Source of the DNA: Gammaproteobacteria bacterium
GTDB lineage: Bacteria > Pseudomonadota > Gammaproteobacteria > Eutrophobiales > Eutrophobiaceae
Length of the DNA: 64,000 nucleotides
Assembly (NCBI GenBank): GCA_965221455.1
Contig: OZ244890.1
Span: forward strand, 2,238,507-2,302,506
Reading direction: 5' to 3'
Numbering within the stretch: position 1 is the first letter of the stretch; the number at the start of each line of letters is the position of its first letter. This document shows positions 1 to 64,000 of the stretch, piece by piece. The notes under the pieces are model-generated. The model worked only from the letters and a program-made list of their open reading frames with translations, had not been told where the DNA came from and made no database searches. A program made the translations under genes and the position numbers.

Positions 1-43
1 GTTTGGATGGTATAACGAAGTGGGACGATATTCCCGCCCTCCA

Positions 44-71
44 CGTCATTCCCGCGAAAGCGGGAATCCAT
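44..71. repeat. REP-like palindromic element (GTCATTCCCGCGAAAGCGGGAATCC family)
   Basis: Perfect 8-bp arms ATTCCCGC / GCGGGAAT around a GAAA loop at 48-67. Related copies at 31239-31258 and 33045-33064. Half or imperfect copies near 33108-33125 and 33226-33250. Confidence 0.7.
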
Positions 72-85
72 TTGTGGAGAAAGTC

Positions 86-496
86 TTACTTGATCGCCGT
101 TTTCTTGAATTTAATTATTGATCGTCTGTCTTTTTTACCAGGACGACCTTTGCTGGTTGGTGTCATGAGCGATTCCGCCTTTATCCGGGTTGCAACCAAT
201 TCCCGTTTAATAATGCTATCCGGAGATTCTTCATAGAGCAGTGCTGTATCAGAGGCCGATTTTCTTGATTGTGTTACATCTTTCACGGTGACAGTATGAC
301 AAAACGCTTCTTTGTGTATGTTCAGAATATCACCGGTTTGCACTCGTTTTGACGGTTTGGCACGTTCGCCATTAGCGGTAATCTTGCCCGCTTTCAATGC
401 ACTGGCCGCAATGTGTCTTGTTTTATAAAAACGAGCACACCACAGCCACTTATCCAGTCGGATTGATATATCGATTGTTTCTTTTTTTTTAGTCAT
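86..496 (-). CDS. hslR: Ribosome-associated heat shock protein Hsp15 (S4 RNA-binding domain)
   Basis: 136 aa. RLDKWLWCARFYKTRHIAASALKAGKITANGERAKPSK and C-terminal basic tail closely parallel E. coli HslR. Confidence 0.85.
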   Translation of the reverse strand: MTKKKETIDISIRLDKWLWCARFYKTRHIAASALKAGKITANGERAKPSKRVQTGDILNIHKEAFCHTVTVKDVTQSRKSASDTALLYEESPDSIIKRELVATRIKAESLMTPTSKGRPGKKDRRSIIKFKKTAIK

Positions 497-572
497 TAAC
501 CGGATTGAACTTCAACATGGTAACTTATTATATATAATTGACTCACATTAATATTTTACCGGAGAATTTTAG

Positions 573-1100
573 ATGTCCGTGGATAAAACAAGAGACTTCA
601 TCCGACTTGGAATCGCCGTGCTGACTATTTCAGACACACGTACCGAGTCTGATGATAAGTCCGGTCAATTATTGGTAAAAAGACTGGAGAGCGCAGGTCA
701 TCGTTTGAGTGATAAGCAGATCGTGCCTGATGATAAATTTCATATCAGGGCGATTATTTCGAACTGGTGCATTGATGATAACGTTCAGGTTATCCTCACC
801 ACTGGCGGGACAGGGGTAACAGGCAGGGACGGAACACCGGAGGCGGTTGGTGTTCTCATGGATAAAACAATTGACGGTTTTGGTGAAACATTTCGCGCCA
901 TTTCATACCAACAAATCGGTACGTCAACGATGCAATCTCGTGCAATTGCAGGCGTTGCCAACGGCACATATATATTTTGTCTTCCAGGCTCATCAGGCGC
1001 ATGTGCCACGGCATGGGATGATTTAATCAGTCAGCAACTGGATTATCGAACCAGACCCTGTAATTTGGTTGAGTTAATGCCGAGACTACTTGAAAAATAA
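573..1100 (+). CDS. moaB: Molybdenum cofactor biosynthesis protein B
   Basis: 175 aa. ILTTGGTGVTGRD and IGTSTMQSRAIAGVANGTYIFCLPGSSGACATAWDDLISQQLDYRTRPCN are almost collinear with E. coli MoaB. Confidence 0.85.
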   Translation: MSVDKTRDFIRLGIAVLTISDTRTESDDKSGQLLVKRLESAGHRLSDKQIVPDDKFHIRAIISNWCIDDNVQVILTTGGTGVTGRDGTPEAVGVLMDKTIDGFGETFRAISYQQIGTSTMQSRAIAGVANGTYIFCLPGSSGACATAWDDLISQQLDYRTRPCNLVELMPRLLEK

Positions 1101-1109
1101 TTTCCGGTT

Positions 1110-2099
1110 CTACTCTGGATATTTAAAATAGACCAGCAAAGTCCGTTTGGCAGGATGGTTATTGTCATCGCTAATCATGAAATAAAAGCCGTCTTCATGT
1201 TTCGTGATACCTTCAAAGTTATCATTAAAATATCCCCCTGCAGGTAAGAATCGGGCAATCACTTTATCCTTAAGCTGATCCCCTTCCATACGAAGATGAT
1301 GTAATGCAACCTTGAAGCCCATGAAAAATCCGCCATACGCACGTTCGATTGCCAAAAGGTCGTTGTTTTCCATTGTCGCAAGACCCGTGAATGCGCCGTC
1401 ATCGAAATATGCCGTAAAACTTCGCAGCTTGCCATCCGTAGTATAAAGATTCAGTTGCGCCTTATCCTCGCCTTTTAAAGAATACTCGGTACCAAGCAGC
1501 AACCCATATTGATCATGTATTTCAATGGACTCAAGTGATTTATTTTCACTTCTGTAATTTGATATATCTCGAAGTTTCTCCGGAATTGTTATCTGTTTTT
1601 CAATAAATCCTTGCCGGTTATATTGAATTACTCGTGGTTGCCTTTCAAAACTAACAATATATTGTGTATCTCCCCGAATTTGGTTATCAGCATTGATTAA
1701 GGTCAAACCTTCACTATCCGAATTTTTCCACCTTAGTTTTTTCCCTTTGTCATCATGAAATTGTAGACTATCAATAATCAGTACGTCATTCAGACGTCCT
1801 CCCTCAAAGACGGGTCTGAAACTCAACAAATAACCATTATCAGATATGGAATAGAGCAATTTCTCATCCGCATCCCAAGCCAAACCCGACAATTCTGATA
1901 CCTTAAGCCCATTGATAGTGATATTGGAAAGTTGGGCAACGGCCTGTATATGAATGAGTTCATTATCATCTTTAATAATGTTCCCTGGATATTCTATATA
2001 GGCAATAGATTCAGCACAAATTGCCTGGTGACTGATACAAACCAGGCTATAAAGTATGAACAAAAGTGGATTTAGCGTATCAAATTTCATAACTTTCAT
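1110..2099 (-). CDS. Secreted phytase-like (esterase-like activity of phytase) family protein
   Basis: 329 aa with N-terminal signal peptide. SGLAWD and SEGL type motifs typical of the phytase-like beta-propeller family. Family call is from memory only. Confidence 0.5.
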   Translation of the reverse strand: MKVMKFDTLNPLLFILYSLVCISHQAICAESIAYIEYPGNIIKDDNELIHIQAVAQLSNITINGLKVSELSGLAWDADEKLLYSISDNGYLLSFRPVFEGGRLNDVLIIDSLQFHDDKGKKLRWKNSDSEGLTLINADNQIRGDTQYIVSFERQPRVIQYNRQGFIEKQITIPEKLRDISNYRSENKSLESIEIHDQYGLLLGTEYSLKGEDKAQLNLYTTDGKLRSFTAYFDDGAFTGLATMENNDLLAIERAYGGFFMGFKVALHHLRMEGDQLKDKVIARFLPAGGYFNDNFEGITKHEDGFYFMISDDNNHPAKRTLLVYFKYPE

Positions 2100-2166
2100 A
2101 TTGTGAAAACATTAGCGACAACGGAAAGTTTAATATATTTTTGACTGATAAGGATACATCATCACC

Positions 2167-3231
2167 ATGACCAGTTTGCCACGGACGTTCCAGTTCATGA
2201 TATCTATCACAATCCTTTCCTCAATGGGAGTCGGTTCTGCTGTTAATGCGGGCGGACAAAGATCTGTTCCGGTTCAAGTCGCTGAGGCGGAAATTGTTGA
2301 ATTATCGCCTGGCATATGGATTGCGGGGACGATTATTAGCCGCCATGACGCTAAAATTTCGTCTGAGGTGGAAGGTCGTATTAAATCATTGCTGGAAGTG
2401 GGTGATGAGGTGGAAAAAGGTGATGTCATTGCGAGTATTGATGATACGACAATACGTATGCAACTTGATGAAGCAAGAACCGGGGTAACTCCGGTAGAGG
2501 CTAAACTGAAATTTCTCAATGCCGAAGTCGAAAGATTAAATAAATTAGCCAAGGAAAATAATACGGCAAAGAACAGACTGGATGAAATGATATCAGATCG
2601 TGATGCAATGCATGGTGAATTAATGATGAAGCAAACGCGACTGGCTCAGGCAAAAGATACATTACAAAGATCCATTATCCTGGCGCCTTTCCCGGGTGTT
2701 GTTGTTGAACGTTTCAGGAAAGAAGGTGAGTGGGCGAAAACGGGAGATAATTTAATTCGTTTGGTGGATACGGAAACAAAAGAAGTGCAGGGAAGGATCC
2801 AACAGAAGAGTGCCATGTTTATTAAAAAGGGGGATATGATAGAGGTTGCTGACGATCAAAAGCGGGTAATGGCGACTGTTAGAACATTAGTCCCGGTCGG
2901 GGATGCTGTTTCAAGATTATATGAGGCAAGGCTTGATTATCAGCAAGCAGCATGGATGCCGGGGCATGCAGTACGGATTAGAGTGCCGACGGCCGAACCT
3001 CAAAAAGTATTGGTGGTTCCTCAAGATGCATTGGTCATCAGGGGAAAAGTGATTAAAGTGTTTCGTATACTTGAAAACAATACTGCGGAAGCGGTGTTGG
3101 TAAAAACGGGAATAGCGGACGATCAGCTTATTGAAGTGATTGGAAACATTAATCAGGGCGACAGGATTGTTGTTCTCGGCAATGAGCGATTGCGTCCACG
3201 GCAACAAGTTGTCATTCAGGAAGAACAGTAA
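2167..3231 (+). CDS. RND efflux periplasmic adaptor (membrane fusion protein, HlyD family)
   Basis: 354 aa with signal/anchor, coiled-coil hairpin region and beta-barrel C-terminus. Immediately upstream of the RND permease (4-nt gap). Confidence 0.8.
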   Translation: MTSLPRTFQFMISITILSSMGVGSAVNAGGQRSVPVQVAEAEIVELSPGIWIAGTIISRHDAKISSEVEGRIKSLLEVGDEVEKGDVIASIDDTTIRMQLDEARTGVTPVEAKLKFLNAEVERLNKLAKENNTAKNRLDEMISDRDAMHGELMMKQTRLAQAKDTLQRSIILAPFPGVVVERFRKEGEWAKTGDNLIRLVDTETKEVQGRIQQKSAMFIKKGDMIEVADDQKRVMATVRTLVPVGDAVSRLYEARLDYQQAAWMPGHAVRIRVPTAEPQKVLVVPQDALVIRGKVIKVFRILENNTAEAVLVKTGIADDQLIEVIGNINQGDRIVVLGNERLRPRQQVVIQEEQ

Positions 3232-3234
3232 AAC

Positions 3235-6200
3235 ATGAACTTAACCAGGTTAAGTCTGGACAATCATGTCGCTGTCATTGTCGCCATTCTGTTAGCGACG
3301 CTGTTCGGTGGTATCAGCCTGTCAAGATTACCCATACAACTCACACCTGAGATTCAGGAACCGGAAATAACAATTACAACCAATTGGCGGGCGGCGGCTC
3401 CCGATGAAGTTGAGTCCGATATTATAGAACCTCAGGAAGATGTTCTACGCGATTTGCCAGGCATGACTAAAATGTTGGCGAAGGCACAGGATGGACGAGG
3501 TGAGATTAGCCTCACTTTTTCTGTAGATATGGATCTACGCAGAGCCCTGGTGGAAGTTATCAATCGCCTCAATAAAGTTCCTGGTTACCCTGGAGATGTT
3601 GATGAACCGACAATCAGTACGGTGGGTGGAAATGCGCGTGCGATAGCCTGGTTCATCATTAAACCTGAAAAGGGTAATGATGTTGATATATCCAGTTACA
3701 AAGACTACGTGGAAAAAGTTGTTCAAACCCGATTTGAACGCGTGCCCGGGGTTGCGCGTTCCGAAATCTTCGGGGGTAGAGAACGTGAGATTCGAATCAC
3801 TTTTGATCCATATAAAACGGCGAGTCTTGGCGTGCAAATTCCTCTTGCGGCGGAAAAAATTAATGGTGGCACTGATGTATCCGCGGGCTATGTGGATATC
3901 GGCAAGCGTGAGTACAGTATCAGGTATGCAGGCAAGTATCGCCGGCAAGACTTGCGAAGCTTGATTGTTGATTGGCGCGATGGCTATCCGATCTATTTAC
4001 GGGATATTGCTGTTGTTGAAGAAAAGATGGTGGACAGAAACAGCTTTGTTATTACCAAAGGTGAATTATCCATTGCAGTCAATGCACAGCGTGAAACAGG
4101 CGTGAATGTTCTACAAGTAATGCATGGTCTGCAAGAAGCATCAGCGGAATTGGCAGCAGGTCCGTTGGCCAGAGCGAACCTGACGATTGAACAGGTATAC
4201 GATGAAACAACCTATATTGATAACTCGATTGCAATGCTGGCAAGTAATCTGGGAATAGGTGTACTTCTGGCGGTCATCGTACTCTGGTTTTTTTTAAGAC
4301 GTTTACGTACTACCCTGGTCGTTGCGGTTTCCATTCCGGTATGCCTGTTAAGCAGTTTTATCGTGCTTGAGATTACCGGTAGAACACTGAATGTTATTTC
4401 GCTTGCCGGGTTGGCTTTTGCGGTCGGTATGGTGCTTGATGCATCTATCATCGTACTTGAAAATATCATTCGTTTACGAGAGGAAGGTAAGCCTGCGGAT
4501 ATTGCCTCATTGCTGGGTACTAATCAGGTTTGGGGTGCTTTGCTGGCTTCAACGGTCACCACGGTGGCGATATTCTTGCCGGTGATTTTTCTCACAGACG
4601 AAGCGGGACAATTATTTGCTGATTTGGCAATCACTATCACCGCAGCCATATGTATTTCATTCGTCGTTGCAACTACAGTGATTCCAGGCTTCACGAAACA
4701 CTATATTCCTGATGAAAAAATGATCGATCCACACCATCATTGGTGGCGCAATATCAGTAAAGTAGTCATGTCCTTAAGCGACGGACCTGTGCGGCGTAAC
4801 TTCTGGATTATCATTTTAATCACCGCACCTTTATACCTGGCCTGGATACTTGTACCCAAAGCCGATTACTTGCCGGAAGGTAATCGCAATCTTGCGTTTG
4901 CGTATATTTTGCCTCCACCAGGTGCAAATATTAGTCAGATAGAAAACGAAATGGCTGAAATCATCGCCCAACGTATTGAACCTTATGTGACGGGAGAGGA
5001 ACACCCTCAAGTAAAACACTATTTTTTTGTTGCTTTTCCGCAAGGGGTATTTATGGGTGTCAGAGCAAGCAATCCTGAAGAAACCGGCGCCTTGATTCCC
5101 GTGCTGAATTCCGTGATTCAAGGCTTTCCAGATACCATTGCTTTTGCCAAGCGTGCGTCCCTATTCGGTGGTTTCGGTGATGGAAGAAGCATAGATATGG
5201 ATTTACATGGTCGTAATATCAGGGAATTAATGGATGCTGCGGGTCAGGGGTTTGCTTTAGTACATCAGAAGATCCCCGGAGTCAGAGTCAGACCGTTTCC
5301 CGGTCTTGAACTGGCGCAGCCCGAATTACGTTTAATTCCCGATGACAGACGTATCTCGGAGGCTGGGTGGAATAGGGAACAGATGGCGGGCATCATTCGC
5401 GCATTGGGAGACGGTTTATATGTTAATGACTATTTCGATGGGGAAGATACGTTAAAGGTCATTGTTCGTTCTAAATCGTGGAAATCACCGGAAGAACTTG
5501 GAGCGTTCCCGCTGGCGACACCTCGCGCCGGTATTTTACCCCTGAATGAGTTGGTGAATATTCAGCGAACTTCGGGGCCGGAAGAGATTCGACGCATGAA
5601 CCGACGTCGTACAGTCACCTTGCAGATTACGCCGCCTGCTGATTTATCTTTGGAAGAAACATTGGCTATCCTGCGATCTGAAGTTGAACCTGCGGTACGT
5701 GCTTCCATGCCGGTTGATGGTGATATTAACTATACAGGGACGGCGGACAAACTCGTTTCAACACTATCCAGTATGCAAGGCAGTTTCATGTTGGCGATAT
5801 TTATTCTATATCTGCTGATGAGTGCGCTTTTCAGATCATTCAAGGACAGTTTGCTGGTGATATTATCAATTCCCCTGGCCACCGTAGGCGGGGTTATTGC
5901 CTTGAAACTAATGAATGTTATTCCCCAAATGTTATTTGCCATCCCGTCATTTCAGGCAATGGATTTACTGACCATGATCGGATTTATTATCACGCTGGGA
6001 TTGGTGGTGAATAATGCAATATTACTCGTACATCAGGCACGCTCCGGAGAACGCGAGGGACTACCCAGAAAGGAAGCCGTTGCAAAATCGGTGAGCATGA
6101 GATTAAGACCCATACTCATGAGTACACTAACCAGCATATTCGGTATGTTACCGCTTTTGCTTATCCCCGGTGCCGGCGCTGAATTATATCGCGGACTGGC

Positions 6201-6288
6201 GGGTGTCATTGTAGGTGGTATGATGATAAGCACAGTTTTTACACTGGTACTACTGCCTTGCATGTTGCGCATTGGCGAGGCTCGATAA
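3235..6288 (+). CDS. RND efflux permease (AcrB/AcrD/AcrF family)
   Basis: 1017 aa, 12-TM pattern with two large periplasmic loops. LAGLAFAVGMVLDASIIVLENI and C-terminal ELYRGLAGVIVGGM motifs. No outer-membrane factor gene is adjacent. Confidence 0.85.
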   Translation: MNLTRLSLDNHVAVIVAILLATLFGGISLSRLPIQLTPEIQEPEITITTNWRAAAPDEVESDIIEPQEDVLRDLPGMTKMLAKAQDGRGEISLTFSVDMDLRRALVEVINRLNKVPGYPGDVDEPTISTVGGNARAIAWFIIKPEKGNDVDISSYKDYVEKVVQTRFERVPGVARSEIFGGREREIRITFDPYKTASLGVQIPLAAEKINGGTDVSAGYVDIGKREYSIRYAGKYRRQDLRSLIVDWRDGYPIYLRDIAVVEEKMVDRNSFVITKGELSIAVNAQRETGVNVLQVMHGLQEASAELAAGPLARANLTIEQVYDETTYIDNSIAMLASNLGIGVLLAVIVLWFFLRRLRTTLVVAVSIPVCLLSSFIVLEITGRTLNVISLAGLAFAVGMVLDASIIVLENIIRLREEGKPADIASLLGTNQVWGALLASTVTTVAIFLPVIFLTDEAGQLFADLAITITAAICISFVVATTVIPGFTKHYIPDEKMIDPHHHWWRNISKVVMSLSDGPVRRNFWIIILITAPLYLAWILVPKADYLPEGNRNLAFAYILPPPGANISQIENEMAEIIAQRIEPYVTGEEHPQVKHYFFVAFPQGVFMGVRASNPEETGALIPVLNSVIQGFPDTIAFAKRASLFGGFGDGRSIDMDLHGRNIRELMDAAGQGFALVHQKIPGVRVRPFPGLELAQPELRLIPDDRRISEAGWNREQMAGIIRALGDGLYVNDYFDGEDTLKVIVRSKSWKSPEELGAFPLATPRAGILPLNELVNIQRTSGPEEIRRMNRRRTVTLQITPPADLSLEETLAILRSEVEPAVRASMPVDGDINYTGTADKLVSTLSSMQGSFMLAIFILYLLMSALFRSFKDSLLVILSIPLATVGGVIALKLMNVIPQMLFAIPSFQAMDLLTMIGFIITLGLVVNNAILLVHQARSGEREGLPRKEAVAKSVSMRLRPILMSTLTSIFGMLPLLLIPGAGAELYRGLAGVIVGGMMISTVFTLVLLPCMLRIGEAR

Positions 6289-6351
6289 TTGCGAGGCCTG
6301 AATTACAAAGTGTATTTTTAAAAATGTATAATTAACCAGATTTGGTGGATA

Positions 6352-7368
6352 GTGAAGCAAATGATTTTTCGATTATCGATTATTTTAGGACTCTTCCTTG
6401 CCGTCAATGCAGGTGCAACAACTTATGAGTTAAGATCGGAATCAGACAACGTCATCGGCCAGATAGATACCGTGATTGTGGATAGCAGCACGACGCTTCC
6501 GGATATCGCGAGAAAACATGGTTTTGGTTTTTACGATATCAAATTACTGAATCCTGATACTGATACATGGATGCCTGATGATGATGAGATCGTTCAGTTA
6601 CCTTCCCGGTTCATACTACCTGATGTCCCGAGGAATGGTATTGTTTTGAACATTCCCGAAATGCGGCTGTATTACTTTCCCAAAAAGAAAAAAGGCGAAC
6701 CGTATAAGGTGATTACTTACCCTTTAGGGATCGGCAGAGAAGGATGGGCAACACCCTATAAGCAAACACATATTACCGGCAAAAAAGAGCATCCTGATTG
6801 GCGGCCCCCGAAATCGATAAGAGAAGAACACGAAAGAGCGGGAGATCCACTACCTGAAATCGTTAAGGCAGGGCCTGATAACCCTCTGGGACAACACGCG
6901 CTACGACTTGCTCTACCTTCCTATTTAATTCATGGGACGAATAAACCATGGGGTATCGGTATGCGTGTCAGTCATGGTTGTATCAGACTGTATCCTGAAG
7001 ATATCGCGGAATTATTCGACCGGGTAACGGTTGGTACGCCGGTCAATATCATCAACAAGCCGTATAAAACCGGTAAAGCTGATGGCGTATTGTATCTTGA
7101 AGTCCATCCGTCACTGACAACAGCGACACGAGACAAGTCCGGTCACGTGATTAAATCAGAGAATAACGAGAACATTGATAATTTTCCTGAAATTATTAAA
7201 ATGATTATAGCCTCGACCAATGATGGTCAGTACCTTATCGACTGGGATACCGCGAAAGCAGTGTCTGATGAACCGCAAGGGATCCCCGTCGCGATTGGAA
7301 TGCGCATTCCGGAACAAGCAGCAAGGGGAAGCCATGTTGTATATCAATCCAAACCTTTTACTGAGTAA
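6352..7368 (+). CDS. L,D-transpeptidase (YkuD/ErfK family) with LysM-like N-terminal segment
   Basis: 338 aa with signal peptide, GTG start in the ORF track. Catalytic motif HGTNKPWGIGMRVSHGCIRL. Confidence 0.8.
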   Translation: MKQMIFRLSIILGLFLAVNAGATTYELRSESDNVIGQIDTVIVDSSTTLPDIARKHGFGFYDIKLLNPDTDTWMPDDDEIVQLPSRFILPDVPRNGIVLNIPEMRLYYFPKKKKGEPYKVITYPLGIGREGWATPYKQTHITGKKEHPDWRPPKSIREEHERAGDPLPEIVKAGPDNPLGQHALRLALPSYLIHGTNKPWGIGMRVSHGCIRLYPEDIAELFDRVTVGTPVNIINKPYKTGKADGVLYLEVHPSLTTATRDKSGHVIKSENNENIDNFPEIIKMIIASTNDGQYLIDWDTAKAVSDEPQGIPVAIGMRIPEQAARGSHVVYQSKPFTE

Positions 7369-7498
7369 ACGGTTTTCAGTATCTATGCGTGAATCGATAC
7401 TGATTTATGCCAGGGTATGAGTCTCAATACATAATATTTGTAAGGATATTTGATCTGAAATTTTGACGCTTGAATAGAAATAAGAGGGAAGGAAGAAC

Positions 7499-10400
7499 AT
7501 GAACAAAATAATTTCACCTATTGCCATTGATATGGGGGCGAAGAATACGGGGGTTTATCTTCAGCATTTTGAGCAAGGAGAAGATCCAACTACCAGCGGT
7601 AATAGTGCCGGGCGGACCATTGTGATTGACGGCGACAGTATTACCTGGTCACAGGTGAATAGAACACAGAAACGTCACCAGGTTAGAGGTAACAAAAGAC
7701 GCAAACTTGCCAAACGCTTGCTGCTGGTAATTCTAGGCAAATCTTATGGTATCTCCCCCACACGAGAGCAAGCAGATTTTCTGATGGGATTGATGAATCG
7801 GCGCGGTTATAACCGTTTAGTTGAGGACCTGGACGAGAAACTGATAAAACAACCCCTGGTTGCAGAGTATTTTGTAAAAAAACATGAGGATTTTTTCAAA
7901 AATCGCGATACCTTTTTCGATAATTTTATTGCATTGTCAAATGACATTGAAAAATGCAAAGCCCTCAAAGAGCAACTTATATTGTCGAAAAAAGAGGCAA
8001 AAAAAGCAGTAGATGACGACAAAGATGGTCAACAAGCATTCGCTGATGCGTATGACAACATGAAATCCGCTTTAGACAAGCAGATTAAGTCTGAAGATGA
8101 AGGGCACAAGCACCGTGAGGAGTATCTGAAAAATATCAAAAAGGATATTCAGGAGAATAGCTTACTCAATCCACTACTGAATGATGAATTAACCGCTGAA
8201 TGTATCGCTAATCTCATTGGTAACATCAGTAATTTACAGTTGCGGGTGTTGCGTAAATACTTTAATGACAAGCAGATGCAAAACAGTGATAAATGGCTAC
8301 CACAGAAACTGCATAAATTATTTTTCCGATGGATTCAAGGCTGGCACTGTAAGCAAGATGATGAAAAAGAGAAGCGTAATAAACTGTTGAAATTAAAGCA
8401 GCAGGATATTTTGAAAATTCTAGCCACATCTGCGCCTGAACTGACTATTCCACCCTACGAAGACCAGAACAACCGCATCAAGGAGACCATTAAGGATAAA
8501 ACCTTAAGGCTGAAACCATCTGCATTGGATAAGAAAATGAATAACTGGCTGGATATGACTCAAAAGATTGTGAAGCACTACTGTCTTCCGACTGACGACA
8601 GCCGTACTACAACTTTATTTTCTATCAATGAAAATATCGAGGACTGCACTCATAAAATGATACAAGGGGTATTAGATGATTATGAAAGCCGGAAATCAGC
8701 CAATATACTGCAAAGAATATTCGACCGGAGCAAATTCCTGGATCCTTACAAATTAAGGTTGTTATGTTCTCTTGATTCTTTAGAGCATGCCAAAGATGAC
8801 GCCAGGAAATCTTTGACCTTGTTAAAGCAACATATCGGTGACAACAATGCGCAAGCATTTATTTCACTTTGCAAATCCTACTATGCAGAAACAGAAATCG
8901 CCAGGCAGGGGTTGTGGTCAGATAACAAAGACAGTTTATTTTTTTGTTGCGACACCAATCCGCCACACAAAAGCAAGCTGCAACACAGGCTGGTCGGACA
9001 TATTGTTTGTAAAACACTATCAGAACCCGAATTAGAATCTTTCAAAAAAGATTGCTGGAGTGAAAAAATAACAGGCGCAAGGAAAACAGCCAAAAGCGTG
9101 GCAAAAAGCATAGAAGAAATTCGTAAAAAATACGGTAACGAATTTAATGATGTAATGAAAAGGATTAAACGCAGGGAATATGTGCTGAAAAGCAAACCCG
9201 AGGAAATTACAGAACAGCAAAAAAAAGGATGGGAAAAATATGAAGAAAAACATAAGAATGTAAAAACAGCGATTGAGGATGCTGCAAAAGTCGCTACACA
9301 TATCGCTGATTATTTCGAGCATGACGACGACAAGAAAGCGAAGTATGCTAACCCGTACAGCATTGCACAGTTGTACAACCATCTGGAAACGGATATTGGT
9401 GGATTCAGCAAAACCGATAGATATAACACCGAAGAAAATGCCTGGCGGAATGAAATCAGTGAAGAAATCCCTGAAAATAAAATTGCCAACGCGGTAAGAC
9501 TAACAAAAGACAGTGTACGCCCGTTTGATGGCATGTTGGGTCGCATACTGGAAAGGCAGGCATATGAAATCGCTCGGCATAAAATTGTTCAACTTGAAGG
9601 GTTGGGGATTGGTGAAAGTGGAGAAATGCTTATCCCCGTATTACTGGAACAAAATAAGTTTAAATTTGAAAAGAGTCTGCACGATATCAAAGGCGAAAAA
9701 AATGTTTCAACAAAAGCAAAAGACCGAGTCGAAGAAGGCGAGAAAAGACAACAAGAACAATGGGAAGATAAAGATAAACGGATCAAAGGAAATAAAATAT
9801 GTCCGTACACTGGCGAAACAATCGGTGTCGGCGAAATCGATCATATCATTCCTCAAGCTAAATCCAGGCAGCATGGCGATGTGGTATACAACTCCGAGGC
9901 TAATCTGCTTTATTGCTCGGGCAGGGGCAATCAAGAAAAAGGAGACAATAGATATTCTTTCGAGCAGTTAAATAGTGAGTATTTGCGAGAAGTTTTTGGT
10001 AATAAAAGTCCAGGAGACATAAAGCAGGAAATCCGACAGTTCATTAACAACCTGGATACAGATAATTTTTCCGGTTTTCATAATCTGGAAAGCCACGAGC
10101 AGAACTATCTGCGCCATGCCTTGTTTCTGCAAGACCTGGATGAGAAAACTTTCCCGTTACTTAATACTCGCTATAGAACTTTGGTCAATGGCACACAAGC
10201 GTATCTGGCTAAACTATTGGTTCGCGTATTAAGAGGCAAATATCCGAATGCAGAGTTCAAGGTGTATCAGATGGATGCACAGGAAGTCTCCAGGGTTCGG
10301 GATGTGTTGTGTAATAAGTACGAAGAATATAAAAAATCCGATAAACAACAAGGTGCCTTTTCCCATGTAATTGATGCGGCTATGGTGCTGGCGACCGCGC

Positions 10401-11872
10401 TACAAAACCAACAAGTGGCGGAAAGGCTGAAGACAGTAAATACAGTCGAGTTATCGGAGAATGCAGACTGGTTAAAAAAATTGTTGCCACAGGAAGCAAT
10501 AGTCCAACACATCAAGAGGAGAGCAAAATATCATAAGGATTTATCATCAACAAAAATTTTCAAGGAGACTATTTATGGCGAGCGATTTATGCCTGTTCTA
10601 CTGAATGATGGCAAACTTTTTTGTGGTTTTTCTCTGGATAATTGTATTGAAATTAATCCATTGATTAAAGGAGGTAAGGACGAAAATAAAAAGATAGAAA
10701 AGCAAAAGCGCGAGGACAACGAATATTTCAATCTGTTGAAAGAATTTTTATACACGGGTTCCACTCGGCGCAAAAACAAGGCATCGGTCAGTGGAAGTTT
10801 AGATGACTACCATGGAAAGTTTGGTTATTTGTCGGTGGATAAAAGCAAAGCATTGGCGCATTTACAAAAATGCGCCAAAGAAGTATGTGATGACGAGGAT
10901 ATTAAACAAGCAGAAGCATTGGAGGAGCTACGGTATTGTGTTGAAAAGAAAAATATCAAAAACTTGATTACCGGTAAGAAATTTATTTCCCAAAGTGACT
11001 TTGACAAATTTAAATTCGATATAGACGATATCACATTACCCGCTAAAGTAGATTGGGAAAGATTAATCAATTTTCCAGTCATAGACTGCCACGGTAAAAC
11101 CACCACAATGAAAACATGTTTCAGAGAACCGGCACAAGACTTTATTCCCCAGAAAAGTTGGGATAATTTATTCGAAGAATTTTTCCATACAAATAAAATG
11201 GAAAATTCAAACCATCATAAACGAGTACGAAAAGTATATTCCTTGCCGGTTATCTCCAGTCCATCAGGTGGGTTCAGAATCAAGCGAAAAAATCCCGTGA
11301 CCGGTGATGATGTCTATCAAGTAAGTGCCATTGAAAATAGTTACGCTTGTGGTTTTTCTCAAGATTCCGAAGGCAATATTGACATGAGCGAAAAAGGGAT
11401 TACTTTTGATCCTCAATTAAAATCCAGTGCTAATGTTGCCTATCTCGGGAAATCCGGCAAACCGCATATTGTGAAAAATTCGAATGATACCGATGTAGAA
11501 AAATTTGGTTCCTGCAGACGGGTAAATTTAGAGTCTGAGCATATTATGGAATGCAAGCTGACATTGGCAGAAGGTAAGCGGATTGATATTTCTATTATGG
11601 TTGGTAAATATCTCTTTAAGGAAATATGCGAATTTTCAGATATCAATTTTGACCAACCACCATCAAATCTTCAATTAGTATTTGAAGATGAAACAAAATG
11701 TAAGAAGTTTAAGCAACTATTGACAAAGAAAAAAATACCAATCCCAAGAATAGATAAGAATAAGGTGGGATTTGCTGTTCAATCCTTACCAAAAAAAGTA
11801 GAATTATCGTATCGAACATCTCTCACTGATCCTCTTCGAGACGCTTATAAATGCGGGGATCCGGTAACGTAG
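7499..11872 (+). CDS. cas9: Type II-B CRISPR-associated endonuclease Cas9
   Basis: 1457 aa. RuvC-I IAIDMGAKNTGV (Asp11, nt 7529-7531). Arg-rich bridge helix RTQKRHQVRGNKRRKLAKRLL. RuvC-II IPVLLEQNKF. HNH GEIDHIIPQAKS...NSEANLLYCSGRGNQEKGD (His782, nt 9842-9844). RuvC-III FSHVIDAAMV. Blocks LIGNISNLQLRVLRKYFNDK, TIPPYEDQNNR, VNGTQAYLAKLL and RKVYSLPVISS match Francisella novicida Cas9 as I recall it. Strong SD GGAAGGAAG upstream. Followed by cas1-cas2-cas4. Confidence 0.95.
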   Translation: MNKIISPIAIDMGAKNTGVYLQHFEQGEDPTTSGNSAGRTIVIDGDSITWSQVNRTQKRHQVRGNKRRKLAKRLLLVILGKSYGISPTREQADFLMGLMNRRGYNRLVEDLDEKLIKQPLVAEYFVKKHEDFFKNRDTFFDNFIALSNDIEKCKALKEQLILSKKEAKKAVDDDKDGQQAFADAYDNMKSALDKQIKSEDEGHKHREEYLKNIKKDIQENSLLNPLLNDELTAECIANLIGNISNLQLRVLRKYFNDKQMQNSDKWLPQKLHKLFFRWIQGWHCKQDDEKEKRNKLLKLKQQDILKILATSAPELTIPPYEDQNNRIKETIKDKTLRLKPSALDKKMNNWLDMTQKIVKHYCLPTDDSRTTTLFSINENIEDCTHKMIQGVLDDYESRKSANILQRIFDRSKFLDPYKLRLLCSLDSLEHAKDDARKSLTLLKQHIGDNNAQAFISLCKSYYAETEIARQGLWSDNKDSLFFCCDTNPPHKSKLQHRLVGHIVCKTLSEPELESFKKDCWSEKITGARKTAKSVAKSIEEIRKKYGNEFNDVMKRIKRREYVLKSKPEEITEQQKKGWEKYEEKHKNVKTAIEDAAKVATHIADYFEHDDDKKAKYANPYSIAQLYNHLETDIGGFSKTDRYNTEENAWRNEISEEIPENKIANAVRLTKDSVRPFDGMLGRILERQAYEIARHKIVQLEGLGIGESGEMLIPVLLEQNKFKFEKSLHDIKGEKNVSTKAKDRVEEGEKRQQEQWEDKDKRIKGNKICPYTGETIGVGEIDHIIPQAKSRQHGDVVYNSEANLLYCSGRGNQEKGDNRYSFEQLNSEYLREVFGNKSPGDIKQEIRQFINNLDTDNFSGFHNLESHEQNYLRHALFLQDLDEKTFPLLNTRYRTLVNGTQAYLAKLLVRVLRGKYPNAEFKVYQMDAQEVSRVRDVLCNKYEEYKKSDKQQGAFSHVIDAAMVLATALQNQQVAERLKTVNTVELSENADWLKKLLPQEAIVQHIKRRAKYHKDLSSTKIFKETIYGERFMPVLLNDGKLFCGFSLDNCIEINPLIKGGKDENKKIEKQKREDNEYFNLLKEFLYTGSTRRKNKASVSGSLDDYHGKFGYLSVDKSKALAHLQKCAKEVCDDEDIKQAEALEELRYCVEKKNIKNLITGKKFISQSDFDKFKFDIDDITLPAKVDWERLINFPVIDCHGKTTTMKTCFREPAQDFIPQKSWDNLFEEFFHTNKMENSNHHKRVRKVYSLPVISSPSGGFRIKRKNPVTGDDVYQVSAIENSYACGFSQDSEGNIDMSEKGITFDPQLKSSANVAYLGKSGKPHIVKNSNDTDVEKFGSCRRVNLESEHIMECKLTLAEGKRIDISIMVGKYLFKEICEFSDINFDQPPSNLQLVFEDETKCKKFKQLLTKKKIPIPRIDKNKVGFAVQSLPKKVELSYRTSLTDPLRDAYKCGDPVT

Positions 11873-11900
11873 CGATTGTGTCTATGCCGACATATTCCCC

Positions 11901-12887
11901 ATGCACGCCCACCTAACCCTAAGCGAATACGGCCAGTTTGTTGGTATTCGCAGTGAATGTTTGACAGTCAAGGAAGAGGGAGCAGTCAAGGAATATCCGC
12001 TTAATCGCATCAAAAGCATCCAGATTGCACGGCGTGGGGTGAGTTTTTCTTCCGATGTCATTATTGCATGCGCCAATCGCGGTATTAAATTATTTCTCAC
12101 CGATTTCAGGAATGAAGTGGTCGCCAGCTTATCGGGCACTCAGCAACACGCTGTGGTGCGCGTGCGTCAACAGCAATTCGCCTTTATCGACCGCCTCGAT
12201 ACCGCGACTTTGTCTGCGGTGATTATTGAAGGAAAAATCAACAACCAACGAGCTGTTTTACTGTACTTCAAAAAATACCACAGTGATAAAGCCGCATACA
12301 TTGACAACACAGCAGCGCAATTAAAAATGATTGCCCAACAAATCAAAACCAAATCATGGCAAAACTTTGATCATTGGCAGGATATTTTATTGGGACTGGA
12401 GGGACAGGCAGCGCACCTTTACTGGCAATGTCTGGTCGAGACAGCCTTGATGCCCGCCGGCTTCAAGAACAGGGTAGGGAGGCAAGCACAGGATGTCGGT
12501 AACAAGGCGTTAAATTACGGTTATGCCATCCTTTCTTCCTACGTGTGGAATGCCTTGTTGAATGCCGGGCTGGAACCCTATGCCGGTATTTTCCATGCAC
12601 AACGTGCTGGCAAACCCTCTCTGGTACTGGACATGATGGAAGAATATCGTGCGTGGGCGGTAGATCGAAATATTATCAAACAACGTAACGCATTACAGGA
12701 CACCGGTGAGTTGACACCGACCATCAAGAAAAAAATCATTGCTGATATCCATAAAACCTTCGCCACCCATTACCATTATCGCAAGCGCAAGATGCGTTTG
12801 GAAAGCATACTACAACGACAAATCTATCATCTTGCCGGTACGTTCTGCGGCGACAAGCGATATAAAGCCTATCATTTCAGGTGGTAG
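11901..12887 (+). CDS. cas1: CRISPR-associated endonuclease Cas1
   Basis: 328 aa, 28 nt after the cas9 stop. Typical Cas1 N-terminal beta domain (LTVKEEGAVKEYPLNRIKSIQIARRGVSFSSDVI) and C-terminal helical domain (ALNYGYAIL, MEEYRAWAVD). Confidence 0.92.
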   Translation: MHAHLTLSEYGQFVGIRSECLTVKEEGAVKEYPLNRIKSIQIARRGVSFSSDVIIACANRGIKLFLTDFRNEVVASLSGTQQHAVVRVRQQQFAFIDRLDTATLSAVIIEGKINNQRAVLLYFKKYHSDKAAYIDNTAAQLKMIAQQIKTKSWQNFDHWQDILLGLEGQAAHLYWQCLVETALMPAGFKNRVGRQAQDVGNKALNYGYAILSSYVWNALLNAGLEPYAGIFHAQRAGKPSLVLDMMEEYRAWAVDRNIIKQRNALQDTGELTPTIKKKIIADIHKTFATHYHYRKRKMRLESILQRQIYHLAGTFCGDKRYKAYHFRW

Positions 12888-12888
12888 C

Positions 12889-13197
12889 ATGGCACAGGCG
12901 AAATTATACAATGAGGTACTGGTCAGTTATGACATCACCGATACCAAACAACGCACCAGGTTATTCAACCAACTCAAAGACATCAGCCTGATCGCAATCC
13001 AGAAATCGGTATTCTGGGGATATTTAAACAAGGCTGAGGAAAACAGTGTGAAACGCCTGTTACGAGAGCACTGTGAGAAAACCGACAAGGCTTTTATCGC
13101 ACGGGTTAAATTAGCCGAACAGATCCGGAAAGATAACGGGATTGGGTATAACAAAACCGACTTTCCGCAGAAAATCGCCGAGTATCATGTCCTATAG
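12889..13197 (+). CDS. cas2: CRISPR-associated endoribonuclease Cas2
   Basis: ATG at 12889, one nt after the cas1 TAG. 102 aa, MAQAKLYNEVLVSYDITDTKQRTRLFNQLKDISLIAIQKSVFWGYL is a Cas2 ferredoxin-fold signature. The longer track ORF (12739) overlaps cas1 and is not used. Confidence 0.85.
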   Translation: MAQAKLYNEVLVSYDITDTKQRTRLFNQLKDISLIAIQKSVFWGYLNKAEENSVKRLLREHCEKTDKAFIARVKLAEQIRKDNGIGYNKTDFPQKIAEYHVL

Positions 13198-13768
13198 TTT
13201 ACCTGTGAGTTTGCTCCGGCAATATTGTTTCTGCCCGCGCATTCCCTATTTTCAGGAGCTGCTTAATCTCAATCCACCCCGTCCGGCATGGGTCAGGCAG
13301 GGGGAGGCGTTACATCGTCAACAAGAGAAAGTATTCAGGCACAGAACCTTACAACGCTTCAATCTGGTACAGGCACGGCAAGAGTTCAATGTATTTGTTA
13401 ACGCCGCTGAATTACGTATGCACGGGTTGATTGATAGCGTGCTGATCACCCCGCATGAAATCTATCCGCTGGAATTCAAATTAAGCGGACACAAACCGAC
13501 TCGTGGACAAATCATACAACTCACCGCCTACGCGATGGCGGCCGAACACCACTATAACCTGGCTTGTCGGCATGGATTTATGTTGTTTGAGCACAAGGGT
13601 AAAACCCATCCGATTACTTTCACGGCAGAACATAAAGCACAGGTGAAGCGCATTCGTGACCGTATTTTGGATGATTTGGAGCAATCCGTTCTGCCGGATA
13701 GTTCCGCGACACAAGCGCAATGCACCCAGTGCGAATATCTCAATCATTGTAACGATAGAGGATGGTAA
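13187..13768 (+). CDS. cas4: CRISPR-associated exonuclease Cas4 (RecB-like, 4-Cys)
   Basis: Start chosen at ATG 13187 (MSYSLPVSLLRQYCFCPRIPYF), overlapping the cas2 end by 11 nt. N-terminal Cys plus C-terminal CTQCEYLNHC cluster and IYPLEFK nuclease motif. Presence of cas4 defines subtype II-B. Confidence 0.88.
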   Translation: MSYSLPVSLLRQYCFCPRIPYFQELLNLNPPRPAWVRQGEALHRQQEKVFRHRTLQRFNLVQARQEFNVFVNAAELRMHGLIDSVLITPHEIYPLEFKLSGHKPTRGQIIQLTAYAMAAEHHYNLACRHGFMLFEHKGKTHPITFTAEHKAQVKRIRDRILDDLEQSVLPDSSATQAQCTQCEYLNHCNDRGW

Positions 13769-13784
13769 AAGGATTTTGTGGGAG

Positions 13785-13810
13785 AAAATTAAAACCCCGC
13801 CAGAGCGGGG
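13785..13810 (-). terminator. Rho-independent terminator of tracrRNA
   Basis: CCCCGC-tctg-GCGGGG on the minus strand, followed by TTTTAATTTT. The plus strand has no T-run after the stem, so it is not the cas4 terminator. Confidence 0.75.
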
Positions 13811-13894
13811 CACCATGCACAATGCAGATAGGTTTATCAATCTTTATTTTAGATGATTTCAGTGCATCAATTGTTGTTTAGGATGTGTCGATGC
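13787..13894 (-). ncRNA. tracrRNA: tracrRNA (predicted)
   Basis: Plus-strand 13856-13891 (ATTTCAGTGCATCAATTGTTGTTTAGGATGTGTCGA) is an imperfect inverted copy of the array repeat. A minus-strand RNA therefore carries an anti-repeat to GUUUCAGUUGCUAGUUUGUUGAUUUAGGAUGUGUCGG: 7 bp, bulge, 2 bp, internal loop, 6 bp, bulge, 14 bp. Downstream on the minus strand are AAUCAUCUAAAAUAAAGAUUGA (resembles the F. novicida tracrRNA nexus) and a terminator hairpin. The ends are predictions. Confidence 0.8.
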
Positions 13895-14013
13895 CAAGCC
13901 AGCTTAATAAAAAAATTCGCAAAATTCAACCTTTCCCGGCATTTTCATGATTTTCGCAAAAATACCAAAAAAAATCGCTATAAAGTCAGGCAAAATCAAT
14001 ACTTCATGATAGG
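13895..14013. other. AT-rich cas-proximal flank of the CRISPR array (candidate acquisition leader)
   Basis: About 120 bp, A/T-rich with poly-A runs, directly abutting repeat 1. The opposite array end carries the degenerate repeat. Confidence 0.45.
13901..13929 (-). promoter_or_regulatory. Predicted sigma70 promoter of tracrRNA
   Basis: Minus strand TTGAAT (13924-13929), 17 nt spacer, TAAGCT (13901-13906). Predicted start about 13894, a few nt upstream of the anti-repeat. Confidence 0.55.
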
Positions 14014-17000
14014 CCGACACATCCTAAATCAACAAACTAGCAACTGAAACTGCTTATCGACTGAATAAGAAAAAAATAATCTTTCCCCGACACATCCTAA
14101 ATCAACAAACTAGCAACTGAAACTGGTTAGTCTTTTTGACGTGGACTCGTCCATTGCCTCCGACACATCCTAAATCAACAAACTAGCAACTGAAACGAGT
14201 CTGACCATCCGCCCTGCCAAACCTTCCACCTGTGCCGACACATCCTAAATCAACAAACTAGCAACTGAAACGGTCTTCGACAAGGAGCTGAACAGATTTA
14301 AGACTTCCGACACATCCTAAATCAACAAACTAGCAACTGAAACGAATCTCTGTAAGAGTAGCCGCACTCAAAAAACAAACCGACACATCCTAAATCAACA
14401 AACTAGCAACTGAAACCGTGAATATCATCATCACCCGTGATGAGTTTTTAGGACCGACACATCCTAAATCAACAAACTAGCAACTGAAACTCATGCAAGC
14501 TGGTAATCAATCAAAGTTCATGGACCGACACATCCTAAATCAACAAACTAGCAACTGAAACTTGGTTCCCACGTGTCAATCGCATCTATGATCAGCCGAC
14601 ACATCCTAAATCAACAAACTAGCAACTGAAACTTGTTTGGTGATGGCTGCAGCACTTGCCCCGACATCCGACACATCCTAAATCAACAAACTAGCAACTG
14701 AAACTCGGATCCCGGTAGTAGACTTTAACATCTCGTGTCCGACACATCCTAAATCAACAAACTAGCAACTGAAACAACACCGATCACATCACCATTAAAC
14801 TGCCCGTATCCGACACATCCTAAATCAACAAACTAGCAACTGAAACCTTGCAGACTGCTACGGAACCTGTCCCATGCGTTGCCGACACATCCTAAATCAA
14901 CAAACTAGCAACTGAAACCGCCCATGTCGAGATTGTGAGACTTGCATATAATAGCCGACACATCCTAAATCAACAAACTAGCAACTGAAACCTGGGTGAT
15001 GGATGAGGGTCACCACCTCTTACGCCGACACATCCTAAATCAACAAACTAGCAACTGAAACCACGGTCGTATATTTGCGGAGCTGAGGAAGCAGCCGACA
15101 CATCCTAAATCAACAAACTAGCAACTGAAACTTCGGGTAGATTTTCATGCAGGTTAATCATGCCCCGACACATCCTAAATCAACAAACTAGCAACTGAAA
15201 CTGCGCCTCTTGTTTTTTATCGCTCGTCGTTTATCCCGACACATCCTAAATCAACAAACTAGCAACTGAAACGTGTTCGTCCTGAAACTCTGAAAGTAAC
15301 TCAATGTCCGACACATCCTAAATCAACAAACTAGCAACTGAAACCTACTGACTATAATCGACAACCTCCCCTGTACTCCCGACACATCCTAAATCAACAA
15401 ACTAGCAACTGAAACAATTCCACTGCATTTCTAAAATCTGCTGGACTTCTCCGACACATCCTAAATCAACAAACTAGCAACTGAAACGGCTAAGTGGTTG
15501 GCATTGGGTTAAGCGTTTTGCACCGACACATCCTAAATCAACAAACTAGCAACTGAAACCAGCTACTACAATGCCAGGCAACCTGACCTTTAACCGACAC
15601 ATCCTAAATCAACAAACTAGCAACTGAAACCACGAAATGCCTCGCAAACTCTGCACATCTCTCAAACCGACACATCCTAAATCAACAAACTAGCAACTGA
15701 AACGTTGATGTTATTGTCTTAACGTCCATTAAATGAGTCCCGACACATCCTAAATCAACAAACTAGCAACTGAAACTTGTCATTGATTAAAGCCGTCTTC
15801 CCCCTGTGAGGCCCGACACATCCTAAATCAACAAACTAGCAACTGAAACCTGAACATCTCTTCATAACTTATCAACTTGCCTTCCGACACATCCTAAATC
15901 AACAAACTAGCAACTGAAACTGAGGTTTTTGTTGTCATGTTTTTGACTCAGCACCGACACATCCTAAATCAACAAACTAGCAACTGAAACAGAGGGTTAC
16001 CAATTCCCCCAAGGCCGCCCAAAACCGACACATCCTAAATCAACAAACTAGCAACTGAAACTGTAAACCCTTGAAAAAATTAAGTTAAATTTAAATCCGA
16101 CACATCCTAAATCAACAAACTAGCAACTGAAACTAATCGATTCGATATGTGTTTTGGTGAAAGTTGTGCCCGACACATCCTAAATCAACAAACTAGCAAC
16201 TGAAACCATGAACGTTCACTCTCAGAGGTCACCGGTTAGCACCCGACACATCCTAAATCAACAAACTAGCAACTGAAACAAACGGCCGTACAAGAAGCGC
16301 ATGTACTTGCCTGCCGACACATCCTAAATCAACAAACTAGCAACTGAAACTCACGAATATGACATCAGTCGTTACGGCGGTCGGTACCGACACATCCTAA
16401 ATCAACAAACTAGCAACTGAAACCAAAAATCCTGTTTGTCCGCACCTTATCCAAGTTTCCGACACATCCTAAATCAACAAACTAGCAACTGAAACTTCGC
16501 CGCCGGGATTTACTCAGATGATGATTACGTCCGACACATCCTAAATCAACAAACTAGCAACTGAAACACCGCCAGAAGAAAATCATGCTGGCGACAATTA
16601 CGCCGACACATCCTAAATCAACAAACTAGCAACTGAAACCAAAATATGCCGGATCGCGCATGAACCGCGCTGCACCGACACATCCTAAATCAACAAACTA
16701 GCAACTGAAACTTGAAAAAGAGCCGCCAGACAGCGAGATCCTATCTCCCGACACATCCTAAATCAACAAACTAGCAACTGAAACAACAAAGGCACTGTAA
16801 CCCTGTCCATTCGCCGACACCGACACATCCTAAATCAACAAACTAGCAACTGAAACTGAGTTTGATACCACAAGTCATTATGTCTAAGGCACCGACACAT
16901 CCTAAATCAACAAACTAGCAACTGAAACCAAGATACTTATGATTAGCAACGGTTGTATAGTATCCGACACATCCTAAATCAACAAACTAGCAACTGAAAC

Positions 17001-19016
17001 ACGGCAGAAAGCGTTTTAAAGTCGCCAGTACCAGTCCGACACATCCTAAATCAACAAACTAGCAACTGAAACTGGTCTAAAACTGCACGAAGCAATCTTA
17101 CATAGGTACCGACACATCCTAAATCAACAAACTAGCAACTGAAACGCAAATAAACAATGACTAAAAGTACCAGAAGGTAGCCGACACATCCTAAATCAAC
17201 AAACTAGCAACTGAAACAGGCGTTGAATTTGCTTTTCTAGTCGGTATTGAGGCCGACACATCCTAAATCAACAAACTAGCAACTGAAACGATGAGGCACA
17301 TTATCTGTACAATATCCTCCCCAGTCCGACACATCCTAAATCAACAAACTAGCAACTGAAACCTGACTACGCGGAGAAAGGCGCACAGATAGTAGTCCGA
17401 CACATCCTAAATCAACAAACTAGCAACTGAAACACAGTTTATACAAACGCAGAATACTGGGAGAATCACCCGACACATCCTAAATCAACAAACTAGCAAC
17501 TGAAACTGAACTTTTTTCATATCTATCACCTTTTTTAACTCCGACACATCCTAAATCAACAAACTAGCAACTGAAACTGAACCTTTTTCATCATCATCAC
17601 CTATTTTTAATTCCGACACATCCTAAATCAACAAACTAGCAACTGAAACGTGTGCCTTTCGTCTGTACCTGCCAGAAACTCGCCCGACACATCCTAAATC
17701 AACAAACTAGCAACTGAAACTCGAGCTGGCATCACACAAGTAAGTTCTTCAATGAGCCGACACATCCTAAATCAACAAACTAGCAACTGAAACAATGTGG
17801 TTAGGCTGGCTGATGGGAGCTATAAGACCGACACATCCTAAATCAACAAACTAGCAACTGAAACAAACTCGAAGCGTGGGCATTGCTTGCGCCGCCGAAC
17901 CGACACATCCTAAATCAACAAACTAGCAACTGAAACAGAGAATCCTCCCAGTACCCCGCTTAGAGGCAAGCCGACACATCCTAAATCAACAAACTAGCAA
18001 CTGAAACTGGTCTAACACTGCACGAAGCAATCTTACATAGGTCCGACACATCCTAAATCAACAAACTAGCAACTGAAACTGGAAGTGCTTCACAGCTTCA
18101 CAGGCGAGAGGGTTTCCCGACACATCCTAAATCAACAAACTAGCAACTGAAACTCCTAGTGGCGGAGCAATTAGATACCGACAACCGCTCCGACACATCC
18201 TAAATCAACAAACTAGCAACTGAAACTCCGCTGTTGTTGATCCGGTTGTGACTTCTGCACGGCCGACACATCCTAAATCAACAAACTAGCAACTGAAACA
18301 CAGCGACTGAGCCGGGGGTTTCAGTGCCTTGGCGCCGACACATCCTAAATCAACAAACTAGCAACTGAAACTTTAGGTCGATATAAGAGTATTGAAAATC
18401 TCGAAACCGACACATCCTAAATCAACAAACTAGCAACTGAAACTTTTAAGTTTAAATTAATCCCTATAACACCAACCACCGACACATCCTAAATCAACAA
18501 ACTAGCAACTGAAACTCTCCATACTCGGTAGTGTCATCTTGCATTTCGTCCGACACATCCTAAATCAACAAACTAGCAACTGAAACTTTTATAGTTCTGC
18601 TCAAAATAAGCCGGATCACGCCCGACACATCCTAAATCAACAAACTAGCAACTGAAACTTCACTTTATTCATCAAGCCTTCAAAAGTAACCCCCGACACA
18701 TCCTAAATCAACAAACTAGCAACTGAAACGGTCAAAGGCATCACCGCCGCGTGAGAGTTTACCCCCCGACACATCCTAAATCAACAAACTAGCAACTGAA
18801 ACTGAAATTGCCCCCGATGCTTTGGTTGTAGAAGCTCCCGACACATCCTAAATCAACAAACTAGCAACTGAAACCGGGACAAATAAACCAATGCACATCT
18901 TAACAGTACCGACACATCCTAAATCAACAAACTAGCAACTGAAACCCAGTCACTCATCATGAGCCTGTTCATAAATCTGCCGACACATCCTAAATCAACA
19001 AACTAGCAACTGAAAC
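14014..19016 (-). CRISPR. CRISPR array, 70 identical 37-nt repeats with 69 internal spacers of 33-38 nt (type II-B repeat)
   Basis: Plus-strand repeat CCGACACATCCTAAATCAACAAACTAGCAACTGAAAC. Repeat starts were tallied by hand from 14014 to 18980 with unit period 70-75 bp, and I noticed no repeat variants. The minus-strand form GTTTCAGTTGC... matches the 5-prime end of the F. novicida crRNA repeat and pairs with the predicted tracrRNA, hence minus strand. Confidence 0.97.
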
Positions 19017-19050
19017 GCGGACACTTGACATCTATTCAAGTTAAAAAAGA

Positions 19051-19087
19051 GCGACATATCTGAAATAAAAAAAGCCCCGCATCAGCG
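19051..19087. repeat. Degenerate terminal CRISPR repeat
   Basis: GCGACATATCTGAAATAAAAAAA matches 17 of the first 23 repeat positions, and the last 14 positions (GCAACTGAAAC part) are lost. It is separated from repeat 70 by a 34-nt spacer (19017-19050) and overlaps the terminator hairpin. Confidence 0.7.
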
Positions 19088-19098
19088 GGGCTTTTTTT
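19065..19098. terminator. Bidirectional Rho-independent terminator
   Basis: AAAAAAA-GCCCCGC-atca-GCGGGGC-TTTTTTT. A symmetric A/T run on both sides lets it terminate the minus-strand lipoprotein gene and any plus-strand read-out of the array. Confidence 0.8.
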
Positions 19099-19190
19099 AC
19101 TAATGACAAATCTCAACCTAACAAATCAGCAAGGTTTCCCATGTGTATGTCATGTAAGGTTTGTATGTACACATACTGCAAGGAAATACA

Positions 19191-19472
19191 CTATTTCCTC
19201 ATTGCTTTTTCAAACATGCGATCAAGTTTCGCAGTGTTATCGTTACAGCATTCCAGTGCCGTGGTTGAATTTGACTTGGCCTCTGCAGCAGCTGAGTTCG
19301 CCTCATTTGCAACTGACAGTGCGTTATTAGCGGTAGCGGAAGCTGAACGTGCTTCAGCAAGTGCCGCATCAGCTGTTGCCTGAAGCGCATCTATTCGAGA
19401 CATGTCAGCACAGCCGCCGACGATGGCCATGGCAAATGCCAGCGTGAAAATTTTAGTGATTTTTACCAACAT
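19191..19472 (-). CDS. OprI/Lpp-like alanine-zipper outer membrane lipoprotein
   Basis: Start taken at MLVKITKIFTLAFAMAIVGGC (lipobox VGGC). Ala-rich coiled coil and C-terminal RMFEKAMRK resemble Pseudomonas OprI (RMLEKASRK). Confidence 0.75.
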   Translation of the reverse strand: MLVKITKIFTLAFAMAIVGGCADMSRIDALQATADAALAEARSASATANNALSVANEANSAAAEAKSNSTTALECCNDNTAKLDRMFEKAMRK

Positions 19473-19623
19473 AGTTTCGTTCTCCCGTTGAGTCATTGTA
19501 CCAGTATGAGGCAGTTCAAATTTCTCATGCGCGGATGATGACTTATTTCACATGTGATATCAATTATTTTATCCCGCAAACGGATGTGGTTTTGAGATAC
19601 GACGACAGTTAACATCAGGGAAA

Positions 19624-19998
19624 TTAACGACGGTTTTTTGCAGGAGACTTTTTCATTCTCTTTTCATGGTTCTCCCTGATAAAACTAGCCAGCGATTGTT
19701 CAAAAGGTAGAATTGGTTTTAAATCGCAGTAATCATCCAGCCAGGCCAGAATATCGTCAAGATTCATTTCTCCGGCAATCCTGTAAGTATCGGGTAGTTG
19801 TACGTTGAAAGCGGTTAAATAACCCATGATATAGTCTTTATATCCTTGTTCTTCTTCAGTGTCTCTGGAGATATTATAGCTATGACAAGATTTATTACCT
19901 TTACCCCATATCGCGAAGTGACCGTTACTGTCAACTGCCTGCGATTGCAACGGGAACATGGCGGATAAAAACAAAATACTATATAGATGCCTGGTCAT
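19624..19998 (-). CDS. Secreted hypothetical protein
   Basis: 124 aa with signal peptide (LQSQA/VD) and two Cys. No family recognised with confidence. Confidence 0.5.
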   Translation of the reverse strand: MTRHLYSILFLSAMFPLQSQAVDSNGHFAIWGKGNKSCHSYNISRDTEEEQGYKDYIMGYLTAFNVQLPDTYRIAGEMNLDDILAWLDDYCDLKPILPFEQSLASFIRENHEKRMKKSPAKNRR

Positions 19999-20235
19999 TC
20001 AGATAACCTCTTTATTCATTGATTCCTGTGTAACGCTGGTAATGTATTGCGTGGACTGATACACAAAGAACCGGATTTTTGTATTTATTGAGTTGTATAG
20101 TTGAGACTTAAAATCGTTCTTTTAATTCCCTTGTTATCCTGACAACTTTTCAGCACATACGCCGCAGAATATGGCAAATACCAAAGTCACCAATCCACCC
20201 CGCGAGCGCATACAGGTGTAAAGGTGGCTCGCCAC

Positions 20236-20808
20236 TCAATTATTCTGGAACGGCATGGGTCTGTTACTAAATTGAGATTGAAGAAATTCCATTTGATCCG
20301 CCAAAATTTTGCGATTTGACAGTGCAAGATATTCCGCCCAGTTAGGAATAAATGGCACGGCTAAAAGTGGCATGTTCGCTTCTTCAGGTCGTCGGTTACC
20401 TTTTCTTGAATTACAGTTTTTGCATGCGGTGACGACATTTGACCATCTGTCTTTGCCGCCTTTCGAAAGCGGGTGTACATGATCTCGCGTTAAATCAGCT
20501 TCGCGGAAGTTTCCACCGCAATACATGCATAGATGCGCATCTCTCAGGAATAATTCACGATTTGTCAGAGGGGGCGAGTCGCGCCGAAATTCTTTTTTAA
20601 TGACTGAGCGTTTAACAGCAATGATTGAGTTCACTTCGATGAGTGAAAGTTTACCTGTGATTCTGTTGGTACCGCCTCGAAAGGGAAACATGCTGTCGCC
20701 GGCAGTCCAGGCAATCATATCTCGTGCATAGAGACATATGGCCTCCTGCCAGGGTATCCATTTTACAGGTTGGCCCGCAGTATTGAGCCTCAGTATAAGT
20801 GGCGACAT
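20236..20808 (-). CDS. HNH endonuclease family protein
   Basis: 190 aa. CMYCGG...LTRDHVHPLSKGGKDRWSNVVTACKNCNSRKGNR is a canonical HNH/CxxC zinc motif. Confidence 0.8.
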   Translation of the reverse strand: MSPLILRLNTAGQPVKWIPWQEAICLYARDMIAWTAGDSMFPFRGGTNRITGKLSLIEVNSIIAVKRSVIKKEFRRDSPPLTNRELFLRDAHLCMYCGGNFREADLTRDHVHPLSKGGKDRWSNVVTACKNCNSRKGNRRPEEANMPLLAVPFIPNWAEYLALSNRKILADQMEFLQSQFSNRPMPFQNN

Positions 20809-20930
20809 AGGTTGTTTTTCATGATAGTAATTGTATTAATCCACCGACATGACAAAAATTTTTCGCATGTTGTATGCTAAAAAGAGTATAAAATCAAGTC
20901 ATTATATGAGTTGTTTAACAGGCGATATGA

Positions 20931-21731
20931 ATGGAACAGATAAATAAATTACTGGATATCATGAAATCTTTACGTGATCCGGAAAATGGTTGTCCATGGG
21001 ATCTTGAACAGGATTTTTCAACAATTGCTCCTTACACGCTTGAAGAGGCCTATGAAGTCGTTGATGCCATTAGCCGGAATGATATGAATGATCTATGTTC
21101 GGAACTGGGCGATCTGCTGTTCCAGGTGGTCTATCACGCAGCACTGGCAGATGAACAAGATGCTTTCAATTTTACGGATGTAACCTCGAAAATTAATGAA
21201 AAACTCATTCGTCGACACCCACATGTCTTTGGAGAAAGTAAGATTCCCAATGCAAAGGCGCAATCAATCGCCTGGGAAAAAATTAAAAAAAAGGAAAGAG
21301 CAGAGGCAAAAGCGGGTATTGGCCATGACAATGGTTTATTAGGTGGAATCAATAAGGCGATGCCGGCCCTGGCAAGGGCACAAAAACTGCAAAATCGAGC
21401 GGCGACAGCAGGTTTTGATTGGCTTGATATTCAGGCAGTGCTGGATAAAATCGAGGAAGAATTGCATGAAGTTAAAGTAGAGATAAATTCAGAGCCTCAA
21501 GATATAAAAAAAATCGAGGGTGAGATCGGTGATCTGATTTTCTCATGTGTCAATTTGGCCAGACATTTTCAAATGGATTCAGAGTCTGCATTAAGGAAAA
21601 CAAGCGCAAAATTTGAAACCAGATTCGCTTTTATTGAAAGCTCACTGGAGGAACAGGGGCGTGATTTAACCCAAGCAACGCTGGAAACCATGGACGAACT
21701 TTGGAACGAAGCCAAGAAACATGAAATATAG
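20931..21731 (+). CDS. mazG: Nucleoside triphosphate pyrophosphohydrolase MazG
   Basis: 266 aa. LLDIMKSLRDPENGCPWDLEQDFSTIAPYTLEEAYEVVDAI and a second MazG repeat with EIGDLIFSCVNLARH. Confidence 0.88.
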   Translation: MEQINKLLDIMKSLRDPENGCPWDLEQDFSTIAPYTLEEAYEVVDAISRNDMNDLCSELGDLLFQVVYHAALADEQDAFNFTDVTSKINEKLIRRHPHVFGESKIPNAKAQSIAWEKIKKKERAEAKAGIGHDNGLLGGINKAMPALARAQKLQNRAATAGFDWLDIQAVLDKIEEELHEVKVEINSEPQDIKKIEGEIGDLIFSCVNLARHFQMDSESALRKTSAKFETRFAFIESSLEEQGRDLTQATLETMDELWNEAKKHEI

Positions 21732-21749
21732 TGATATAACTATTCAGGA

Positions 21750-22559
21750 TCATCCCGTTTCTTTACTATGCTCGATTTTGGCATAGGCCGAATGGTTGTG
21801 AATTGATTCAAAATTTTCGGACTCGACAACGTAGGATGTGATTCTATTATCGCGATTAAATTGAACAGCAACATCCCTGACAATGTCTTCAACAAATTTC
21901 GGGTTATCGTAGGCTCTTTCAGTGACATATTTTTCATCGGGTCTTTTTAGAAGACCGTAAAGTTCACAGGAAGCCACTTTTTCAACCATATCAATCAGTT
22001 CTTCTATCCACAGAAATTCTTTGGTCCGTACGCAGATAGTGATATGAGATCGCTGATTATGCGCACCATAGTCAGAAATACTTTTTGAGCAAGGACAAAG
22101 CGTCGTCACCGGCACCACGACTTTGACCAGGACAGAAGACTGTTCATTATTGCATTCACCAATAAAAGATACTTGATAGTCCATCAGGCTCTTGACACCT
22201 GAAATCGGGGCTGCCTTGTTAATAAAATAGGGGAAACTCATTTCAATATGCCCCTCTTTTGCATTCAGACGTTCAGTCATCGTTGCAAGCATCCTTTTAA
22301 AGGATTTAACCGTGATTTCGTATTCATGCTGATTTAGAATTTCAACGAAACGTGACATATGTGTGCCTTTAAAGTCATGCGGCAGACTGACATACATATT
22401 AAAGTTCGCGATGGTGTGTTGTTCACCTCCGGATCGATCACCGACCACGACCGGATGGCGGATATCCTTGATGCCGACTTGATTGATTGCGATATGACGT
22501 GTGTCCCGGATATTTTGGGTGTCCGGGATGGGAGTGGGTTTTTTTGCTGTCTGTAACAT
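21750..22559 (-). CDS. folE2: GTP cyclohydrolase FolE2 (type IB)
   Basis: 269 aa. N-terminal IPDTQ, HMSRF, and TLCPCSK motifs typical of FolE2/MptA. Confidence 0.85.
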
Positions 22560-22709
22560 TTTGTGCTCACTGGAAAATTAAAAATCTTAACCGCCGCCTT
22601 GCTGGTGGCAACCGGCAAATTCGCTCATTGGTAACAGTTTACTCTACTCGTTAACTGATTCAATCACCAACTATTTGGCATTTTTTCGGGGCGAACAATA
22701 TGCATACCC

Positions 22710-23603
22710 CTATTTGTCTCTTTGGACGATATAATCGGCTATCCATCTTAACGGATCAGCCTTTTCGTCGAATGCGGATAAACTTGAAATGGCTTTTTCA
22801 TGTAATTGTTTGGCCACATCTCTTGCGCCGTCAAGACCGAGTAAATTAGGGTATGTTGGTTTATTTTTTTCCAGATCAGAACCTTGGGGTTTACCTAAAG
22901 TCTGGGTGTCGCTTTCTATATCGAGGATGTCATCCTGAACCTGAAAGGCGAGACCGATACATCCAGCGTAATATGACACTCTGTCAAATAATTCCTCATC
23001 CAGTTCCGGTTGTGATAGCGCGCCCAGTTCTGCACTGGCCCTGATAAGAGTGCCGGTCTTATGAGTATGTATATTTTCCAATTCGGTGATAATCAGTTCT
23101 TTTCCTACCGAGGCCAGATCGATGGCTTGCCCCCCCGCCATTCCTGTGGAGCCACTGGCGTGTGCCAGGATGTCTATCATCTTGATACGCTGTTCTGCGG
23201 GAATAGTCATATCTTTATCGTGTGCCAGGACACGGAAGGCAAGTGCTTGCAGAGAATCTCCGGCCAATATGGCAGTCGCCTCATCAAATGCTTTATGACA
23301 GGTTGGACGGCCTCGGCGTAAATCATCATTATCCATTGCAGGTAAATCATCATGAATTAGAGAATACGCATGGATCATCTCTACGGCACAGGCAGGTGCA
23401 TGCAGGGCTTTGCGGTCAATACCGAACATATGACCCGCAGCGTAAACCAGCACGGGCCTTATTCTTTTACCGTCACTGAGTACTGCGTAGCGCATGGCCG
23501 CATGAAGATTTTCCGGTTGTGTTTCTGCCGAAGGGAGCCACGATTCAAGTGCATCTCCCACACAGGATTGATATTCCTGCAGAAGATTTTTTAACTTCCC
23601 CAT
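22710..23603 (-). CDS. ispA: Farnesyl diphosphate synthase
   Basis: 297 aa. First DDxxD box LIHDDLPAMDNDDLRRGRPTCH and second box FQVQDDILD. Confidence 0.9.
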   Translation of the reverse strand: MGKLKNLLQEYQSCVGDALESWLPSAETQPENLHAAMRYAVLSDGKRIRPVLVYAAGHMFGIDRKALHAPACAVEMIHAYSLIHDDLPAMDNDDLRRGRPTCHKAFDEATAILAGDSLQALAFRVLAHDKDMTIPAEQRIKMIDILAHASGSTGMAGGQAIDLASVGKELIITELENIHTHKTGTLIRASAELGALSQPELDEELFDRVSYYAGCIGLAFQVQDDILDIESDTQTLGKPQGSDLEKNKPTYPNLLGLDGARDVAKQLHEKAISSLSAFDEKADPLRWIADYIVQRDK

Positions 23604-23854
23604 TAGTTATTGTCCGGGTTTTCGTCCGATGAAAAAGGCTGCAATTTTTGCGAACCATCTTCAGTTAAAAGAATTTGTATTTTTTGTTCTGCCTCGGACA
23701 AGGCTTTCTGGCAAGCACGCGTCAGACCAATCCCACGTTCAAAATGAAGCAGTGATTCTTCGAGACTAAGTTCTCCTTCTTCCATTTTTCCCACCAGTTC
23801 TTCAAGCTCTTGTAGATCTTTCTCAAAATTCGATGATTTTTTCTTCTTCGGCAA
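23603..23854 (-). CDS. xseB: Exodeoxyribonuclease VII small subunit
   Basis: 83 aa. FEKDLQELEELVGKMEEGELSLEESLLHFERGIGLTRACQKAL. Stop overlaps the ispA start. Confidence 0.88.
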   Translation of the reverse strand: MPKKKKSSNFEKDLQELEELVGKMEEGELSLEESLLHFERGIGLTRACQKALSEAEQKIQILLTEDGSQKLQPFSSDENPDNN

Positions 23855-24191
23855 AGGTATTTCCCCCTGTTTATCGGTATTGTAACCATAGGTTTGAATT
23901 ACACGCGAGAGACCTGGTCCGTCTCACTTCTCTCAGTCAATCAAGATACGATGCACAGTCCATATTATCCGCGTTGTCACTTTATTGAAATAGTATTTAA
24001 CTATCCATGTAAATACGACCAGCGCTTATTGGCATTTAAAAATATTTATCATGATCCACGTTAAATTAATGATCGGCGATATGATTTCGTATAGAAATAA
24101 ATCGATAAAAAATATTTAGAATTAGCCTGCAAAACTGTCTATAATCGTCTCAATTACATTAAAGCAAAAATTCATAACGGAGGGGTTGATT

Positions 24192-24611
24192 ATGTCGTTG
24201 AAAGGTTCAAAAACTGAAGAAAATCTAAAAGCCGCATTTGCCGGTGAGTCGCAGGCAAACCGTCGCTATCTCTATTTCGCACAAAAAGCGGATGTTGAAG
24301 GTCACAACGATGTCTCGGCTGTATTTCGTTCAACAGCGGAAGGTGAGACAGGGCATGCGCACGGACACCTTGAATATCTGGAAGAAGTTGGGGATCCCGC
24401 GACAGGTGAACCCATTGGCTCAACCTCAGATAATCTGAAAGCAGCGATTGCCGGAGAAACGCACGAATACACGGATATGTATCCAGGCATGGCCAAGTCT
24501 GCTCGCGAAGAGGGTTTTAACGAAATTGCTGATTGGTTCGAAACGTTGGCAAAAGCGGAACGCTCACACGCTAATCGTTTCCAAAAGGCTTTAGATACGC
24601 TTGATTCTTGA
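24192..24611 (+). CDS. Rubrerythrin-family (ferritin-like diiron) protein lacking a rubredoxin domain
   Basis: ATG 24192 is 7 nt after [34 protein letters not shown] and [13 protein letters not shown] diiron ligand motifs. Confidence 0.85.
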
Positions 24612-24648
24612 TTAAGTGTGACTTTGTCGTTAATTGTAGTGAATAAGA

Positions 24649-24670
24649 CCGGGCATCATGCCCGGTTTTT
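24649..24670 (+). terminator. Rho-independent terminator after the rubrerythrin gene
   Basis: CCGGGCA-tca-TGCCCGG followed by TTTTT. Confidence 0.7.
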
Positions 24671-24697
24671 GCTTCGCAAAATCCAGTTAATCCAATC

Positions 24698-26047
24698 ATG
24701 TCAGATAGTACAATAGATAACGGAGAAGGGGGGTTAGAGGCTCCTACGCGTCATCCTATTGATTGGAAAAATCCTGAATACTTCAATGAAGATATTTTAA
24801 ACACAGAACTGGAACGTGTTTTCGATATCTGTCATGGCTGTCGCCGTTGCTTCAGTTTGTGTAATGCCTTTCCGACGTTATTCGATCTGATTAATGACTC
24901 CGGGACCATGGAAGTTGATGGTGTCAAAAAATCGGATTATTCAAAAGTCGTCGATCAGTGTTATCTGTGCGATCTATGTTATCTGACCAAATGTCCTTAT
25001 GTTCCTCCCCACGAGTGGAATGTCGATTTTCCACATTTGATGCTACAGGCGAAGGCGATCAAGTATAAACAAGGTAATAGCAAGTTAAGAGATAAAGTAC
25101 TGACTTCCACTGATGCTGTCGGAAGTTTTGCCGGTATTCCCGTCGTGGCGCAAACAGTGAATGCCGTGAATAAAAATTCTGTGATGCGGAAAGTGATGGA
25201 TAAGACCATCGGCATACATCCCCAGGCTGTCTTGCCTGATTTTCACAGTAATAATTTACGTAAACGCTTCAAGAATCGTGACAAAAAAGAAATCAGTGTT
25301 GAGCCTGCAGACTCGACACGTGGGAAAGTCGCTGTATTTGTCACCTGTTACGGTAATAAGAATGATCCGCAACTGGTTGAGGATTTAATTTCCATCCTTG
25401 AACATAATGGTATTCCCGTACGGCTGACAGACAAGGAAAAATGTTGTGGCATGCCTAAAATGGAATTGGGTGATTTGGAATCAGTGGAAAAAAACAAGCG
25501 GATCAATATCCCTGAGCTTGTCAAGCTAATCGACGAAGGTTGGGATATCATTGCGCCTGTTCCGTCCTGCGTTCTGATGTTCAGGCAGGAATTACCATTA
25601 ATGTTTCCTGATGACGCTGACGTGCAAAAGGTGCAGGAAAATATATTTGATCCATTTGAATACTTAATGTTACGTCATAGGGCGGGGAAAATTGACACTC
25701 ATTTCAAAAATGAACTTGGAAAAATTGCCTATCATGTTTCCTGCCACCAACGCGTTCAAAAAATAGGCATGAAGACTAAAGAAGTGATGCAGTTGGTTCC
25801 TGGAACAACAATAGAAGTGCTTGAACGTTGTTCGGGTCACGATGGAACCTATGCAGTCAAGAGTGAATCCCATGAGTTTTCAATGAAAATATGTCGTCCG
25901 CTAACAGACAAGATAAAAAAATCCGGTATTGACCATTATGTGAGTGATTGTCCGATGGCAGGGCAGCAAATTGCCAATGGCCTGAATGGAGTCATGCAAC
26001 CGACAAGTCCATTTGCTTTATTAAAGCAAGCGTATGGAATAGATTAA
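24698..26047 (+). CDS. (Fe-S)-binding oxidoreductase, heterodisulfide reductase/GlpC-like with CCG domains
   Basis: 449 aa. CHGCRRCFSLCNAFP and CYLCDLCYLTKCPYVPP ferredoxin-type clusters, plus Cys-rich C-terminal repeats (CCGMP, CSGHDG). Confidence 0.8.
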   Translation: MSDSTIDNGEGGLEAPTRHPIDWKNPEYFNEDILNTELERVFDICHGCRRCFSLCNAFPTLFDLINDSGTMEVDGVKKSDYSKVVDQCYLCDLCYLTKCPYVPPHEWNVDFPHLMLQAKAIKYKQGNSKLRDKVLTSTDAVGSFAGIPVVAQTVNAVNKNSVMRKVMDKTIGIHPQAVLPDFHSNNLRKRFKNRDKKEISVEPADSTRGKVAVFVTCYGNKNDPQLVEDLISILEHNGIPVRLTDKEKCCGMPKMELGDLESVEKNKRINIPELVKLIDEGWDIIAPVPSCVLMFRQELPLMFPDDADVQKVQENIFDPFEYLMLRHRAGKIDTHFKNELGKIAYHVSCHQRVQKIGMKTKEVMQLVPGTTIEVLERCSGHDGTYAVKSESHEFSMKICRPLTDKIKKSGIDHYVSDCPMAGQQIANGLNGVMQPTSPFALLKQAYGID

Positions 26048-26052
26048 TAATA

Positions 26053-26637
26053 ATGAAAAAACTTGAACGTAAGGATCTTTGGTCACTTGAGGAATATGCG
26101 GAAAAGCGTAACGACTTCAAAAGTAAAGTGATTGCATATAAAAAGAATCGTCAATTAGTCGTCGGTCCCAATGCAACATTCTATCTTGAAGACAGGCTTA
26201 CGATTCAATATCAAATTCAGGAAATGCTCCGTATTGAACGTATTTTTGAAGCTGCAGCAATTGATGAAGAATTAACCGCTTATAATCCCCTGATTCCCGA
26301 CGGCAGTAACTGGAAAGCCACGCTAATGATAGAGTTTGCTGACGAGGCGGAAAGAAGAATTGCCCTGGCAAAAATGAAAAATCTTGAAGATACTGTCTGG
26401 ATGAAGGTTGATGGACATGAGAAAATAGTGCCTTTTGCAAACGAGGATATGCAAAGAAGTAACGATGAGAAGACTTCAGCAGTGCATTTTCTTCGGTTCG
26501 AGCTGGACAAGGAGATGATTGTATCCTTGAAAAGCGGAGTCAATTTATCAGCGGGGATAACGCATCCGGCATATCACCACATCGTTAATGTCGTTAATAC
26601 TGAAGTGAAGGAATCGTTACTGGCGGACCTGGATTAA
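26053..26637 (+). CDS. DUF3501 family protein
   Basis: Start at ATG 26053 (MKKLERKDLWSLEEY), 5 nt after the Fe-S gene stop. Rubrerythrin / Fe-S protein / DUF3501 is a recurrent triad as I recall it. The family call is from memory. Confidence 0.6.
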   Translation: MKKLERKDLWSLEEYAEKRNDFKSKVIAYKKNRQLVVGPNATFYLEDRLTIQYQIQEMLRIERIFEAAAIDEELTAYNPLIPDGSNWKATLMIEFADEAERRIALAKMKNLEDTVWMKVDGHEKIVPFANEDMQRSNDEKTSAVHFLRFELDKEMIVSLKSGVNLSAGITHPAYHHIVNVVNTEVKESLLADLD

Positions 26638-26654
26638 ATAGCGATGCTCTACTA

Positions 26655-26850
26655 ATTCCCCTCCCCCTTACCAGGGGGAGAGCTTTTGATACGGGACACT
26701 CTTTTACTGTCACTACACAATGCAGGTTGTAGTGGTCCAGTATGGCATGTGATAGTAATAGGTAGACTATAATTTGGACATGAGGAAGCATCAAATGCTG
26801 ACAAAAACACGTAAACACACCACCCCACTGGTGCTTGTGCAACAAGCACC
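26655..26850 (+). mobile_element. IS3-family left-end remnant with truncated orfA N-terminus
   Basis: G/C palindrome CCCTCCCCCTTACCAGGGGGAG, TTTTACTGTCACT (26702) and TGTAGTGGTC (26728-26737) recur at 30952/30988 in front of a recognisable IS3 orfA. The short reading frame here, MLTKTRKHTTP, parallels MTKERKHFTP of that orfA. Confidence 0.55.
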
Positions 26851-26851
26851 A

Positions 26852-27095
26852 GCACCGCAGCACCGCAGCACCGCAGCACCGCAGCACCGCAGCACCGCAG
26901 CACCGCAGCACCGCAGCACCGCAGCACCGCAGCACCGCAGCACCGCAGCACCGCAGCACCGCAGCACCGCAGCACCGCAGCACCGCAGCACCGCAGCACC
27001 GCAGCACCGCAGCACCGCAGCACCGCAGCACCGCAGCACCGCAGCACCGCAGCACCGCAGCACCGCAGCACCGCAGCACCGCAGCACCGCAGCAC
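26852..27095. repeat. Perfect octanucleotide microsatellite (GCACCGCA) x30 plus a partial unit
   Basis: 30 uninterrupted 8-bp units at 26852-27091 plus GCAC. All six frames are open across it, which explains the pile of repetitive ORFs in the track. It ends 58 nt before the ATG of the large secreted protein. Confidence 0.97.
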
Positions 27096-27153
27096 TAGCG
27101 CACTAACGCAGACCGCGCCACTACCAGGAACCTGGTCAGGGGCATGGCGCGGG

Positions 27154-30100
27154 ATGACGGCAGTCATGGCCGCCGTTGCCCTGCTGGCGGTATTGGCAAG
27201 CCCGGCGGCACGGGCGCAATCCGATGACTGGGGCGAATGGAGTACGGCGAATATCACCGACAAGAACCAGACACGCACCTGTAATGCCGGGACGGGCAAC
27301 ACGTGTATGAATGCCTACGGGGGCGGCACCACCAACCACGGCGGCACCGAGACCCGTCCGAGTCTGACCTTTTGGAATAACTATCTCCTCAACGGCCCGG
27401 CTGGGCATACCAATGCGACGGAAAGAAGAGGCGGGGTTGACGTCACAGGCGTAACCATCTCCCGCAACAACAGCGATGGTCGACTACAAGTCCAGAGTGT
27501 TATTTCTGGGAGCGGCTCCATTGACCCCCCATCTCTATTCATCACAACCGGGCAGGCGACCCCGAGCACCGGCACACTCTTACGGTTCGGCGAACAAAGT
27601 ATTATAGACCTGAAGTCCGGACTGTCCCGTCCGAACCTCACATGGGTGCCTATCTCGGGGGATGGCAGGGTGATTTACCGTCCGTCCGTCGGCACCGAGA
27701 TGGTCTTATTGGAGACTTTATGTACCGCCAGCGGTGATTTAAGGGTGCGCTCGGGGCAAACCAGCGACACCGAACAAACCGTACAAGCCAACTCGTTGCT
27801 GTGCAATATCGGGGCGAGTGCCTCGGCAATCACCAGGCAAGCCATCGGTGAACTGAGTGCCACCGATAACTATATTTATACTAATAACTGGGGCGACTGG
27901 AGTGCGGGCAATATCAACGACAAGAACCAGACGCGCACCTGTAATGCCGGGACGGGCAACACGTGTGTCAATTTCTACACTAGAGGCACCACCAACCACG
28001 GGGGCGCCGAGGCCCGTCCGAGTGAGACCTTTTGGGAGAACTATCTCCTCAACGGCCCGGCCGGGTATACCAATGCGACGGAGGCAAACGGTGTAGACAT
28101 CACAAGCATGACATTCGCCCGCAACAACGACGATGGTCGGCTGGGATTAAGGGCGATCGGAGTCTCCGGCATCTCAAACTATTTACCTATTGAATACATC
28201 ACTACCGAGCAGGTGACCCCAAGTACCGGAATACTGTTCACGGTAACAGGCGCTGGCTTGAATATAACCCTCAAGTCCGGCCTGACCCGTCCGAACCCCT
28301 CATGGACCGCTATCCCGGGGCCGGGCGTCTTGTTTTACCGACCGTCCGCCAACAACGCGGTGGTCTTGGTGGACACTTCATGTACCGCCACCGGTGATTT
28401 AAGGGTCCGCTCGGGGACCACGTCCGGCACCGAACGCACCGTACAAGCCAACTCGCTGCTGTGCAATACCGGAGCGAGTGCCGCAGCCATCACCAGGCAA
28501 GCCATCGGTGAACTGAGTGCCGCCGACAACTATATTTATTCCGCAGATGGCTGGGACGACTGGAGTGCGGCCAATATCACCGACAAGAACCAGACACGCA
28601 CCTGTAATGCCGGGACGGGCAACACTTGTCCCAATGCCTACGGCAGCACCACCACCAACCACGGCGGCACCGAGACCCGTCCGAGTGAGACCTTCTGGCG
28701 CAACTATCTCGTCAACGGCCCGGCCGGGCATACCAATGCGACAAACTACGGTAGTGATGACATCACAAGCGTGGTACTCACCCGCAATAACAGCGATGGT
28801 CGGCTGCAATTAACGGGCATTGATACCACTGGCGGCACAGTCACGCTTACAACCCCTCGATTCATCACAACTGGGCGAGAGACCCCGAATAGCGGAACAC
28901 TGTTCGTGACAGGCCCTACCAATATAGTCCTGAAGTCCAACCTGTCCCGTCCGAACCTCTCATGGACCGCTATCCCGGGATCGGGAATCGTGTTTTACCG
29001 ACCATCCGGCAGCAACAGGGTGCGCTTATTGGACAGTTCATGTACCGCCAGCGGTGATTTAAGAGTGCGCTCGGGGACCACGACCAACACCGAACAAACC
29101 GCACAAGCCAACTCGCCGCTGTGCAATATCGGAGCGAGTGTCGCAGCCATCACCAGGCAAGTCATCGGTGAACTGAGTGCCACCGACAACTATATTTATG
29201 CGGTGCCCGCGACATTAGGTGCCATCCAGGACAGTACCCCCAACACCCCGGCCAGGGTCGATGATATCTTGACCGCCGGTGCGCTGAGCCATCCCACGTT
29301 GACCGTCAATATCAACGCCCATCAATGGCAACGCTGTACCACTCAAGACTGTAGCAACGCAACAGATATCAGCCAGAATGGCACAGCAGCGACCTACGCG
29401 GTGCAAGCGGCGGACCATGCTCACTGGCTGCGGGTGCGTGTCACTCAGGGCGGGGATTTCAACGACACCCTGTTCTCCAATAGCGTACAGGTTGACCGTG
29501 GCGGTGTGCTCGGTCCCATCACCGGCAATGCCAGAGCAGGCGGCACGCTGACGGCGGGCGCGGTCACCGACGCGGACGCCTCACCGAATACCGATGTCGG
29601 TACCATTACCTGGCAATGGCAGACAGCGACCGTCTCGGCGGGTCCGTTTACCGCCGCACCGGGGACGAATAATACCGCCACGTACACGATTGCATCAGAC
29701 CAATCACAGATAGGCACGTGGTTGCGCGTGATGGCGAGTTATCCGAATGCGGGAGGCGATAGCCTGACGTCCGACCCGGTAGTGGTTGCGGGTGTGCGGG
29801 TGTCGCCGACCGCGCTGAATGTCACCGAAGGGGGTGACAGCACCAGCTATACCCTGATGCTGGGCAGCCGACCGACAGGGCCGGTAACGCTGACCGTGAC
29901 CAATCCCGATGCCACTGCGGTGACCCTCAGTGCCACCTCACTGACGTTTACCACAGACAACTGGAACAGTGCCCGGACGGTGACGGTGAGTAGTGTTGAG
30001 GATACGGATACAGACCACGAGACCGTGCAACTCACGCATACGGCGACAAGTACGGACCCTGGCTACAATGGGGCTGCTGTGACGATAGACTCCGTGGCTG

Positions 30101-30789
30101 TGACCTTGAATGATAACGACGGCCCGGGCGTGTCCGTGAGTTCCACGACGCTGACAGTCCATGAGCGTGGTGGGACTGGCATGTATACGCTGCGCCTGAA
30201 TACCCCACCGACGGAAGCAGTGACGATTAGCGTGACCCATTCCAATGCCGCTGCTGCGACGGTGAGTCCCACCTCACTGATGTTTAGCGCCACCGACTGG
30301 AATACCGCCAAAACCATCACCGTGACGGGAGTGGAAGACGCTGATACAGACGACGAGACCGTGCAACTCACGCATACGGTGACCAGTACCGACACCACCT
30401 ATCGTACCGTCACGGCGGCCACCGTAACCGTGACGGTGACGGAGATGGCGGCGGTGAGTCTTGATGTGGATGGCAGCGGTGGTGATCCCAACCAGAGTGA
30501 CGGACTCTTGCTGGGCCGCTACCTGTTTGGTATTCGTGATGCGGCGGGCTTGCTTGATACCATTCCGGGGAGTCCCTCGGCCAGTGCGGTCACGGCGAAT
30601 ATTGCGGGAGCTTTCGCCAGCGGTCGTCTTGATGTGGATGGCAGCGGCGGCGATCCCAACCAGAGTGACGGACTCTTGCTGGGCCGCTATCTGTTTGGTA
30701 TTCGTGATGAGGTGGGCCTGCTTGATACCATTCCGGGCAATCCCTCGTTCAATGCGGTAAGGACGAATATCGAGGCACTTTTGCGGTAG
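27154..30789 (+). CDS. Large secreted repeat protein (adhesin-like): 3 x ~220-aa Cys-containing modules, Ig-like region, 2 Calx-beta-like domains, 2 dockerin/EF-hand-like Ca-binding repeats
   Basis: 1211 aa. Sec signal MTAVMAAVALLAVLASPAARA/Q. Three modules start with W-G-[ED]-W-S...DKNQTRTCNAGTGNTC. LTFTTDNWNSARTVTVSSVEDTDTDHETVQLTH type domains occur twice. C-terminal LDVDGSGGDPNQSDGLLLGRYLFGIRD occurs twice. GC content is far above the flanks. Confidence 0.85.
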   Translation: MTAVMAAVALLAVLASPAARAQSDDWGEWSTANITDKNQTRTCNAGTGNTCMNAYGGGTTNHGGTETRPSLTFWNNYLLNGPAGHTNATERRGGVDVTGVTISRNNSDGRLQVQSVISGSGSIDPPSLFITTGQATPSTGTLLRFGEQSIIDLKSGLSRPNLTWVPISGDGRVIYRPSVGTEMVLLETLCTASGDLRVRSGQTSDTEQTVQANSLLCNIGASASAITRQAIGELSATDNYIYTNNWGDWSAGNINDKNQTRTCNAGTGNTCVNFYTRGTTNHGGAEARPSETFWENYLLNGPAGYTNATEANGVDITSMTFARNNDDGRLGLRAIGVSGISNYLPIEYITTEQVTPSTGILFTVTGAGLNITLKSGLTRPNPSWTAIPGPGVLFYRPSANNAVVLVDTSCTATGDLRVRSGTTSGTERTVQANSLLCNTGASAAAITRQAIGELSAADNYIYSADGWDDWSAANITDKNQTRTCNAGTGNTCPNAYGSTTTNHGGTETRPSETFWRNYLVNGPAGHTNATNYGSDDITSVVLTRNNSDGRLQLTGIDTTGGTVTLTTPRFITTGRETPNSGTLFVTGPTNIVLKSNLSRPNLSWTAIPGSGIVFYRPSGSNRVRLLDSSCTASGDLRVRSGTTTNTEQTAQANSPLCNIGASVAAITRQVIGELSATDNYIYAVPATLGAIQDSTPNTPARVDDILTAGALSHPTLTVNINAHQWQRCTTQDCSNATDISQNGTAATYAVQAADHAHWLRVRVTQGGDFNDTLFSNSVQVDRGGVLGPITGNARAGGTLTAGAVTDADASPNTDVGTITWQWQTATVSAGPFTAAPGTNNTATYTIASDQSQIGTWLRVMASYPNAGGDSLTSDPVVVAGVRVSPTALNVTEGGDSTSYTLMLGSRPTGPVTLTVTNPDATAVTLSATSLTFTTDNWNSARTVTVSSVEDTDTDHETVQLTHTATSTDPGYNGAAVTIDSVAVTLNDNDGPGVSVSSTTLTVHERGGTGMYTLRLNTPPTEAVTISVTHSNAAAATVSPTSLMFSATDWNTAKTITVTGVEDADTDDETVQLTHTVTSTDTTYRTVTAATVTVTVTEMAAVSLDVDGSGGDPNQSDGLLLGRYLFGIRDAAGLLDTIPGSPSASAVTANIAGAFASGRLDVDGSGGDPNQSDGLLLGRYLFGIRDEVGLLDTIPGNPSFNAVRTNIEALLR
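27223..29199 (+). repeat. Three tandem ~660-bp intragenic repeats
   Basis: Units start at 27223, 27883 and 28543. Long identical nucleotide runs such as GACAAGAACCAGAC(A/G)CGCACCTGTAATGCCGGGACGGGCAACAC appear in each. Confidence 0.9.
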
Positions 30790-30840
30790 TGGCTGCATGG
30801 ACAGCATAGACAGGCAGGTCACTGCACAGGCTTTTCTTGC

Positions 30841-31206
30841 CACTTGTGCATGGCTAAACTCGGGAAAGCTGAGGCACAGGCACTAACAACCCCCTCCCCC
30901 CTGCGGGGTACTCCCCCTTGGCAGGGGGAGAGCTTTTAGGGCGGGAAATGCTTTTACTGTCACTCAACTTTGTCGGCTAACTCACTATGTAGTGGTCTAA
31001 TAAATCCGTACCAGGTGATAGGTGATGAAATCACATACTCATGGAGGTACGGCTCATGACAAAAGAACGAAAACACTTTACACCTGAGTTTAAACAAGAT
31101 GCTGCCTTGTCTGGTAGTAGACCAGGACTACAGCATCAAAGAAGCCTGTCCAGTTGAGCAATTAAGCACGCACTATCGTCAAAGTGACGGCGATGATTGT
31201 CAGTAG
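30841..31206 (+). pseudogene. IS3-family left end with frameshifted orfA
   Basis: Repeat block with G/C palindrome, TTTTACTGTCACT, TGTAGTGGTC (30988-30997), then ATG 31056 MTKERKHFTPEFKQDAA. A frameshift precedes LVVDQDYSIKEAC, with an early stop at 31204-31206. Confidence 0.7.
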
Positions 31207-31625
31207 CCAGCAGGGCTTATCGCAACAGTCACCTCGTCATTCCTGCGGAAGCAGGAATCCAGGTGCTGATTGCAACTCGTCTGAATTGCTTCGCTAAAGC
31301 TCTCCCCCTGCCAAGGGGGAGGGGGTTGCAGGGGGGAGGGAATGACGACTTACAACATCACCACAAACAATACAGACATTACCGCAACCAGCTTCCAGCA
31401 TTCCATGTGACCGCCTGAAAGCATCAACCCCTGCCGTCATTGCGAGCAAAGCGAAGCAATCCAGTAAACTTTAAAGATAAGTCAGGATACCTTGAAATAT
31501 TTGAAGATATGCAAAATGCCATTGCCAGAGAAAAATAAATTAAAGCTGACTCCCGCAAAAAGAAACCTGCCCTGATTGAAAAACACAATCCGGAATGGAA
31601 CGATTTATATGAAGATATTGTTTAA

Positions 31626-32105
<480 letters not shown>

Positions 32106-32515
32106 AAACAACCTATCGACTGGTACGGAAATACCTGACCACTTTACCAGGGGGGAGTACCCCGCAGGGGGAGGGGGTTGCAGGGGGGAGGGAATGACGA
32201 CTTACAACATCACCACAAACAATACAGACATTACCGCAACCAGCTTCCAGCATTCCATGTGACCGCCTGAAAGCATCAACCCCTGCCGTCATTGCGAGCA
32301 AAGCGAAGCAATCCAGTAAACTTTAAAGATAAGTCAGGATACCTTGAAATATTTGAAGATATGCAAAATGCCATTGCCAGAGAAAAATAAATTAAAGCTG
32401 ACTCCCGCAAAAAGAAACCTGCCCTGATTGAAAAACACAATCCGGAATGGAACAATTTATATGAAGATATTGTTTAATCTGGATTGCTTCGCTTTGCTCG
32501 CAATGACGGTGCTGA

Positions 32516-32956
<441 letters not shown>

Positions 32957-33269
32957 AAACAACCTATCGACTGGTACGGAAATACCGGACCACTTTAGGG
33001 TGGTTGTTTTTCAAGCTCCGCGCTTCCTGCACCACTACCCCGTCATTCCCGCGCAAGCGGGAATCTATAAGACGCAAAAAAAATACACAACTTCTGCGAG
33101 GACATATTTTTCGCGGGAATGACGATGTTCAGTCATTTTATTAAGCGGCTTTTCTTTCCACCCATGTGCACTACTAAACTCAGGAAAGCGTTAGGCAGGC
33201 ACCAGGCCTTCGTTTTTCTGGATCCCCGCTTTCGCGGGAATGACGATTTTACTGTCACTCAATGCAGGT

Positions 33270-33383
33270 GAGGAATGGCGACAATTTTACAATGCTAAAC
33301 GACCACACAGTGCCCTGGAATATCAAACCCGGAACAAACCCCGAATACGATGCGGGAGCGACATCAGGATAATCATTTTATGA
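33270..33383 (+). pseudogene. C-terminal fragment of another rve-type transposase
   Basis: EEWRQFYNAKRPHSALEYQT is the conserved tail of IS3/IS481-type integrases. It is preceded by TTTTACTGTCACTCAATGCAGGT and has no upstream ORF. Confidence 0.6.
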
Positions 33384-33483
33384 GATCACAACCCGGTGAG
33401 TGGTTCAGGTTTTTGGGGACAGGTCATAGTCATTACCCGCTACCTGTTATATGCTCACAGCATGTATGAAAATCCTGTTTTAG

Positions 33484-35406
<1,923 letters not shown>

Positions 35407-35494
35407 TATCCTGAGCATTGAGTACTCTTGTGATAGCGGGTTTGTGTCACATTAGTCACGATTAAGACTTAAAGAATAAAAATTATCCAGCACC

Positions 35495-37738
35495 ATGAAT
35501 TTTAATTTTGTACAAGATGAACAAAGATCCTTACAGGATTTTACTGAACAGGCGTATCTGGATTACTCCATGTATGTCATTCTTGACCGGGCATTACCGC
35601 ATATCGGCGATGGTCTGAAACCTGTTCAAAGGCGTATCATTTATGCCATGTCGGAACTCGGCTTAAAGTCTGCCTCGAAATATAAGAAATCAGCAAGGAC
35701 GGTGGGTGATGTATTGGGTAAATTTCATCCTCATGGTGATTCCGCGTGCTATGACGCCATGGTGTTAATGGCTCAGCCGTTTAGTTATCGATACCCCTTG
35801 ATAGACGGGCAGGGTAATTGGGGTTCAATGGATGATCCTAAATCTTTCGCGGCGATGCGCTACACGGAATCAAGGCTTACGCCATATGCGGAAGTTCTTT
35901 TGAGTGAGTTGGGACAGGGTACGGTTGCATGGAAACCCAATTTTGACGGAACCATGAATGAACCGACGTTACTGCCTGCAAGATTACCCAATATTTTATT
36001 GAATGGTACGACCGGTATCGCTGTAGGCATGACGACGGATATCCCGCCGCATAATCTTGCCGAAGTCACGAGCGCATGTATACGTTTACTGAAATCGCCG
36101 AAAACCACAGTGGAGGAACTTTGCGAACATGTTAAAGGACCGGACTTTCCCACACATGCAGAGATCATCACTACACAAAAAGATATTCTGGAAATATATA
36201 AATCCGGGACTGGTTCAGTAAAGATGCGTGGTGTTTGGGAAAAAGAAGCGAATAATATTGTAATCACTGCGTTACCATATCAAAGTTCAGGCAGTAAAAT
36301 ACTCGAACAAATTGCCGCTCAGGTACAGGCGAAGAAATTACCTTTGCTTGATGATTTTCGTGATGAATCAGATCATGAAAATCCGACTCGTATTGTTCTT
36401 GTCCCTAAATCAAACAGAGTGAATAAAAATGATTTAATGTCTCATTTGTTTGCGACAACCGATCTTGAACGCAGCTATCGGGTCAATATGAATATCATCG
36501 GTATAGATGGTCGACCCAGAGTGATGGACCTTAAATCAATTTTGCAGGAATGGCTCTCATTTCGCACAGCTACCGTTGTCAAACGACTGGAATATCGTCT
36601 GGCAAAGATTCTTGCCGAGATTCATATTTTACAAGGCCTGATGGTTGCCTACTTAAATATTGATGAAGTGATTCAGATTATCAGGGAAGAAGACGATGCA
36701 AAGCCTGTTTTAATGAGCCGCTTTAGGCTGTCTGATATTCAGGCAGAGGCCATACTTGATCTTAAGTTAAGAAGATTGGCCAAACTTGAGGAAGTCAAAA
36801 TAAAAGGTGAATTGCATGAGCTTGAAAATGAAGGTCAAGACATACGACTTACGCTGGGTTCAAAAGCACGATTGAAAACATTGGTCAGCAAGGAACTTCA
36901 CGTTGACGGAAAAGCATTTGGCGGAAAAAGAAAATCTCCACTCGTTGAGCGGGAAGATGCCCAGGCAATTGATCAAACAAAATTAATTCCTGCAGAAACA
37001 GTCACCGTTATATTATCGAATAAAGGTTGGGTACGTGCAGCCAAAGGACAGGATATCGATCCATTCAGTCTGAATTATAAAGCCGAGGATGGCTTTAAAT
37101 CTTCGGCGACCGGTCGTAGTAACCAGGATGCCGTCTTTATTGATTCAACCGGACGATGTTACACCCTACCTGCACATTCATTGCCTTCTGCAAGAAGTTA
37201 TGGAGAACCGGTATCAAGCAAAGTGAATCTTCCTGACGGCGCCAGCTTTGAAAGTGTGATGATGGGGGATCCCGGGAGTACCTGGTTACTCGCATCAGAT
37301 GCAGGTTATGGTTTTGTTGCAAGTCTTCAAGATATGATGACCAAGAATAAAAATGGCAAGTCAGTCGTGAACTTGCCCAAAGAATCAAGAATATTGCCGC
37401 CGGTTCTTGTGAATAACCATGCAACGGATCTGATTGCCACTGTTTCCAGCGCTGGACGATTATTGATATTCCAGGTTAATGAATTACCTTTATTAGCCAG
37501 GGGGAAAGGGCTGAAGATCATTCAGATTTTACCGGCAAAGTTAAAAACACGTGAAGAGTACGTGGTGGCAATGACTGTCATGGCTGCTAACACAGTGTTG
37601 ACTGTCCAGGCAGGACGACAGTATCTAAATTTAAAGCCTGGAGATATAAAACATTATATGGGTGAGCGCGGGCATCGTGGTAGTATGCTGCCACGCGGGT
37701 TTCGTAATATTTCCGGAATGAGCGCAACAGAGACCTAG
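35495..37738 (+). CDS. parC: DNA topoisomerase IV subunit A
   Basis: 747 aa. [27 protein letters not shown] and [10 protein letters not shown] (catalytic Tyr). Confidence 0.92.
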
Positions 37739-38157
37739 TCCCGAGAGACGCTCACCGGAACTTCTCAGGGTTTTCCGGATGTTTTCTTGCCTTAAATAAT
37801 GATTATCTTCAAAATGATTTGGCGGCATGTTATTTCAATGACCATGGTATCGCCGGATGATATTGTGAAACCCGAAGACAGTTGCAATCACCGGGGTGGC
37901 AGTCGGATCACTCGGCATGTCGTTTGAGATTATGGTTTTACCAATACATTGAATCGCTGTGAGTGCTTATCCGGAGTCGGATAAAAGTGTCGTCCTTGAT
38001 GCAATCATAGACCGTCAAATAAGTGGTTATTTTCGGATCCTTTTGTCTGTAAACAAGATAAAATAGCCTCGTGTTTTAATTTATTTTCAACCAGCTTCCT
38101 TGTTTTTACTATAATTTTGCCTGGTATTTGTACAGTTCCGCCGGAATCCAGTTTCAA

Positions 38158-39864
38158 TTACATAACAAGTTTATCTTCTGCAGAAATTTCTTCCTGAGGT
38201 GGATGGACCAGGTAACCTGACACGAAGTCCGCCCCACATTCGATCGCAGTTAAAAGATAACCTGCATTATCTATTTTATCTGCAATGGTAAGTGCTCCAA
38301 GTTCACTTGCACCATCTATCAACTGTTTTAATCTCTCGGTATCCACCGCCTTTTCTTTATCAGAATCGGATGTTTCATACATGGGGATTTTGACGAATTC
38401 AAAGGATATCTGATGCGTACATGTATTTAGGATAGAGAATTTACTGACATTGGTCAGGGCAAATGAAATGCCGTATTTATCCCGTAGCTGCATCATGATA
38501 TTCACAACATTGTCTTGATGGCTGATAAAATACTCGGAGCGGATTTCAAACATAATGGATGAAGCAATACCAGGTTCTTTAAAATGTGAGACAAGTTTGT
38601 CAATCCAGCCAATCAGACCTTTATCCAACAGGGTATCTTCTTCCAAAGCGACCAGAAATCCCAGTTTGCCTCTTCCTTCTTTCTTTATTTTTTGTAGTTT
38701 GTGGAGCACATGTCTGATGACCCAGTAGTCCATATCTTTTGTCAATTTATTTTGTTTCAGTACAGGAGAAAATTCATGATATCCGAGTAATTGACCGTTC
38801 AGATCAATGATTTTTGTACGTAACTGATAGATTTCGGTATCGAAATCCTCAGTGGCTTTTGATACGCTTATAATTGGCTGAAAGAAGGGCTGTACGCGAT
38901 TTTCTTTAATCGAATTCTGAATATGTAATACCAGCTTGTTATTTTCAACGTTTGTGCCTTGTGAATGTCCTCCAAAGACAACAAAAGAATTTTTTTCCTC
39001 GTTCATTGCCATTCGAACAGCGGCATCAGCACAGGCAATATTGGTTTTTGCCCCATGAGAATTATCCTTGATACGGGTGATTCCAATACTAATTTTGTAA
39101 TCAATTGATTTGTTTCCATATTCAAACTTTGATGATGCAACGTAGTTACAAATTTTTTCAGCAAATTTGACATAAAACTTATCATTTTCAGCTTCGACGA
39201 TGATGGCAGCGATAGTGTCATCATTGATCCTGATAATTTCGATATTTCCGGAGTTTATTGATGCTGTGAACTCGACAATCCCCTCCGCTAAATGAGTTGT
39301 TAATTTGTCAGCGGCAATTAAACCTATTGTATTATGAATCTCGTTGAATTTATCAATTGTCACTAATAGCAGGGCGCCATTCTCATGTGTATCATTAAGT
39401 CTTTGGTAGAGTTTAACTCGATTTACAAGTTTACTTTGTAATAGCTGCTCGTCGTCTTTGCTGTTCTCTCCAACATACTTATTCATTGCCCGGGTTATGG
39501 AACGCTGTAGTTTTGAAATTGTCAGGCTCTCTTTGCTGAGATAATCCTGTGCTCCATAGCGAAATGTACCGACTGCTATTTTTTCATGTCCGCAATCTGC
39601 GGTTATAATGGTCGCCGGAAATTCATCATCAGTCCTGCAAATTTTGAGCCAGTCCAACCCGTTACTTTTTTCTCCAACTTTAAAGTTCAGGAACAGAAGA
39701 TCAAATTTATGCCATGGGAAAGTACTGTCGGGACATCCTTTTTTGAGATCGTATACTTTAATTTCGGTATTGGGGTAATGCTCGGAGAAAAAGCGTACTA
39801 ATACACGCTGAAATTTCTTTGATTGATCAATAACCAGAACTTTATTGATATCATGGTCAGACAT
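38158..39864 (-). CDS. Receiver-GGDEF-EAL domain protein with all three signature motifs degenerate
   Basis: 568 aa. REC-like N-terminus, but the acceptor position reads DLLFLNF (Asn). GGDEF position reads RINDDTIAAII. EAL domain has QPFFQPII but EFS for EAL, TNVS for DDFG, KIP for K-x-D and SGY for QGY. Confidence 0.7.
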   Translation of the reverse strand: MSDHDINKVLVIDQSKKFQRVLVRFFSEHYPNTEIKVYDLKKGCPDSTFPWHKFDLLFLNFKVGEKSNGLDWLKICRTDDEFPATIITADCGHEKIAVGTFRYGAQDYLSKESLTISKLQRSITRAMNKYVGENSKDDEQLLQSKLVNRVKLYQRLNDTHENGALLLVTIDKFNEIHNTIGLIAADKLTTHLAEGIVEFTASINSGNIEIIRINDDTIAAIIVEAENDKFYVKFAEKICNYVASSKFEYGNKSIDYKISIGITRIKDNSHGAKTNIACADAAVRMAMNEEKNSFVVFGGHSQGTNVENNKLVLHIQNSIKENRVQPFFQPIISVSKATEDFDTEIYQLRTKIIDLNGQLLGYHEFSPVLKQNKLTKDMDYWVIRHVLHKLQKIKKEGRGKLGFLVALEEDTLLDKGLIGWIDKLVSHFKEPGIASSIMFEIRSEYFISHQDNVVNIMMQLRDKYGISFALTNVSKFSILNTCTHQISFEFVKIPMYETSDSDKEKAVDTERLKQLIDGASELGALTIADKIDNAGYLLTAIECGADFVSGYLVHPPQEEISAEDKLVM

Positions 39865-40082
39865 ACCTCTTCCAAATCCCCCAAACTGATTTACAGAAAT
39901 ACAAACATTACCTGATTAACAGGTCGATCAAACATAACGTTATGCATATGCCTCGGCAGCCTATCAATGAATTTCATGATGTTTGAAATATAAAATAATC
40001 ACAAGAAATCATGTATCAGGAATGATATTATAGAATAAAAAGCAACACTCCGATAACATGCGGACATCATCTTTAAGTTAAA

Positions 40083-40895
40083 ATGATTCACATGGAAAAA
40101 ACACTGTATAAAATTAAATTTATCGGTCTTACGGAACATGAGAAAAAAGTCTTAAATGCTATTTTTATGTTGTCCAGGACACGATCAATAGTGTTTAGTT
40201 TGTACGAGGATACCGAAAACAGCAAACCTGAAATAATGATCGTTAACTTTGATGATTCCGAGGCAGTCGATGAATGGCAAAATCTGTGTATTCAGGATAC
40301 AGGCCATTCATCGATTCCTGTCATTAGGGTTACTCAGGCAAGGGGTGGAGATATTGGAAATTACTATGCACGCCGACCATTTATAGCGACAAGAATGCTA
40401 TCGTTATTCGAAGGCATTGTTGTCAAGGAATTTAGTGCTTACGATAATGGTACGTTTCAGGATGATAGTCTGCCTAATTCAGACTCGGCTGGCAAGAGTC
40501 CGGATGGATCAGGAAGATCAGATGGTAAAAGTCTAAAGTCAGTATTGGTTATTGACGATAGCTTACCGGTAAGGATGCAGATGAATATGGCATTGCAAAG
40601 TTACGTGGATAAAATTGATATGGCTGAAACAGGTGAAAAAGCCCTGGAATTAATTAGGGAAAATTGTTACGACCTGATTTTCCTCGACGTCGTTTTGCCA
40701 GGCATGGATGGTTGCGAGATATGCAAGATGATCAAAAATGATGAAAATTCCAGGGCGACACCGGTGATTATGCTAACAGGCAATTCATTGACAACTGATC
40801 AGGTTAAAGAAGCATTTGCCGAGTGTGATTCTTATTTAATCAAGCCTGTAAGAAGTGATTTATTCGAGGAAACAATGAATCGTTATATTTCGTAG
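40083..40895 (+). CDS. Response regulator with C-terminal receiver domain and unknown N-terminal domain
   Basis: 270 aa. VLVIDDSLPVRMQM...YDLIFLDVVLPGMDG...PVIMLTG...IKP is a canonical REC. Confidence 0.8.
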   Translation: MIHMEKTLYKIKFIGLTEHEKKVLNAIFMLSRTRSIVFSLYEDTENSKPEIMIVNFDDSEAVDEWQNLCIQDTGHSSIPVIRVTQARGGDIGNYYARRPFIATRMLSLFEGIVVKEFSAYDNGTFQDDSLPNSDSAGKSPDGSGRSDGKSLKSVLVIDDSLPVRMQMNMALQSYVDKIDMAETGEKALELIRENCYDLIFLDVVLPGMDGCEICKMIKNDENSRATPVIMLTGNSLTTDQVKEAFAECDSYLIKPVRSDLFEETMNRYIS

Positions 40896-41030
40896 ATTAA
40901 CTTCACGAAGAGTTCCAGGCCGGTTTCATTTCTAAAAGCCTTACGAAAGTTTGATAATGAGGTATAACACTGTTTTTACTGAATGTATTATGAATTTGTG
41001 CATTTAGTTTATTATCAATTTTTCATTATT

Positions 41031-41927
41031 TTAAATTTCATGGATTTCAAAAGAATTACCTGGCATTCCCCTGGCGGAACGGGAAGCCATGTCGATCTGT
41101 TTTAAAATAGTTTCCACCTTGCTAGTGTTGTTCGATATAAATACTGAAGCGATGCTAAGCGAAAAATCGATTATTCTGTCGTTTTCCCTAAAAGTCTCCT
41201 TATCGAAAATTGAACAGATGTTTTCGCATATGCCGCTGCCTTTATCATTTCCTCGATAAGAATGTATAAATATTGCGATACTCGAATCGCTAATTCTTGT
41301 TACGATACCAACATGTTTTGAGTGGGTAATATATTCCAAAAGTCTATCTAAAGTAAAATTTACAAATTTATCTGTTGACAACATGCCATTCTCATCACGC
41401 AGATTTTGGAATTTATCAATCTCGACCAGAATTATAATGTCTTTACTCTTGGCATGTTTAAGTGATCTGTAAAATTTCTCTTTGTTGTAAATGTGTACAC
41501 GTAATTGTTGTGTTTCCGACTTTTTGATTTCTTCCCGGTGTTTTATTAAGGTGGAATTAATAGATTCAAGCAGGCGCTTCCCGGTTAAGCCATCTTTTCG
41601 TAGATAATCCTGGGCACCATACTTAAATGCGTTGACAACCACTTCTTCGCTGCCTTGTGCTGTTAGCATAATCGTTGGGGGGGAATTCGACGAAATCTCA
41701 TACGTTCTCATCCACTCCAGGCCATTTTCACCATTACCAAGGTTATAATCGAGGATAATCAGATCGTACTTTCCCCAATTAAAATTTCCTGGGGGTTTGC
41801 CATCTGCCGGATCATAAGGATCAATTATCGCTCCGGGACAGACCTTGCCGAAAAAACTAATCAGGAGTTTTCTGAAATCTTCCGAGTCATCAATAACGAG
41901 TACATTATTTATTTTTGGGTTAGACAT
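41031..41927 (-). CDS. Response regulator receiver plus degenerate GGDEF-like domain
   Basis: 298 aa. REC with YDLIILDYNLGNGENG. The GGDEF position reads RISDSSIAIFI. The N-terminus is paralogous to 38158..39864. Confidence 0.7.
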   Translation of the reverse strand: MSNPKINNVLVIDDSEDFRKLLISFFGKVCPGAIIDPYDPADGKPPGNFNWGKYDLIILDYNLGNGENGLEWMRTYEISSNSPPTIMLTAQGSEEVVVNAFKYGAQDYLRKDGLTGKRLLESINSTLIKHREEIKKSETQQLRVHIYNKEKFYRSLKHAKSKDIIILVEIDKFQNLRDENGMLSTDKFVNFTLDRLLEYITHSKHVGIVTRISDSSIAIFIHSYRGNDKGSGICENICSIFDKETFRENDRIIDFSLSIASVFISNNTSKVETILKQIDMASRSARGMPGNSFEIHEI

Positions 41928-42019
41928 ATTTTAATAAATACAGCATGTATTTTGATTAAAATCCGCTGCCTGGCAGGCGGATTGTATCTGATGGAATACT
42001 TAATAACCAGATATCAAGT

Positions 42020-43006
42020 CTAAAAAGACACGATGGTTTTATGAGGTAACTCAGGCTCTTCTTTAACCAGTTTTGGTAGTAAATATCCTGGAAGCTGTTT
42101 TTGGACTTCGTTCATCAGTCGTTTCGCGCTTTGTTCATCGACCTCGAAATGACTCGCTCCTGTGACAGGATCCAGTAAGTGCAGGTAGTAAGGAATAATC
42201 CCGTAGTTGAACAGGGTTTCACTTAACTCTACCAGAATCTGAACAGAGTCATTAACACCTTTCAGTAAAACTGACTGATTAAACAGGGGAATATTATGCT
42301 GTCTTAATTTCAACAGGGCTTGTCCAACAGATGCATCCAGTTCATTCGCATGATTAATGTGTAAAACAATGATGATTTGTAGACGGGTCCTGGTTAACCA
42401 CGCCAGGCATTCATTATTGTTAATCCTTTCAGGCACGACTACCGGAAAACGAGTGTGGATCCGCAATCGTTTCAAATGTGAAATTTCTGCCAGTCTTAAC
42501 ACCAGGTCAGTAAGTCGTTCATCAGAAACAGACAAAGGATCTCCACCACTTAGAATCACTTCTGACACACTTGTCTCTTGTTTCAGATATGCGATGGCCT
42601 TGTCCAGATTTATGCCCATGGGATTCGAGTCGGAATAGGGGAAATGTCGGCGGAAGCAGTATCGGCAGTGAATTGCACAAGCACCTGTTAGTATCAGTAG
42701 TACTCGACCGTGATATTTATGTAATAAACCTGGAGAAATCTGTTTATTTATTTCATTGAGAGGGTCTGTAACAAAACCCGAGCTATTATTTTCTTCTTCC
42801 ACAGAAGGTAATATCTGTCGGAGTAAGGGATCATCAGGATTATCTTGATTTATTCTATCTACAAATCCCGATGGCACGCGCAGCGGAAAATCCCTATTCG
42901 CTTGTTTTGAGAACAATGAAGGATTGCCGATATTCAGTTTATTCAGCAGATCATGAGGTTCTGAATTCGCTTCCTGTAATATTTTTTTCCAACTTCGATA
43001 CTGCAT
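42020..43006 (-). CDS. epmB: EF-P beta-lysylation protein (lysine 2,3-aminomutase-like radical SAM)
   Basis: 328 aa. [11 protein letters not shown] radical-SAM cluster. Divergent from efp. Confidence 0.88.
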
Positions 43007-43098
43007 GTTTACCTTTATTTTTCGGTACTACGTGCCATATTTATTATATTAACGTTATTATACAGGGTTATTTTACAGAATATTTGGAAGAGATGTTC

Positions 43099-43668
43099 AT
43101 GGCAACGTATAACACGAGTGAATTTAGGGCTGGTCTTAAAATTATGGTCGATAACGATCCGTTTATCATTATGGTGAATGAGTTTGTGAAGCCCGGGAAA
43201 GGACAAGCATTTAATCGTATCAAGATGCGTAATCTGAAAAATGCCCGTGTTCTTGAAAGAACCTATAAATCAGGAGAATCCGTTGAAGCAGCCGACGTTA
43301 TGGATATGGGGCTGCAGTATCTTTACAATGATAGTGAAACCTGGTACTTCATGGATCAAACAACGTTTGAACAATATCTGGCGGATAAAACGGCTATAAA
43401 TGATGTTTCTCAGTGGTTAAAGGGTGGGGAGATTTGCGAAGTCACTCTATGGAACGGGACACCTTTATCCATTGCGGCTCCAAATTTTGTTACGCTTAAA
43501 ATCATGGATACCGATCCTGGTCTGCGAGGTGATACGGCATCGGGAGGATCCAAACCGGCAACACTGGAAACCGGTGCTATCGTGAAAGTGCCTCTGTTTA
43601 TCGAAAATGGAGAATTACTGAAGATCGACACTCGCACAGGTGAATATGTCGGACGTGTTAAAGATTAA
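43099..43668 (+). CDS. efp: Elongation factor P
   Basis: Start at [16 protein letters not shown] (ATG 43099; alternative ATG 43093). KPGKGQAF loop with the modified Lys. 189 aa. Confidence 0.92.
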
Positions 43669-43717
43669 ATCCCACCAAGATACAATCCGAATCAATTTTC
43701 AAGAAGTGAGTTTTTAG

Positions 43718-44692
43718 ATGTCAGAAACCTGGCGGCCTTATGCTGAATATAAATTAATTAAATTGAGATCCGAGATGCTTGCCAAAATTCGTCGGTTTAT
43801 GAATGATCGGAATATCATGGAGGTCGAAACGCCTGTTCTGTCCCGGGCTACGGTAGGTGACGTGCAATTGAATAGTTTCTGCACAGAGTATTCCAGCCCA
43901 CAACAAAGTTCTGACCAGGCCCTGTATTTGCAGACATCTCCCGAATACGCCATGAAACGACTATTAGCCTCATTTGGAACTGCAGATGAAGCGGGCGCCA
44001 TCTATCAAATATCCAAAGTATTTAGAAATGAAGAGCAGGGCAGACTGCATAATCCTGAATTCACGATGCTGGAGTGGTATCAGCGGGGTTATGACCATCA
44101 TCAGTTGATGAAAGAGACGGAATCATTTTTGAATCTTTTCGCTATTCATCATTGCGAGAAAATAAGTTATGGAGAGGTCTTTGTTAAACACACAGGGTTA
44201 AATCCACATACCTGCGCGATAGACGAGCTGGAGGCTATAGCGAATGAGCATGGTTTATCATCAAGCAGTGGAGAGCGTGCCATGTTACTGGATTTCATTT
44301 TTAGTCATAAAATAGCGGCGATATTAGGTGGCACACATCCGCTGTTTGTTTATGATTATCCGGCGTGCCAAAGCGCACTTGCTAAACTCCGTTGTGATTA
44401 TCCAGTTGTAGCTGAACGCTTTGAATTATTTATTAATGGAATGGAAATCGCCAATGGTTTCCATGAACTCACGGATGCGGATGAACAATTGGCCAGATTC
44501 GAGGATGATTTACACTTGCGAAAAAAAACAAAACGTTCAGATGTCCCTATTGATTATTTATTTCTGGATGCCTTGAGACATGGATTACCGTCATGTGCCG
44601 GGATCGCGGTTGGAATTGATAGATTGTTAATGGCTATAACAGGTATTCAGGACATTCGTGAAGTGATGACTTTTCCTGTCGAAAGAGCCTGA
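43718..44692 (+). CDS. epmA: EF-P lysine lysyltransferase (PoxA/GenX)
   Basis: 324 aa. Truncated class II LysRS-like: FRNEE...HNPEFTMLEWY, ELANGF-like EIANGFHEL. Confidence 0.88.
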   Translation: MSETWRPYAEYKLIKLRSEMLAKIRRFMNDRNIMEVETPVLSRATVGDVQLNSFCTEYSSPQQSSDQALYLQTSPEYAMKRLLASFGTADEAGAIYQISKVFRNEEQGRLHNPEFTMLEWYQRGYDHHQLMKETESFLNLFAIHHCEKISYGEVFVKHTGLNPHTCAIDELEAIANEHGLSSSSGERAMLLDFIFSHKIAAILGGTHPLFVYDYPACQSALAKLRCDYPVVAERFELFINGMEIANGFHELTDADEQLARFEDDLHLRKKTKRSDVPIDYLFLDALRHGLPSCAGIAVGIDRLLMAITGIQDIREVMTFPVERA

Positions 44693-44706
44693 TAGATAGA
44701 CTCACC

Positions 44707-46635
44707 ATGTCTGATATCAGTGATATTCTTTCCGCAACAGGTCCACTTGCGGATTGTATTGATGGCTATACCGCACGTCCACAGCAGCAGCAATTGGCAC
44801 AAACAATTTCTGATGTTATGCACAATGATGAGTCTCTGGTGTGTGAGGCGGGGACAGGCACAGGAAAAACTTTTGCCTATCTGGTGCCGGCATTGATGTC
44901 TGGCAAACGAATGATAATTTCGACAGGTACCAAACATCTACAAGATCAGTTGTATTACAAGGATTTACCGATAGTACGTAAGGCATTAGGCGTACCGGTG
45001 GTGACTGCACTGCTCAAAGGCAGGACGAATTATCTTTGTTTGCACCGTCTCGAAAATAGTGATGGGAATTTCCGTTATATTACCAGGGAAGATTTGTCAG
45101 ATATTTCCATAGTTAAACAATGGGCCGCAACTACAGACAAGGGAGATTTGGCGGAGCTCATCAAGTTACCTGAAGATGCAGCCATTCGTTCCAAAATTGT
45201 TTCAGGCACGGAAAGCTGTTTGGGACAAGACTGCAGTTTTTATGATGATTGTTTTGTCTTCAAGGCAAGACGCAGAGCAAATGAAGCGGAACTGGTAGTG
45301 GTTAATCATCATTTGTTATTGGCCGACATGGCATTGAAAGAAACAGGTTTTGGGGAAATATTACCTAAAGCAGACATGATTATTTTTGATGAAGCACATC
45401 AACTACCGGAATTAGCCTCGGAGTTTTTCAGCCAGACCTTAAGTAGCCGTCAATTCTCGGAGTTATTTGGCGATAGTACAGCCGCCTATTTGGCGGATGC
45501 CAATGACATGAAAGAAGTATTGGATGAAATAAATGAGTGTCAAACAAGTTTACGCAAATTCCGTTTAAGTTTCGGACATAAAGAAAAGCGCGTGGCATGG
45601 AGGGAAGTATCTTCCGAAAAAGAGGTCAAACAGGCATTGCAAGATTTTAGTGATCATTTGCGTGCATTAGAAAATTATCTCGATAATCTTGCCGGGCGTT
45701 CTAAACCGCTAGAGAATTGTTGGCGACGATGCAGCGGTATGATCGAAACCTTGCAGGCATTCATCAGCAGGGAAACTGAAGATTTTGTGCAATGGTTGGA
45801 AACCAGGGGGCAGGGCTTTTTACTGCATGAAACACCATTGGATATTTCCGCGATATTTCAGGCTCATTTGGAAGAACACGGATGCAAGAGTATTTATACT
45901 TCCGCCACGCTTTCTGTTACTGATGATTTTACTCATTTCTCCAATCAACTAGGTCTCTCGGGAACTGTTTCCCAAAGTTGGTCCAGTCCGTTTGATTACC
46001 AAAAGCAGGCACTACTTTATTTACCGCAGGGGATGCCCGATCCCAATGAATCTATCTACACAGAGGCTGTAGTGGATATGGCATTACCTGTGATTGCAAT
46101 GAGTCAAGGACACACATTCCTGCTGTTCACCAGTCATCGTGCCATGAACGAGGCTTATGATTTATTGGAAAAAAGAATTGATTATCCTCTCATGCGTCAG
46201 GGTAATATGCCCCGATCTGAGTTATTACGCTCATTTCGCAAGACAAAAAATGCTGTTTTATTAGGGACGAGTAGTTTTTGGGAAGGTGTTGATGTTAGAG
46301 GTCATGCGCTTACCTGTGTTATTATCGACAGATTGCCTTTTGCATCGCCGGATGATCCTGTATTCCGTGCACGCGCAGCCAAAATGCAGGAAAACGGGCA
46401 AAACCCATTTATAATGCACCAATTACCACAGGCTGTGATTAGCCTGAAGCAGGGTGTGGGGCGATTGATACGTGATGTCAATGATTACGGTGTGTTAATG
46501 ATTTGTGATCCAAGACTCAAGAGCAAATCGTATGGAAAATTTTTTCTGGAGAATTTACCTGACATGAAAAGAAGCTCGGAGCTTGCGGATGTTGATGCAT
46601 TCTTTTTTGAGAGGATGCAGGAGAATGTGCCGTAA
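44707..46635 (+). CDS. yoaA: ATP-dependent DNA helicase, DinG/YoaA family
   Basis: 642 aa. CEAGTGTGKTFAYLVPAL (Walker A), DEAH box IIFDEAHQL, 4-Cys Fe-S region (CLHRL...CLGQDCSFYDDC). Confidence 0.85.
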   Translation: MSDISDILSATGPLADCIDGYTARPQQQQLAQTISDVMHNDESLVCEAGTGTGKTFAYLVPALMSGKRMIISTGTKHLQDQLYYKDLPIVRKALGVPVVTALLKGRTNYLCLHRLENSDGNFRYITREDLSDISIVKQWAATTDKGDLAELIKLPEDAAIRSKIVSGTESCLGQDCSFYDDCFVFKARRRANEAELVVVNHHLLLADMALKETGFGEILPKADMIIFDEAHQLPELASEFFSQTLSSRQFSELFGDSTAAYLADANDMKEVLDEINECQTSLRKFRLSFGHKEKRVAWREVSSEKEVKQALQDFSDHLRALENYLDNLAGRSKPLENCWRRCSGMIETLQAFISRETEDFVQWLETRGQGFLLHETPLDISAIFQAHLEEHGCKSIYTSATLSVTDDFTHFSNQLGLSGTVSQSWSSPFDYQKQALLYLPQGMPDPNESIYTEAVVDMALPVIAMSQGHTFLLFTSHRAMNEAYDLLEKRIDYPLMRQGNMPRSELLRSFRKTKNAVLLGTSSFWEGVDVRGHALTCVIIDRLPFASPDDPVFRARAAKMQENGQNPFIMHQLPQAVISLKQGVGRLIRDVNDYGVLMICDPRLKSKSYGKFFLENLPDMKRSSELADVDAFFFERMQENVP

Positions 46636-46654
46636 TCAATAGCTGTTATTCAAA

Positions 46655-47032
46655 ATGAAGCTATCTCCTGGATATCTTGCCTGTTCTAGAATATTGTTCT
46701 GTATCACTGTGCTGATGATAACCTGTCTGGCGACAGCAGAATTAGAATCCACGGCTGTTGTGTCAGTCCAGGACAAGTTGAATCATTTTGTAGCCTTTCT
46801 TGTTTTGGCATTTTTGCTGGACTTCTCTTTCCCTGGTTCTCGTTTTAATACAAAAAAAATTCTCCTGTTGTTTTCTTATGGTGTCGGCCTGGAAGTTATT
46901 CAATATTATTTACCAAACAGAATGTTTTCATTATTTGATGTCGGCGCAAATATTTTGGGTTTGTTAGGCTATAGTTTGTTGATTCCATTCATTAAAAGGT
47001 TGCCTATACTTAAGGATCGGTGGGTCAAATAG
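46655..47032 (+). CDS. VanZ family membrane protein
   Basis: 125 aa, 4 TM. DKLNHFVAFLVLAF motif. Confidence 0.65.
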   Translation: MKLSPGYLACSRILFCITVLMITCLATAELESTAVVSVQDKLNHFVAFLVLAFLLDFSFPGSRFNTKKILLLFSYGVGLEVIQYYLPNRMFSLFDVGANILGLLGYSLLIPFIKRLPILKDRWVK

Positions 47033-47037
47033 ATATC

Positions 47038-47859
47038 ATGAGTAATCATTTTCAAATAAAATCACGGAATAAAGATTATACTGAGCTAATTCAGATCACG
47101 GATACGCATATTTTTGCTGATGCGAGGGACAGGTTTGATAACATTGATACCGGTGCTTCTTTAAACGAAGTGCTCAATCTGGCTAAAGCCGGTAATTGGT
47201 CAGTTGATGCTTTATTAGCAACGGGCGATCTTGTACACAACCCTAAAACATGTGCTTACGAGAGGCTTCTGCAAATATTTACCACGATTGAAAAACCGGT
47301 GTTTTGTTTACCTGGTAATCATGACTCTCCTGTATTGATGCATGAATTACTCAATAATCAGAATGTTCATACGTCAAAGTCGGTAGAAATTGGTCATTGG
47401 CTCATCGTGATGCTGGATTCTTTTCTGATAGATGCTCATGCGGGGGAATTGAAACAAGAAGAATTGAATCTGCTTGATACAATATTGTCAAGATATCAGG
47501 ACAAGCATGTACTAATATGCCTGCATCACCCCCCGGTCGAGATTGGTAGCACATGGATCGACAGTATGCGATTAAATAACGCAAACGAATTTTTTGCAGT
47601 ATTGGATAAATATATTCACATTAAAGCGGTGATTTGGGGGCATGTTCATCAGGAATTTAATTCTGAAAGGAGTGGTGTACGGCTGATGGCAGCACCTTCC
47701 ACCTGCGTACAATTTTTACCGGGATCCGGTGAATATCGTACAGACGATTATGCAGCAGCGGGTTATCGTTATTTAAAGCTGTATAATTCCGGCAAAATCG
47801 AGAGCTATGTGGTACGTTTGAATGTGAAGAATATTGAATGTGGACAAAGTTGCAATTAA
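47038..47859 (+). CDS. cpdA: 3',5'-cyclic-AMP phosphodiesterase (metallophosphoesterase)
   Basis: Start at ATG 47038, after the VanZ stop. DTHIF, GDLV, LPGNHD, HHPP and GHVHQ motifs. Confidence 0.85.
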   Translation: MSNHFQIKSRNKDYTELIQITDTHIFADARDRFDNIDTGASLNEVLNLAKAGNWSVDALLATGDLVHNPKTCAYERLLQIFTTIEKPVFCLPGNHDSPVLMHELLNNQNVHTSKSVEIGHWLIVMLDSFLIDAHAGELKQEELNLLDTILSRYQDKHVLICLHHPPVEIGSTWIDSMRLNNANEFFAVLDKYIHIKAVIWGHVHQEFNSERSGVRLMAAPSTCVQFLPGSGEYRTDDYAAAGYRYLKLYNSGKIESYVVRLNVKNIECGQSCN

Positions 47860-47973
47860 ATAGTAAGTCAGGGAACATCGCGGTGCAATATTTTTGCTGA
47901 TATCGGATTTTTGTCCGGCGGTGGGGTAATCCGGGGTCGATTTCCCCATGTTTAATTCGAAGGGTTAAAACTA

Positions 47974-48351
47974 ATGAGTGAGGTAAAATTCACAAAAGAT
48001 CACGTCTGGATCAGGCTGGATGACGACGACACAGCGACAATTGGGATCACGGATTATGCTCAGGAGCAACTTGGAGACATTGTTTTTGTAGAGTGTCCGC
48101 CTGTAGAAAAGGAATTGGGTATCGGCGATGAAGCCGTTATCATCGAATCGGTGAAAACAGCGGGTGAGGTAAAAATGCCGATATCGGGTACTGTCATTGA
48201 AACGAACGATAGTCTGACGGATGCACCAGAGATCATTAACGCTGATCCTGAAGGTGATGGTTGGCTGATGACAGTAAATATCATCAATTCGAACGAATTC
48301 GATACTTTAATGGACGATAGCGACTACGGAGAGTTTCTAAGTGAAATTTAA
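47974..48351 (+). CDS. gcvH: Glycine cleavage system H protein
   Basis: 125 aa. HVWIR, ITDYAQEQLGDIVFVE, ESVKTAGEV (lipoyl-Lys). Confidence 0.9.
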   Translation: MSEVKFTKDHVWIRLDDDDTATIGITDYAQEQLGDIVFVECPPVEKELGIGDEAVIIESVKTAGEVKMPISGTVIETNDSLTDAPEIINADPEGDGWLMTVNIINSNEFDTLMDDSDYGEFLSEI

Positions 48352-48478
48352 AGCATCTTCCCAGCTTAAGACAATGCTATTCGGATACCCGGCGAATAGA
48401 ATAAAAATCATTTAAATAGTATATATGGTATACCTGAATTCAATATATAGATAATTACAATACTTGGTATTTGTAAAT

Positions 48479-49144
48479 TTAGCTGGTTACCTTGTCCCTG
48501 AGATAGGTCGGCAAAGCGTCTGCGGCATCCACATACTCCCCACGTTTATATGCGTCTATCGCCAAGGTACATATATTTTCTGCTGAGGGATAATCCGCTG
48601 TTCTATAGTGGAGCAAGGATTCTCCCATGCGATCCTGAAGTTCTTGCGCGTAGATTTTCCAACCGCTGCCGACACCAAACCAGCTGGCAGATGTCGGGGT
48701 GTTGACGCAACTCGCCAGGCAAACACTTTCTTCTCCGACAAGGTGCATGATGTTACCGTTATCAGCCCGATATAGGGCCCAATAGACTTCTCCCATACGC
48801 GCATCTATCGCACAAGCGACCTGTTTCGATTCCGATATCGCCCCTTGCGCCAACGCTGCAAGCGTTGAAACAGGTACTACGGGGAGGTCGGCAGACATTG
48901 CCAAACCTTGAATCACTCCTGTCGCGATACGAATACCAGTGAATGCCCCCGGTCCACGGCCAAATGTCAGGGCATCAAGTTGAGTCAGTGAAATATCGGA
49001 TGTCGACAACAGATTATCGACCATGGTCAGAATCAACTCGGCATGTTGTCGTGGTGCGATTTCATATTTTGATGTGACAACACCATCAATATACAGGCAG
49101 GTCGAACAGGCTTCGGTCGCAGTGTCAATAGCGAGTATCTTCAA
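48479..49144 (-). CDS. tsaB: tRNA threonylcarbamoyladenosine biosynthesis protein TsaB
   Basis: 221 aa, TTG start. ILAIDTATEACS, GPGAFTGIRIATGVIQGLA. Confidence 0.88.
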   Translation of the reverse strand: MKILAIDTATEACSTCLYIDGVVTSKYEIAPRQHAELILTMVDNLLSTSDISLTQLDALTFGRGPGAFTGIRIATGVIQGLAMSADLPVVPVSTLAALAQGAISESKQVACAIDARMGEVYWALYRADNGNIMHLVGEESVCLASCVNTPTSASWFGVGSGWKIYAQELQDRMGESLLHYRTADYPSAENICTLAIDAYKRGEYVDAADALPTYLRDKVTS

Positions 49145-49231
49145 GAAAGTCTCTTAATATAGACGAACAGTTAGTTTTTTTAAATCCATGTTTGATTCCC
49201 AAACCCAGGTTCGTCGCATTATAATACCGTC

Positions 49232-50476
49232 ATGTTTAAACCTGTCGAAGTCTTTATTGGACTGCGTTACGTACGAGCGAAACGACGCAATCATTTTATA
49301 TCATTTATCTCTCTAATATCCATGTTGGGTGTCGGATTAGGTGTGATGGCTTTAATCACTGTGCTTTCAGTCATGAATGGTTTTGAAAAAGAACTCACAA
49401 AAAGAATTCTGGGTATGGCATCTCATGCTACCGTGGAAGAGCGCGGTAAATCACTGCAAGATTGGAAAACGTTGGCCACGGAAGTGGCACGTTATCCCGG
49501 TATCGTCGGTGTTGCGCCCTATATTCAGGCAGAAGGTATGCTGACACATGCCAAGGTTGTCAGTGGCACCGTCATTCGAGGGATCTTGCCCGAAGAAGAG
49601 CCCAAAGTGTCCGTGATTGCGGAAAAAATGATCATGGGCAAGTTTTCAAACCTGGTCGCAGGTGAGTATGACATTATTCTGGGCAAAGAACTCGCACGTG
49701 CACTTGGCGTAGCCGTCGGTGATAAAGTTACGCTAGTCGCGCCGCAAGTCAATATCACACCCGCCGGTATCTTACCCAGACTTAAACGCTTTACCATATC
49801 GGGTGTATTCGAGATCGGCATGCACGAATTTGATAGTGCGTTGGCACTGATTCATATGGATGATGCCATGCGCTTGTTCCGTAAACAGGGGCCTTCAGGC
49901 TTACGCCTGAAAACAGATAATATACTCACTGTCCCAACGGTAAGTAGAAACATTGTTGATCAATTACCAGGTTATTTCCGGATCACCGACTGGACACAAA
50001 GACATGCAAACTTTTTTCGTGCACTAAAAACGGAAAAAACCGTAATGTTTTTTATTTTAACTTTAATCGTGGCTGTGGCTACGTTTAACATCATTTCAAC
50101 CTTGATCATGACAGTTACTGACAAACAAGCCGATATTGCTGTGCTTAGAACAATTGGTATCAGTCCTAAAAGTATTCTGGCAATATTTATGATTCAGGGG
50201 ACATTAATCGGCATAGTAGGTATCTTGTTTGGCGCCACCATTGGCATATGGTTGGCTACCAATATAGAAACCATCATTCCCGCCGTCGAAAATATGCTGG
50301 GTATGAAATTTCTTTCAGCTGACGTCTATTACATCAGTGATTTACCTTCAGATATGCATTGGAGCGATGTTATTACCGTTAGTGTTGTTTCATTTATATT
50401 TTGCATTCTTGCAACTATCTATCCGGCATTAAGGGCAGCGCATACACAACCGGCTGAGGCCCTGCGCCATGAGTGA
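49232..50476 (+). CDS. lolC: Lipoprotein-releasing ABC transporter permease LolC/LolE
   Basis: 414 aa. [20 protein letters not shown], MacB-type periplasmic domain, FtsX C-terminus. Confidence 0.88.
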
Positions 50477-51170
50477 GCGGACAAATCATCAGATCATTTC
50501 ATGTACCGATCTCCATAAATCTTATGCAGAAGGGGATTTAAAAGTCGATGTCTTACGTGGTGTCAATCTGGAAGTATTGCGCGGTGAGAGTATTGCTATT
50601 ATGGGATCCTCAGGTTCGGGGAAAAGTACTTTGTTACATTTGCTCGGTGGTCTGGATTTACCCGGCAAAGGAGAAATAATGATCGTCGGTAAAAATATAT
50701 TAAGCCTGAATGATGCAGAGCGCGGAAAATTACGTAATGAATCGCTGGGTTTTGTCTATCAATTCCATCATTTATTGCCGGAATTCACTGCGCTTGAAAA
50801 TGTTGCAATGCCTTTACTTATTTCGGATAAATGTGATGCAGAGGCGGCGACCAGATCAGCCGAAGAATTGTTAGATAAAGTGGGGTTGAGCGACCGTTTG
50901 TACCACAAGCCGGGAGAACTCTCCGGAGGTGAAAGACAACGTGCAGCAATAGCCAGAGCCATAGTCACCAGACCGGAATGTATTCTGGCCGATGAGCCGA
51001 CTGGCAATCTTGATGAGAAGACTGCGGATCAGGTGTTTAATCTGATGCTGAAATTAAAACAGGATATCGGTACCAGTTTTATTATGGTAACGCATAATCA
51101 AGGTTTAGCCGGGAAGATGGATAAAACTTATCGACTTCATGATGGATTGTTGGAAGCCGATGTTGGTTGA
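50469..51170 (+). CDS. lolD: Lipoprotein-releasing ABC transporter ATP-binding protein
   Basis: 233 aa. [34 protein letters not shown]. Overlaps lolC by 8 nt. Confidence 0.9.
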
Positions 51171-51406
51171 TAGAAATATATCTTCATGAAGATTTAACAG
51201 GTTTAAGCAACACTGCTCGCCACGTTTTTCGGGTAGTCTTTCTGTTACATTTTTTGTGCGAGGTCCTGAGGTTGTTGCATAAAGATTACAGGAAAAAGAC
51301 TGTCGATGATGACGGTATTGGACAGATCTTACTTACCTGTTCGGTTGAGAACAGACATGTTTGTCTCCGGTTGATACGAGGGACTATATCCTTCGGATAG
51401 AAAACT

Positions 51407-51910
51407 ATTGAATTAGATAAAAACCTCCATGATTGGGAGTCTTTTGATTGTAGCGTGCCAGAACTGAACCAGTTCATAAAGGCCCAGGCTGTAAAATACA
51501 TGCGTGCGGGCATCAGTCACACGATGGTTTTGCCTGCTCAAACACCTTTGTAAAATCGGAAGCTACCTATTTGTACATTTCATGGTCTTGCACCAGGTTC
51601 GATAAATCGAGAATCTTTACCGAAGGCAAGAGTCAAAAAATTACCTCGGTATCCTGTCCCTGTTTTCTTGCCGACGCAGCTTGCCGTGCATTACGAGCAC
51701 CACGGCAAGGGTTTTGGAAAAATTTGTTTAACCAATGCTCTTAGATATTTGTTAGAGATAAATGCAGATATGAGAGCCTGTGCTATCGTCGTTGATTGCT
51801 TAACGCCAGATGCCGAAAATTTTTGTAAAAAATATGGCTTTGAAACACTCTGCCGGAACGATAGCCGTATTCGTATGTTTATGCCAATGAAGATAGTGGA
51901 AATACTCTTC
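51407..51910 (+). pseudogene. GNAT-family (TacT-like) acetyltransferase toxin, inactivated
   Basis: IELDKNLHDWESFDCSVPELNQFIKAQAVKYMRAGISHTMVL, then an in-frame TAA at 51551-51553, then KKLPRYPVPVFLPTQLAVHYEHHGKGFGKICL...CAIVVDCLTPDAENFCKKYGFE...RMFMPM. No ATG at the N-terminus. The natural stop seems lost (the ORF runs on to 52105). Confidence 0.6.
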
Positions 51911-52030
51911 AGCCAGATCTTGAAAAGAAAAGTCTTTTGGCGGCCAGGATCGTTTCTTGCCAAAACGAGTGGAACTGGTGTGGTAGGTAGAACCTGGATT
52001 CCACCATTGAGCAAGATAAAGTTTGTGGTG

Positions 52031-52645
52031 CTACATCGGTTTAATGTTACTCGTGCGGAAAACAGCAATAATGGTATGCACGAAAATAATATCTCTTTTC
52101 TTTAAAATATAGCGACGGTTTGCGTTCGTCAGATCGCTGACTGTCATATCTTTACTTTGTTGCTTGATTAGATTGCAGAATTTTAGCTTGTTCAGATGTT
52201 GTAGCAGGACTTCATCTCCGGGTTCAGGTGTCTGCTCAGGGACGAGAAATATAATTTCTCCTTGATGAATTCTGGGTGCCCAATCCGTACTCGTCACCTT
52301 GAGGGCATAGCTGCTTGGCGTGGCTTTAGAGATGTTGAGGTGTCCCAGTATTTTCTTGTTACCGCCTGTTTCGGTTGTACCAGTAATGGGTACAAGATTA
52401 ACCGCCGTATATTTACTATGTTCTTCCTGGATAGCTTCTCCAAATTGACCGTAAAGTAGCCAGGCGGGGTTAACATTGAGTAGTTGAGCAATTTTATCAA
52501 GTTGTTCGAGTGTCGGTTTTCGGCGTCCGGACAGGTAGTGTCCTATGGCACCACGGGTACAACTCAGATCCGTGGCCAATTTTTCTTGGGAGATCCCCAG
52601 ACGTTGCATCTGGTTTCTTGCTCTATCCATCCATGAGTCTGTCAT
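52031..52645 (-). CDS. CI/LexA-like repressor (XRE HTH plus S24 peptidase domain)
   Basis: Start taken at MTDSWMDRARNQMQRLGISQEKLATDLSCTRGAIGHYLSGRRKPT (HTH). The C-terminal part has the length and layout of an S24-type beta domain (GDEVLLQ), though no Ser/Lys dyad was identified by eye. Confidence 0.75.
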   Translation of the reverse strand: MTDSWMDRARNQMQRLGISQEKLATDLSCTRGAIGHYLSGRRKPTLEQLDKIAQLLNVNPAWLLYGQFGEAIQEEHSKYTAVNLVPITGTTETGGNKKILGHLNISKATPSSYALKVTSTDWAPRIHQGEIIFLVPEQTPEPGDEVLLQHLNKLKFCNLIKQQSKDMTVSDLTNANRRYILKKRDIIFVHTIIAVFRTSNIKPM

Positions 52646-52654
52646 AAGCAAAAT

Positions 52655-52730
52655 GATACGTGTTGTATCATTCCGATCAATGACACAGTTTGTATCTAAT
52701 TGTTGACATAATAGATACATATTGTATCCT
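52655..52730. promoter_or_regulatory. Divergent switch region: three operator-like palindromes plus a rightward promoter
   Basis: GATACGTGTTGTATC (52655-52669), GACACAGTTTGTATC (52682-52696), GATACATATTGTATC (52714-52728). TTGACA (52703-52708), 16 nt spacer, TATCCT (52725-52730) faces the cro-like gene and overlaps the third palindrome. Confidence 0.65.
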
Positions 52731-52747
52731 TATGCCAAGGGGATGAT

Positions 52748-52996
52748 GTGCAAGGATGTCATATGGATTTACAAGAATACATCAATCTATTTCCACGCAG
52801 CCAAAGAGTTGCCGTGCGAACGAAAATCGCCAACCACCACGGGGTCTCAGAGAGTACTATTCGATCCTGGGCGAACGGGAGTCGACGTCATCCTTGCGTA
52901 AAGGAGGCCATGGAAATGACTGAAAGATTAACCGATGGCAAAGTATCTCGTTATGATTTAAGACCGGATATTTTCGGCGAGAGTCCTGATAAATAA
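52748..52996 (+). CDS. Cro/YdaS-like small DNA-binding protein
   Basis: 82 aa from GTG 52748, or 77 aa from ATG 52763. GVSESTIRSWANG HTH and RYDLRPDIFG tail typical of the YdaS/Cro-like family. Divergent from the CI-like gene. Confidence 0.65.
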   Translation: MQGCHMDLQEYINLFPRSQRVAVRTKIANHHGVSESTIRSWANGSRRHPCVKEAMEMTERLTDGKVSRYDLRPDIFGESPDK

Positions 52997-53041
52997 TGAG
53001 TCGAGCGTATAGCTAGTAGTGCGATAGAGAGCAATAGAGAA

Positions 53042-53671
53042 ATGGATGGTTCGGGTAATAATAGCAAAGGATCTGTTGCTGGCTTGCCGCTGGAGAAAAA
53101 ATTCCGGTGTGGATATTTGAAGGACTCCACCGAACAACTACGCGTTGGCCTGGTGCTATTGCTGGTGCTGTGTTTATTAGCCTGCCTGGATGATGTCAGC
53201 GGACCTGTGGATATTTTTCGATATATGCCGCTGCCAGGAGTCATGTTAGCAATTATTCTGGTTATTTTGCTATCAGTGGCTTACACAGATTTTTTCATTC
53301 GACACTATTGTCTTATTATCAGTTTTGTTCTTCTATTGGTTTGCATAGCTATACCGTATTCTTTTTTTGAGCGGTATAAACAATACGGTGGTGATGAAAG
53401 TTTTCTGATGGTTGTTATGACCGTATTGATATTCTGGATTTATGGTTTTTCCCGATTAGGTCTCATATGCTCATCACAATGGGGTTGCCTGAGTGCAGCC
53501 ATGTACATTGCACTTACGCTATCGCTACACCAGATAGATCAGTTGAATTTATTGATTGATATAATCATACTCATCGTTGTTAATGTCGCTGGCATGACGT
53601 GTAGCTATGATAACGAGAGATACGCTCGGTTGTTGTTTTATGAAAAACCAGGTATTAACAAGTTATTTTAA
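53042..53671 (+). CDS. Polytopic membrane domain resembling the N-terminal sensor of class III cyclases/GGDEF proteins; catalytic domain missing
   Basis: 209 aa, 5-6 TM. LEKKFRCGYLKDSTEQLRVG at the start and ERYARLLFYEK at the end are the usual borders of such membrane modules. The ORF stops where a catalytic domain would begin. Confidence 0.45.
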   Translation: MDGSGNNSKGSVAGLPLEKKFRCGYLKDSTEQLRVGLVLLLVLCLLACLDDVSGPVDIFRYMPLPGVMLAIILVILLSVAYTDFFIRHYCLIISFVLLLVCIAIPYSFFERYKQYGGDESFLMVVMTVLIFWIYGFSRLGLICSSQWGCLSAAMYIALTLSLHQIDQLNLLIDIIILIVVNVAGMTCSYDNERYARLLFYEKPGINKLF

Positions 53672-53802
53672 AACTTTGGAGTTAAAAAGATGGCCATTGT
53701 TGAGGGAACCTTGAATGGTGACAAAGTGGTATAAATTGTCCGCTAAGTCGAGATTTTTATACGATACTAATTTAATTGCTTTTGCGGGTTAGTTCCGTAT
53801 TT

Positions 53803-54594
53803 TTACACTGAACCCTCGAAAATAATTCTCCAACGTCCGTTTTTTTCCATTTTCCAGTATTGACCGTGCTGAGAACTGTCACTGGAATAGTTCTGATCGA
53901 AGGTTACAAACCGGGATAGGAACAGTTCCAACGGGGTAACTGGAAATACTTGTATTGTTCATATCCACTTTGATAAAGGTCTCGGTAGAATTCACATAAC
54001 ATTTGTGCCGGGCCCAACTGTCACAGTCTCTTCCAGTATCTGCATAATCTCTGGAATAATGGCTTAAGTATCAGTCAGTATCACGACCCTCCCGGTCTTT
54101 TCGCCATTTTTCAATGTAATGAGCAAAATTTTTCCGGCGTAGTTGCCACTCATCTCCGTTTATCCAGTCAACTTTTGAGCCAGAATTACCAGCGTTACTG
54201 TCCTCAGGCGATCTTGAAAAAAATTCATTGGGTGTTCCGTGCAAGCAAATACCATGACCTGTTTGACCATTGCGCCTGTCTCCAATATTTGGATAATTAA
54301 CAGGAAATGCGCCATTTCCATATAGATCCGGTAGTTTACTGGACTCAATAAACCGGATGATAGAATAAACACCCGGAGGTGTTTTTGGATCTCCCTCTTT
54401 AAAAATAAAACCTGAATTTCTTTTGGATCTCTGGAGATCTCCACTTCCACCACTACAAGCAATGCGTTTTTCAAATGCGCCTTGTTCGATCAAGAGTTGA
54501 GTCTGTTCATTCGCGCCCTTGACGGAAGTTAATGAGTGCAGTGAAAATCAGGATGATGGGGAGTGATTTATTTTTGATGTGCATTTTTCGTCTG
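53803..54594 (-). pseudogene. L,D-transpeptidase-family gene disrupted by frameshifts and stops
   Basis: Signal peptide MHIKNKSLPIILIFTAL (from 54594) is out of frame with GDPKTPPGVYSI...GNGAFPVNYPNIGDRRNGQTGHGICLHGT. The C-terminal WRKDREGRDTD*YLSHYS...QYWKMEKNGRWRIIFEG continues only through stops and shifts. Confidence 0.55.
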
Positions 54595-54727
54595 TTCTTG
54601 ATAGCTTTCGGACCAAATTTATCTGAAAAAAATACTGGTTGGTTCCTAAGCCTCAATCTCTATCTATTCCTGGGTATTCCCCTGCAATAACGCAATTTGG
54701 TTACAGCAGATTTTGCCTGTATATTCG

Positions 54728-55249
54728 TCAGATGGATCTGTTTTGTTTTCTTTGTTTCCATTTTTGCGAAGATAATATCCTCCAGATCACGCGCAGAGCA
54801 ACATTGCCGATGGCTGCATTGCATACGCCTAATAATAGGCAGCCTGCCATCAATGGTTGCCATATATCCACCAATGTTTTCGCTACCCACTGTGTGGAGG
54901 GTTCAGAAACAACTTTTTGTATTGGTTCATCTAGCAAGACACTTCCCAATTTATAGGCAAGATAATAAATAGGTCCTGCAGTGATTGGATTAGTCACCCA
55001 GACAAAGATGATAGATAAAGGCAAATTTGCCCTGAGTAATATGGCTGTCGCAGCGGCGGCAATTGTTTGCCCGGGAATGGGGATCATTGCCCAAAATAAT
55101 CCAATCGTTACACCTCCGGCGGATGAACGACGTGTCAGGCGCCAGATATTGGGTTCATGTAAGCGGTTACCAAAATGACGTAAATGTTTATGTTCCTGAA
55201 TGAGTTTTCTTTCAGGAAGATATCTCTGCAAGTGTGACTTAAGACTCAT
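54728..55249 (-). CDS. DUF2062 domain membrane protein
   Basis: 173 aa. RRSSAGGVTIGLFWAMIPIPGQTIAAAATAILLRANLP. Divergent from comEC, as in Pseudomonas. Confidence 0.75.
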   Translation of the reverse strand: MSLKSHLQRYLPERKLIQEHKHLRHFGNRLHEPNIWRLTRRSSAGGVTIGLFWAMIPIPGQTIAAAATAILLRANLPLSIIFVWVTNPITAGPIYYLAYKLGSVLLDEPIQKVVSEPSTQWVAKTLVDIWQPLMAGCLLLGVCNAAIGNVALRVIWRILSSQKWKQRKQNRSI

Positions 55250-55408
55250 GAAATATGTGTGAAATTAATTCAGAAATTTAAATATGTATGTCAATTTTGT
55301 ATTTGCTAACCCTTGAGGTGCACCATTATACTCAAAACAGTAGTTTACAAATTGAATTGTTTCTCAATTCCTTTATTTTAGAGAACTGTTCCAGGAGGAC
55401 ACAGGGAT

Positions 55409-57739
55409 ATGCGCACAGGGACGATTGCTTTCTTAGGCGGCATCGTTATTTTCCTGCAGATTTCAACTTTGCCATCTCTCTGGATTCTTTTGTTTCCGCC
55501 GATCACTTTGTTGGTAGCGCTACCGTTAATTAAAGACCGAACGCCTTATTTATATTGCTGGCGAGTTATTTGTGCAGTTGTTTGTGGTTTCTTGTGGGCG
55601 TTTCTGCGTGCTGATGCCATTTTAAGTCATGAGCTGGATAAAAGAATCGAAGGCAAAACGGTGATTGTGACAGGAAAAGTTACATCATTGCCCGAAATTC
55701 TGGATTCAGGCATTCGCCTTGAATTTAAAATTAACGAAATGAGATCTGAAAATGGCGAGATTTTAAGCAGCCCTGGCGAGGTAAGACTTGGATGGTATAG
55801 GGAAGCTGTGACGATTAAGCCTGGAGAATATTGGCGACTTCATGTGAGATTGAAGCGCCCCTATGGATTTTCCAACCCTGGTGGCTTTGATTACGAAAGA
55901 TGGTTATTTCAACATCGCATTCGTGGCACAGGCTATATCATAAACGATAAGAAGAATGAATTACTCCGTAACGCCTCCATCATTTCAATCAATCATTCAC
56001 GTTATCTACTTCGAAATTTCATCAATCAAACTGATTTAGGGGAGTTTGAGAAGAGCTTCATGCTGGCATTAAGTTTGGGTGACCGCAGCAAAATATCTGC
56101 AAAGCATTGGCAGACATTGACGCAAACCGGGACAAGTCATCTGCTGGCAATTTCCGGGTTGCATATTGGATTGGTAGCGGGTTTGTTTTTTATCTTGGGT
56201 CGTTGGTTGTGGGCATTTTCACCCTCGTTACCTCTGTATTTGGCATCTCAACGATTTGCCGCTTTATCAGCATTGTCAGGTGCTTTGATATACGCTGCTC
56301 TGGCAGGTTTCTCGATCCCGACGCAGCGGGCATTGATTATGCTTTCCATCTGGCTGTTATCACGTTTTTTTCATCGAAGATTTGTTTCCAGTGATGTCAT
56401 TGCACTTTCTTTGTTAGCAGTATTAATCATCGATCCACTAGCGGTGGTGGATGTTGGATTTTGGTTGTCTTTTTTGGCTGTCTCAACCATTGCCTATGGA
56501 ATGACGTGTCGAGTTCATACAAGTAGTTCGATATGGCGTAATAGTTGGTGGAAATGGGGCAGGGTGCAATATTTGGTCGCGGTCGGTTTATTGCCAGTGC
56601 TCGTTTTATGGTTTCAACAATATCCTCTAATGGGCATCTTCGCCAATATTATCGCTGTTCCTTATGTTGGTTTCATTGTTGTGCCTTTAGTGCTGATGGG
56701 TGCTATATTGCTACAGATATATTTTCCGGCCGGAGAGTTAATTTTACAACTGGCTGGGCAGGCGCTGGGTTTATTTTGGCCGTTTCTTGATTATTTATCG
56801 ACCTTGAAATTCAGCCTTTGGCAGAGTGTCTCCCCGTCATCATTGACATTCGCCTCAGCGATGTTCGGCGTGTTGATATTGCTAATGCCTAAGGGCATGC
56901 CTGATCGCTGGCTAGGGGTTTTCTTCTTATTGCCGCTACTGTATCCACGGCCGGATTCTCCAGGATCTGGTGCCTTTTGGCTGACACAACTGGATGTCGG
57001 GCAGGGTCTGGCCTCTGTCATCCAGACTCAGAATCATTCATTGATTTATGACACTGGGGATCGATTCAGCGAAAGATTTAACACTGGTGAGGCAGTGATT
57101 ATCCCATTTTTCAAACATCAGCGACTTCGACATCCCGACTTGTTGATTCTTAGTCACGGTGATCGTGATCATATCGGTGGTAGTGAAGCAGTTCTTACCA
57201 GCTATCCTAAGTTAAATGTTCTAACCAGTGCCGTGAATAAAATCAGGCATTTCTCCGTAGAACGATGTGTTGCAGGTCAGCAATGGCATTGGGATGGTGT
57301 GGATTTTGAAATATTGCATCCTGCTCCAACCGGTAATTATAAAGGGAATAATAGTTCCTGTGTCCTTAAGGTGAGCAATGGCAGACATTCGATTTTACTG
57401 ACAGGAGATATTGAACAGGCCGCAGAATCCAGGTTGGTTAATGCTATTCCGAATAAACTTTCCTCTACAGTATTAATTGCTCCACATCATGGCAGCAAAA
57501 CCTCATCATCTCCGGCTTTTATTGATGCTGTGTCACCAGAGACCGTGGTTTTTTCTGCAGGATATCGAAATCGGTTCGGTTTCCCGAAACAGGATATAAT
57601 CTCCCGTTATGAATCCCGTCAGGTTAAAATACTGAATACAGCGCGTGATGGGGCATTATTATTCAAATTTGAACAATCAGGGATGACTGTGAATAAGCAT
57701 CGACAGTGGAATCGGCGATTCTGGACGACTGAATATTAG
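55409..57739 (+). CDS. comEC: DNA internalization competence protein ComEC/Rec2
   Basis: 776 aa. Polytopic competence domain (TGTSHLLAISGLHIG) and C-terminal metallo-beta-lactamase domain (LILSHGDRDHIGG, APHHGS). Confidence 0.9.
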   Translation: MRTGTIAFLGGIVIFLQISTLPSLWILLFPPITLLVALPLIKDRTPYLYCWRVICAVVCGFLWAFLRADAILSHELDKRIEGKTVIVTGKVTSLPEILDSGIRLEFKINEMRSENGEILSSPGEVRLGWYREAVTIKPGEYWRLHVRLKRPYGFSNPGGFDYERWLFQHRIRGTGYIINDKKNELLRNASIISINHSRYLLRNFINQTDLGEFEKSFMLALSLGDRSKISAKHWQTLTQTGTSHLLAISGLHIGLVAGLFFILGRWLWAFSPSLPLYLASQRFAALSALSGALIYAALAGFSIPTQRALIMLSIWLLSRFFHRRFVSSDVIALSLLAVLIIDPLAVVDVGFWLSFLAVSTIAYGMTCRVHTSSSIWRNSWWKWGRVQYLVAVGLLPVLVLWFQQYPLMGIFANIIAVPYVGFIVVPLVLMGAILLQIYFPAGELILQLAGQALGLFWPFLDYLSTLKFSLWQSVSPSSLTFASAMFGVLILLMPKGMPDRWLGVFFLLPLLYPRPDSPGSGAFWLTQLDVGQGLASVIQTQNHSLIYDTGDRFSERFNTGEAVIIPFFKHQRLRHPDLLILSHGDRDHIGGSEAVLTSYPKLNVLTSAVNKIRHFSVERCVAGQQWHWDGVDFEILHPAPTGNYKGNNSSCVLKVSNGRHSILLTGDIEQAAESRLVNAIPNKLSSTVLIAPHHGSKTSSSPAFIDAVSPETVVFSAGYRNRFGFPKQDIISRYESRQVKILNTARDGALLFKFEQSGMTVNKHRQWNRRFWTTEY

Positions 57740-57813
57740 GTGGAAATGTTAATATAAATCGTATTCATGGAAATTTATTTAGTTAAATATTTTTAGGCAG
57801 GAGAACGTAAGAG

Positions 57814-58497
57814 GTGCTGGAATTAATAAAAGCGGGCGGTCTGCTGATGTGGCCGATAATGATCTGTTCGGTTATCTCGTTAGCAATTATTATCGAACGA
57901 TTTTGGTCGCTACAAGAGAAACGTGTTGTCCCGAAGCAGCTCGTTGCCCAAGTGTGGCAATGGGTGAAGATAGGACATCTGGATAATAAACGCATACAGG
58001 ATTTACGCATAAGCTCCCCATTGGGTAGAGTCCTGGCAGCGGGCCTGGTCAATCGTTCATACGAACGTGAAGTAATGAAAGAAAGTATTGAAGAGGTTGG
58101 TCGTCATGTCGCACATACACTGGAACGATTTTTGAATACGCTTGGAACCATTGCCTCAATCTCACCTTTGTTGGGATTATTGGGCACCGTTATAGGCATG
58201 ATTAAAGTCTTTGCCGTGATTACAACCCAAGGTGTCGGTGACGCAAGTATTTTGGCAGAAGGTATTTCAGAAGCCCTGCTGACGACCGCCGCAGGTCTAT
58301 CTGTCGCTATCCCTACACTAATGTTCCATCGTTATTTTAGAGGTAAGGTAGATGAGCTGGTCATGGCGATGGAACAGGAAGCATTAAAGATGGTCGAGGC
58401 TATACATGGGTTGCGTGAAAACGAATACAATGCTCACAAAAATGCAAATCAGGGAAATGCATCTTATGAAAGTCACATCAGAGATGGTGCCGGATGA
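57814..58497 (+). CDS. exbB: MotA/TolQ/ExbB proton-channel family protein
   Basis: 227 aa. ISPLLGLLGTVIGMIKVF and ALLTTAAGLSVAIP. Confidence 0.85.
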   Translation: MLELIKAGGLLMWPIMICSVISLAIIIERFWSLQEKRVVPKQLVAQVWQWVKIGHLDNKRIQDLRISSPLGRVLAAGLVNRSYEREVMKESIEEVGRHVAHTLERFLNTLGTIASISPLLGLLGTVIGMIKVFAVITTQGVGDASILAEGISEALLTTAAGLSVAIPTLMFHRYFRGKVDELVMAMEQEALKMVEAIHGLRENEYNAHKNANQGNASYESHIRDGAG

Positions 58498-58916
58498 ACT
58501 TTCAGCCGAAGCCGACTGCAGAAGTTGAACTGGATATTACGCCACTGATTGACGTAGTGTTTTTGTTACTGATCTTTTTTATGGTTTCAACCACCTTCGA
58601 CCATGAATCGGAGGTAAATATTACTTTGCCTAAAGCGAGTAAAGAAATTGCGCAGGCAAAGCCCGATGCAATAAACGTTGCTATTGATGACCGGTCGCGT
58701 ATATACATTAATGAGAAAGAATTAACTAATTCACAAATATCAACGATCAAGGAAGCACTGTACGATATTGTTGCGGATCTTGGAGATGTGCCGATTATCA
58801 TTAGTGCCGATGAAAAAACCCCTTACCAAATGGTGATACGGACCATGGATGCAGCCCGTCAATTGGATCTGGTTAAGATCACATTTGCCACGAGAATTAA
58901 TGAAGAAGATTATTGA
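58494..58916 (+). CDS. exbD: ExbD/TolR biopolymer transport protein
   Basis: 140 aa. ITPLIDVVFLLLIFFMV. 4-nt overlap with exbB. Confidence 0.85.
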   Translation: MNFQPKPTAEVELDITPLIDVVFLLLIFFMVSTTFDHESEVNITLPKASKEIAQAKPDAINVAIDDRSRIYINEKELTNSQISTIKEALYDIVADLGDVPIIISADEKTPYQMVIRTMDAARQLDLVKITFATRINEEDY

Positions 58917-58933
58917 TGTCAGTGTTTCGGTGA

Positions 58934-59944
58934 ATGATGGTAAATTCACACAAATTTATAGAAGATATTTGGTATGACGAGCATCCTTTATCCATCGTCC
59001 TTGCGCCGTTCGGTTGGATCTATCAATTGTTCGTGAGATTACGCTATTTCCTCTATCAAAGTGGTATGCTTCCAGTTCAGAAACTGGATGTTCCTGTGAT
59101 CGTTGTCGGGAATATTGTTGCGGGAGGTACGGGGAAAACATCTCTTGTCATCTGGCTGGCAGCTCATTTAAAAGAGCAAGGCTATCATCCGGCAATTGCC
59201 AGTCGAGGTTACAAGAGCACAGTCAGACAATGGCCTCAGCAAGTACGCAAAGACAGTAATCCTGTTTTAGTTGGAGATGAGCCTGTTTTGATAGCACGAA
59301 GGACAAATTGCCCCGTGGCAATTGCGCCGAATCGTTATCTCGCAGCAGAAGCGCTGATTGAACATGAACAGATTGATATTATTATCTGTGATGATGGTCT
59401 ACAACACTATGCGTTAGCACGGGATATTGAAATCGCCGTAATTGATGGGGTTCGTCGGCATGGCAACGGACGTTGTATACCTTCCGGACCATTAAGAGAA
59501 CCTGTGGGACGACTTAAGAATGTTGATATGATCGTTTGTAACGGCAGTGCACGTCGTGGTGAATTTGATATGGAATATATTCCCCGGCAATTATGCTCGG
59601 TTATTGACGAGAGCAAGCACTGTGCACCAGACCGATTCCGTAATCAGTCAGTTCATGCAATTGCGGGTATAGGCAATCCGGCAAAATTCTTTTCATTTTT
59701 ACGAGGGCAAGGACTCCGTGTTATTGAACATGAATTTCCAGACCATTTTCAATTTTCAGCAAAAGATGTTTTTTTTGATGATGACTTTCCTGTCATTATG
59801 ACTGAAAAAGATGCTGTAAAATGTGCAGAGTTTGTATCTGAAAAACATTGGTTCCTATCCATTAACATAAAAATGACGCAAGCCTTCGAACATCGCCTGA
59901 CAGTACTGTTAAAGGAGTTAAAAAATGGACAAAAAGCTGCTTGA
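58934..59944 (+). CDS. lpxK: Tetraacyldisaccharide 4'-kinase
   Basis: 336 aa. [25 protein letters not shown]-loop, DDGLQH. Confidence 0.9.
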
Positions 59945-60116
59945 TATTTTGGTTTGTCCTGTAACAAAAAAGCCCTTGATTTATGATAAGAAAAATCAAG
60001 AACTAATTTCAAAATCTGCACGCCTTGCTTATCCAATCAAGGATGATATTCCCGTTATGTTAGAAGACGAAGCCAGGACACTTTCGGATGAGGAAATGGA
60101 AAATATCAAGGATTGA
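59925..60116 (+). CDS. Trm112/YcaR family protein
   Basis: 63 aa. [14 protein letters not shown]...[11 protein letters not shown]. Confidence 0.85.
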
Positions 60117-60861
60117 TTTCAAATTTCAGGTAATTATTCCGGCGCGTTATGCATCCACTCGCCTGCCCGGAAAACCATTACTGGAAATTAATGGCAAACC
60201 ATTAATTCAACATGTCTATGAGTCCGCCTGTCTGTGTGAGGCTGATAAGATTTATGTCGCCACAGATGATCAACGTATTCAGAAGAAGGCAGAGGCATTT
60301 GGAGCCAATGTTATCATGACAGCAACCAATCATCTCTCAGGAACTGACAGACTTACAGAAGCGGTGACGTTTTTGCAATTGGAAGATGAAGCAATTATCG
60401 TGAATCTGCAGGGCGATGAAATAGATATGCCTGTGAGTTTGTTGCATCAGGTTGCAAAAGGGTTACATGAACATCCTCAATACAGTATTGCTACACTCTG
60501 CGAACGAATCGAGCAGGAAGAAGATATAAAAAATCCGAATGTCGTCAAGGTTGTTTTCGACCAAAATAATACCGCGCTGTATTTCAGCAGGTCAGCTATT
60601 CCTCATTCGGGAGAGAGGCAAGGAGAAAATCAGCAAATCAATTATTTTAGGCATCTTGGGTTGTATGCTTATCGGGTAAACTATTTAAAAAGGTTCAGAA
60701 CTACACCTCCTTGTAACCTTGAGCTTTCTGAATCACTCGAACAACTCAGGGCTTTATACACAGGTGAAAAAATTTATGTTGAAGAAGCTTGTGTTTCAGC
60801 CGGGATCGGCATTGATACGGAAGCAGATTTAATCAGGGCTCGCAAGCAGATACACAGATAG
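60088..60861 (+). CDS. kdsB: 3-deoxy-manno-octulosonate cytidylyltransferase
   Basis: [30 protein letters not shown]. The exact start is uncertain (ATG 60088 overlaps the trm112 end by 29 nt). Confidence 0.88.
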
Positions 60862-60872
60862 AATGTTGGCAC

Positions 60873-61355
60873 ATGAAAATTTTATTTATTTGTATGGGAA
60901 ATATATGTCGTTCACCTACGGCACATGGCCTGTTTTTATCTTTGCTACATAAAGAGCAATTGCATGAGATGATTGAAGTCGATTCTGCCGGGACGCACGC
61001 CTGGAATATCGGCAGCCCTCCCGACATCTCTTCCCGGAAGACTGCGAAAGAACACGGTTTCGATATCAGTCACCTTCGTGCCCGCCGAGTAGTGCAGGAA
61101 GACTATGATTATTACGATTACATTGTGGCAATGGATGACAGCAATATAAGCAATATGTCAGTAGTGTGTGATGCACACAATAGACATAAACTTAAATTAC
61201 TACTGGAGTATGCAGACGATCTCCCGATTATCGAAGTGCCTGATCCGTATGGTGATGGAATGGATGGATTCGAGACAGTTTACAATCTGATCGAGCAGGG
61301 TTGTACTGGTTTGTTGAATACTTTAAAAAAAGAGTTGTCCTGCAGAATTACTTAG
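60873..61355 (+). CDS. Low-molecular-weight protein-tyrosine phosphatase
   Basis: 160 aa. [13 protein letters not shown] active-site loop and DPY motif. Confidence 0.88.
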
Positions 61356-61570
61356 CGCTCTCTGTAAGTAATACGTCCTTTGCTTAGATCGTAAGGCGTC
61401 ATTTCCACGGTTACTTTATCGCCCGTCAGAATACGAATGTAATGCTTGCGCATTTTTCCGGAGATATGCGCCGTAATGACATGGTCATTTTCGAGTTCCA
61501 CTCGAAACATCGTGTTTGGGAGGGTTTCCGTAATGGTACCATTCATCTCAATTACATCCTCTTTTACCAT
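61352..61570 (-). CDS. infA: Translation initiation factor IF-1
   Basis: 72 aa. [48 protein letters not shown]. Confidence 0.95.
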
Positions 61571-61634
61571 TTATTGTTTCACCTCATATTTCAAAATGTG
61601 CGCATTGTGCCTGAAATAAGATGTTGTGGCAAAA

Positions 61635-62375
61635 TCAATCTGCATTTTCAGGCGGATGGTCATGCCATGCATTGTCATGGAAATACTCCAGGGGCTGATA
61701 TTCGTTCTTATATTTCATTTTTGTGCAATCGGCTATCCAATAACCAAGATACAACCATTGCAGATCGTGGTTTCTCGCGATTTCAATTTCAGTCAGAATG
61801 GCATAGCGACCCAGGCTTCGATTAGTGCTATCCGGATCATAGAATGTATAGACTGCTGATAATCCATCCGTCAGTTCGTCAATAACCGCCACGGCCAGTA
61901 ATGTGTCTGTTTTCCTGAATTCATAAAATACTGTTGTCGCCCATTCCGTTTTTAGAAAACTCATATAATTTTCAGGATCAGGATTATCCATACCACTATC
62001 GGGATGTTTTGCTGCAAGATAACGTTTGTAGAGTATGTAATGTTCACTATTAAATTGTGCTGATGTTTTTATGATTCTCAGATCACTGTTACGTGCCCAG
62101 TTACGTTTTTGATTTCGATTCTTCGCAAATGTATCTACAGATAAACGAACCGCAATAAAGGCATTGCATTGAGAGCATTTTGGTTTGTAGACATGTTTGC
62201 CACTGCGTCGAAAACCCTGACTTGATAAGGTGGAATAAATATTTCCCTGCATGGGAAAATCAGGATCTGTAAATAAGGTGATTGCATTTTTGCCGGGTAA
62301 ATAGCTGCATTCATGTTCAGGTGTCGCATGGAAATTCAGCGTTTGATGATTGATGTTCCGCTTTGGTCTACTCAT
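61635..62375 (-). CDS. ate: Arginyl-tRNA--protein transferase (Ate/Bpt)
   Basis: 246 aa. ECSYLPG, FRRSG, LSAVYTFYDP, GYWI motifs. Confidence 0.85.
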   Translation of the reverse strand: MSRPKRNINHQTLNFHATPEHECSYLPGKNAITLFTDPDFPMQGNIYSTLSSQGFRRSGKHVYKPKCSQCNAFIAVRLSVDTFAKNRNQKRNWARNSDLRIIKTSAQFNSEHYILYKRYLAAKHPDSGMDNPDPENYMSFLKTEWATTVFYEFRKTDTLLAVAVIDELTDGLSAVYTFYDPDSTNRSLGRYAILTEIEIARNHDLQWLYLGYWIADCTKMKYKNEYQPLEYFHDNAWHDHPPENAD

Positions 62376-63105
62376 TTTGATTTGTTATTATTGTATATGT
62401 AGATTTGATCGGCCATATTTGTGTATTTATTGGATCGCAAAATTGATTGAGAATATTTGAAAATTCGTCTCTTGGTATTGTTCTTGCCCCAAGACTAGCC
62501 AGATGCTCACTGTAAACTTGGCAATCTATTAGCGTGCAACCTTGAGTTTTAAGTAAATGAACCAGATGAGCAAGGCATATTTTCGATGCGTCTGTCTTGC
62601 GACTGAACATTGATTCTCCAAAGAATATTTGTCCTATGGCGACACCGTAAAGACCACCAACCAAATCCCCGTTCTGCCAACATTCAACAGAATGTGCATA
62701 TCCTGATGCATGCAGAGATTGATAATTTTTCATGATTGCCTGAGTTATCCATGTGCCGGAACTATCCAGTCGGGGCTCGGCGCAAGATTTTACCACTTCG
62801 TGGAATCTTTGGTTAAAAGTAACTTTATAGTCATGTTTGCGTAATGATTTTTTTAAACTTCTGGATATTATCAGCTCATCCGGTAAGAGGACGCATCGAG
62901 GGTCGGGAGACCACCACATGATAGGTTGGGTTTCACTGTACCAGGGGAATATACCTTTACGATAAGCCTCCAATAAGCGGTTTGGATTTAAATCGCCGCC
63001 AATGGCCAATAATCCATCTGGTTCTGCAAGTGCGAGATTGACATCAGGAAATTCTTTGGAAATCCTGTTTTCGGCAATCCAATAGAGCATGGATTTCGTG
63101 ATCAT
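62368..63105 (-). CDS. aat: Leucyl/phenylalanyl-tRNA--protein transferase
   Basis: 245 aa. LLAIGGDLNPNRLLEAYRKGIFPWY, GGLYGVAIGQIFFGESMF. Confidence 0.9.
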   Translation of the reverse strand: MITKSMLYWIAENRISKEFPDVNLALAEPDGLLAIGGDLNPNRLLEAYRKGIFPWYSETQPIMWWSPDPRCVLLPDELIISRSLKKSLRKHDYKVTFNQRFHEVVKSCAEPRLDSSGTWITQAIMKNYQSLHASGYAHSVECWQNGDLVGGLYGVAIGQIFFGESMFSRKTDASKICLAHLVHLLKTQGCTLIDCQVYSEHLASLGARTIPRDEFSNILNQFCDPINTQIWPIKSTYTIITNQNE

Positions 63106-63617
63106 TACTCAGCTTTTGTGATTACTGAAAGATCTTTTCCGATTGAGCTATGGATAACGTTCCTGGAGCCGGATAAAGAGAACGATGTTTCATTATAACT
63201 TCCATTTTGCAGAATAAATCGATAATAAATCACATTACCATTCATTAAGTTATGTAAAGGCCGTGACAAAACTTTCTCGTCTATAACATAACCGATGACA
63301 TATTCAGACCAGCGAGCTTGTGAAATGCAACGAGCATCATTGATGGAACGATTACTCAATTCACGTCCGTCAACCTGAAAAGTTGGACATTGCCTGGTTA
63401 TAAGAAGATCATAACCGTTCCGCATGTTAAACCTTGAGCGTATAACATCGTTTTTATCTCGATATATTTCCAGTTTATATCCTTCTTCATTTTCAATCGT
63501 GGCGACATTTATCTGCCGGCCGAAATTTATATCTGTATGTGACACTATATCCCACATAGCTTGCAACTGTGCCGATATGCTCAGTAGAATTAAGGCGACG
63601 GTTATGTTTGCTTGCAT
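63105..63617 (-). CDS. Secreted hypothetical protein
   Basis: Start taken at MQANITVALILLSISAQLQA (signal peptide). No family recognised. Confidence 0.45.
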   Translation of the reverse strand: MQANITVALILLSISAQLQAMWDIVSHTDINFGRQINVATIENEEGYKLEIYRDKNDVIRSRFNMRNGYDLLITRQCPTFQVDGRELSNRSINDARCISQARWSEYVIGYVIDEKVLSRPLHNLMNGNVIYYRFILQNGSYNETSFSLSGSRNVIHSSIGKDLSVITKAE

Positions 63618-63781
63618 CTCAAACATAATATAACAAAACAAGAAATATAAAAGAACGAGTATGAGTATAACCTGGTTAACTATTCGTTATTAATATTTAA
63701 TAATCTTGATGGTAAACTAATTTATAACTTTACAATTATGGACAGATTGTCAATAGTCCAGGCGTTGGTGAGTAAATAAAG

Positions 63782-64000
63782 ATGAATCGCAGGGCATTTC
63801 TTAAACTGATACAGATTGCTGCTGTTGTACTTGGTCCGTGCAGAAATTTATCAGCAAACCCGATAGACAAGAAAACGGGAATTGTTTATGACGATTTATT
63901 TCTCAAATATTGGTTAGAGGAAGATCATCCTGAATCACCGGATAGACTACGCAGCATCATGAAGTTATTGCGTGATTCGGGTGTGCTTTTGCAGTTAACA
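63782..64000 (+). CDS. Histone deacetylase/acetoin-utilisation family protein, N-terminal part (runs off window)
   Basis: MNRRAFLKLI signal-like start, then VYDDLFLKYWLEEDHPESPDRLRSI, typical of HDAC-like amidohydrolases. Confidence 0.6.
   Translation, partial: MNRRAFLKLIQIAAVVLGPCRNLSANPIDKKTGIVYDDLFLKYWLEEDHPESPDRLRSIMKLLRDSGVLLQLT

What the first reader, a model, noticed from the sequence alone, without database searches (positions are those of the whole stretch)
7499..19098. Complete, compact type II-B CRISPR-Cas locus with a very large array
cas9 (1457 aa), cas1, cas2 and cas4 are packed with 28-nt, 1-nt and -11-nt junctions. They are followed by an antisense tracrRNA gene and 70 identical 37-nt repeats, about 5 kb of array. 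Cas4 plus a Francisella-type Cas9 defines subtype II-B, the rarest Cas9 subtype, for which only a few members have been studied (F. novicida, Legionella). Identical repeats, intact catalytic residues (Asp11, His782, RuvC-II Glu, RuvC-III His/Asp) and a 69-spacer memory all argue for an active system. The protein is noticeably shorter than FnCas9 (1629 aa from memory), so it may be a distinct ortholog with its own PAM.
Basis: partly seen in the sequence, partly recalled or inferred. Interest (0 to 1): 0.8.

Follow-up and report, generated by a model that had tools for sequence, protein, structure and literature searches.

The report
Intact type II-B CRISPR-Cas9 locus
This is a real, complete and apparently working type II-B CRISPR-Cas9 immune system with a 70-repeat memory array in an uncultured marine-type gammaproteobacterium: a new member of a known, uncommon kind, whose relatives also hint at how II-B arrays grow and are read.

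Summary
cas9 (1457 aa), cas1, cas2 and cas4 sit at 7499-13768 with junctions of 28, 1 and -11 nt. An antisense tracrRNA lies at about 13783-13894, followed by 70 identical 37-nt repeats (14014-19016) with 69 unique spacers. Cas9 scores above the curated II-B cut-off (TIGR03031), and Cas4 matches a type-II-specific model. All RuvC and HNH catalytic residues are conserved, and the nearest solved structures are PsCas9 and FnCas9. Subtype II-B is therefore confirmed.

It is a new member, not a new kind. The closest full-length relatives are 48-56% identical (sponge and mussel symbionts), and some of them carry arrays of 52-83 repeats. The size of 1457 aa is typical; FnCas9 is the long outlier. The PAM-interacting domain is a rare variant (2-3 clusters among 1.84 billion representatives), but it keeps both arginines that read GG in PsCas9. 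No protospacer was found, so the PAM is unknown.

By-product from 42-44 II-B loci: the cas-proximal repeat is never decayed (0/34), while the cas-distal one often is (11/34). A two-box motif (TTTGCGAA) sits at fixed distances from the cas-proximal repeat. 33 of 41 repeats carry a -10-like TAnnnT at positions 25-27. This suggests a II-C-like architecture, which a 2026 paper calls undetermined for II-B.

The parts
7499..11872 (+). cas9 (Csx12-type, type II-B), 1457 aa. RuvC residues are D11, E717, H956 and D959; HNH residues are D781, H782 and N811. The PI domain (about aa 1285-1457) is a rare variant that keeps R1361 and R1417.
11901..12887 (+). cas1, 328 aa.
   Evidence: TIGR00287 at 203.6 bits (cut-off 71.7) and Pfam Cas_Cas1.
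12889..13197 (+). cas2, 102 aa.
   Evidence: TIGR01573 at 32.4 bits (cut-off 24.5) and Pfam CRISPR_Cas2.
13187..13768 (+). cas4, 193 aa. It has an N-terminal Cys pair, a C-terminal CX2CX5C and a D...ExK motif.
   Evidence: TIGR00372 at 100 bits (cut-off 65) and PADLOC Cas4_II at E 3.7e-69.
13783..13894 (-). Predicted tracrRNA. It comprises the anti-repeat (13892-13853), the conserved II-B core CUGAAAUCAUCUAAAAUAAAGAUUGA, a small hairpin, and a terminator hairpin (13811-13794) followed by a U-run.
   Evidence: Duplex with the repeat is -40.2 kcal/mol against -14.5 +/- 3.3 for shuffles. Terminator. The same core sits at the same place in about 29 other fetched II-B loci, and the following hairpin covaries. 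No Rfam family matches. Expression has not been shown.
13901..13929 (-). Putative tracrRNA promoter: TTGAAT (13929-13924), 17 nt, TAAGCT (13906-13901).
   Evidence: The position is conserved in relatives, where the -10 is TATAAT in L006, L042 and L014. This is inferred, not shown.
13916..13961 (.). Two conserved leader boxes reading TTTTGCGAA on the - strand: box 2 at 13916-13924 and box 1 at 13953-13961. They lie 90 and 53 nt from the cas-proximal repeat.
   Evidence: A box at nt 90-94 in 33 of 42 non-redundant II-B loci and at nt 54-58 in 31 of 42, against a background of 0.04 per 160 nt. Function is unknown.
14014..19016 (-). CRISPR array of 70 identical 37-nt repeats and 69 unique spacers of 33-38 nt. 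The crRNA sense (GTTTCAGTTGCTAG...) is on the - strand, so it is read towards the cas genes. Each repeat has a -10-like TAGGAT at repeat positions 25-30.
19017..19066 (-). Decayed terminal unit: a 34-nt pseudo-spacer (19017-19050) plus a 16-nt repeat remnant (19051-19066). The remnant keeps the first 10 and last 6 nt of the + strand repeat and has lost 21 internal nt, including the -10-like hexamer.
   Evidence: Read directly. Local alignment score is 12, against 5-9 for typical flanks. This marks the trailer (old) end.
19070..19098 (.). Bidirectional rho-independent terminator (AAAAAAGCCCCGCATCAGCGGGGCTTTTTTT) between the Lpp/OprI-like lipoprotein gene (19191-19496, -) and the array.
   Evidence: It is not a general II-B feature (4 of 34 loci).

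Best explanation
This is a chromosomal, complete and most likely active type II-B CRISPR-Cas adaptive immune system of an uncultured gammaproteobacterium.

Working model:
- The cas9-cas1-cas2-cas4 operon is transcribed on the + strand.
- The tracrRNA and the crRNAs are transcribed on the - strand, towards the cas genes.
- The tracrRNA pairs with each repeat through a lower stem, an internal loop and a 20-bp upper stem. RNase III and Cas9 then process the duplex, and Cas9:crRNA:tracrRNA cleaves PAM-flanked DNA with its RuvC and HNH sites.
- New spacers are inserted by Cas1-Cas2(-Cas4) at the cas-proximal repeat (14014), next to a conserved leader of about 120 nt that also holds the tracrRNA promoter. 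The far end (19017-19066) is the decayed trailer.
- crRNA transcription probably starts from a -10-like element inside each repeat, as in type II-C.

What is shown and what is inferred:
- Shown in silico: gene identities, catalytic residues, repeat/anti-repeat pairing, strand sense by homology, and the asymmetry between the two ends of the array.
- Inferred: expression, the site of spacer acquisition, per-repeat promoters, and the PAM (NGG-like is likely, because both GG-reading arginines are kept).
For: Identity:
- Curated II-B models are passed.
- The nearest structures are PsCas9 (E 2e-153) and FnCas9.
- All 120 listed homologues carry the Csx12 domain.

Integrity:
- ATG starts and tight junctions.
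- Catalytic columns are invariant.
- 70 identical repeats.
- Spacer pairs 43/56 and 37/64 hit variants or overlaps of one target.
- No self-target within the 64-kb window.

Strand sense:
- The repeat ends in CTGAAAC on the cas9 strand in nearly all of about 45 II-B arrays.
- The tracrRNA core is conserved.
- The F. novicida array is experimentally antisense to the cas operon (PMC3737331).

Polarity:
- The cas-proximal repeat is mutated in 0 of 34 arrays and the cas-distal one in 11 of 34. Extra decayed repeats lie only beyond the distal end, in at least 5 of 34.
- The proximal flank is 74% conserved among Cas9s that are only about 50-55% identical.
- Leader boxes sit at fixed distances from the cas-proximal repeat.
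- Co-occurring strains share the leader but not the first spacers, and share only the decayed distal unit.

Promoter:
- TAnnnT lies at repeat offset 25-27 in 33 of 41 distinct repeats, and many read TATAAT.

PAM:
- PsCas9 R1316 and R1369 map onto the invariant W R1361 and R1417 (PMC11544209).
Against: - No expression data exist.
- No protospacer was found in GenBank phages, PLSDB, four IMG/VR scans or the fetched loci. Targets and PAM are therefore unknown.
- The one internal clue comes from overlapping spacers 37 and 64. It gives a 3' flank of AGCAGAA, which is not NGG. It comes from a variant genome and is weak.
- This repeat's -10-like hexamer (TAGGAT) is weaker than in relatives, and the conserved hexamer could instead serve integrase recognition.
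- No shared spacers were found between any two arrays, so polarity rests on repeat decay and flank conservation rather than on observed acquisition order.
Confidence: 0.88

Rival explanations
1. The array follows the classical layout. A single leader and promoter sit at the cas-distal end (19017-19100), new spacers enter there, and one long pre-crRNA is transcribed towards the cas genes.
For: The crRNA sense runs from that end. In L003 and L004 a truncated upstream gene could supply read-through transcription. For II-B, the sites of transcription and acquisition are explicitly undetermined in the literature (PMC13187072).
Against: Distal flanks are not conserved between relatives (mean information 0.11 bit against 0.27). 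Decayed repeats occur only at this end. In this window only about 50 nt separate a terminator from the first repeat, and no promoter-like site is detected there. The conserved leader boxes lie at the other end.
Confidence: 0.15
2. The locus works mainly as a Francisella-style gene regulator, in which Cas9, tracrRNA and a scaRNA-like RNA repress a host gene such as the adjacent Lpp/OprI-like lipoprotein, rather than as phage immunity.
For: F. novicida II-B Cas9 represses a lipoprotein operon through a scaRNA (cited in PMC6737040 and PMC10120712). A repeat remnant (19051-19066) lies next to a lipoprotein gene at 19191-19496.
Against: The 69 diverse spacers and 70 perfect repeats argue for ongoing adaptive immunity. 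The tracrRNA-to-array interval is a conserved leader and promoter, not a scaRNA gene. The remnant lacks its own promoter and terminator, and the pseudo-spacer's PAM-proximal seed has no match in the window beyond a 9-mer. Its 10-nt match upstream of cas9 is mid-spacer and at chance level.
Confidence: 0.04
3. The locus is a recently inactivated or silent relic. The genes are intact but not expressed, or Cas9 is blocked by an anti-CRISPR.
For: No protospacer matches were found, and there are no expression data.
Against: There are no frameshifts or substitutions at catalytic positions, and the repeats are perfectly homogeneous over 5 kb. A 95%-identical cas9 occurs in the same genomic context in another sample, although that 3x-coverage contig splits the gene into several called ORFs. 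Missing matches are expected for an under-sampled environmental host.
Confidence: 0.06

Closest known systems
PsCas9 type II-B system of Parasutterella secunda (PDB 8UMF, 9KO9, 9KOR; PMC10482872, PMC11544209)
   Same: It has a Csx12-type Cas9 and a cas9-cas1-cas2-cas4 operon, and was identified with the same TIGR03031 model. It is the best solved relative (E 2e-153 over residues 5-1298). Its PI fold is the best structural match to the model of this PI domain (prob 1.00). Both PAM-reading arginines are conserved.
   Different: Sequence identity is low: the wider non-clade II-B relatives are only 31-37% identical. The last 160 aa or so are not alignable by single-sequence HMMER. The host is a marine-type gammaproteobacterium rather than a gut betaproteobacterium. 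PAM and cleavage pattern are untested here.
FnCas9 type II-B system of Francisella novicida U112 (PDB 5B2O)
   Same: It is the same subtype, with 37-nt repeats beginning GTTTCAGTTGC and a tracrRNA between cas4 and the array. The array is transcribed antisense to the cas operon (PMC3737331).
   Different: FnCas9 is 1629 aa and only partly alignable (E 1e-52, residues 610-1286). Francisella has a scaRNA with a regulatory role, and none is evident here.
II-B loci of sulfur-oxidising and methanotrophic invertebrate or sponge symbionts (Ca. Thiodubiliella, Bathymodiolus symbionts, Ca. Spongiihabitans, Methylococcales sponge symbionts; L002-L006, L014, L035, L042)
   Same: These are the closest full-length Cas9s (48-56% identity). 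Their repeats are related, and they share the same tracrRNA core, the same leader block (74% column identity) and large arrays of up to 83 repeats. Some share the rare PI-domain type.
   Different: The repeat sequence differs and no spacers are shared. Most of these Cas9s are 1500-1600 aa with an extra insertion of about 70 aa. About half carry the common PI type, so PI domains have been swapped within the clade.
Type II-C arrays of Neisseria meningitidis and Campylobacter jejuni
   Same: The array is read towards the cas genes. Spacers are added at the transcriptionally last, cas-proximal repeat, a promoter lies in each repeat, and the oldest repeat is often mutated or preceded by a terminator (PMC12080349). 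The same asymmetry and a repeat-embedded -10-like hexamer are seen here.
   Different: II-C lacks cas4 and has a different Cas9 clade and different repeats. In II-B this architecture is inferred here, not demonstrated. The -10-like box lies at positions 25-31, which would place starts at the repeat-spacer junction rather than inside the spacer.

Membership tests
Type II-B CRISPR-Cas | Cas9 of the Csx12 subfamily | tested here: met
   NCBIfam TIGR03031 equivalog at 491.4 bits against a cut-off of 399.4. Pfam PF21069 Csx12 at E 8e-134. PADLOC Cas9b at E 1e-147.
Type II-B CRISPR-Cas | Adaptation module cas1-cas2-cas4 downstream of cas9, with no csn2 | tested here: met
   Cas1, Cas2 and Cas4 all score above curated cut-offs, and Cas4 matches the type-II-specific model Cas4_II. 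No further ORF lies between cas4 and the array.
Type II-B CRISPR-Cas | 37-nt repeats beginning GTTTCAG in crRNA sense (Chylinski 2013, PMC3737331) | tested here: met
   70 copies of 37 nt. Positions 2-6 (TTTCA) are invariant across 41 distinct II-B repeats.
Type II-B CRISPR-Cas | tracrRNA with an anti-repeat between cas4 and the array, on the strand opposite to cas | tested here: met
   Anti-repeat duplex of -40.2 kcal/mol (z about -7.7), a terminator, and a core conserved with other II-B loci. Transcription itself cannot be tested here.
Type II-B CRISPR-Cas | Intact RuvC (D, E, H, D) and HNH (D/H...N) catalytic residues | tested here: met
   D11, E717, H956, D959, D781/H782 and N811 lie in invariant or near-invariant columns.
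Type II-B CRISPR-Cas | RNA-guided dsDNA cleavage with a 3' G-rich PAM and staggered ends | not testable with these tools
   The only indirect evidence is that the PsCas9 PAM arginines are conserved as R1361 and R1417. No protospacers were found.
Francisella-type scaRNA regulatory module | A separate small RNA gene with a repeat-like segment, its own promoter and terminator, and partial complementarity to a host target | tested here: not met
   The interval 13893-14013 is a conserved leader and promoter. The distal repeat remnant has no promoter or terminator of its own and no seed match in the window. The rest of the genome was not available.
II-C-like array architecture (acquisition at the transcriptionally last repeat; a promoter in each repeat) | The decayed (oldest) repeat lies at the transcription-upstream end, and the conserved leader lies at the downstream, cas-proximal end | tested here: met
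   Repeats are mutated in 0 of 34 arrays at the proximal end and 11 of 34 at the distal end. Extra decayed repeats occur only distally. Leader boxes sit at fixed distances from the proximal repeat. In this window there is a remnant at 19051-19066.
II-C-like array architecture (acquisition at the transcriptionally last repeat; a promoter in each repeat) | A functional promoter inside each repeat | tested here: inconclusive
   TAnnnT lies at offset 25-27 in 33 of 41 repeats, and this window has TAGGAT. No transcription-start data exist, and the hexamer could serve another function.

The most novel reading that the evidence does not exclude
Type II-B arrays in general, with this locus as a clean example, are built like II-C arrays. 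Spacers would be integrated at the cas-proximal repeat under the direction of a subtype-wide two-box leader: quasi-palindromic TTTGCGAA sites about 55 and 92 nt from the repeat, the outer one embedded in the tracrRNA promoter. Each crRNA would be transcribed towards that leader from a -10 element inside the preceding repeat. In addition, this clade would diversify its PAM by swapping a rare PI-domain type.
Probability: 0.45. Interest if true: 0.6.

Novelty: new member of a known kind. Interest (0 to 1): 0.4.

Why it matters
II-B Cas9s are uncommon: 80 of about 2,260 type II loci in one census (PMC10120712). They are valued because FnCas9 and PsCas9 cut with staggered ends and high fidelity. 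A new ortholog that is about 35% identical to PsCas9, with a rarely sampled PAM-interacting domain, a defined tracrRNA and 69 natural guides, is a ready candidate for PAM and activity profiling.

More generally, a 2026 paper states that the place of spacer acquisition and the mode of array transcription in II-B 'remain to be determined' (PMC13187072). This locus and its relatives give a concrete, testable answer: a cas-proximal leader with two conserved boxes, a decayed cas-distal end, and a -10-like box in each repeat.

Tried and rejected
- **Protospacers and PAM.** I ran the whole array against GenBank phages and PLSDB plasmids. I ran four spacer cores against IMG/VR and all spacers against the window and all fetched loci. 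Nothing beyond chance turned up.
- **The exact repeat in JGI metagenomes** gave nothing.
- **Single-protein genome scan.** It returned no confirmed relative, so I repeated it with an alignment.
- **Exact-protein look-ups** of Cas9, Cas2, the lipoprotein and ParE are not on record, so the source sample stays unknown. ParE shows only that the contig is 2.5 Mb and that the nearest relatives (91%) are unnamed Gammaproteobacteria.
- **Rfam.** No family matched at gathering thresholds, and only chance matches appeared at E <= 10.
- **Shared spacers to read acquisition order.** None were shared between any pair of 18 clade arrays.
- **A terminator upstream of the array as a general II-B device.** I rejected this, as it occurs in only 4 of 34 loci.
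- **scaRNA or autoregulation.** The pseudo-spacer's 10-nt match upstream of cas9 is mid-spacer and at chance level.
- **The '83% coverage' of relatives.** It is not a divergent C-terminus but an insertion of about 70 aa in the relatives that splits the BLAST alignment.
- **The tool's promoter hit inside the anti-repeat.** It is not above expectation from shuffles.

Full report

The + strand carries four tightly packed ORFs, all starting with ATG:

| Gene | Coordinates | Length |
|---|---|---|
| cas9 | 7499-11872 | 1457 aa |
| cas1 | 11901-12887 | 328 aa |
| cas2 | 12889-13197 | 102 aa |
| cas4 | 13187-13768 | 193 aa |

The junctions are 28, 1 and -11 nt, exactly as reported. The 37-mer CCGACACATCCTAAATCAACAAACTAGCAACTGAAAC occurs 70 times without a mismatch between 14014 and 19016, where shuffles give 0. 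The 69 spacers are all different and 33-38 nt long, with a mode of 35.

After the last repeat come a 34-nt pseudo-spacer, a 16-nt repeat remnant (19051-19066, the first 10 and last 6 nt of the repeat) and a bidirectional terminator at 19070-19098.

**2. What is it?**

- *Curated models.* Cas9 passes the NCBIfam equivalog for II-B Cas9/Csx12 (TIGR03031, 491 bits against a cut-off of 399). This is the same model that was used to discover PsCas9 (PMC10482872). It also hits the Pfam Csx12 lobe (E 8e-134), HNH_4 and PADLOC Cas9b. Cas1, Cas2 and Cas4 pass their cut-offs, and Cas4 best matches the type-II-specific Cas4_II model at E 4e-69.
- *Solved relatives.* The best solved relatives are PsCas9 (8UMF, 9KO9; E 2e-153 over residues 5-1298) and, more distantly, FnCas9 (E 1e-52).
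- *Catalytic residues.* In a 21-sequence alignment of II-B Cas9s, E717, D781, H782, N811, H956 and D959 are invariant and D11 is nearly invariant.
- *Cas4.* It has the N-terminal Cys pair, a D...ExK motif and a C-terminal CX2CX5C.
- *Genomic setting.* The surrounding 64 kb is ordinary gammaproteobacterial chromosome, with an RND pump, an L,D-transpeptidase, parE/parC, yoaA, lolCE, comEC and lpxK. ParE places the window on a 2.5-Mb contig whose nearest relatives (91%) are unnamed Gammaproteobacteria.

**3. tracrRNA and strand sense.**

The sequence at 13853-13892 is an imperfect reverse complement of the repeat. Read on the - strand it gives an anti-repeat, then AUCAUCUAAAAUAAAGAUUGA, a small hairpin and a GC hairpin with a U-run at 13811-13794.

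The repeat:anti-repeat duplex forms a lower stem, an internal loop and a 20-bp upper stem with one bulge. It folds at -40.2 kcal/mol, against -14.5 +/- 3.3 for shuffled anti-repeats.

The core CTGAAATCATCTAAAAT(A/C)AAG occurs at the same relative place in about 29 other fetched II-B loci from several phyla. The hairpin that follows it covaries: 8-12 sequences per pair carry compensatory changes. Rfam has no family for it.

The crRNA sense is therefore GTTTCAGTTGCTAG... on the - strand, antisense to the cas operon. The same orientation holds in nearly all of about 45 II-B arrays examined. It was shown experimentally for F. novicida (PMC3737331).

**4. How close are its relatives?**

- The exact Cas9 is not on record.
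- A 95%-identical partial copy lies in the same RND-YkuD-cas9 context on an ENA contig.
- The next relatives are only 48-56% identical: Ca. Thiodubiliella and Bathymodiolus symbionts, Ca. Spongiihabitans, Methylococcales sponge symbionts and a Halioglobus MAG.
- Their apparent 83% coverage is an artefact of an insertion of about 70 aa in those proteins; both halves align.
- Typical II-B Cas9s are 1400-1550 aa, so 1457 aa is normal and FnCas9 (1629 aa) is the outlier.
- Large arrays are common in this clade at 83, 60 and 52 repeats. This one is the second largest of about 45.

**5. The PAM question.**

No protospacer was found anywhere.

The last 160 residues or so do not align to PsCas9 or FnCas9 by single-sequence HMMER. 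A search of 1.84 billion representative proteins with residues 1285-1457 found only two clusters at E < 1e-10. The PI domain is thus a rarely sampled variant (YACGF...AYLGKSGKP...LTLAEGKRIDI...IPIPR...ELSYRTS). It is shared with four close relatives, while sister Cas9s carry the common FDEWR...GTKDR...GKPRSNLF type. Two Spongiihabitans Cas9s are far more similar across the central region than in the PI domain, where the alignment nearly breaks down. This indicates a PI-domain swap.

The fold is nevertheless the II-B PI fold. An AlphaFold2 model (pLDDT 77, above 88 for residues 120-243) matches PsCas9 best at probability 1.00, and FnCas9 next.

A profile alignment puts the two PsCas9 arginines that read the GG of NGG (R1316 and R1369, PMC11544209; chain residues 1336 and 1389) onto the only invariant arginines of the domain, R1361 and R1417 here. 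A G-rich, NGG-like PAM is therefore the default expectation.

One weak contrary hint comes from the overlapping spacers 37 and 64. They imply a 3' flank of AGCAGAA in a variant target. Spacers 43 and 56 differ only at one base and at the 5' end, which fits a ruler anchored at the PAM side.

**6. Which end of the array grows, and how is it read?**

This goes beyond the finding, but it decides the mechanism. [quoted passage not shown] For II-C, spacers enter at the transcriptionally last (cas-proximal) repeat, each repeat has a promoter, and the oldest repeat is often mutated or preceded by a terminator (PMC12080349). Four lines of evidence suggest the same layout in II-B.

(a) *Repeat decay.* In 34 complete II-B arrays the cas-proximal repeat is never mutated (0/34), and the cas-distal one is mutated in 11/34. 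Additional decayed repeats lie beyond the distal end in at least 5/34 and beyond the proximal end in 0/34. This window has its remnant at 19051-19066.

(b) *Flank conservation.* The 120-nt interval between anti-repeat and array is 74% conserved among loci whose Cas9s are only 50-55% identical. The distal flanks are unrelated.

(c) *Leader boxes.* Across 42 non-redundant II-B loci from Gammaproteobacteria, Leptospira, Kiritimatiellae, Verrucomicrobiota and others:
- TTTGCGAA (at most 1 mismatch) lies 90-94 nt from the cas-proximal repeat in 33 loci.
- A second copy, in either orientation, lies at 54-58 nt in 31 loci.
- The background is 0.04 per 160 nt.
- In this window the boxes are at 13916-13924 and 13953-13961.
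- The outer box lies in the spacer of the putative tracrRNA promoter, TTGAAT-17-TAAGCT (TATAAT in three relatives).

(d) *Co-occurring strains.* In one mussel-symbiont-type metagenome, three contigs share the identical leader but differ from the first spacer on. Contigs that share the distal flank share only the decayed terminal unit.

On transcription, 33 of 41 distinct II-B repeats have TAnnnT at crRNA-sense offset 25-27 and many read TATAAT. No other offset exceeds 6. Here the hexamer is TAGGAT. With TTCAGT at positions 3-8 as a weak -35, starts would fall at the repeat-spacer junction.

In this window the distal remnant has lost exactly the segment holding that hexamer, and a terminator sits just upstream. 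This would silence an 'extraneous' crRNA from the pseudo-spacer. However, terminators at this place are not general (4/34). All of this is inference: no two arrays shared spacers, and no RNA data exist.

**7. Rivals.**

- A classical distal leader is disfavoured by points (a) to (d).
- A Francisella-like regulatory role is unsupported. No scaRNA gene lies between tracrRNA and array, and the remnant has neither promoter nor terminator. The pseudo-spacer's seed has no target in the window, and its 10-nt match upstream of cas9 is at chance level. The adjacent Lpp/OprI-like lipoprotein gene is probably coincidental.
- A silent relic cannot be excluded without expression data. It is unlikely, given intact genes and 5 kb of perfectly homogeneous repeats.

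**8. Verdict.**

It is a new member of a known, uncommon kind: II-B made up 80 of about 2,260 type II loci in one census (PMC10120712). It has a rare PI-domain variant and a very clean locus anatomy.

Its own novelty is modest. The comparative by-product, a II-C-like polarity with a subtype-wide two-box leader and a repeat-embedded -10, addresses a question stated as open and can be tested directly with this locus.

Noticed in passing
window 26850-27089 (tract) with 26780-30789 (gene): A perfect octanucleotide tract, (CAGCACCG)x30, lies between a TATAAT-like box with two ATGs (26780, 26795) and a 1211-aa ORF that has a signal-peptide-like start (27154-30789). With 30 units the upstream ATG frame stops after 108 aa. 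With 29 or 32 units it fuses into a protein of 1333 or 1341 aa. It looks like a slipped-strand phase-variation switch for a large secreted or surface protein.
   Followed up: partly
window 13916-13924 and 13953-13961; same positions in L002-L081: A quasi-palindromic TTTGCGAA/TTCGCAAA box pair lies at fixed distances (about 55 and 92 nt) from the cas-proximal repeat in about three quarters of 42 II-B loci from several phyla. The outer box lies inside the putative tracrRNA promoter. Its binding partner and function are unknown, and no paper mentioning it in this context was found.
   Followed up: partly
P0004 (L003) vs P0021 (L004); window cas9 residues about 1285-1457: Two Ca. Spongiihabitans Cas9s have identical repeats and near-identical leaders, and are far more similar across the central region than in the PAM-interacting domain, where the alignment nearly breaks down. 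This points to PI-domain swapping within the clade. The window's PI type is found in only 2-3 clusters among 1.84 billion representative proteins.
   Followed up: partly
window 19191-19496 (-), 19624-19998 (-), 20236-20808 (-): Three genes lie at the cas-distal end of the array: an alanine-zipper Lpp/OprI-like outer-membrane lipoprotein gene, a 124-aa ORF with no family match, and a stand-alone HNH endonuclease with weak PtuB-like hits and no PtuA partner. No defence system is recognised there.
   Followed up: partly
L004 about 21793-21950 (cas-distal flank of its array); the same in L003: In the two Spongiihabitans loci the array abuts the 5' part of a gene beginning MENNNPLLDFSGLPRFNEIKPEHIEPAVDYML. 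From memory this resembles an oligopeptidase-A N-terminus; it was not tested. The array seems to have truncated a host gene whose promoter would read into the array in crRNA sense.
   Followed up: no
L001 8658-15296: The only near-identical cas9 (95%) lies on a 3x-coverage ENA contig. There it is split into several ORFs and followed by a second Csx12 fragment. This is probably long-read frameshift or duplication error rather than biology.
   Followed up: no
window 30458-30770: A 168-bp tandem duplication (1.9 copies, 90% identical) lies in the 3' end of the 1211-aa ORF.
   Followed up: no

What the first reader, a model, noticed from the sequence alone, without database searches (positions are those of the whole stretch)
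13785..13929. tracrRNA located from sequence alone; it implies the array is read antisense to the cas operon
13856-13891 is an imperfect inverted copy of the repeat. Only on the minus strand does it have a promoter-like TTGAAT-17-TAAGCT upstream and a GC hairpin plus T-run downstream (13785-13810). The resulting RNA of about 108 nt pairs with the minus-strand form of the repeat (GUUUCAGUUGC...), which is also the form used by F. novicida crRNA. crRNAs must therefore come from the minus strand, converging on cas4. The segment after the anti-repeat (AAUCAUCUAAAAUAAAGAUUGA) resembles the Fn tracrRNA nexus, which gives a direct sgRNA design.
Basis: partly seen in the sequence, partly recalled or inferred. 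Interest (0 to 1): 0.7.

Follow-up and report, generated by a model that had tools for sequence, protein, structure and literature searches.

The report
Type II-B CRISPR tracrRNA gene, antisense
The short stretch between cas4 and the CRISPR array does encode the helper RNA (tracrRNA) that Cas9 needs, read on the opposite strand to the cas genes; this is correct but is the standard layout of this CRISPR subtype, so it is an ordinary new member rather than a discovery.

Summary
The window carries a type II-B CRISPR-Cas locus: cas9/csx12, cas1, cas2, cas4, then 70 identical 37-nt repeats. An imperfect inverted repeat copy lies at 13857-13890. It is the best pairing partner of the repeat in the 64 kb (-40.2 kcal/mol).

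Only the minus strand gives a proper tracrRNA. It has the anti-repeat at the 5' end, a structured tail, and a GC hairpin plus T-run at 13811-13787.

A covariance model built from 11 distant II-B loci, without the window, hits the window once. The hit is at 13870->13812 on the minus strand (37.5 bits, E 3e-8). In 29 loci every hit is antisense to cas9, between cas4 and the array. Anti-repeats co-vary with their own repeats, and the 3' hairpin shows compensatory changes.

Published RNA-seq for Francisella novicida shows the same antisense arrangement.

Weak points are a promoter below consensus (though conserved in position), no identifiable array promoter, and no expression data.

In passing, I found a near-palindromic motif pair at fixed distances from the array in all 25 II-B loci. 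It may be a leader signal.

The parts
13787..13894 (-). Predicted tracrRNA gene, about 108 nt. The 5' end is inferred at 13894 +/- 3, and the 3' end lies in the T-run at 13793-13787.
   Evidence: The promoter geometry and terminator are read. The predicted fold has three hairpins. The covariance model hit lies at 13870->13812 on the minus strand, 37.5 bits, E 2.8e-8.
13857..13890 (-). Anti-repeat, which pairs with the crRNA-sense repeat GUUUCAGUUGCUAGUUUGUUGAUUUAGGAUGUGUCGG. The duplex is interrupted by an internal loop of 4 x 5 nt.
   Evidence: Local alignment score is 42, against 28 for the next hit in the window. The duplex energy is -40.2 kcal/mol. Own-versus-cross duplex energies across 25 loci average -38.0 versus -20.0.
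13846..13862 (-). Conserved junction CUGAAAUCAUCUAAAAU, covering the end of the duplex and the AU-rich nexus region. CUGAAAUC is invariant in the 22 aligned relatives.
   Evidence: Alignments A2 and A3 show the conservation. The Francisella FtrA fragment matches at 17 of 21 positions.
13812..13857 (-). Tail hairpins. SL1 is CAUCU-AAAAUAA-AGAUUG (13857-13836). SL2 is ACC-UAUC-UGCA-UUG-UGCA-U-GGU (13833-13812) and is homologous to the conserved CUGY...RCAU hairpin of II-B tracrRNAs.
   Evidence: Covariation of that hairpin was 94.9% paired with 0 of 500 shuffles reaching it on the unfitted alignment, and 99.1% paired with 78 double-change cells over 29 loci.
13787..13811 (-). Intrinsic terminator: GCCCCGC-TCTG-GCGGGGT followed by UUUUAAUUUU. 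It works on the minus strand only.
   Evidence: The terminator scan reports it. The plus-strand reading shows no T-run after the hairpin.
13901..13929 (-). tracrRNA promoter candidate: TTGAAT, 17 nt, TAAGCT. The conserved motif ATTTTGCGAATTT (13925-13913) lies in its spacer.
   Evidence: The sequence is read. It falls below the scan threshold. Its position is conserved, with TATAAT in L006, L016 and L024.
13950..13964 (-). Second, upstream copy of the near-palindromic motif (TATTTTTGCGAAAAT). It could be a second promoter, an operator, or a leader signal.
   Evidence: The alignment is. Fixed distances of 60-64 nt and 97-102 nt from the repeat edge in 25 of 25 loci are shown.
14014..19016 (-). 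CRISPR array: 70 identical 37-nt repeats and 69 spacers of 33-38 nt. The functional crRNA sense is inferred to be the minus strand.
   Evidence: Repeats and spacers are. Orientation comes from tracrRNA geometry and from homology.
7499..13768 (+). cas operon: cas9/csx12 (7499-11872), cas1 (11901-12887), cas2 (within 12739-13197) and cas4 (13142-13768).
   Evidence: NCBIfam gives TIGR03031 at 491 bits (cut-off 399), TIGR00287, TIGR01573 and TIGR00372. PDB Cas9 chains 8umf and 9ko9 match at E 2e-153, and FnCas9 5b2o at E 1e-52.

Best explanation
The segment 13787-13894 on the minus strand is the tracrRNA gene of a type II-B CRISPR-Cas9 system.

Mechanism, by homology with characterised type II systems:
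- A small RNA of about 105-110 nt starts a few bases upstream of the anti-repeat and ends at the intrinsic terminator.
- Its 5' anti-repeat pairs with each repeat of a pre-crRNA transcribed from the minus strand of the array, that is, antisense to and converging on the cas operon.
- Cas9 binds the duplex together with the conserved CUGAAAUCA junction and the 3' hairpins.
- RNase III cuts the duplex, and the trimmed crRNA:tracrRNA pair guides Cas9 to DNA.

Shown here: the sequence elements, the pairing, the strand-specific structure and terminator, membership of a conserved II-B tracrRNA family, co-evolution with the repeat, and compensatory changes in the tail hairpin.

Inferred: transcription itself, the exact 5' end, RNase III processing, and where pre-crRNA transcription starts.
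For: - Locus type: Cas9/Csx12, Cas1, Cas2 and Cas4 are all above curated cut-offs, and the repeats are 37 nt.
- The anti-repeat is the best repeat partner in the window.
- The minus-strand RNA folds into three hairpins ending in a terminator (-25.4 kcal/mol, z -1.5). The plus-strand alternative is less structured than its shuffles (z +2.2) and has no terminator.
- Model R1, built from 11 loci whose Cas9 is only about 30-35% identical to the window's, hits the window once, on the minus strand, at E 2.8e-8. The next hit has E 0.42.
- All 29 hits in related loci are antisense to cas9 and lie between cas4 and the array.
- Own repeat:anti-repeat duplexes average -38.0 kcal/mol against -20.0 for cross pairs. 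The own pair ranks first in 20 of 25 loci.
- Hairpin covariation is strong.
- Literature: the F. novicida array is transcribed opposite to the cas operon, its tracrRNA is about 80 nt and lies next to the array, and II-B repeats are 37 nt (PMC3737331). The F. novicida repeat, read in the cas sense, ends in ACTGAAAC (PMC4607530).
- The Francisella FtrA fragment matches the window junction at 17 of 21 positions and pairs with the Fn repeat.
Against: - There are no expression data.
- The -10 element (TAAGCT) matches only 3 of 6 consensus positions, so the promoter scan does not list this promoter.
- No sigma-70-like promoter for the array was found on either strand. A strong terminator of the neighbouring gene lies only 53 nt from the cas-distal repeat, so the source of minus-strand pre-crRNA is unexplained.
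- Duplex energy alone cannot choose the strand (-40.2 versus -38.1).
- No Rfam family matches. This is expected, because Rfam has no II-B tracrRNA model.
- The outer stem of SL2 is only 3 bp in the window, against 5-7 bp in relatives.
Confidence: 0.9

Rival explanations
1. The tracrRNA and the array are both read on the plus strand, in the same direction as the cas operon. The segment 13856-13891 would then act as a plus-strand anti-repeat.
For: The plus-strand RNA of the same segment pairs with the plus-strand repeat almost as well (-38.1 kcal/mol). The AT-rich interval 13930-14013 sits where a conventional leader or promoter would be. Degenerate repeats lie at the cas-distal end in nine relatives, which by the usual rule would mark that end as the trailer.
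Against: - Downstream of the anti-repeat, the plus strand has no structured tail and no terminator (z +2.2).
- The covariance model hits only the minus strand, here and in 28 other loci.
- The crRNA would then begin with CCGACAC instead of the GUUUCAG 5' repeat end used by F. novicida.
- RNA-seq in F. novicida shows antisense array transcription (PMC3737331).
Confidence: 0.03
2. The inverted repeat copy is a non-functional relic, either an orphan inverted repeat or part of the array leader. The hairpin would be merely the terminator of a neighbouring transcript.
For: There are no expression data, and the promoter matches the consensus only weakly.
Against: The element is conserved in position, strand and structure across 29 loci from several phyla. 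The anti-repeat tracks each locus's own repeat and the tail hairpin shows compensatory changes. That pattern implies selection on the RNA. A type II system also cannot work without a tracrRNA, and no other candidate exists in the window.
Confidence: 0.03
3. The tracrRNA is real but its main form is longer. It would start at an upstream promoter associated with the first motif copy (about 13935-13945) or arise by read-through from the array. That would give a long form of about 150 nt, comparable to the long tracrRNA forms of S. pyogenes and N. meningitidis.
For: A second copy of the promoter-spacer motif, followed by an A/T-rich -10-like stretch (CATGAAAAT in the window, CATAAAAAT in L003-L006), lies about 37 nt upstream. 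There is no terminator between the array and the tracrRNA on the minus strand. Two primary forms are documented for S. pyogenes and N. meningitidis (PMC3737331).
Against: F. novicida shows a single primary form of about 80 nt. In distant relatives the upstream copy lacks a recognisable -10 at a constant place.
Confidence: 0.2

Closest known systems
Francisella novicida U112 type II-B tracrRNA (also FtrA of F. tularensis; scaffold of the FnCas9 sgRNA, PDB 5B2O)
   Same: - The locus order is the same: cas9-cas1-cas2-cas4, then the tracrRNA, then the array.
- The tracrRNA and array are antisense to the cas genes (PMC3737331).
- The repeat is 37 nt and starts GUUUCAGUUGC in the crRNA sense.
- The junction ...AAUGCUCUGUAAUC matches the window's ...GAUGCACUGAAAUC, with 17 of 21 positions identical over the fragment.
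- A GCGAAAA motif lies upstream of the gene.
   Different: Cas9 is distant: only the C-terminal 60% aligns, at E 1e-52, and the window's protein is 1457 aa against 1629 aa. The window's lower stem is fully paired (CUGAAAU against GUUUCAG), whereas Francisella has a U-U mismatch. The window carries a separate GC-rich terminator hairpin. No scaRNA-like degenerate repeat was seen in the window.
II-B loci of sulfur-oxidising and sponge symbionts (Ca. Thiodubiliella, Bathymodiolus symbionts, Ca. Spongiihabitans; loci L003-L006, L016, L024)
   Same: These have the nearest Cas9 proteins, at 50-56% identity. The tracrRNA core CUGAAAUCAUCUAAAAUAAA is identical. SL1 (CAUCU/AGAUG) is the same in L003-L005. 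The promoter layout is the same, and the repeats are similar.
   Different: The repeats differ at 8-10 positions, with matching changes in the anti-repeat. In L006, L016 and L024, SL2 also serves as the terminator. No spacers are shared beyond one 12-nt word with L004.
Parasutterella secunda PsCas9 (type II-B) and its engineered sgRNA
   Same: It is the same subtype. Its tracrRNA was found by the same in-silico route, a search for an extra degenerate repeat on both strands, and was then fused into a working sgRNA (PMC10482872).
   Different: PsCas9 has been validated biochemically (NGG PAM). Nothing has been tested for the window's system.
Type II-C arrays (Neisseria meningitidis, Campylobacter jejuni)
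   Same: The array is transcribed convergently with, and antisense to, the cas operon. The degenerate repeat sits at the end where transcription begins (PMC3737331; PMC4607530). [quoted passage not shown]
   Different: II-C lacks cas4, has 36-nt repeats, and places the tracrRNA elsewhere. Promoters embedded in repeats are proven for II-C only; for II-B this is an untested lead.
Streptococcus pyogenes tracrRNA (type II-A; the Rfam tracrRNA family)
   Same: The function and overall plan are the same: a 5' anti-repeat, a nexus, 3' hairpins and a terminator.
   Different: There is no detectable sequence or structure match. No Rfam family was hit in 13000-20000 even at E up to 10. In II-A the array and tracrRNA orientation relative to the cas genes is also different.

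Membership tests
Type II-B CRISPR-Cas locus | Long Cas9 of the Csx12 type | tested here: met
   TIGR03031 (cas_csx12) scores 491.4 bits against a cut-off of 399.4. Named relatives are annotated as II-B Cas9/Csx12.
Type II-B CRISPR-Cas locus | Adaptation genes cas1, cas2 and cas4 downstream of cas9, with no csn2 | tested here: met
   TIGR00287, TIGR01573 and TIGR00372 all score above their cut-offs, in the order cas9-cas1-cas2-cas4.
Type II-B CRISPR-Cas locus | 37-nt repeats | tested here: met
   There are 70 identical 37-nt repeats. The 37-nt length is given as typical of II-B in PMC3737331.
tracrRNA (type II trans-activating crRNA) | An anti-repeat able to pair with the array repeat, located in an intergenic region of the locus | tested here: met
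   The duplex energy is -40.2 kcal/mol, the best site in the window. It lies between cas4 and the array.
tracrRNA (type II trans-activating crRNA) | The anti-repeat co-evolves with the cognate repeat | tested here: met
   Own versus cross duplex energies average -38.0 versus -20.0 kcal/mol over 25 loci, and the own pair ranks first in 20 of 25.
tracrRNA (type II trans-activating crRNA) | A structured 3' tail ending in a Rho-independent terminator, on the strand that places the anti-repeat at the 5' end | tested here: met
   The minus-strand fold and terminator are shown. The plus strand fails this test.
tracrRNA (type II trans-activating crRNA) | Its own promoter | tested here: inconclusive
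   TTGAAT-17-TAAGCT is present but falls below the scan threshold. The position is conserved and relatives carry TATAAT there.
tracrRNA (type II trans-activating crRNA) | Expression, co-processing with pre-crRNA by RNase III, and a requirement for Cas9 activity | not testable with these tools
   This needs RNA-seq, northern blots or biochemistry.
II-B tracrRNA sequence/structure family (model R1, built here from 11 loci without the window) | A significant match to the covariance model, on the strand antisense to cas9, between cas4 and the array | tested here: met
   The hit scores 37.5 bits at E 2.8e-8, at 13870->13812 on the minus strand, and is the only significant hit. The same placement holds in 28 other loci.
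Rfam tracrRNA family (type II-A based) | A match to the Rfam covariance model | tested here: not met
   No tracrRNA hit was found in 13000-20000 at E up to 10. This is consistent with the known lack of conservation between subtypes (PMC3737331).
Arrays with repeat-embedded promoters (as in type II-C) | A -10 box near the 3' end of each repeat that drives crRNA transcription | tested here: inconclusive
   TAGGAT occupies positions 25-30 of the crRNA-sense repeat. A TAnnnT starts at position 24-27 in 23 of 26 distinct II-B repeats (25 occurrences). In the window there is no good -35 or TG extension, and the scan finds no promoter. Transcription starts are untested.

The most novel reading that the evidence does not exclude
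The interval between the tracrRNA and the array (13895-14013) may be more than a promoter. It may be the functional leader for spacer integration in type II-B systems.

It carries two copies of a near-palindromic motif, TT(N)CG(N)AA. They lie 60-64 nt and 97-102 nt from the cas-proximal repeat edge, that is, 37 nt apart, which equals the repeat length. This holds in all 25 II-B loci examined, across several phyla. Degenerate or truncated repeats occur only at the opposite, cas-distal end.

If this reading is right, II-B arrays acquire spacers at the cas-proximal end but are transcribed towards it, possibly from -10-like boxes inside the repeats. The tracrRNA promoter would then be embedded in the integration signal, which would couple adaptation and expression. 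I could not check whether this motif pair has already been described; the most likely source, Santiago-Frangos et al. 2021, is not held in the library.
Probability: 0.3. Interest if true: 0.55.

Novelty: new member of a known kind. Interest (0 to 1): 0.22.

Why it matters
For this genome, the result completes the annotation of a large type II-B system with 69 spacers that looks active. It gives the crRNA orientation needed to interpret the spacers, and the RNA parts needed to reconstitute a Cas9 of 1457 aa that is only 50-56% identical to its nearest relatives.

For the field it adds nothing conceptually. The location of the tracrRNA, its antisense orientation and the antisense array are established features of type II-B.

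The comparative set assembled here may have wider value. It comprises 29 loci, a working covariance model and a conserved motif pair at fixed distance from the array. These could help annotate II-B tracrRNAs, which Rfam does not cover, and they point to a testable leader or regulatory signal.

Tried and rejected
- **Rfam.** A scan of 13000-20000 at E up to 10 gave no tracrRNA family. The only hits were terminator-driven weak matches at 19020-19180.
- **Protospacers, to fix orientation from the PAM side.** The whole array gave nothing against phages (only a terminator-like 32-nt match) or plasmids. Spacers against the rest of the window and 38 loci gave only 14-19-nt chance matches.
- **Metagenome scans.** Searches for the exact repeat and for the tracrRNA core found nothing, so no close strain was available to read spacer polarity.
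- **Spacer sharing.** Sister loci (L003/L004, L006/L024, L002/L008, L009/L010) share no spacers. One shared 12-mer between the window and L004 is within chance expectation.
- **RNAalifold.** On the raw MAFFT alignment of 22 tails it returned no structure, because indels shift the register. I therefore specified the hairpin by hand on an in-register subset and then used the model alignment.
- **Promoter scans of the array and both flanks.** These found no usable candidate.
- **Degenerate repeat remnant.** The candidate at the cas-distal end of the window (19075->19052) is in the right register, but on its own it is not significant (p about 0.14).
- **Motif upstream of cas9.** It is absent there, which argues against a shared cas9/tracrRNA operator.
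- **Text search for the Fn sgRNA scaffold.** This failed. Only the repeat and the FtrA primer fragments could be verified.
- **Contig L001.** Its Cas9 fragment is 95% identical to the window's. The contig has low coverage, its cas9 is called as several separate gene fragments, and it ends without a detected array or tracrRNA hit.

Full report
**What is in the window.** The finding lies in a complete type II-B CRISPR-Cas locus. On the plus strand, ORFs at 7499-11872, 11901-12887, 12739-13197 and 13142-13768 match Cas9/Csx12, Cas1, Cas2 and Cas4. The scores are TIGR03031 at 491 bits (cut-off 399), TIGR00287, TIGR01573 and TIGR00372. The Cas9 matches solved Cas9 chains 8umf and 9ko9 at E 2e-153, and FnCas9 (5b2o) at E 1e-52 over its C-terminal part. 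From 14014 to 19016 there are 70 identical 37-nt repeats, CCGACACATCCTAAATCAACAAACTAGCAACTGAAAC on the plus strand, with spacers of 33-38 nt. The nearest Cas9 relatives are 50-56% identical. They come from sulfur-oxidising mussel and sponge symbionts and other uncultured Gammaproteobacteria.

**Checking the observation.**
- On the minus strand, 13890->13857 is an imperfect copy of the cas-sense repeat, with 31 of 37 positions identical.
- As RNA it pairs with the minus-strand form of the repeat at -40.2 kcal/mol. The duplex has a 4 x 5 nt internal loop. It is the best such site on the minus strand of the window; the next best is -30.1.
- Upstream on the same strand lie TTGAAT (13929-13924), 17 nt, and TAAGCT (13906-13901).
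- Downstream lie a 7-bp GC hairpin (13811->13794) and the tract TTTTAATTTT.
- The hairpin acts as a terminator on the minus strand only, because on the plus strand it is followed by CACCATGC.
- The promoter is weak by consensus (-10 matches 3 of 6) and the scan does not list it.

**Which strand.** Duplex energy cannot decide, since the plus-strand reading gives -38.1 kcal/mol. What lies after the anti-repeat does decide. The minus-strand RNA 13897->13787 folds into two small hairpins and the terminator (-25.4 kcal/mol, z -1.5). The plus-strand alternative 13850-13960 is less structured than shuffled sequence (z +2.2) and has no terminator.

**Comparative evidence.** I fetched 37 loci that encode relatives of this Cas9.
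- In all 24 loci with a detectable array, the repeat read in the cas sense ends in ACTGAAAC or a near variant, so the GUUUCAG... form is antisense to cas9.
- In all 24, an anti-repeat lies on the minus strand about 120-165 nt before the array.
- Repeats and anti-repeats co-evolve. Each repeat pairs with its own locus's anti-repeat at a mean of -38.0 kcal/mol, against -20.0 for foreign ones. The own partner ranks first in 20 of 25 loci, and second or third behind near-identical sisters in the rest.
- Downstream of the anti-repeat, all loci share an invariant CUGAAAUC junction and a hairpin with a CUGY...RCAU core.
- On an unfitted alignment of 11 distant loci, that hairpin is 94.9% paired, with 7 of 9 pairs showing changes on both sides. 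No shuffle out of 500 reached this, and it collapses when the partners are slid.

**The model test.** A covariance model built from those 11 loci, without the window, finds exactly one significant site in the window. It lies at 13870->13812 on the minus strand, with 37.5 bits and E 2.8e-8; the next hit has E 0.42. Across all 39 sources the model gives 29 hits, one per locus. Every hit is antisense to cas9, and each examined lies between cas4 and the array. On that model-fitted alignment the hairpin is 99.1% paired, with 78 double-change cells. The window's version has a short 3-bp outer stem followed by a separate GC-rich terminator. In the closest symbiont loci the hairpin itself serves as the terminator.

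**Comparison with what is known.** Chylinski et al. 2013 (PMC3737331) reported several matching points:
- II-B repeats are 37 nt.
- II-B anti-repeats lie next to the array.
- In F. novicida the array is transcribed opposite to the cas operon.
- The F. novicida tracrRNA is a primary transcript of about 80 nt, on the strand with decreasing coordinates.

The F. novicida repeat is CTAACAGTAGTTTACCAAATAATTCAGCAACTGAAAC in the cas sense (PMC4607530), so its crRNA also starts GUUUCAGUUGC. Primers for the F. tularensis sRNA FtrA (PMC3091763) turn out to carry the Francisella anti-repeat. The fragment GTACCAAATAATTAATGCTCTGTAATC pairs with the Fn repeat and matches the window's AACAATTGATGCACTGAAATC at 17 of 21 positions.

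Faure et al. 2018 (PMC6546382) catalogued II-B tracrRNAs. They noted weak hybrids (median -28.9 kcal/mol) and AU-rich, unstable nexus regions, and the window fits that description. PsCas9, another II-B enzyme, was equipped with a working sgRNA after the same in-silico anti-repeat search (PMC10482872). The finding is therefore a correct application of a known procedure to a known architecture, and it yields a new member.

**What remains open.**
- No promoter for the array is recognisable on either strand.
- On the cas-distal side, a strong terminator of a small lipoprotein-like gene ends only 53 nt before the first repeat in the crRNA sense.
- The 5' end of the tracrRNA is inferred, and a longer form from an upstream start cannot be excluded.
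- A naive sgRNA (repeat 1-14, GAAA, anti-repeat and tail) misfolds in its minimum-energy structure, although the centroid keeps the intended lower stem.
- No protospacers were found and no close strains were found. Neither the PAM nor spacer polarity could be read.

**Things noticed beyond the finding.**
- Aligning the tracrRNA-array intervals of 25 loci shows two copies of a near-palindromic motif, TT(N)CG(N)AA. In the window these are TATTTTTGCGAAAAT at 13964-13950 and ATTTTGCGAATTT at 13925-13913.
- The copies lie 60-64 nt and 97-102 nt from the cas-proximal repeat edge in every locus. The motif is about 30-fold denser in that interval than elsewhere in the loci, and it is absent upstream of cas9.
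- The second copy fills the spacer of the tracrRNA promoter. Its distance to the tracrRNA core varies between 33 and 61 nt, while its distance to the repeat is fixed.
- Degenerate or truncated repeats occur only at the cas-distal end, in 9 of 25 loci.
- A TAnnnT box starts at position 24-27 of the crRNA-sense repeat in 23 of 26 distinct II-B repeats (25 occurrences), including published ones.
- Together these hints suggest that II-B arrays, like II-C arrays, may be transcribed towards their acquisition end, and that the tracrRNA promoter lies inside the leader. This is a lead, not a result.

**Verdict.** The element is the tracrRNA of a type II-B system, read antisense to the cas operon as in all characterised and predicted II-B loci. 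Confidence is 0.9. It is a new member of a known kind, and interest is low (0.22).

Noticed in passing
window 13913-13925 and 13950-13964 (minus-strand reading); same interval in L002-L037: Two copies of a near-palindromic motif TT(N)CG(N)AA (in the window, TTTTGCGAA in both) lie 60-64 nt and 97-102 nt from the cas-proximal repeat edge in all 25 II-B loci with arrays, across several phyla. The two copies are 37 nt apart, which equals the repeat length. The motif is about 30-fold enriched over the rest of the loci and absent upstream of cas9. One copy fills the spacer of the tracrRNA promoter. It could be a leader or integration signal, or an operator.
   Followed up: partly
window 14014-19016 (each repeat, positions 25-30 in the crRNA sense): A -10-like TAnnnT (TAGGAT in the window) starts at position 24-27 of the crRNA-sense repeat in 23 of 26 distinct II-B repeats (25 occurrences), including F. 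novicida (TGGTAAACT), Wolinella and Sutterella. This recalls the repeat-embedded promoters of type II-C. There is no good -35, and transcription starts are untested.
   Followed up: partly
window 19017-19075; cas-distal ends of L002, L013, L018, L021, L027, L031, L033, L034, L037: Truncated or degenerate repeat copies occur only at the cas-distal end, which is the upstream end in the crRNA sense. In the truncated copies it is the 3' part of the repeat that is kept. The window has a weak remnant, GCTTTTTTTATTTCAGATATGTCG, one spacer length (35 nt) before the first full repeat. It is not significant on its own (p about 0.14).
   Followed up: partly
window 19017-19500: A strong bidirectional-looking terminator, AAAAAAAGCCCCGCTGATGCGGGGCTTTTTTT (about 19070-19100), ends a small lipoprotein-like ORF (19496-19191, minus strand) only 53 nt from the array. 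It leaves almost no room for a conventional pre-crRNA promoter. It is also the source of all the weak Rfam hits.
   Followed up: partly
window 26850-27095: A perfect 8-bp tandem repeat, (CAGCACCG) x 31, lies in the intergenic region about 60 bp upstream of a 1211-aa secreted repeat protein (27154-30789). It is a candidate slipped-strand phase-variation tract.
   Followed up: no
window 30458-30770: A 168-bp tandem duplication (90% identical) lies at the 3' end of the same large gene. It encodes two copies of a DVDGSGGDPNQSDGLLLGRYLFGIRD... module.
   Followed up: no
L011, L014, L018, L020, L021, L027, L031 (tracrRNA 5' parts): In a subgroup of distant II-B loci the anti-repeat is interrupted by an extra small hairpin (for example CACCUGCGGGUG) immediately 5' of GCUGAAAUC. 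It looks like an insertion inside the repeat:anti-repeat duplex region of the tracrRNA.
   Followed up: no
literature: PMC3091763 primers (F. tularensis ftrA): The sRNA FtrA, described in 2010 in F. tularensis, carries the Francisella anti-repeat and the tail CTCTGTTTGACACGTCTGAATAAC. It therefore appears to be the type II-B tracrRNA under an older name.
   Followed up: partly
L001 (ENA contig, 15.3 kb, 3x coverage): This is the only close relative of the window found. Its Cas9 fragment is 95% identical and it has the same upstream genes (RND pump, L,D-transpeptidase). Its cas9 is called as several separate gene fragments, and the contig ends without a detected array or tracrRNA hit.
   Followed up: no

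Follow-up and report, generated by a model that had tools for sequence, protein, structure and literature searches.

Analysis of the window, the whole 64-kb stretch of DNA examined here, indicated that its GC-rich gene probably belongs to a family of surface proteins governed by slipped-strand phase variation, with a logic similar to that of the Opa proteins. In the proposed arrangement, a start codon with its ribosome-binding site (MLTK.RK..) is followed by a tract of 7- or 8-nt units, by stops in two frames, and then by the signal peptide and body. Replication slippage would add or remove whole units, and since neither 7 nor 8 is a multiple of 3, each change would shift the frame of the body relative to the start codon. 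Each paralog could therefore turn on or off reversibly and without regard to the others, and a cell population would display shifting combinations of surface proteins. The copy in the window would currently be off. A slippage rate high enough to be of use and initiation of translation at the leader ATG are both inferred.

The anatomy and frame logic of the leader could be read directly from the DNA. The proposed switch is a perfect tandem array, (CAGCACCG) x 30.75, at 26850-27095 on the plus strand (100% matches and no indels in TRF), which begins 55 nt after ATG 26795 and separates the leader start codon from the signal peptide. No stop interrupts the array in any of the three frames. Two stops in the segment 27096-27106 of the plus strand, TAG at 27096-27098 and TAA at 27104-27106, then shut both off-frames, and the third frame leads into the gene body. 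The resulting leader ORF of 103 codons (26795-27106, plus strand) reads MLTKTRKHTTPLVLVQQAPAP(QHRSTAAP)n..ALAH before its stop. With 30.75 units the window locus was out of frame, and the loss of one unit or the gain of two would restore the frame. A pure repeat that is not a multiple of 3 thus lies inside the frame after the start codon, with one productive frame, as in contingency loci. This perfect 246-bp octanucleotide array had been overlooked in the preliminary description of the region.

The same arrangement of stops after the tract was repeated in L001, L002, L085, and both genes of L086. In 6 of the 6 loci with DNA available, the body frame was open after the tract and the other two were closed within 1-56 nt. 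The five loci besides the window carried 2-36 perfect 7- or 8-base units; two were in frame (L001, heptamer x7.3; L086 gene 1, heptamer x2.3) and three were not (L002, 35.75 octamer units; L085, (ACGCACC)x14.3; L086 gene 2, heptamer x7.3). The arrays were 100% pure in all six loci. A tract-less form with 0 units was found in P0007 (MLTKPRKHTTPLVLVQQAP|LPGTWQGAWRGMT..), about 33 units were read through in frame in P0017, and P0010 had a decayed tract that was in frame. Tract length thus differed between loci, and the differences are among paralogous loci: 0, 30.75, and 35.75 units for the octamer and 2.3, 7.3, 7.3, and 14.3 for the heptamer. From the tract to the signal peptide, the body frame was kept open over 20-150 codons in three leader types. 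Linkers of 80-150 codons were open in this frame even across an inserted REP element, with 2-3 stops in the other frames, although chance openness is likelier in DNA of 60-70% GC. Gene callers placed most family starts at the signal-peptide Met. A tally of on and off states from annotated N-termini is biased, L001 being in frame yet annotated from an internal Met, and annotations that begin at such a Met overlook the proposed switch.

The first ~18 leader codons were homologous to the orfA start of IS3 (MTKERKHFTPEFKQDAA), which suggests that an IS3 orfA start now serves as the start codon of the gene. An MLTK.. start was common to P0002, P0005, P0007, P0008, P0010, P0012, P0017, and P0020, and it was also present in P0031, P0035, P0036, P0041, and P0045. 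A TATAAT hexamer was read from the sequence at 26768-26773, upstream of the leader ATG, and a Shine-Dalgarno-like GAGGAAG (26782-26788) lay 7 nt 5' of this ATG. The leader promoter is only putative, since the promoter scan upstream of the leader gave no full sigma-70 match on the plus strand. A perfect 10-bp palindrome (CTGGTGCTTG-TGCAA-CAAGCACCAG; 26828-26852, plus strand) abuts the array on its 5' side and runs into it. It was retained in L002 and in the third leader type through three double-sided compensatory changes, which, with three sequences compared, is no more than suggestive. A leader of 30 units would place about 115 residues before the hydrophobic core of the signal peptide, and the other leader types up to ~250. 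N-terminal extensions of ~115-250 residues before a signal peptide are unusual for Sec export. Two conserved ATGs (MT.VMAAV) could serve as an independent start.

The body ORF (27154-30789, plus strand) encodes 1211 residues, in line with the earlier view of the cargo as a single gene for a secreted protein with internal repeats. On the plus strand it comprises a signal peptide (27154-27216; predicted cleavage after ARA), three head modules of ~220 aa (about 27217-29214), two Ig-like repeats (about 29206-29793), two Calx-beta/fn3_6-like stalk repeats (about 29794-30447), and two 56-aa dockerin-like repeats (30458-30770). The signal-peptide motif MT.VMAAVALLA..ARA|Q, of the canonical type, was kept in all paralogs. 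Conservation climbed along the protein, from 62-71% in the heads to 89% in the centre and 96% at the C-terminus. Module numbers differed among paralogs, with one to three variable N-terminal head modules, and the C-terminal dockerin-like pair was nearly invariant across the family. Sequence searches of Pfam, NCBIfam, and the PDB gave weak fn3_6 and dockerin-like signals only. The 56-aa repeats carry the motif DVDGSGGDPNQSDGLLLGRYLFG and were matched weakly by the PDB dockerin 1ohz_B (E=0.14), and a Pfam search of these repeats gave no match even at E<=5. An AlphaFold2 model of head module 1 (pLDDT 62.5) had no match below E=0.5 when compared with the PDB using Foldseek. The best reading of these sequences is that the family proteins are large, secreted, and adhesin-like, and they are presumably exposed on the surface.

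The compositional contrast reported in the preliminary description was confirmed. The region 26.8-30.8 kb contained 58-60% GC (0.55-0.69 in 400-nt windows) compared with 37-47% in the rest of the 64-kb window, where the remaining 1-kb bins were all 0.37-0.47. Antisense ORFs of 60-216 aa were, as described, crowded within the GC-rich stretch only. The GC3 of the 1211-aa gene was 0.673 against 0.401±0.037 in 33 background ORFs (z=7.3), and its GC2 also deviated from these ORFs (z=4.9); the gene is foreign-like both in synonymous codon use and in amino-acid content. The idea of a one-off foreign gene did not hold, because ~20 paralogs with 64-89% identity were found on one contig of 2,504,188 bp, and the count in the 2.5-Mb genome was at least 20-26 when extra members seen in clusters were included. 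The family, with >20 members, makes up about 4% of this low-GC genome, and related strains hold further members. Given these paralogs in the same genome, the proximate source of the window copy was most likely within the genome, and the copy is best read as something other than a fresh transfer from a foreign donor.

The search for a donor clade was likewise unproductive: none was found in the databases, and the distant matches were to generic Calx-beta-like stalk repeats only. Relatives of the head module among 1.84 billion protein representatives were confined to the family, and a scan of the family alignment over 185,579 species genomes found no relative. Two pattern scans of JGI metagenome contigs (241 million records; signal-peptide junction and C-terminal repeat) and exact look-ups of the window proteins and several paralogs returned nothing. 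The GC-rich family is best read as restricted to one lineage, in an uncultured low-GC gammaproteobacterium. The host lineage is known from metagenome-assembled genomes and enrichment-type samples only. The high GC of the family may reflect an ancient foreign origin of its ancestor or internal causes. GC-biased gene conversion as the only cause is disfavoured, since the C-terminus, the most homogenised part, has the lowest GC3 (0.59 compared with 0.67-0.69 in the other parts of the gene). GC-based island finders would report every family copy as a separate foreign island.

Alignment to L003, the closest relative, whose 110-bp intergenic region is uninterrupted, delimited an insertion of 6.77 kb at 26655-33426, between the stop codon of DUF3501 (26635-26637) and the start of parE (33517). 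A TA dinucleotide was present at both joints. At least 13 related genomes have DUF3501 next to parE, with an interval of 110-400 bp compared with 6.9 kb here, and the segment of ~26655-33426 is therefore an insertion. Independent short-read contigs from three runs crossed both outer junctions, running from the unique flank into the leader on the left (25500 to 26816/26837, 0-1 mismatch) and from 33383 into the unique flank on the right, which excludes an assembly chimera there. The Logan short-read contigs broke at the octanucleotide array, and their support covers the outer junctions. The gene was found in no RNA run. The copy probably reached the site by insertion or recombination of one family unit, which would have brought its flanking spacer module and insertion-sequence debris with it. 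A CRISPR array of 70 spacers was located 8 kb away.

Two similar collinear blocks, one at each edge of the GC-rich stretch, were recovered as described. The segments 26661-26714 and 30911-30964 were 83% identical over 54 nt, and 0 of 300 shuffles scored as high. TTTTACTGTCACT occurred exactly at 26702 and 30952, and TGTAGTGGTC at 26728 and 30988. From TGTAGTGGTC to the orfA-like start (26728-26851 and 30988-31112), 76 of 110 positions were identical in a global alignment (z=5.6; 1 of 1000 shuffles equally good). The earlier claim that both borders carry the same IS3 left-end block was correct in that a left end is present on each side, but the right block proved to be the family 3' flank. The left block (26655-26727, plus strand) was a diverged partial copy of the 3'-flank module "M" of the family; its GC palindrome (26661-26680) resembles a terminator, with AGCTTTT after it, and it also contains CGGGA..CTTTTACTGTCACT..CAATGCAGGT. 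In L001 and L086 the core of this block occurs 3' of family genes, and in L002 it occurs 5' of the gene. Next to it was a diverged IS3 left inverted repeat and 5' untranslated region (26728-26794, plus strand; TGTAGTGGTC...ATAGGT), which aligned globally to 30988-31055. The left-hand block as a whole thus appears to be an old, diverged 3'-flank copy joined to an IS3 left end. When this IS3 left end was aligned locally with the L001 upstream regions, no significant match resulted, so the IS3-like repeat is recognisable in the window copy only, and the orfA-like start is family-wide.

On the right, the conserved 3' flank of the family (module M1; 30790-30987, plus strand) contained GC palindromes and GCGGGAAATGCTTTTACTGTCACTCAACTTTG and aligned with L001 and L086, in which this flank is nearly identical. 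The segment 29884-30979 matched L001 10442-11534 at 94% identity. The continuation of the flank (32998-33246, plus strand) was split off by an IS3 insertion; 32998-33173 and L001 11578-11753 share their orientation and 98.3% identity, and a second M module was located at ~33150-33262. A 3' fragment of a second insertion sequence followed (33247-33426, plus strand), with the C-terminus of Pfam rve_3 at 33264-33383 and the element end. TTTTACTGTCACTCAATGCAGGT forms the first 23 nt of this fragment, and TTTTACTGTCACT is thus likely to be a remnant of its transposase gene. A match to TTTTACCGTCACT at 23465 was inside an unrelated gene and was taken as chance.

The element within the flank was a defective IS3-family derivative of high copy number (30988-32997, plus strand) with the left repeat at 30988, the orfA start at 31056, and the end of the right repeat at ~32146. 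Its order from 5' to 3' was left repeat, orfA start (MTKERKHFTPEFK), REP-like filler, a C-terminal rve fragment of orfB, and right repeat. The 3' 833 bp were tandemly duplicated (31314-32146 and 32166-32997, 99.2%). The terminal repeats (TGTAGTGGTC.../...GACCACTTTA) were 79% complementary over 33 nt, and blastn matches to annotated IS3 transposases supported the assignment of 30988-32146, together with its inverted repeats, orfA start, and rve/rve_3 fragments. Unlike a full IS3, the element is ~1.16 kb long, internally deleted, REP-filled, and non-autonomous: orfA was broken after 33 codons and only the C-terminal ~130-157 aa of orfB were left. The left-hand copy differs further, in that it consists only of a repeat and ~18 orfA codons, which were taken over as the cargo-gene leader. 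The derivative was inverted in L001 (97.8-99.8% identical), and in L001 and L002 it sits elsewhere in the family locus, in the opposite orientation. Short-read depth over it was ~15-60 times the flank depth. These comparisons indicate a recent secondary insertion into the family 3' flank. The left and right IS3 left ends were only ~69% identical, whereas the right element was 98-99% identical to its other copies, and the two ends thus appear to differ greatly in age.

The leader might instead be a separate ORF, with the body starting at ATG 27154 or 27166 and the tract switching or tuning expression without fusion of leader and body, and we consider this unlikely. The tract could set the stop of leader translation and act through coupling, re-initiation, Rho polarity, or attenuation, as in pil1, or it could be a spacer rheostat on transcription, as in hmwA; both modes have precedents (PMC3894217, PMC3309571). 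The canonical signal peptide at ATG 27154, conserved in all paralogs, the end of the leader ORF 48 nt before this ATG, and the atypical length that the n-region of a fused product would have for a Sec substrate would all suit such an arrangement. However, neither an AGGAGG-type Shine-Dalgarno sequence 5' of ATG 27154 nor an AT-rich promoter element in the 58 nt from tract to ATG was found. Folding gave the leader RNA and the tract-to-start RNA no greater stability than shuffled sequences (z=-0.35 for tract-to-start), and no terminator-like structure was found before the body start, so an attenuator hairpin was rejected. The tract also lies 3' of the leader start codon, neither in nor 5' of a promoter. 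A separate upstream ORF would not require a body frame open over 20-150 codons, nor the closure of both off-frames right after the tract. Even less probable is the view that the family is decaying and the tracts are a neutral by-product, selfish or slippage-prone junk in a non-coding leader of genes that are mostly pseudogenes without regulated switching. It would accommodate the 4 of 6 loci that were out of frame, the truncated or split members (P0018, P0021, P0022, and the downstream ORF of L085), and the REP and insertion-sequence debris throughout the region. Against it, body ORFs of 1000-3200 aa were intact in >20 copies, out-of-frame ones included, and a random three-state switch would leave about two thirds of the loci out of frame. 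Pure arrays of up to 36 units need ongoing slippage, both unit lengths are non-multiples of 3, and stops occurred in exactly both non-body frames in 6 of 6 loci.

The preliminary description had favoured a single high-GC gene acquired horizontally as the cargo of a composite transposon, between two direct IS3 copies. Its observations of an insertion, a foreign-like composition, and adjoining IS3 debris stand, and the absence of the segment from the site in relatives, a GC3 7 standard deviations above background, IS3-like left ends in the same orientation on both sides, and distant stalk-repeat relatives in contigs of 62-66% GC are in its favour. A lone acquisition on a composite transposon is nevertheless very improbable and largely refuted. 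The gene has at least 20-26 paralogs in the genome and more in related strains, and the 185,579 species genomes, 241 million JGI records, and 1.84 billion proteins held no donor. The left "IS3" is a relic of ~120 nt that forms the gene's own start, and the right derivative is, from its other positions and orientation in L001 and L002, apparently a recent arrival. The insertion starts at 26655, 73 nt beyond the left inverted repeat, which argues against any composite transposon, and its other boundary, at 33426, is the end of a different insertion sequence. No IS3-type target-site duplication (3-4 bp) was visible around 30988-32146.

Within the preferred reading of a phase-variable family, it is possible, though we propose it only tentatively, that the left end of an IS3 element, comprising its inverted repeat, the 5' untranslated region, and ~18 initial orfA codons, was domesticated into a portable unit supplying promoter and start, that a hypermutable, hairpin-flanked 7/8-nt tract grew within it, and that this leader is now swapped by recombination among >25 paralogs. 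The genes P0003 and P0043 were >90% identical and had different leader types. Such domestication would imply combinatorial, stochastic surface display on the scale of classical pathogens in a non-pathogenic uncultured gammaproteobacterium. Evasion of phages or grazers is a plausible selective force, given the CRISPR array nearby. Phase-variable surface-protein families are textbook traits of pathogens adapted to their hosts, for example Neisseria, Haemophilus, Helicobacter, and Mycoplasma. Long units (7-8 nt), long tracts (up to ~290 bp), and an extended signal-peptide leader, apparently derived from an insertion-sequence gene start, are unusual here. If the switching is real, the logic of contingency loci reaches environmental lineages, an insertion-sequence fragment has been recruited as the expression module of a gene, and the family offers a natural system for the evolution of repeat unit lengths that avoid multiples of three.

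Among known systems, the locus resembles a classical genomic island or composite transposon in its deviant composition, in that relatives lack it at the same site, and in its adjoining insertion-sequence remnants. Unlike these, it has no integrase or tRNA site, intact insertion-sequence pair, matching target duplication, or identifiable donor lineage, and its cargo is highly multicopy within the genome rather than single or low in copy number. In the pil1 locus of Streptococcus gallolyticus, GCAGA repeats lie in a leader peptide and act with attenuation (PMC3894217). Both there and here a repeat tract is located in a short upstream ORF ahead of the adhesin gene or genes, and in pil1 its length controls the operon. 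The pil1 mechanism needs a premature terminator hairpin between leader and genes, which was not found here, and the leader frame here can continue straight into the body. In Haemophilus influenzae, the hmwA genes of HMW1 and HMW2 have 7-bp repeats upstream, or 8-bp repeats in biogroup aegyptius, described in the putative promoter region as acting on expression level (PMC3309571). The family shares with HMW1/HMW2 the large secreted adhesin-like products and 5' arrays of 7- or 8-bp units with lineage-dependent unit length; it differs in that the array lies 3' of the start codon and is followed by frame-closing stops, and the proteins are not homologous. The logic is similar to that of Neisseria Opa, in which CTCTT repeats lie within the coding region of the signal peptide (PMC4534519). 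Both are multicopy surface-protein families with variable exposed regions and copy-by-copy slipped-strand switching, proposed here from sequence, and in both a repeat that is not a multiple of 3 is located after the start codon but before the signal peptide ends. The host here is an uncultured gammaproteobacterium, no known pathogen, and the proteins are not homologous to Opa in sequence. Units measure 7-8 nt instead of 5, with tracts of up to 36 units (about 290 bp) that, unlike in Opa, would add as many as ~95 residues to the leader; the products are repeat proteins of 1000-3200 aa instead of β-barrels of ~250 aa, and at least 20 copies are present here compared with ~11 for Opa.

A perfect (CAGCACCG)x30.75 array, overlooked in the preliminary description, was located at 26850-27095 of the window, between the left border block and the 1211-aa ORF (27154-30789, + strand) that forms the body of the GC-rich gene. 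The leader holding this array opened at the ATG at 26795, with GAGGAAG upstream, and encoded the peptide MLTKTRKHTTPLVLVQQAPAP(QHRSTAAP)n up to the stop codon TAA at 27104. The second frame ended at TAG 27096, and the third was open across the entire array and continued as ..TSALTQTAPLPGTWSGAWRG-MTAVMAAVALLAVLASPAARA/QS.. into the 1211-aa body. The loss of one unit or the gain of two would join the leader to the body in frame, and the window copy was therefore out of frame.

A comparison with every family locus with fetched DNA, on four metagenome contigs, established the leader-array anatomy and its frame logic. The architecture was alike in all of them; in the window and at each of these loci, the array was 100% pure and both non-body frames shut shortly after it. 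The unit CAGCACCG was repeated 35.75 times in L002, and ACGCACC was repeated 14.3 times in L085 and 7.3 times in the second gene of the tandem pair on L086, all out of frame. The ACGCACC arrays of L001 (7.3 copies, a 1521-aa ORF) and the first gene of L086 (2.3 copies) were in frame. Three clearly related unit types were found (GCACCAC, GCACCACA, and GCACCGCA), and neither unit length (7 or 8) was divisible by three. An MLTK start was annotated in at least 10 paralogs of the 2.5-Mb genome, including P0017, in which ~33 units of CAGCACCA were read through, and P0010, in which the tract had decayed. The paralog P0007 had no tract and read MLTKPRKHTTPLVLVQQAP/LPGTWQGAWRGMTAVMAAV.., so the position of the tract corresponded to the n-region of an extended signal peptide.

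Additionally, a perfect palindrome of 10-12 bp lay directly 5' of the tract and overlapped its first unit (window 26828-26852; L002 6143-6169). Three double-sided compensatory changes maintained it across three leader variants, even though the peptide encoded in this region varied between leaders (PLVLVQQAP vs AGACCASAS), and it could be a seed or anchor for slippage. An older, decayed copy of the leader was present 5' of the heptamer-type leaders (L085 4430-4700; L086 1150-1400), with a mutated start codon (GAGGCCGACAAAATCACGTAAACAC..) followed by post-tract and linker sequence, which points to stacking or swapping of leader cassettes by recombination. The paralogs P0003 and P0043 fit this picture, having bodies more than 90% identical but different leader types.

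The cargo had been described as a secreted multi-repeat protein, which agreed with the predicted domain order: a signal peptide, one to three head modules of ~220 aa, each starting with W..WS..NITDKNQTRTC, two Ig-like repeats, a stalk of two to nine Calx-beta/fn3_6-like repeats, and two C-terminal dockerin-like repeats of 56 aa. Identity between paralogs was 62-71% in the heads and increased to 96% at the C-terminus. Such a gradient is typical of variable adhesins in which the anchor is conserved.

The gene was not the lone foreign gene that had been proposed. The protein search recovered ~20 paralogs with 64-89% identity, all on a single contig of 2,504,188 bp, and two further paralogs from a related metagenome; with the cluster look-up added, there were at least 26 full-length members. 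The short-read depth of the gene was tens of times that of its flank, and the settings of the family genes on the four metagenome contigs differed (beside recR, beside a KAP NTPase, or in tandem, as at L086 1678-11176, where both genes of a pair lay on one contig). No relatives of the family were matched in 185,579 species genomes or in the JGI metagenomes, and a complete HMMER search of 1.84 billion representative proteins with a head module matched family members only; the family is essentially absent outside the present lineage. The remote matches of the protein search covered the Calx-beta-like stalk repeats only and lay on contigs of 62-66% GC; this is consistent with, but does not prove, an old high-GC origin of the stalk module. 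The same assembly series contained a complete, distinct genome of 66% GC (L084, ERZ25070844; circular contig of 2,482,130 bp, 2935x) encoding a 1946-aa fn3/fn3_6 protein that had only stalk-type repeats in common with the family; this organism may be co-resident in the same sample type.

The compositional island itself was real and had sharp edges. In 400-nt windows, the GC content rose from 0.44 at 26.4-26.8 kb to 0.55-0.69 across 26.8-30.8 kb and returned to 0.44-0.49 past 31 kb, and none of the remaining 1-kb bins of the 64-kb window exceeded 0.47. The contrast was alike in L001 and L002, the two contigs measured (0.60 vs 0.45-0.46). The protein was enriched in T, A, and G and depleted in K and E, but amino-acid content alone did not account for the anomaly, because the GC3 of the ORF was 0.673 compared with 0.401±0.037 in the 33 other ORFs (z=7.3); GC2 was also elevated against these ORFs (z=4.9). 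The crowd of antisense ORFs noticed earlier was present as an expected by-product of the high GC. Elsewhere in the window, a type II-B-like CRISPR-Cas locus (7499-19100) comprised Cas9 (1457 aa, with a Csx12 alpha-helical lobe and HNH), cas1 (11901-12887), cas2 (within 12739-13197), cas4 (13142-13768), and an array at ~14.0-19.0 kb of ~70 copies of the 37-nt repeat CCGACACATCCTAAATCAACAAACTAGCAACTGAAAC with ~35-nt spacers, which explained the strong GC skew and AT skew and the absence of ORFs in that interval.

A ParE scan with one genome per species identified the organism as an uncultured gammaproteobacterium. Its closest relative was a metagenome-assembled genome whose ParE was 90% identical; there and in at least 12 other genomes, rubrerythrin, a CCG-domain protein, DUF3501, parE, and parC were contiguous. 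The spacing between DUF3501 and parE was 110-400 bp in relatives but 6.9 kb in the window. Alignment to the closest relative placed the joints at 26654/26655 and 33426/33427, each adjoined by TA, and indicated that the segment 26655-33426 is an insertion. A chimeric assembly was ruled out, since short-read contigs from three sequencing runs bridged both outer joints from unique DNA.

Similar blocks did occur at both borders, as the preliminary description had reported. Positions 26661-26714 and 30911-30964 were 83% identical over 54 nt. The motifs TTTTACTGTCACT and TGTAGTGGTC were each exact at both borders, and the distance between them was nearly equal. About 67 nt beyond these motifs, each border had an ATG with a ribosome-binding site and similar first codons, and in a global alignment 26728-26851 and 30988-31112 agreed at 76 of 110 positions (z=5.6). 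The right-hand block (30890-30975) was part of the conserved 3' flank of the family: window 29884-30979 matched L001 10442-11534 with 94% identity, and the flank was also found 3' of the first L086 gene. Directly after this block, a defective IS3-family derivative of ~1.16 kb began at 30988, with terminal repeats, the start of orfA, an rve fragment of orfB, and REP-like filler. Its final 833 bp, including the right inverted repeat, were tandemly duplicated (31314-32146 and 32166-32997; 99.2% identical). Copies in L001 and L002 were 98-99.8% identical but inverted and inserted elsewhere in the 3' flank, and the short-read depth of the derivative was 15-60 times that of the flank; as a secondary insertion, it is recent and recurrent. 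Behind it, the family flank resumed (32998-33173 vs L001 11578-11753, 98% identity) and led into the 3' remnant of another insertion sequence, the end of which was the right joint. The left-hand block is an incomplete copy of the flank module, older and diverged, with a likewise diverged IS3 left repeat after it. In the L086 tandem pair, the flank module of the first gene preceded the leader of the second, and the most fitting reading of the direct repeats is therefore a family inter-gene spacer, a probable relic of tandem or recombinational origin, rather than transposon arms. The first ~18 codons of the leader showed significant homology to IS3 orfA, and the orfA-like start motif was common to all leader types, including those of the most divergent paralogs; the family seems to have taken over an IS3 left end as its translation start early in its history. 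Several families of REP-like palindromes (e.g. CCGTCATTGCGAGCAAAGCGAAGCAATCCAG and GTCATTCCCGCGCAAGCGGGAATC) filled the interior of the derivative and the family flanks, with elements at 31434-31464, 31627-31657, 32286-32316, 32479-32509, 33038-33068, 33219-33245, and 41-71. In some paralogs, one type also interrupted the leader linker but left the frame intact, with the translation PSFTRRGAPQGRGGRF.

In the best-supported model, which we consider probable, each paralog switches on and off by a slipped-strand, frame-dependent mechanism: gain or loss of array units by slippage would set the frame between leader and body and hence the expression state. We infer three elements of this model: that slippage occurs, that translation initiates at the leader ATG, and that the proteins are surface-exposed. 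The main rival, to which we give a distinctly smaller chance, keeps the tract as the switch but has it act through a separate leader peptide or at the transcript level; against this rival, a search for an attenuator structure found none, and the body frame was kept open through linkers of up to ~150 codons, even over an inserted REP element. Neutral decay of the repeats or the family is improbable and hard to reconcile with the perfect purity of the arrays and the integrity of over 20 giant ORFs. A composite transposon mobilised by IS3 elements in a fresh horizontal transfer, as originally proposed, is very improbable and was largely refuted by the paralog family and by the borders, which read as inter-gene spacer.

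Compared with known systems, the proposed frame-dependent switching was alike in logic to that of Neisseria Opa (PMC4534519), and the 7/8-bp repeats of Haemophilus hmwA (PMC3309571) resembled the present units, while the resemblance to the pil1 leader-peptide switch (PMC3894217) was less close; none of the three was homologous to the present family. Its unit and tract lengths, protein size, copy number, host, and compositional contrast set the family apart from all of them, as did its IS-derived leader.

Follow-up and report, generated by a model that had tools for sequence, protein, structure and literature searches.

In the opa genes of Neisseria the repeat tract lies in the leader peptide (the region coding for the signal peptide), and in the lic1A/lic2A-type genes of Haemophilus influenzae tracts of CAAT lie just after the start codon or codons, where their copy number sets which ATG is in frame (on, low or off). 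The lic genes have a tetranucleotide unit, encode cytoplasmic enzymes of LPS biosynthesis and are single genes, in contrast to the large family described below; by analogy, their setup with several ATGs may resemble the pair of a leader ATG and an internal ATG at our locus. The opa unit is the pentamer CTCTT/CTTCT, with 11-12 copies in the gonococcus (PMC5953494). The H. influenzae genes for the large adhesins, hmw1A/hmw2A, carry 7-bp repeats in NTHi and, at the same position, 8-bp repeats (GCATCATC, 12-15 copies) in biogroup aegyptius (PMC3309571); these repeats lie in the promoter/5'-UTR and grade transcription or mRNA processing (PMC8262952; PMC12721329). In Mycoplasma gallisepticum, each gene of the very large and variable vlhA surface family has a GAA tract that controls its expression (PMC6258824); this tract lies upstream of the promoter, acts on transcription and has a unit that is a multiple of 3. 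TAACTGA arrays are heptamers found just upstream of starts in environmental bacteria (Beggiatoaceae, Cyanobacteria and Bacteroidetes, with hosts that include relatives in Thiotrichales); their units contain stops (TAA, TGA), and they are intergenic, mostly have 2-6 copies and were proposed to be regulator-binding sites, not frame switches (PMC4679880).

We analyzed a locus of an uncultured gammaproteobacterium in which a long octanucleotide tract precedes the gene for a giant secreted or surface protein; the whole 64,000-nt stretch of DNA that was analyzed is called the window hereafter. Our main reading, to which we give a probability of roughly 65%, is a translational phase-variation switch that acts within the 5' coding region of this gene, with the tract as its hypermutable element. 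By analogy with the systems above, this would be a known type of mechanism, slipped-strand translational phase variation, operating in a lineage-restricted orphan family. The resemblance to opa is that of a multigene family of surface proteins whose copies each carry, here putatively within the 5' coding region, a tract whose unit length cannot be divided by 3; opa copies shift frame through slippage and switch independently of one another, and recombination takes place between the opa paralogues (PMC5953494). The differences from opa are that units of 8 or 7 nt, in up to about 36 copies, take the place of the 5-nt unit, that the tract precedes the hydrophobic core and codes for a hydrophilic extension whereas the opa tract encodes the core, and that the products are unrelated giant orphans in at least 25 copies in an uncultured gammaproteobacterium instead of 8-strand beta-barrels in a human pathogen. 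No match to Opa was found in Pfam, NCBIfam or PDB, and the unit and its position differ, so that the protein is not an Opa member. The alternation of 7- and 8-bp units between hmw lineages is mirrored by an alternation between paralogues here; unlike in hmw, a conserved start codon precedes the tract here, and the tract shows features of a coding frame.

The original prediction had described 30 perfect 8-bp units, which was borne out by TRF (26850-27095, period 8, 30.8 copies, 100% matches and 0 indels) and by a regular-expression search (30 exact units of GCACCGCA at 26852-27091); period-8 identity was perfect over 246 nt, giving a full extent of 30.75 units. A tract of this kind cannot have arisen by chance. 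Its base counts were A62, C123, G61 and T0, and the absence of T excludes stop and start codons in every frame; translation gives the cyclic peptide APQHRSTA, alike in all three frames. The unit size and length had been called unusual. The tract does lie at the long end of the known range, but precedents exist, namely Neisseria 7-mers of up to 26 copies and 9-mers of up to 25 (PMC5953494), TAACTGA arrays of up to 43 copies (PMC4679880) and the 8-mer hmwA repeats of H. influenzae biogroup aegyptius (PMC3309571). The sense strand of the tract had less structure than shuffled sequences (z +2.2). Hairpin-driven instability was considered and rejected, as the antisense strand alone folds (-14.7 kcal/mol) and does so no better than shuffled sequence. 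Minus-strand ORFs across the tract (26652-27302 and others) were dismissed as repeat artefacts. Coordinates of the features are collected in Table 1; comparator DNA loci were taken from five contigs of one ENA assembly.

Table 1. Features of the locus, with coordinates in the window, strand and basis of each assignment.
Feature	Coordinates	Strand	Basis
Terminator-like hairpin CTCCCCCTTACCAGGGGGAG then AGCTTTT (26661-26680), 3' of a DUF3501 gene	26661..26714	+	Terminator scan
Segment that aligns collinearly with a decayed IS3 (30988-31076), over its left end and the first codons of orfA	26728..26818	+	Local alignment
Shine-Dalgarno-like GAGGAAG	26782..26788	+	Sequence; 6 nt before ATG 26795
Family-conserved leader ATG and about 18 leader codons (MLTKTRKHTTPLVLVQQAP)	26795..26849	+	Conservation across L001, L002, L164, L165
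Perfect T-free octanucleotide tract, 30.75 x GCACCGCA	26850..27095	+	TRF, regex, base counts; GCACCGCA x35.75 in L001
Frame trap, TAG 27096-27098 and TAA 27104-27106, one per non-gene frame	27096..27106	+	Sequence, loci comparison
Post-tract linker ...SALTQTAPLPGTWSGAWRG, gene frame open	27096..27153	+	Sequence, paralogue comparison
Signal-peptide-like hydrophobic core with AxA site (MTAVMAAVALLAVLASPAARA, then Q)	27154..27216	+	Read from sequence
Gene for 1211-aa secreted or surface protein	27154..30789	+	ORF
Second 54-nt element, then left end and frameshifted orfA start (ATG 31056, MTKERKHFTPEFKQDAA) of the decayed IS3	30911..31130	+	Direct repeat, alignment

We next consider the reading frames on both sides of the tract. 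As originally described, the frame of an upstream ATG at 26780 (position mod 3 = 2) runs through the tract to a stop at 27104-27106, and translation confirmed that the frame of ATG 27154 is open back to 26815; no ATG, GTG or TTG occurs in the gene frame between these two positions. The ATG at 26780 is present, but the start conserved in the family is ATG 26795 (MLTKTRKH...), which is preceded by GAGGAAG. Note that the frame arithmetic is unaffected by this correction, because the two ATGs share one frame. In the window copy the leader is out of frame with the gene. When copy number was varied from -6 to +6 units in a simulation, the upstream ATG was fused to the large ORF at n-1, n+2, n-4 and n+5 (1333 aa at n-1), whereas translation stopped at TAG 27096 for n+1, n-2 and equivalents, and at TAA 27104 for n and n+/-3. 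The simulation thus agrees with the claims that loss of one unit or gain of two produces the fusion and that all other copy numbers end at 27096-27098 or 27104-27106.

The two stops after the tract are identical in L001 and have an equivalent in L002; in L002 and the octamer-type loci neither is more than 11 nt from the end of the tract, while L164 and L165 have one off-frame stop within 6-7 nt and no second one before 51-56 nt. From the leader to the signal peptide, the gene frame contained 0 stops in 6 of 6 DNA loci, against 1-4 in each of the other frames. An open gene frame combined with both off-frame stops inside 20 nt, as seen in the window, L001 and L002, occurred in a fraction of 0.003-0.027 of shuffled post-tract segments. 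The open gene frame over the linker of about 212 nt has a P of about 0.19 in T-poor sequence and is therefore not rare alone.

The leader sequence ATGYTGAYAAA is conserved in L001, L002, L164 and L165, and 11 paralogue proteins have the N-terminus MLTK. The anti-SD duplex energy at the leader ATG was -6.3 kcal/mol, whereas 16 gene starts in the window average -2.95; at ATG 27154 it was -5.7 kcal/mol, and the genes of this genome mostly have weak SDs. SD strength is uninformative for separating the leader ATG from the internal ATG, and internal initiation might occur in all phases. The TATAAT reported at 26768-26773 is present, and this candidate -10 box falls within the IS3-like segment. A promoter can only be presumed, since no + strand site met the criteria of the promoter scan; the same scan returned no promoter-like site between the tract and ATG 27154. 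The terminator-like hairpin at 26661, upstream of the leader, was counted for the transcription context of the switch. It forms the first part of a 54-nt element that is repeated at 30911-30964 (direct repeat D11, 83% identity). In addition, the motif CTTTTACTGTCAC occurs 6 times in the window, where 1.5 occurrences would be expected. No Rfam family was found in 26400-27400 or across the whole window, and the window contains no detected tRNA genes.

The upstream ATG had been described as the remnant of an IS3 orfA. The 5' flank of the window copy aligned with the decayed IS3 copy 4.2 kb downstream with a local alignment score of 18 (shuffle mean 9.2, p about 0.001), in three collinear blocks (TGTAGTGGTC 13/15, GTGATAG 9/10 and TGACAAAA..ACG.AAACAC 17/20), and the 54-nt repeat is adjacent; but the flanks of other paralogue types (L001, L002 and L165) gave no significant alignment with the IS3 left end. 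An origin of the leader from IS3 orfA is thus moderately supported, for the window copy alone. The orfA remnant of the IS itself matched HTH_Tnp_1 with E=6e-4, which falls short of the Pfam cut-off; rve was matched by the orfB remnant (31632-32105), and the leader peptide had no Pfam match.

The 1211-aa protein has three orphan modules of ~220 aa at the N-terminus, two dockerin-like repeats at the C-terminus and repeats of Ig-like type, and its gene, an intact ORF of 3.6 kb with the internal repeats D5, D6 and D9, is an island of 58-60% GC in a window of roughly 42% GC. Searches of Pfam and NCBIfam gave only sub-threshold fn3_6 matches, and the PDB, searched by sequence, yielded nothing beyond a weak match to dockerin (1ohz_B, E=0.14). 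AlphaFold2 modelled the N-terminal module poorly (pLDDT 61.6), and a Foldseek search returned nothing meaningful. The DNA of the hydrophobic core is nearly invariant across loci. A start at 27154 gives an n-region without positive charge; the linker is the sole source of positive charge beside the core, and WRGM or a nearby R is kept upstream of the annotated Met in the paralogues.

The gene is one of at least 25 paralogues in a single 2.5-Mb genome, forming an orphan, lineage-restricted family with no match elsewhere among 1.84 billion representative proteins; a family scan of genome contigs and a profile scan of JGI metagenome contigs gave no further loci. For ParC of this genome, the best match (87%) was to a gammaproteobacterial MAG. 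The paralogues share a 5' module made up of an MLTK... leader, a T-free tract, a linker open in the gene frame and a signal peptide. The tract is of the GCACCGCA type, the GCACCACA type or the heptamer ACGCACC, or there is none; T is absent from all three unit types, and stops in both non-gene frames usually sit directly after the tract. L001 carries 35.75 copies of GCACCGCA against 30.75 in the window, followed by identical sequence, and the heptamer occupies the position of the octamer tract in L002, L164 and L165 (x7.3, x2.3, x7.3 and x14.3). In P0017, APQHHSTT x11 corresponds to about 33 units of GCACCACA, in frame. P0010 has a degenerate version of the tract, and the tract is absent and the leader permanently fused in P0007, P0020 and P0042, the first of which has a window-type leader with a clean, in-frame deletion of the tract. 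P0002 and P0037, more than 90% identical and from one genome, differ by HHAPRTT, that is by 21 nt or three heptamers; this and all other tract-length differences are between paralogues or between different loci. The one allele pair compared, L002 (26x) and L166 (2.6x), has equal tracts of 7.3 units and differs by homopolymer indels, which counts against the switch. Fragmentary members of the family also occur (P0032, P0036, P0021 and P0022).

Frame differences of 0, 1 and 2 between leader and signal peptide were all found among the six DNA loci, although some of these frame calls could be wrong because low-coverage contigs (1.4-4x for L001, L164 and L165) carry homopolymer errors, as seen in L166. 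In the source genome, 11 of the 25 paralogues have the leader fused in frame with an MLTK start, which is close to the one third that would be expected under free switching plus the locked-on copies; in 14 of the 25, gene callers start at internal methionines. The shared modules, the differing tract lengths and units, the three frame states and the 11 in-frame fusions lend support to the earlier suggestion of a contingency locus. Beyond this family, GCACCRCA tracts occur sporadically in 78 metagenome contigs, and three unrelated contigs (L160, L105 and L112) carry an ATG, (GCACCRCA)n, two off-frame stops and a signal-peptide core.

We regard a slippage-driven on/off switch as most likely because the tract separates a start codon from an export signal, and this in a family of at least 25 genes. 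Specifically, translation would begin at the conserved leader ATG 26795, and the ribosome would pass through the T-free tract making the same APQHRSTA peptide in all frames, so that copy number modulo 3 would decide the outcome after the tract. In the ON phase, the ribosome would cross the short linker in frame and go on to translate the signal-peptide core together with the 1211-aa protein; the N-terminal extension, predicted to be basic and disordered, would remain in the cytoplasm and be cut off at the AxA site. In either of the remaining phases, TAG or TAA directly after the tract would give an OFF or low state. Slipped-strand mispairing at replication would add or remove 8-nt units and thereby change the phase of the gene; the window copy would be in the OFF phase, to be turned ON by one unit lost or two gained. 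We infer here that the fused phase is the expressed one and the others are off, and the switching rate and the promoter are likewise presumed.

Several other explanations were weighed against this switch. The polarity could be inverted, or two isoforms made, if the internal ATG (27154 or 27166) were the normal start and fusion buried the signal and cut or redirected export. Sec signals are normally N-terminal, and one placed behind an extension of 30-230 aa would be unusual, which counts against the main reading; the hydrophobic core starts right after the internal ATG, whose SD-like match is as good as that of the leader, and gene callers place 14 paralogue starts there. Were the fused product simply off, however, nothing would keep a linker of 113-430 nt open, whereas six loci and 11 proteins show it open; the n-region from 27154 would lack the positive charge while the conserved R lies upstream, and P0007, P0020 and P0042 are permanently fused with no tract to switch them. 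We therefore consider inverted polarity rather unlikely. It is also unlikely, and somewhat more so, that the tract is a neutral microsatellite that expanded in a recombining, partly decaying gene family and has no selected role: fragments exist among the family, IS remnants flank the gene and GCACCRCA tracts turn up sporadically in metagenomes, but the 3.6-kb ORF is intact, divergent 5' types keep the architecture, which is also found independently in other bacteria, and tracts that are long are perfect, with degeneration confined to some copies (for example P0010), as is typical of contingency tracts that are being maintained.

A variable DNA or RNA spacer in a promoter or 5'-UTR, tuning transcription or mRNA stability with the upstream ORF being incidental, would have a parallel in hmwA, where the upstream repeats are of 7 or 8 bp depending on lineage (PMC3309571) much as octamers and heptamers alternate here. 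We nevertheless judge it improbable, since the leader ATG and first codons are conserved directly before every tract type; T-free units, paired off-frame stops, an open gene frame and 11 fusions are unexpected for a non-coding spacer, and no Rfam element was found in 26400-27400. These coding-type features argue against a non-coding position of the tract. Finally, assemblies are error-prone at long perfect repeats and the low-coverage contigs of the comparator assembly do contain indel errors, so that an assembly artefact was considered. Its likelihood is close to negligible, given that GCACCGCA occurs at another length in an independent contig, another paralogue in this genome contains an in-frame tract of about 33 GCACCACA units, the 246-bp tract lies within a single contig of 2.5 Mb, and L002 and L166 differ by homopolymer indels with equal unit counts.

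With the same module in at least 25 paralogues, a cell population could therefore display many protein combinations if the phase-variation switch operates as proposed. We suggest, tentatively and at less than even odds, that about 4% of the 2.5-Mb genome is given over to at least 25 giant surface proteins, each with an IS3-derived start and a T-free, hypermutable tract of 7- or 8-nt units. If true, few known repertoires of repeat-switched surface proteins would be larger, and this one would belong to an organism other than the classical host-adapted pathogens; it would point to phage, grazers or a host as agents of strong fluctuating selection on the surface of this environmental bacterium. 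T-free octamers in signal-peptide n-regions, also seen in unrelated metagenome contigs, would be a recurrent design that is so far undescribed. If switching is real, the true starts of these genes are mis-annotated by gene callers (14 of 25 from internal methionines), and metagenomes could be searched by a clean signature, namely a start, then a T-free tract whose unit length is not divisible by 3, then off-frame stops in a pair and a signal peptide. Repeat-driven phase variation has been studied almost wholly in host-adapted pathogens and commensals, and here an opa-like logic appears in an uncultured gammaproteobacterium, on an orphan protein family; real switching would mean that combinatorial surface variation is also a strategy of environmental or symbiotic bacteria.

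The octamer tract is real and matches the description in the original prediction. A direct search located its 30 uninterrupted 8-bp units, (GCACCGCA)x30, at 26852-27091 within 246 nt of perfect 8-nt periodicity, and TRF returned a tract at 26850-27095 (period 8, 30.8 copies, 100% identity) that lacks any T and whose sense strand is unusually unstructured. The upstream TATAAT (26768-73) and ATG 26780 were both present, and stop codons were confirmed at 27096 and 27104. Backwards from ATG 27154, the start of the 1211-aa surface-protein ORF, the reading frame (the gene frame) was open to 26815. Simulation of -6 to +6 units reproduced the predicted arithmetic: the upstream frame ran on into the 1211-aa ORF when one unit was lost or two were gained, and the remaining phases terminated at 27096 or 27104. 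The start codon had been given the right frame, which 26780 and 26795 share, but not the right position, as the conserved start is ATG 26795.

A protein search returned about 20 paralogues (64-89% identity), all on one 2,504,188-bp contig, with a few further matches from ENA assembly ERZ25072283, and a cluster look-up added five, so that one genome has at least 25 copies. The 1211-aa protein contains three copies of a 220-aa module (window 27154-29200) with the conserved motif W.xWSxxNITDKNQTRTCNAG.GNTC, Ig-like repeats in the middle and two dockerin-like repeats at the C-terminus. Searched as a profile against 1.84 billion representative proteins, the N-terminal module matched no more than five clusters, of which four could be assigned to the family, and no homologue outside it; Pfam, NCBIfam, PDB and fold comparison gave no match accounting for it, and structure prediction gave no confident fold. 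This module is an orphan.

DNA of further copies came from five contigs of ERZ25072283, and frames were tabulated for six loci including the window. All compared loci share one order of elements: leader ATG opening a run of conserved codons (MLTK/MLIK), tract if any, off-frame stops, a linker open in the gene frame, and a signal-peptide coding region that is nearly invariant. The stops of both non-gene frames lie at most 11 nt from the tract end in L002 and the octamer-type loci; L164 and L165 have one within 6-7 nt but the other at 51-56 nt.

Tract and leader-to-signal-peptide frame in six loci (calls from contigs of 1.4-4x coverage may contain errors)
Locus	Unit	Copies	Frame difference	State
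Window	GCACCGCA	30.75	2	out of frame
L001	GCACCGCA	35.75	1	out of frame
L002	ACGCACC	7.3	0	in frame (1521-aa fusion)
L164 gene 1	ACGCACC	2.3	0	in frame
L164 gene 2	ACGCACC	7.3	2	out of frame
L165	ACGCACC	14.3	2	out of frame

An in-frame MLTK leader begins 11 paralogue proteins of the source genome. Of the paralogues, P0017 carries APQHHSTT x11, equal to about 33 units of GCACCACA, P0010 has a degenerate form of this tract, and P0007 keeps the window's leader but has cleanly lost the tract (…QQAP/LPGTWQGAWRGM…). P0002 and P0037, which are >90% identical, show a difference of exactly 21 nt, equal to three heptamers. The mature parts of P0003 (from L001) and P0035 are >90% identical and their 5' modules differ, indicating exchange of the 5' module between copies. 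Both L001/P0035 and L002/L164 pair >90% identical mature parts with different 5' modules (octamer type without extension versus heptamer or extension type), which suggests that switch modules are shuffled among paralogues by recombination or gene conversion. Every tract-length difference seen separates paralogues or distinct loci. The sole allele pair compared, L002 (26x) and L166 (2.6x), is one locus assembled twice; it showed no tract-length difference (both 7.3-unit heptamer) and differed only by single-base homopolymer indels, indicating that the low-coverage contigs of ERZ25072283 carry read errors.

T is absent from all unit types, so that no frame of the tract can hold a stop or start codon, and since neither 8 nor 7 shares a factor with 3, a tract yields one and the same cyclic peptide in whichever frame it is read. 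From leader to signal peptide, the gene frame had zero stops in six of six loci, and the other two frames had 1-4 each. An open gene frame combined with a stop in each of the other two frames inside 20 nt, as seen in the window, L001 and L002, arose in 0.3-2.7% of dinucleotide-preserving shuffles of the post-tract segment, although an open frame by itself was not rare (P about 0.19). An arginine (WRGM) is conserved just before the annotated Met of paralogues, and a start at 27154 would give an uncharged n-region. A promoter scan found no promoter-like site between the tract and ATG 27154, and no Rfam element was found in the tract region (26400-27400). Shine-Dalgarno strength is no guide to whether the leader or the internal ATG is used; the internal start may be active in all phases, in which case the switch would be a modulator or isoform toggle.

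The layout of ATG, (GCACCRCA)n, two off-frame stops and signal-peptide core recurs in unrelated metagenome contigs. In L160 (6272-9368), L105 and L112, (GCACCRCA)5-7 separates an ATG from the hydrophobic core, with both off frames stopped within 3-56 nt after the tract (16 nt at most in L160). The layout is clearest in L160, since this contig encodes a metalloprotease-like protein of 979 aa whose first in-frame Met lies 3' of the core; in L105 the core is lipobox-like. Octamer tracts that lack T may be a recurrent design in the n-regions of signal peptides.

The proposed mechanism resembles that of Neisseria opa, a multigene surface family with tracts in the 5' coding region and a unit length not divisible by 3 (PMC5953494); the window gene does not belong to the Opa family. 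H. influenzae hmw1A/hmw2A share the 7/8-nt unit alternation seen among the paralogues (PMC3309571), but their repeats are non-coding. M. gallisepticum vlhA, whose tract acts on transcription, is comparable in the size of the family (PMC6258824). The tract had been called unusual for bacteria; 30-36 octamers are long, but not unprecedented, since 7-9-nt units at 25-43 copies are documented (PMC5953494, PMC4679880).

The 5' flank of the window module (26661-26818) is collinear with 30911-31076, which holds the same 54-nt element, the left end of an IS3 (TGTAGTGGTC…) and an orfA that begins MTKERKHFTP, comparable to the leader MLTKTRKHTTP. Local alignment to the IS3 region gave p about 0.001, and the orfA remnant of that IS3 matched HTH_Tnp_1 at E=6e-4, below the Pfam cut-off; the 5' flanks of other module types showed no significant IS3 likeness in the alignment test. 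Derivation of the start codon from IS3 is thus plausible for the window copy and unproven for the family. A dispersed REP-like element (G/C hairpin, AGCTTTT, then CTTTTACTGTCAC) occurs at 23464, 26701, 30951, 33246 and 55667(-), with 6 copies of the motif in the window versus 1.5 expected. Since copies sit directly before the IS3 left end as well as before the 5' module of the surface-protein gene, the element may be an insertion target.

Upstream of the surface-protein gene lie rubrerythrin, CCG-domain and DUF3501 genes, closed by a terminator-like hairpin (26661-26680), and downstream lies a decayed IS3, within which both 300-nt repeat pairs represent a recent tandem duplication. The gene is a GC island (58-60% vs about 42%), and its GC3 (27154-30789) is 0.67 vs 0.39-0.44 for neighbouring genes, which suggests either that the gene is foreign or that GC-biased gene conversion acts within a recombining family of at least 25 copies. 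The window also holds topoisomerase IV genes and a type II-B CRISPR-Cas locus that had no Rfam match at the gathering threshold. ParC is at most 87% identical to gammaproteobacterial MAGs and 71% to a Thiotrichaceae MAG, which places the host among the uncultured gammaproteobacteria.

Coordinates of neighbouring features in the window
Feature	Position	Detail
Type II-B CRISPR-Cas locus	7499-19060	
Cas9	7499-11872	Csx12-type, 1457 aa
Cas1	11901-12887	
Cas4	13142-13768	
CRISPR array	14013-19060	about 70 repeats of 37 nt (CCGACACATCCTAAATCAACAAACTAGCAACTGAAAC)
Direct repeats, pair 1	31314-31613 = 32166-32465	300 nt, 100% identical, 851-852 nt apart
Direct repeats, pair 2	31710-32009 = 32561-32860	300 nt, 100% identical, 851-852 nt apart
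Decayed IS3, orfA start	31056	
Decayed IS3, orfB remnant	31632-32105	

From anatomy and comparison, we infer a slippage-driven coding-frame switch, and the coding-frame features, together with tract and frame differences among paralogues, support the contingency-locus reading originally proposed. Slipped-strand mispairing would alter the unit number, one phase in three would couple the leader ATG to the surface-protein gene (in the window copy, after one unit fewer or two more), and the two other phases would end at TAG or TAA. The Sec signal behind a 30-230-aa extension is a candidate arrangement for export of the leader-fused form. The family size, orphan protein, environmental host and clean sequence signature are the points of note, and at least 25 copies switching independently would generate combinatorial surface variation across the population.
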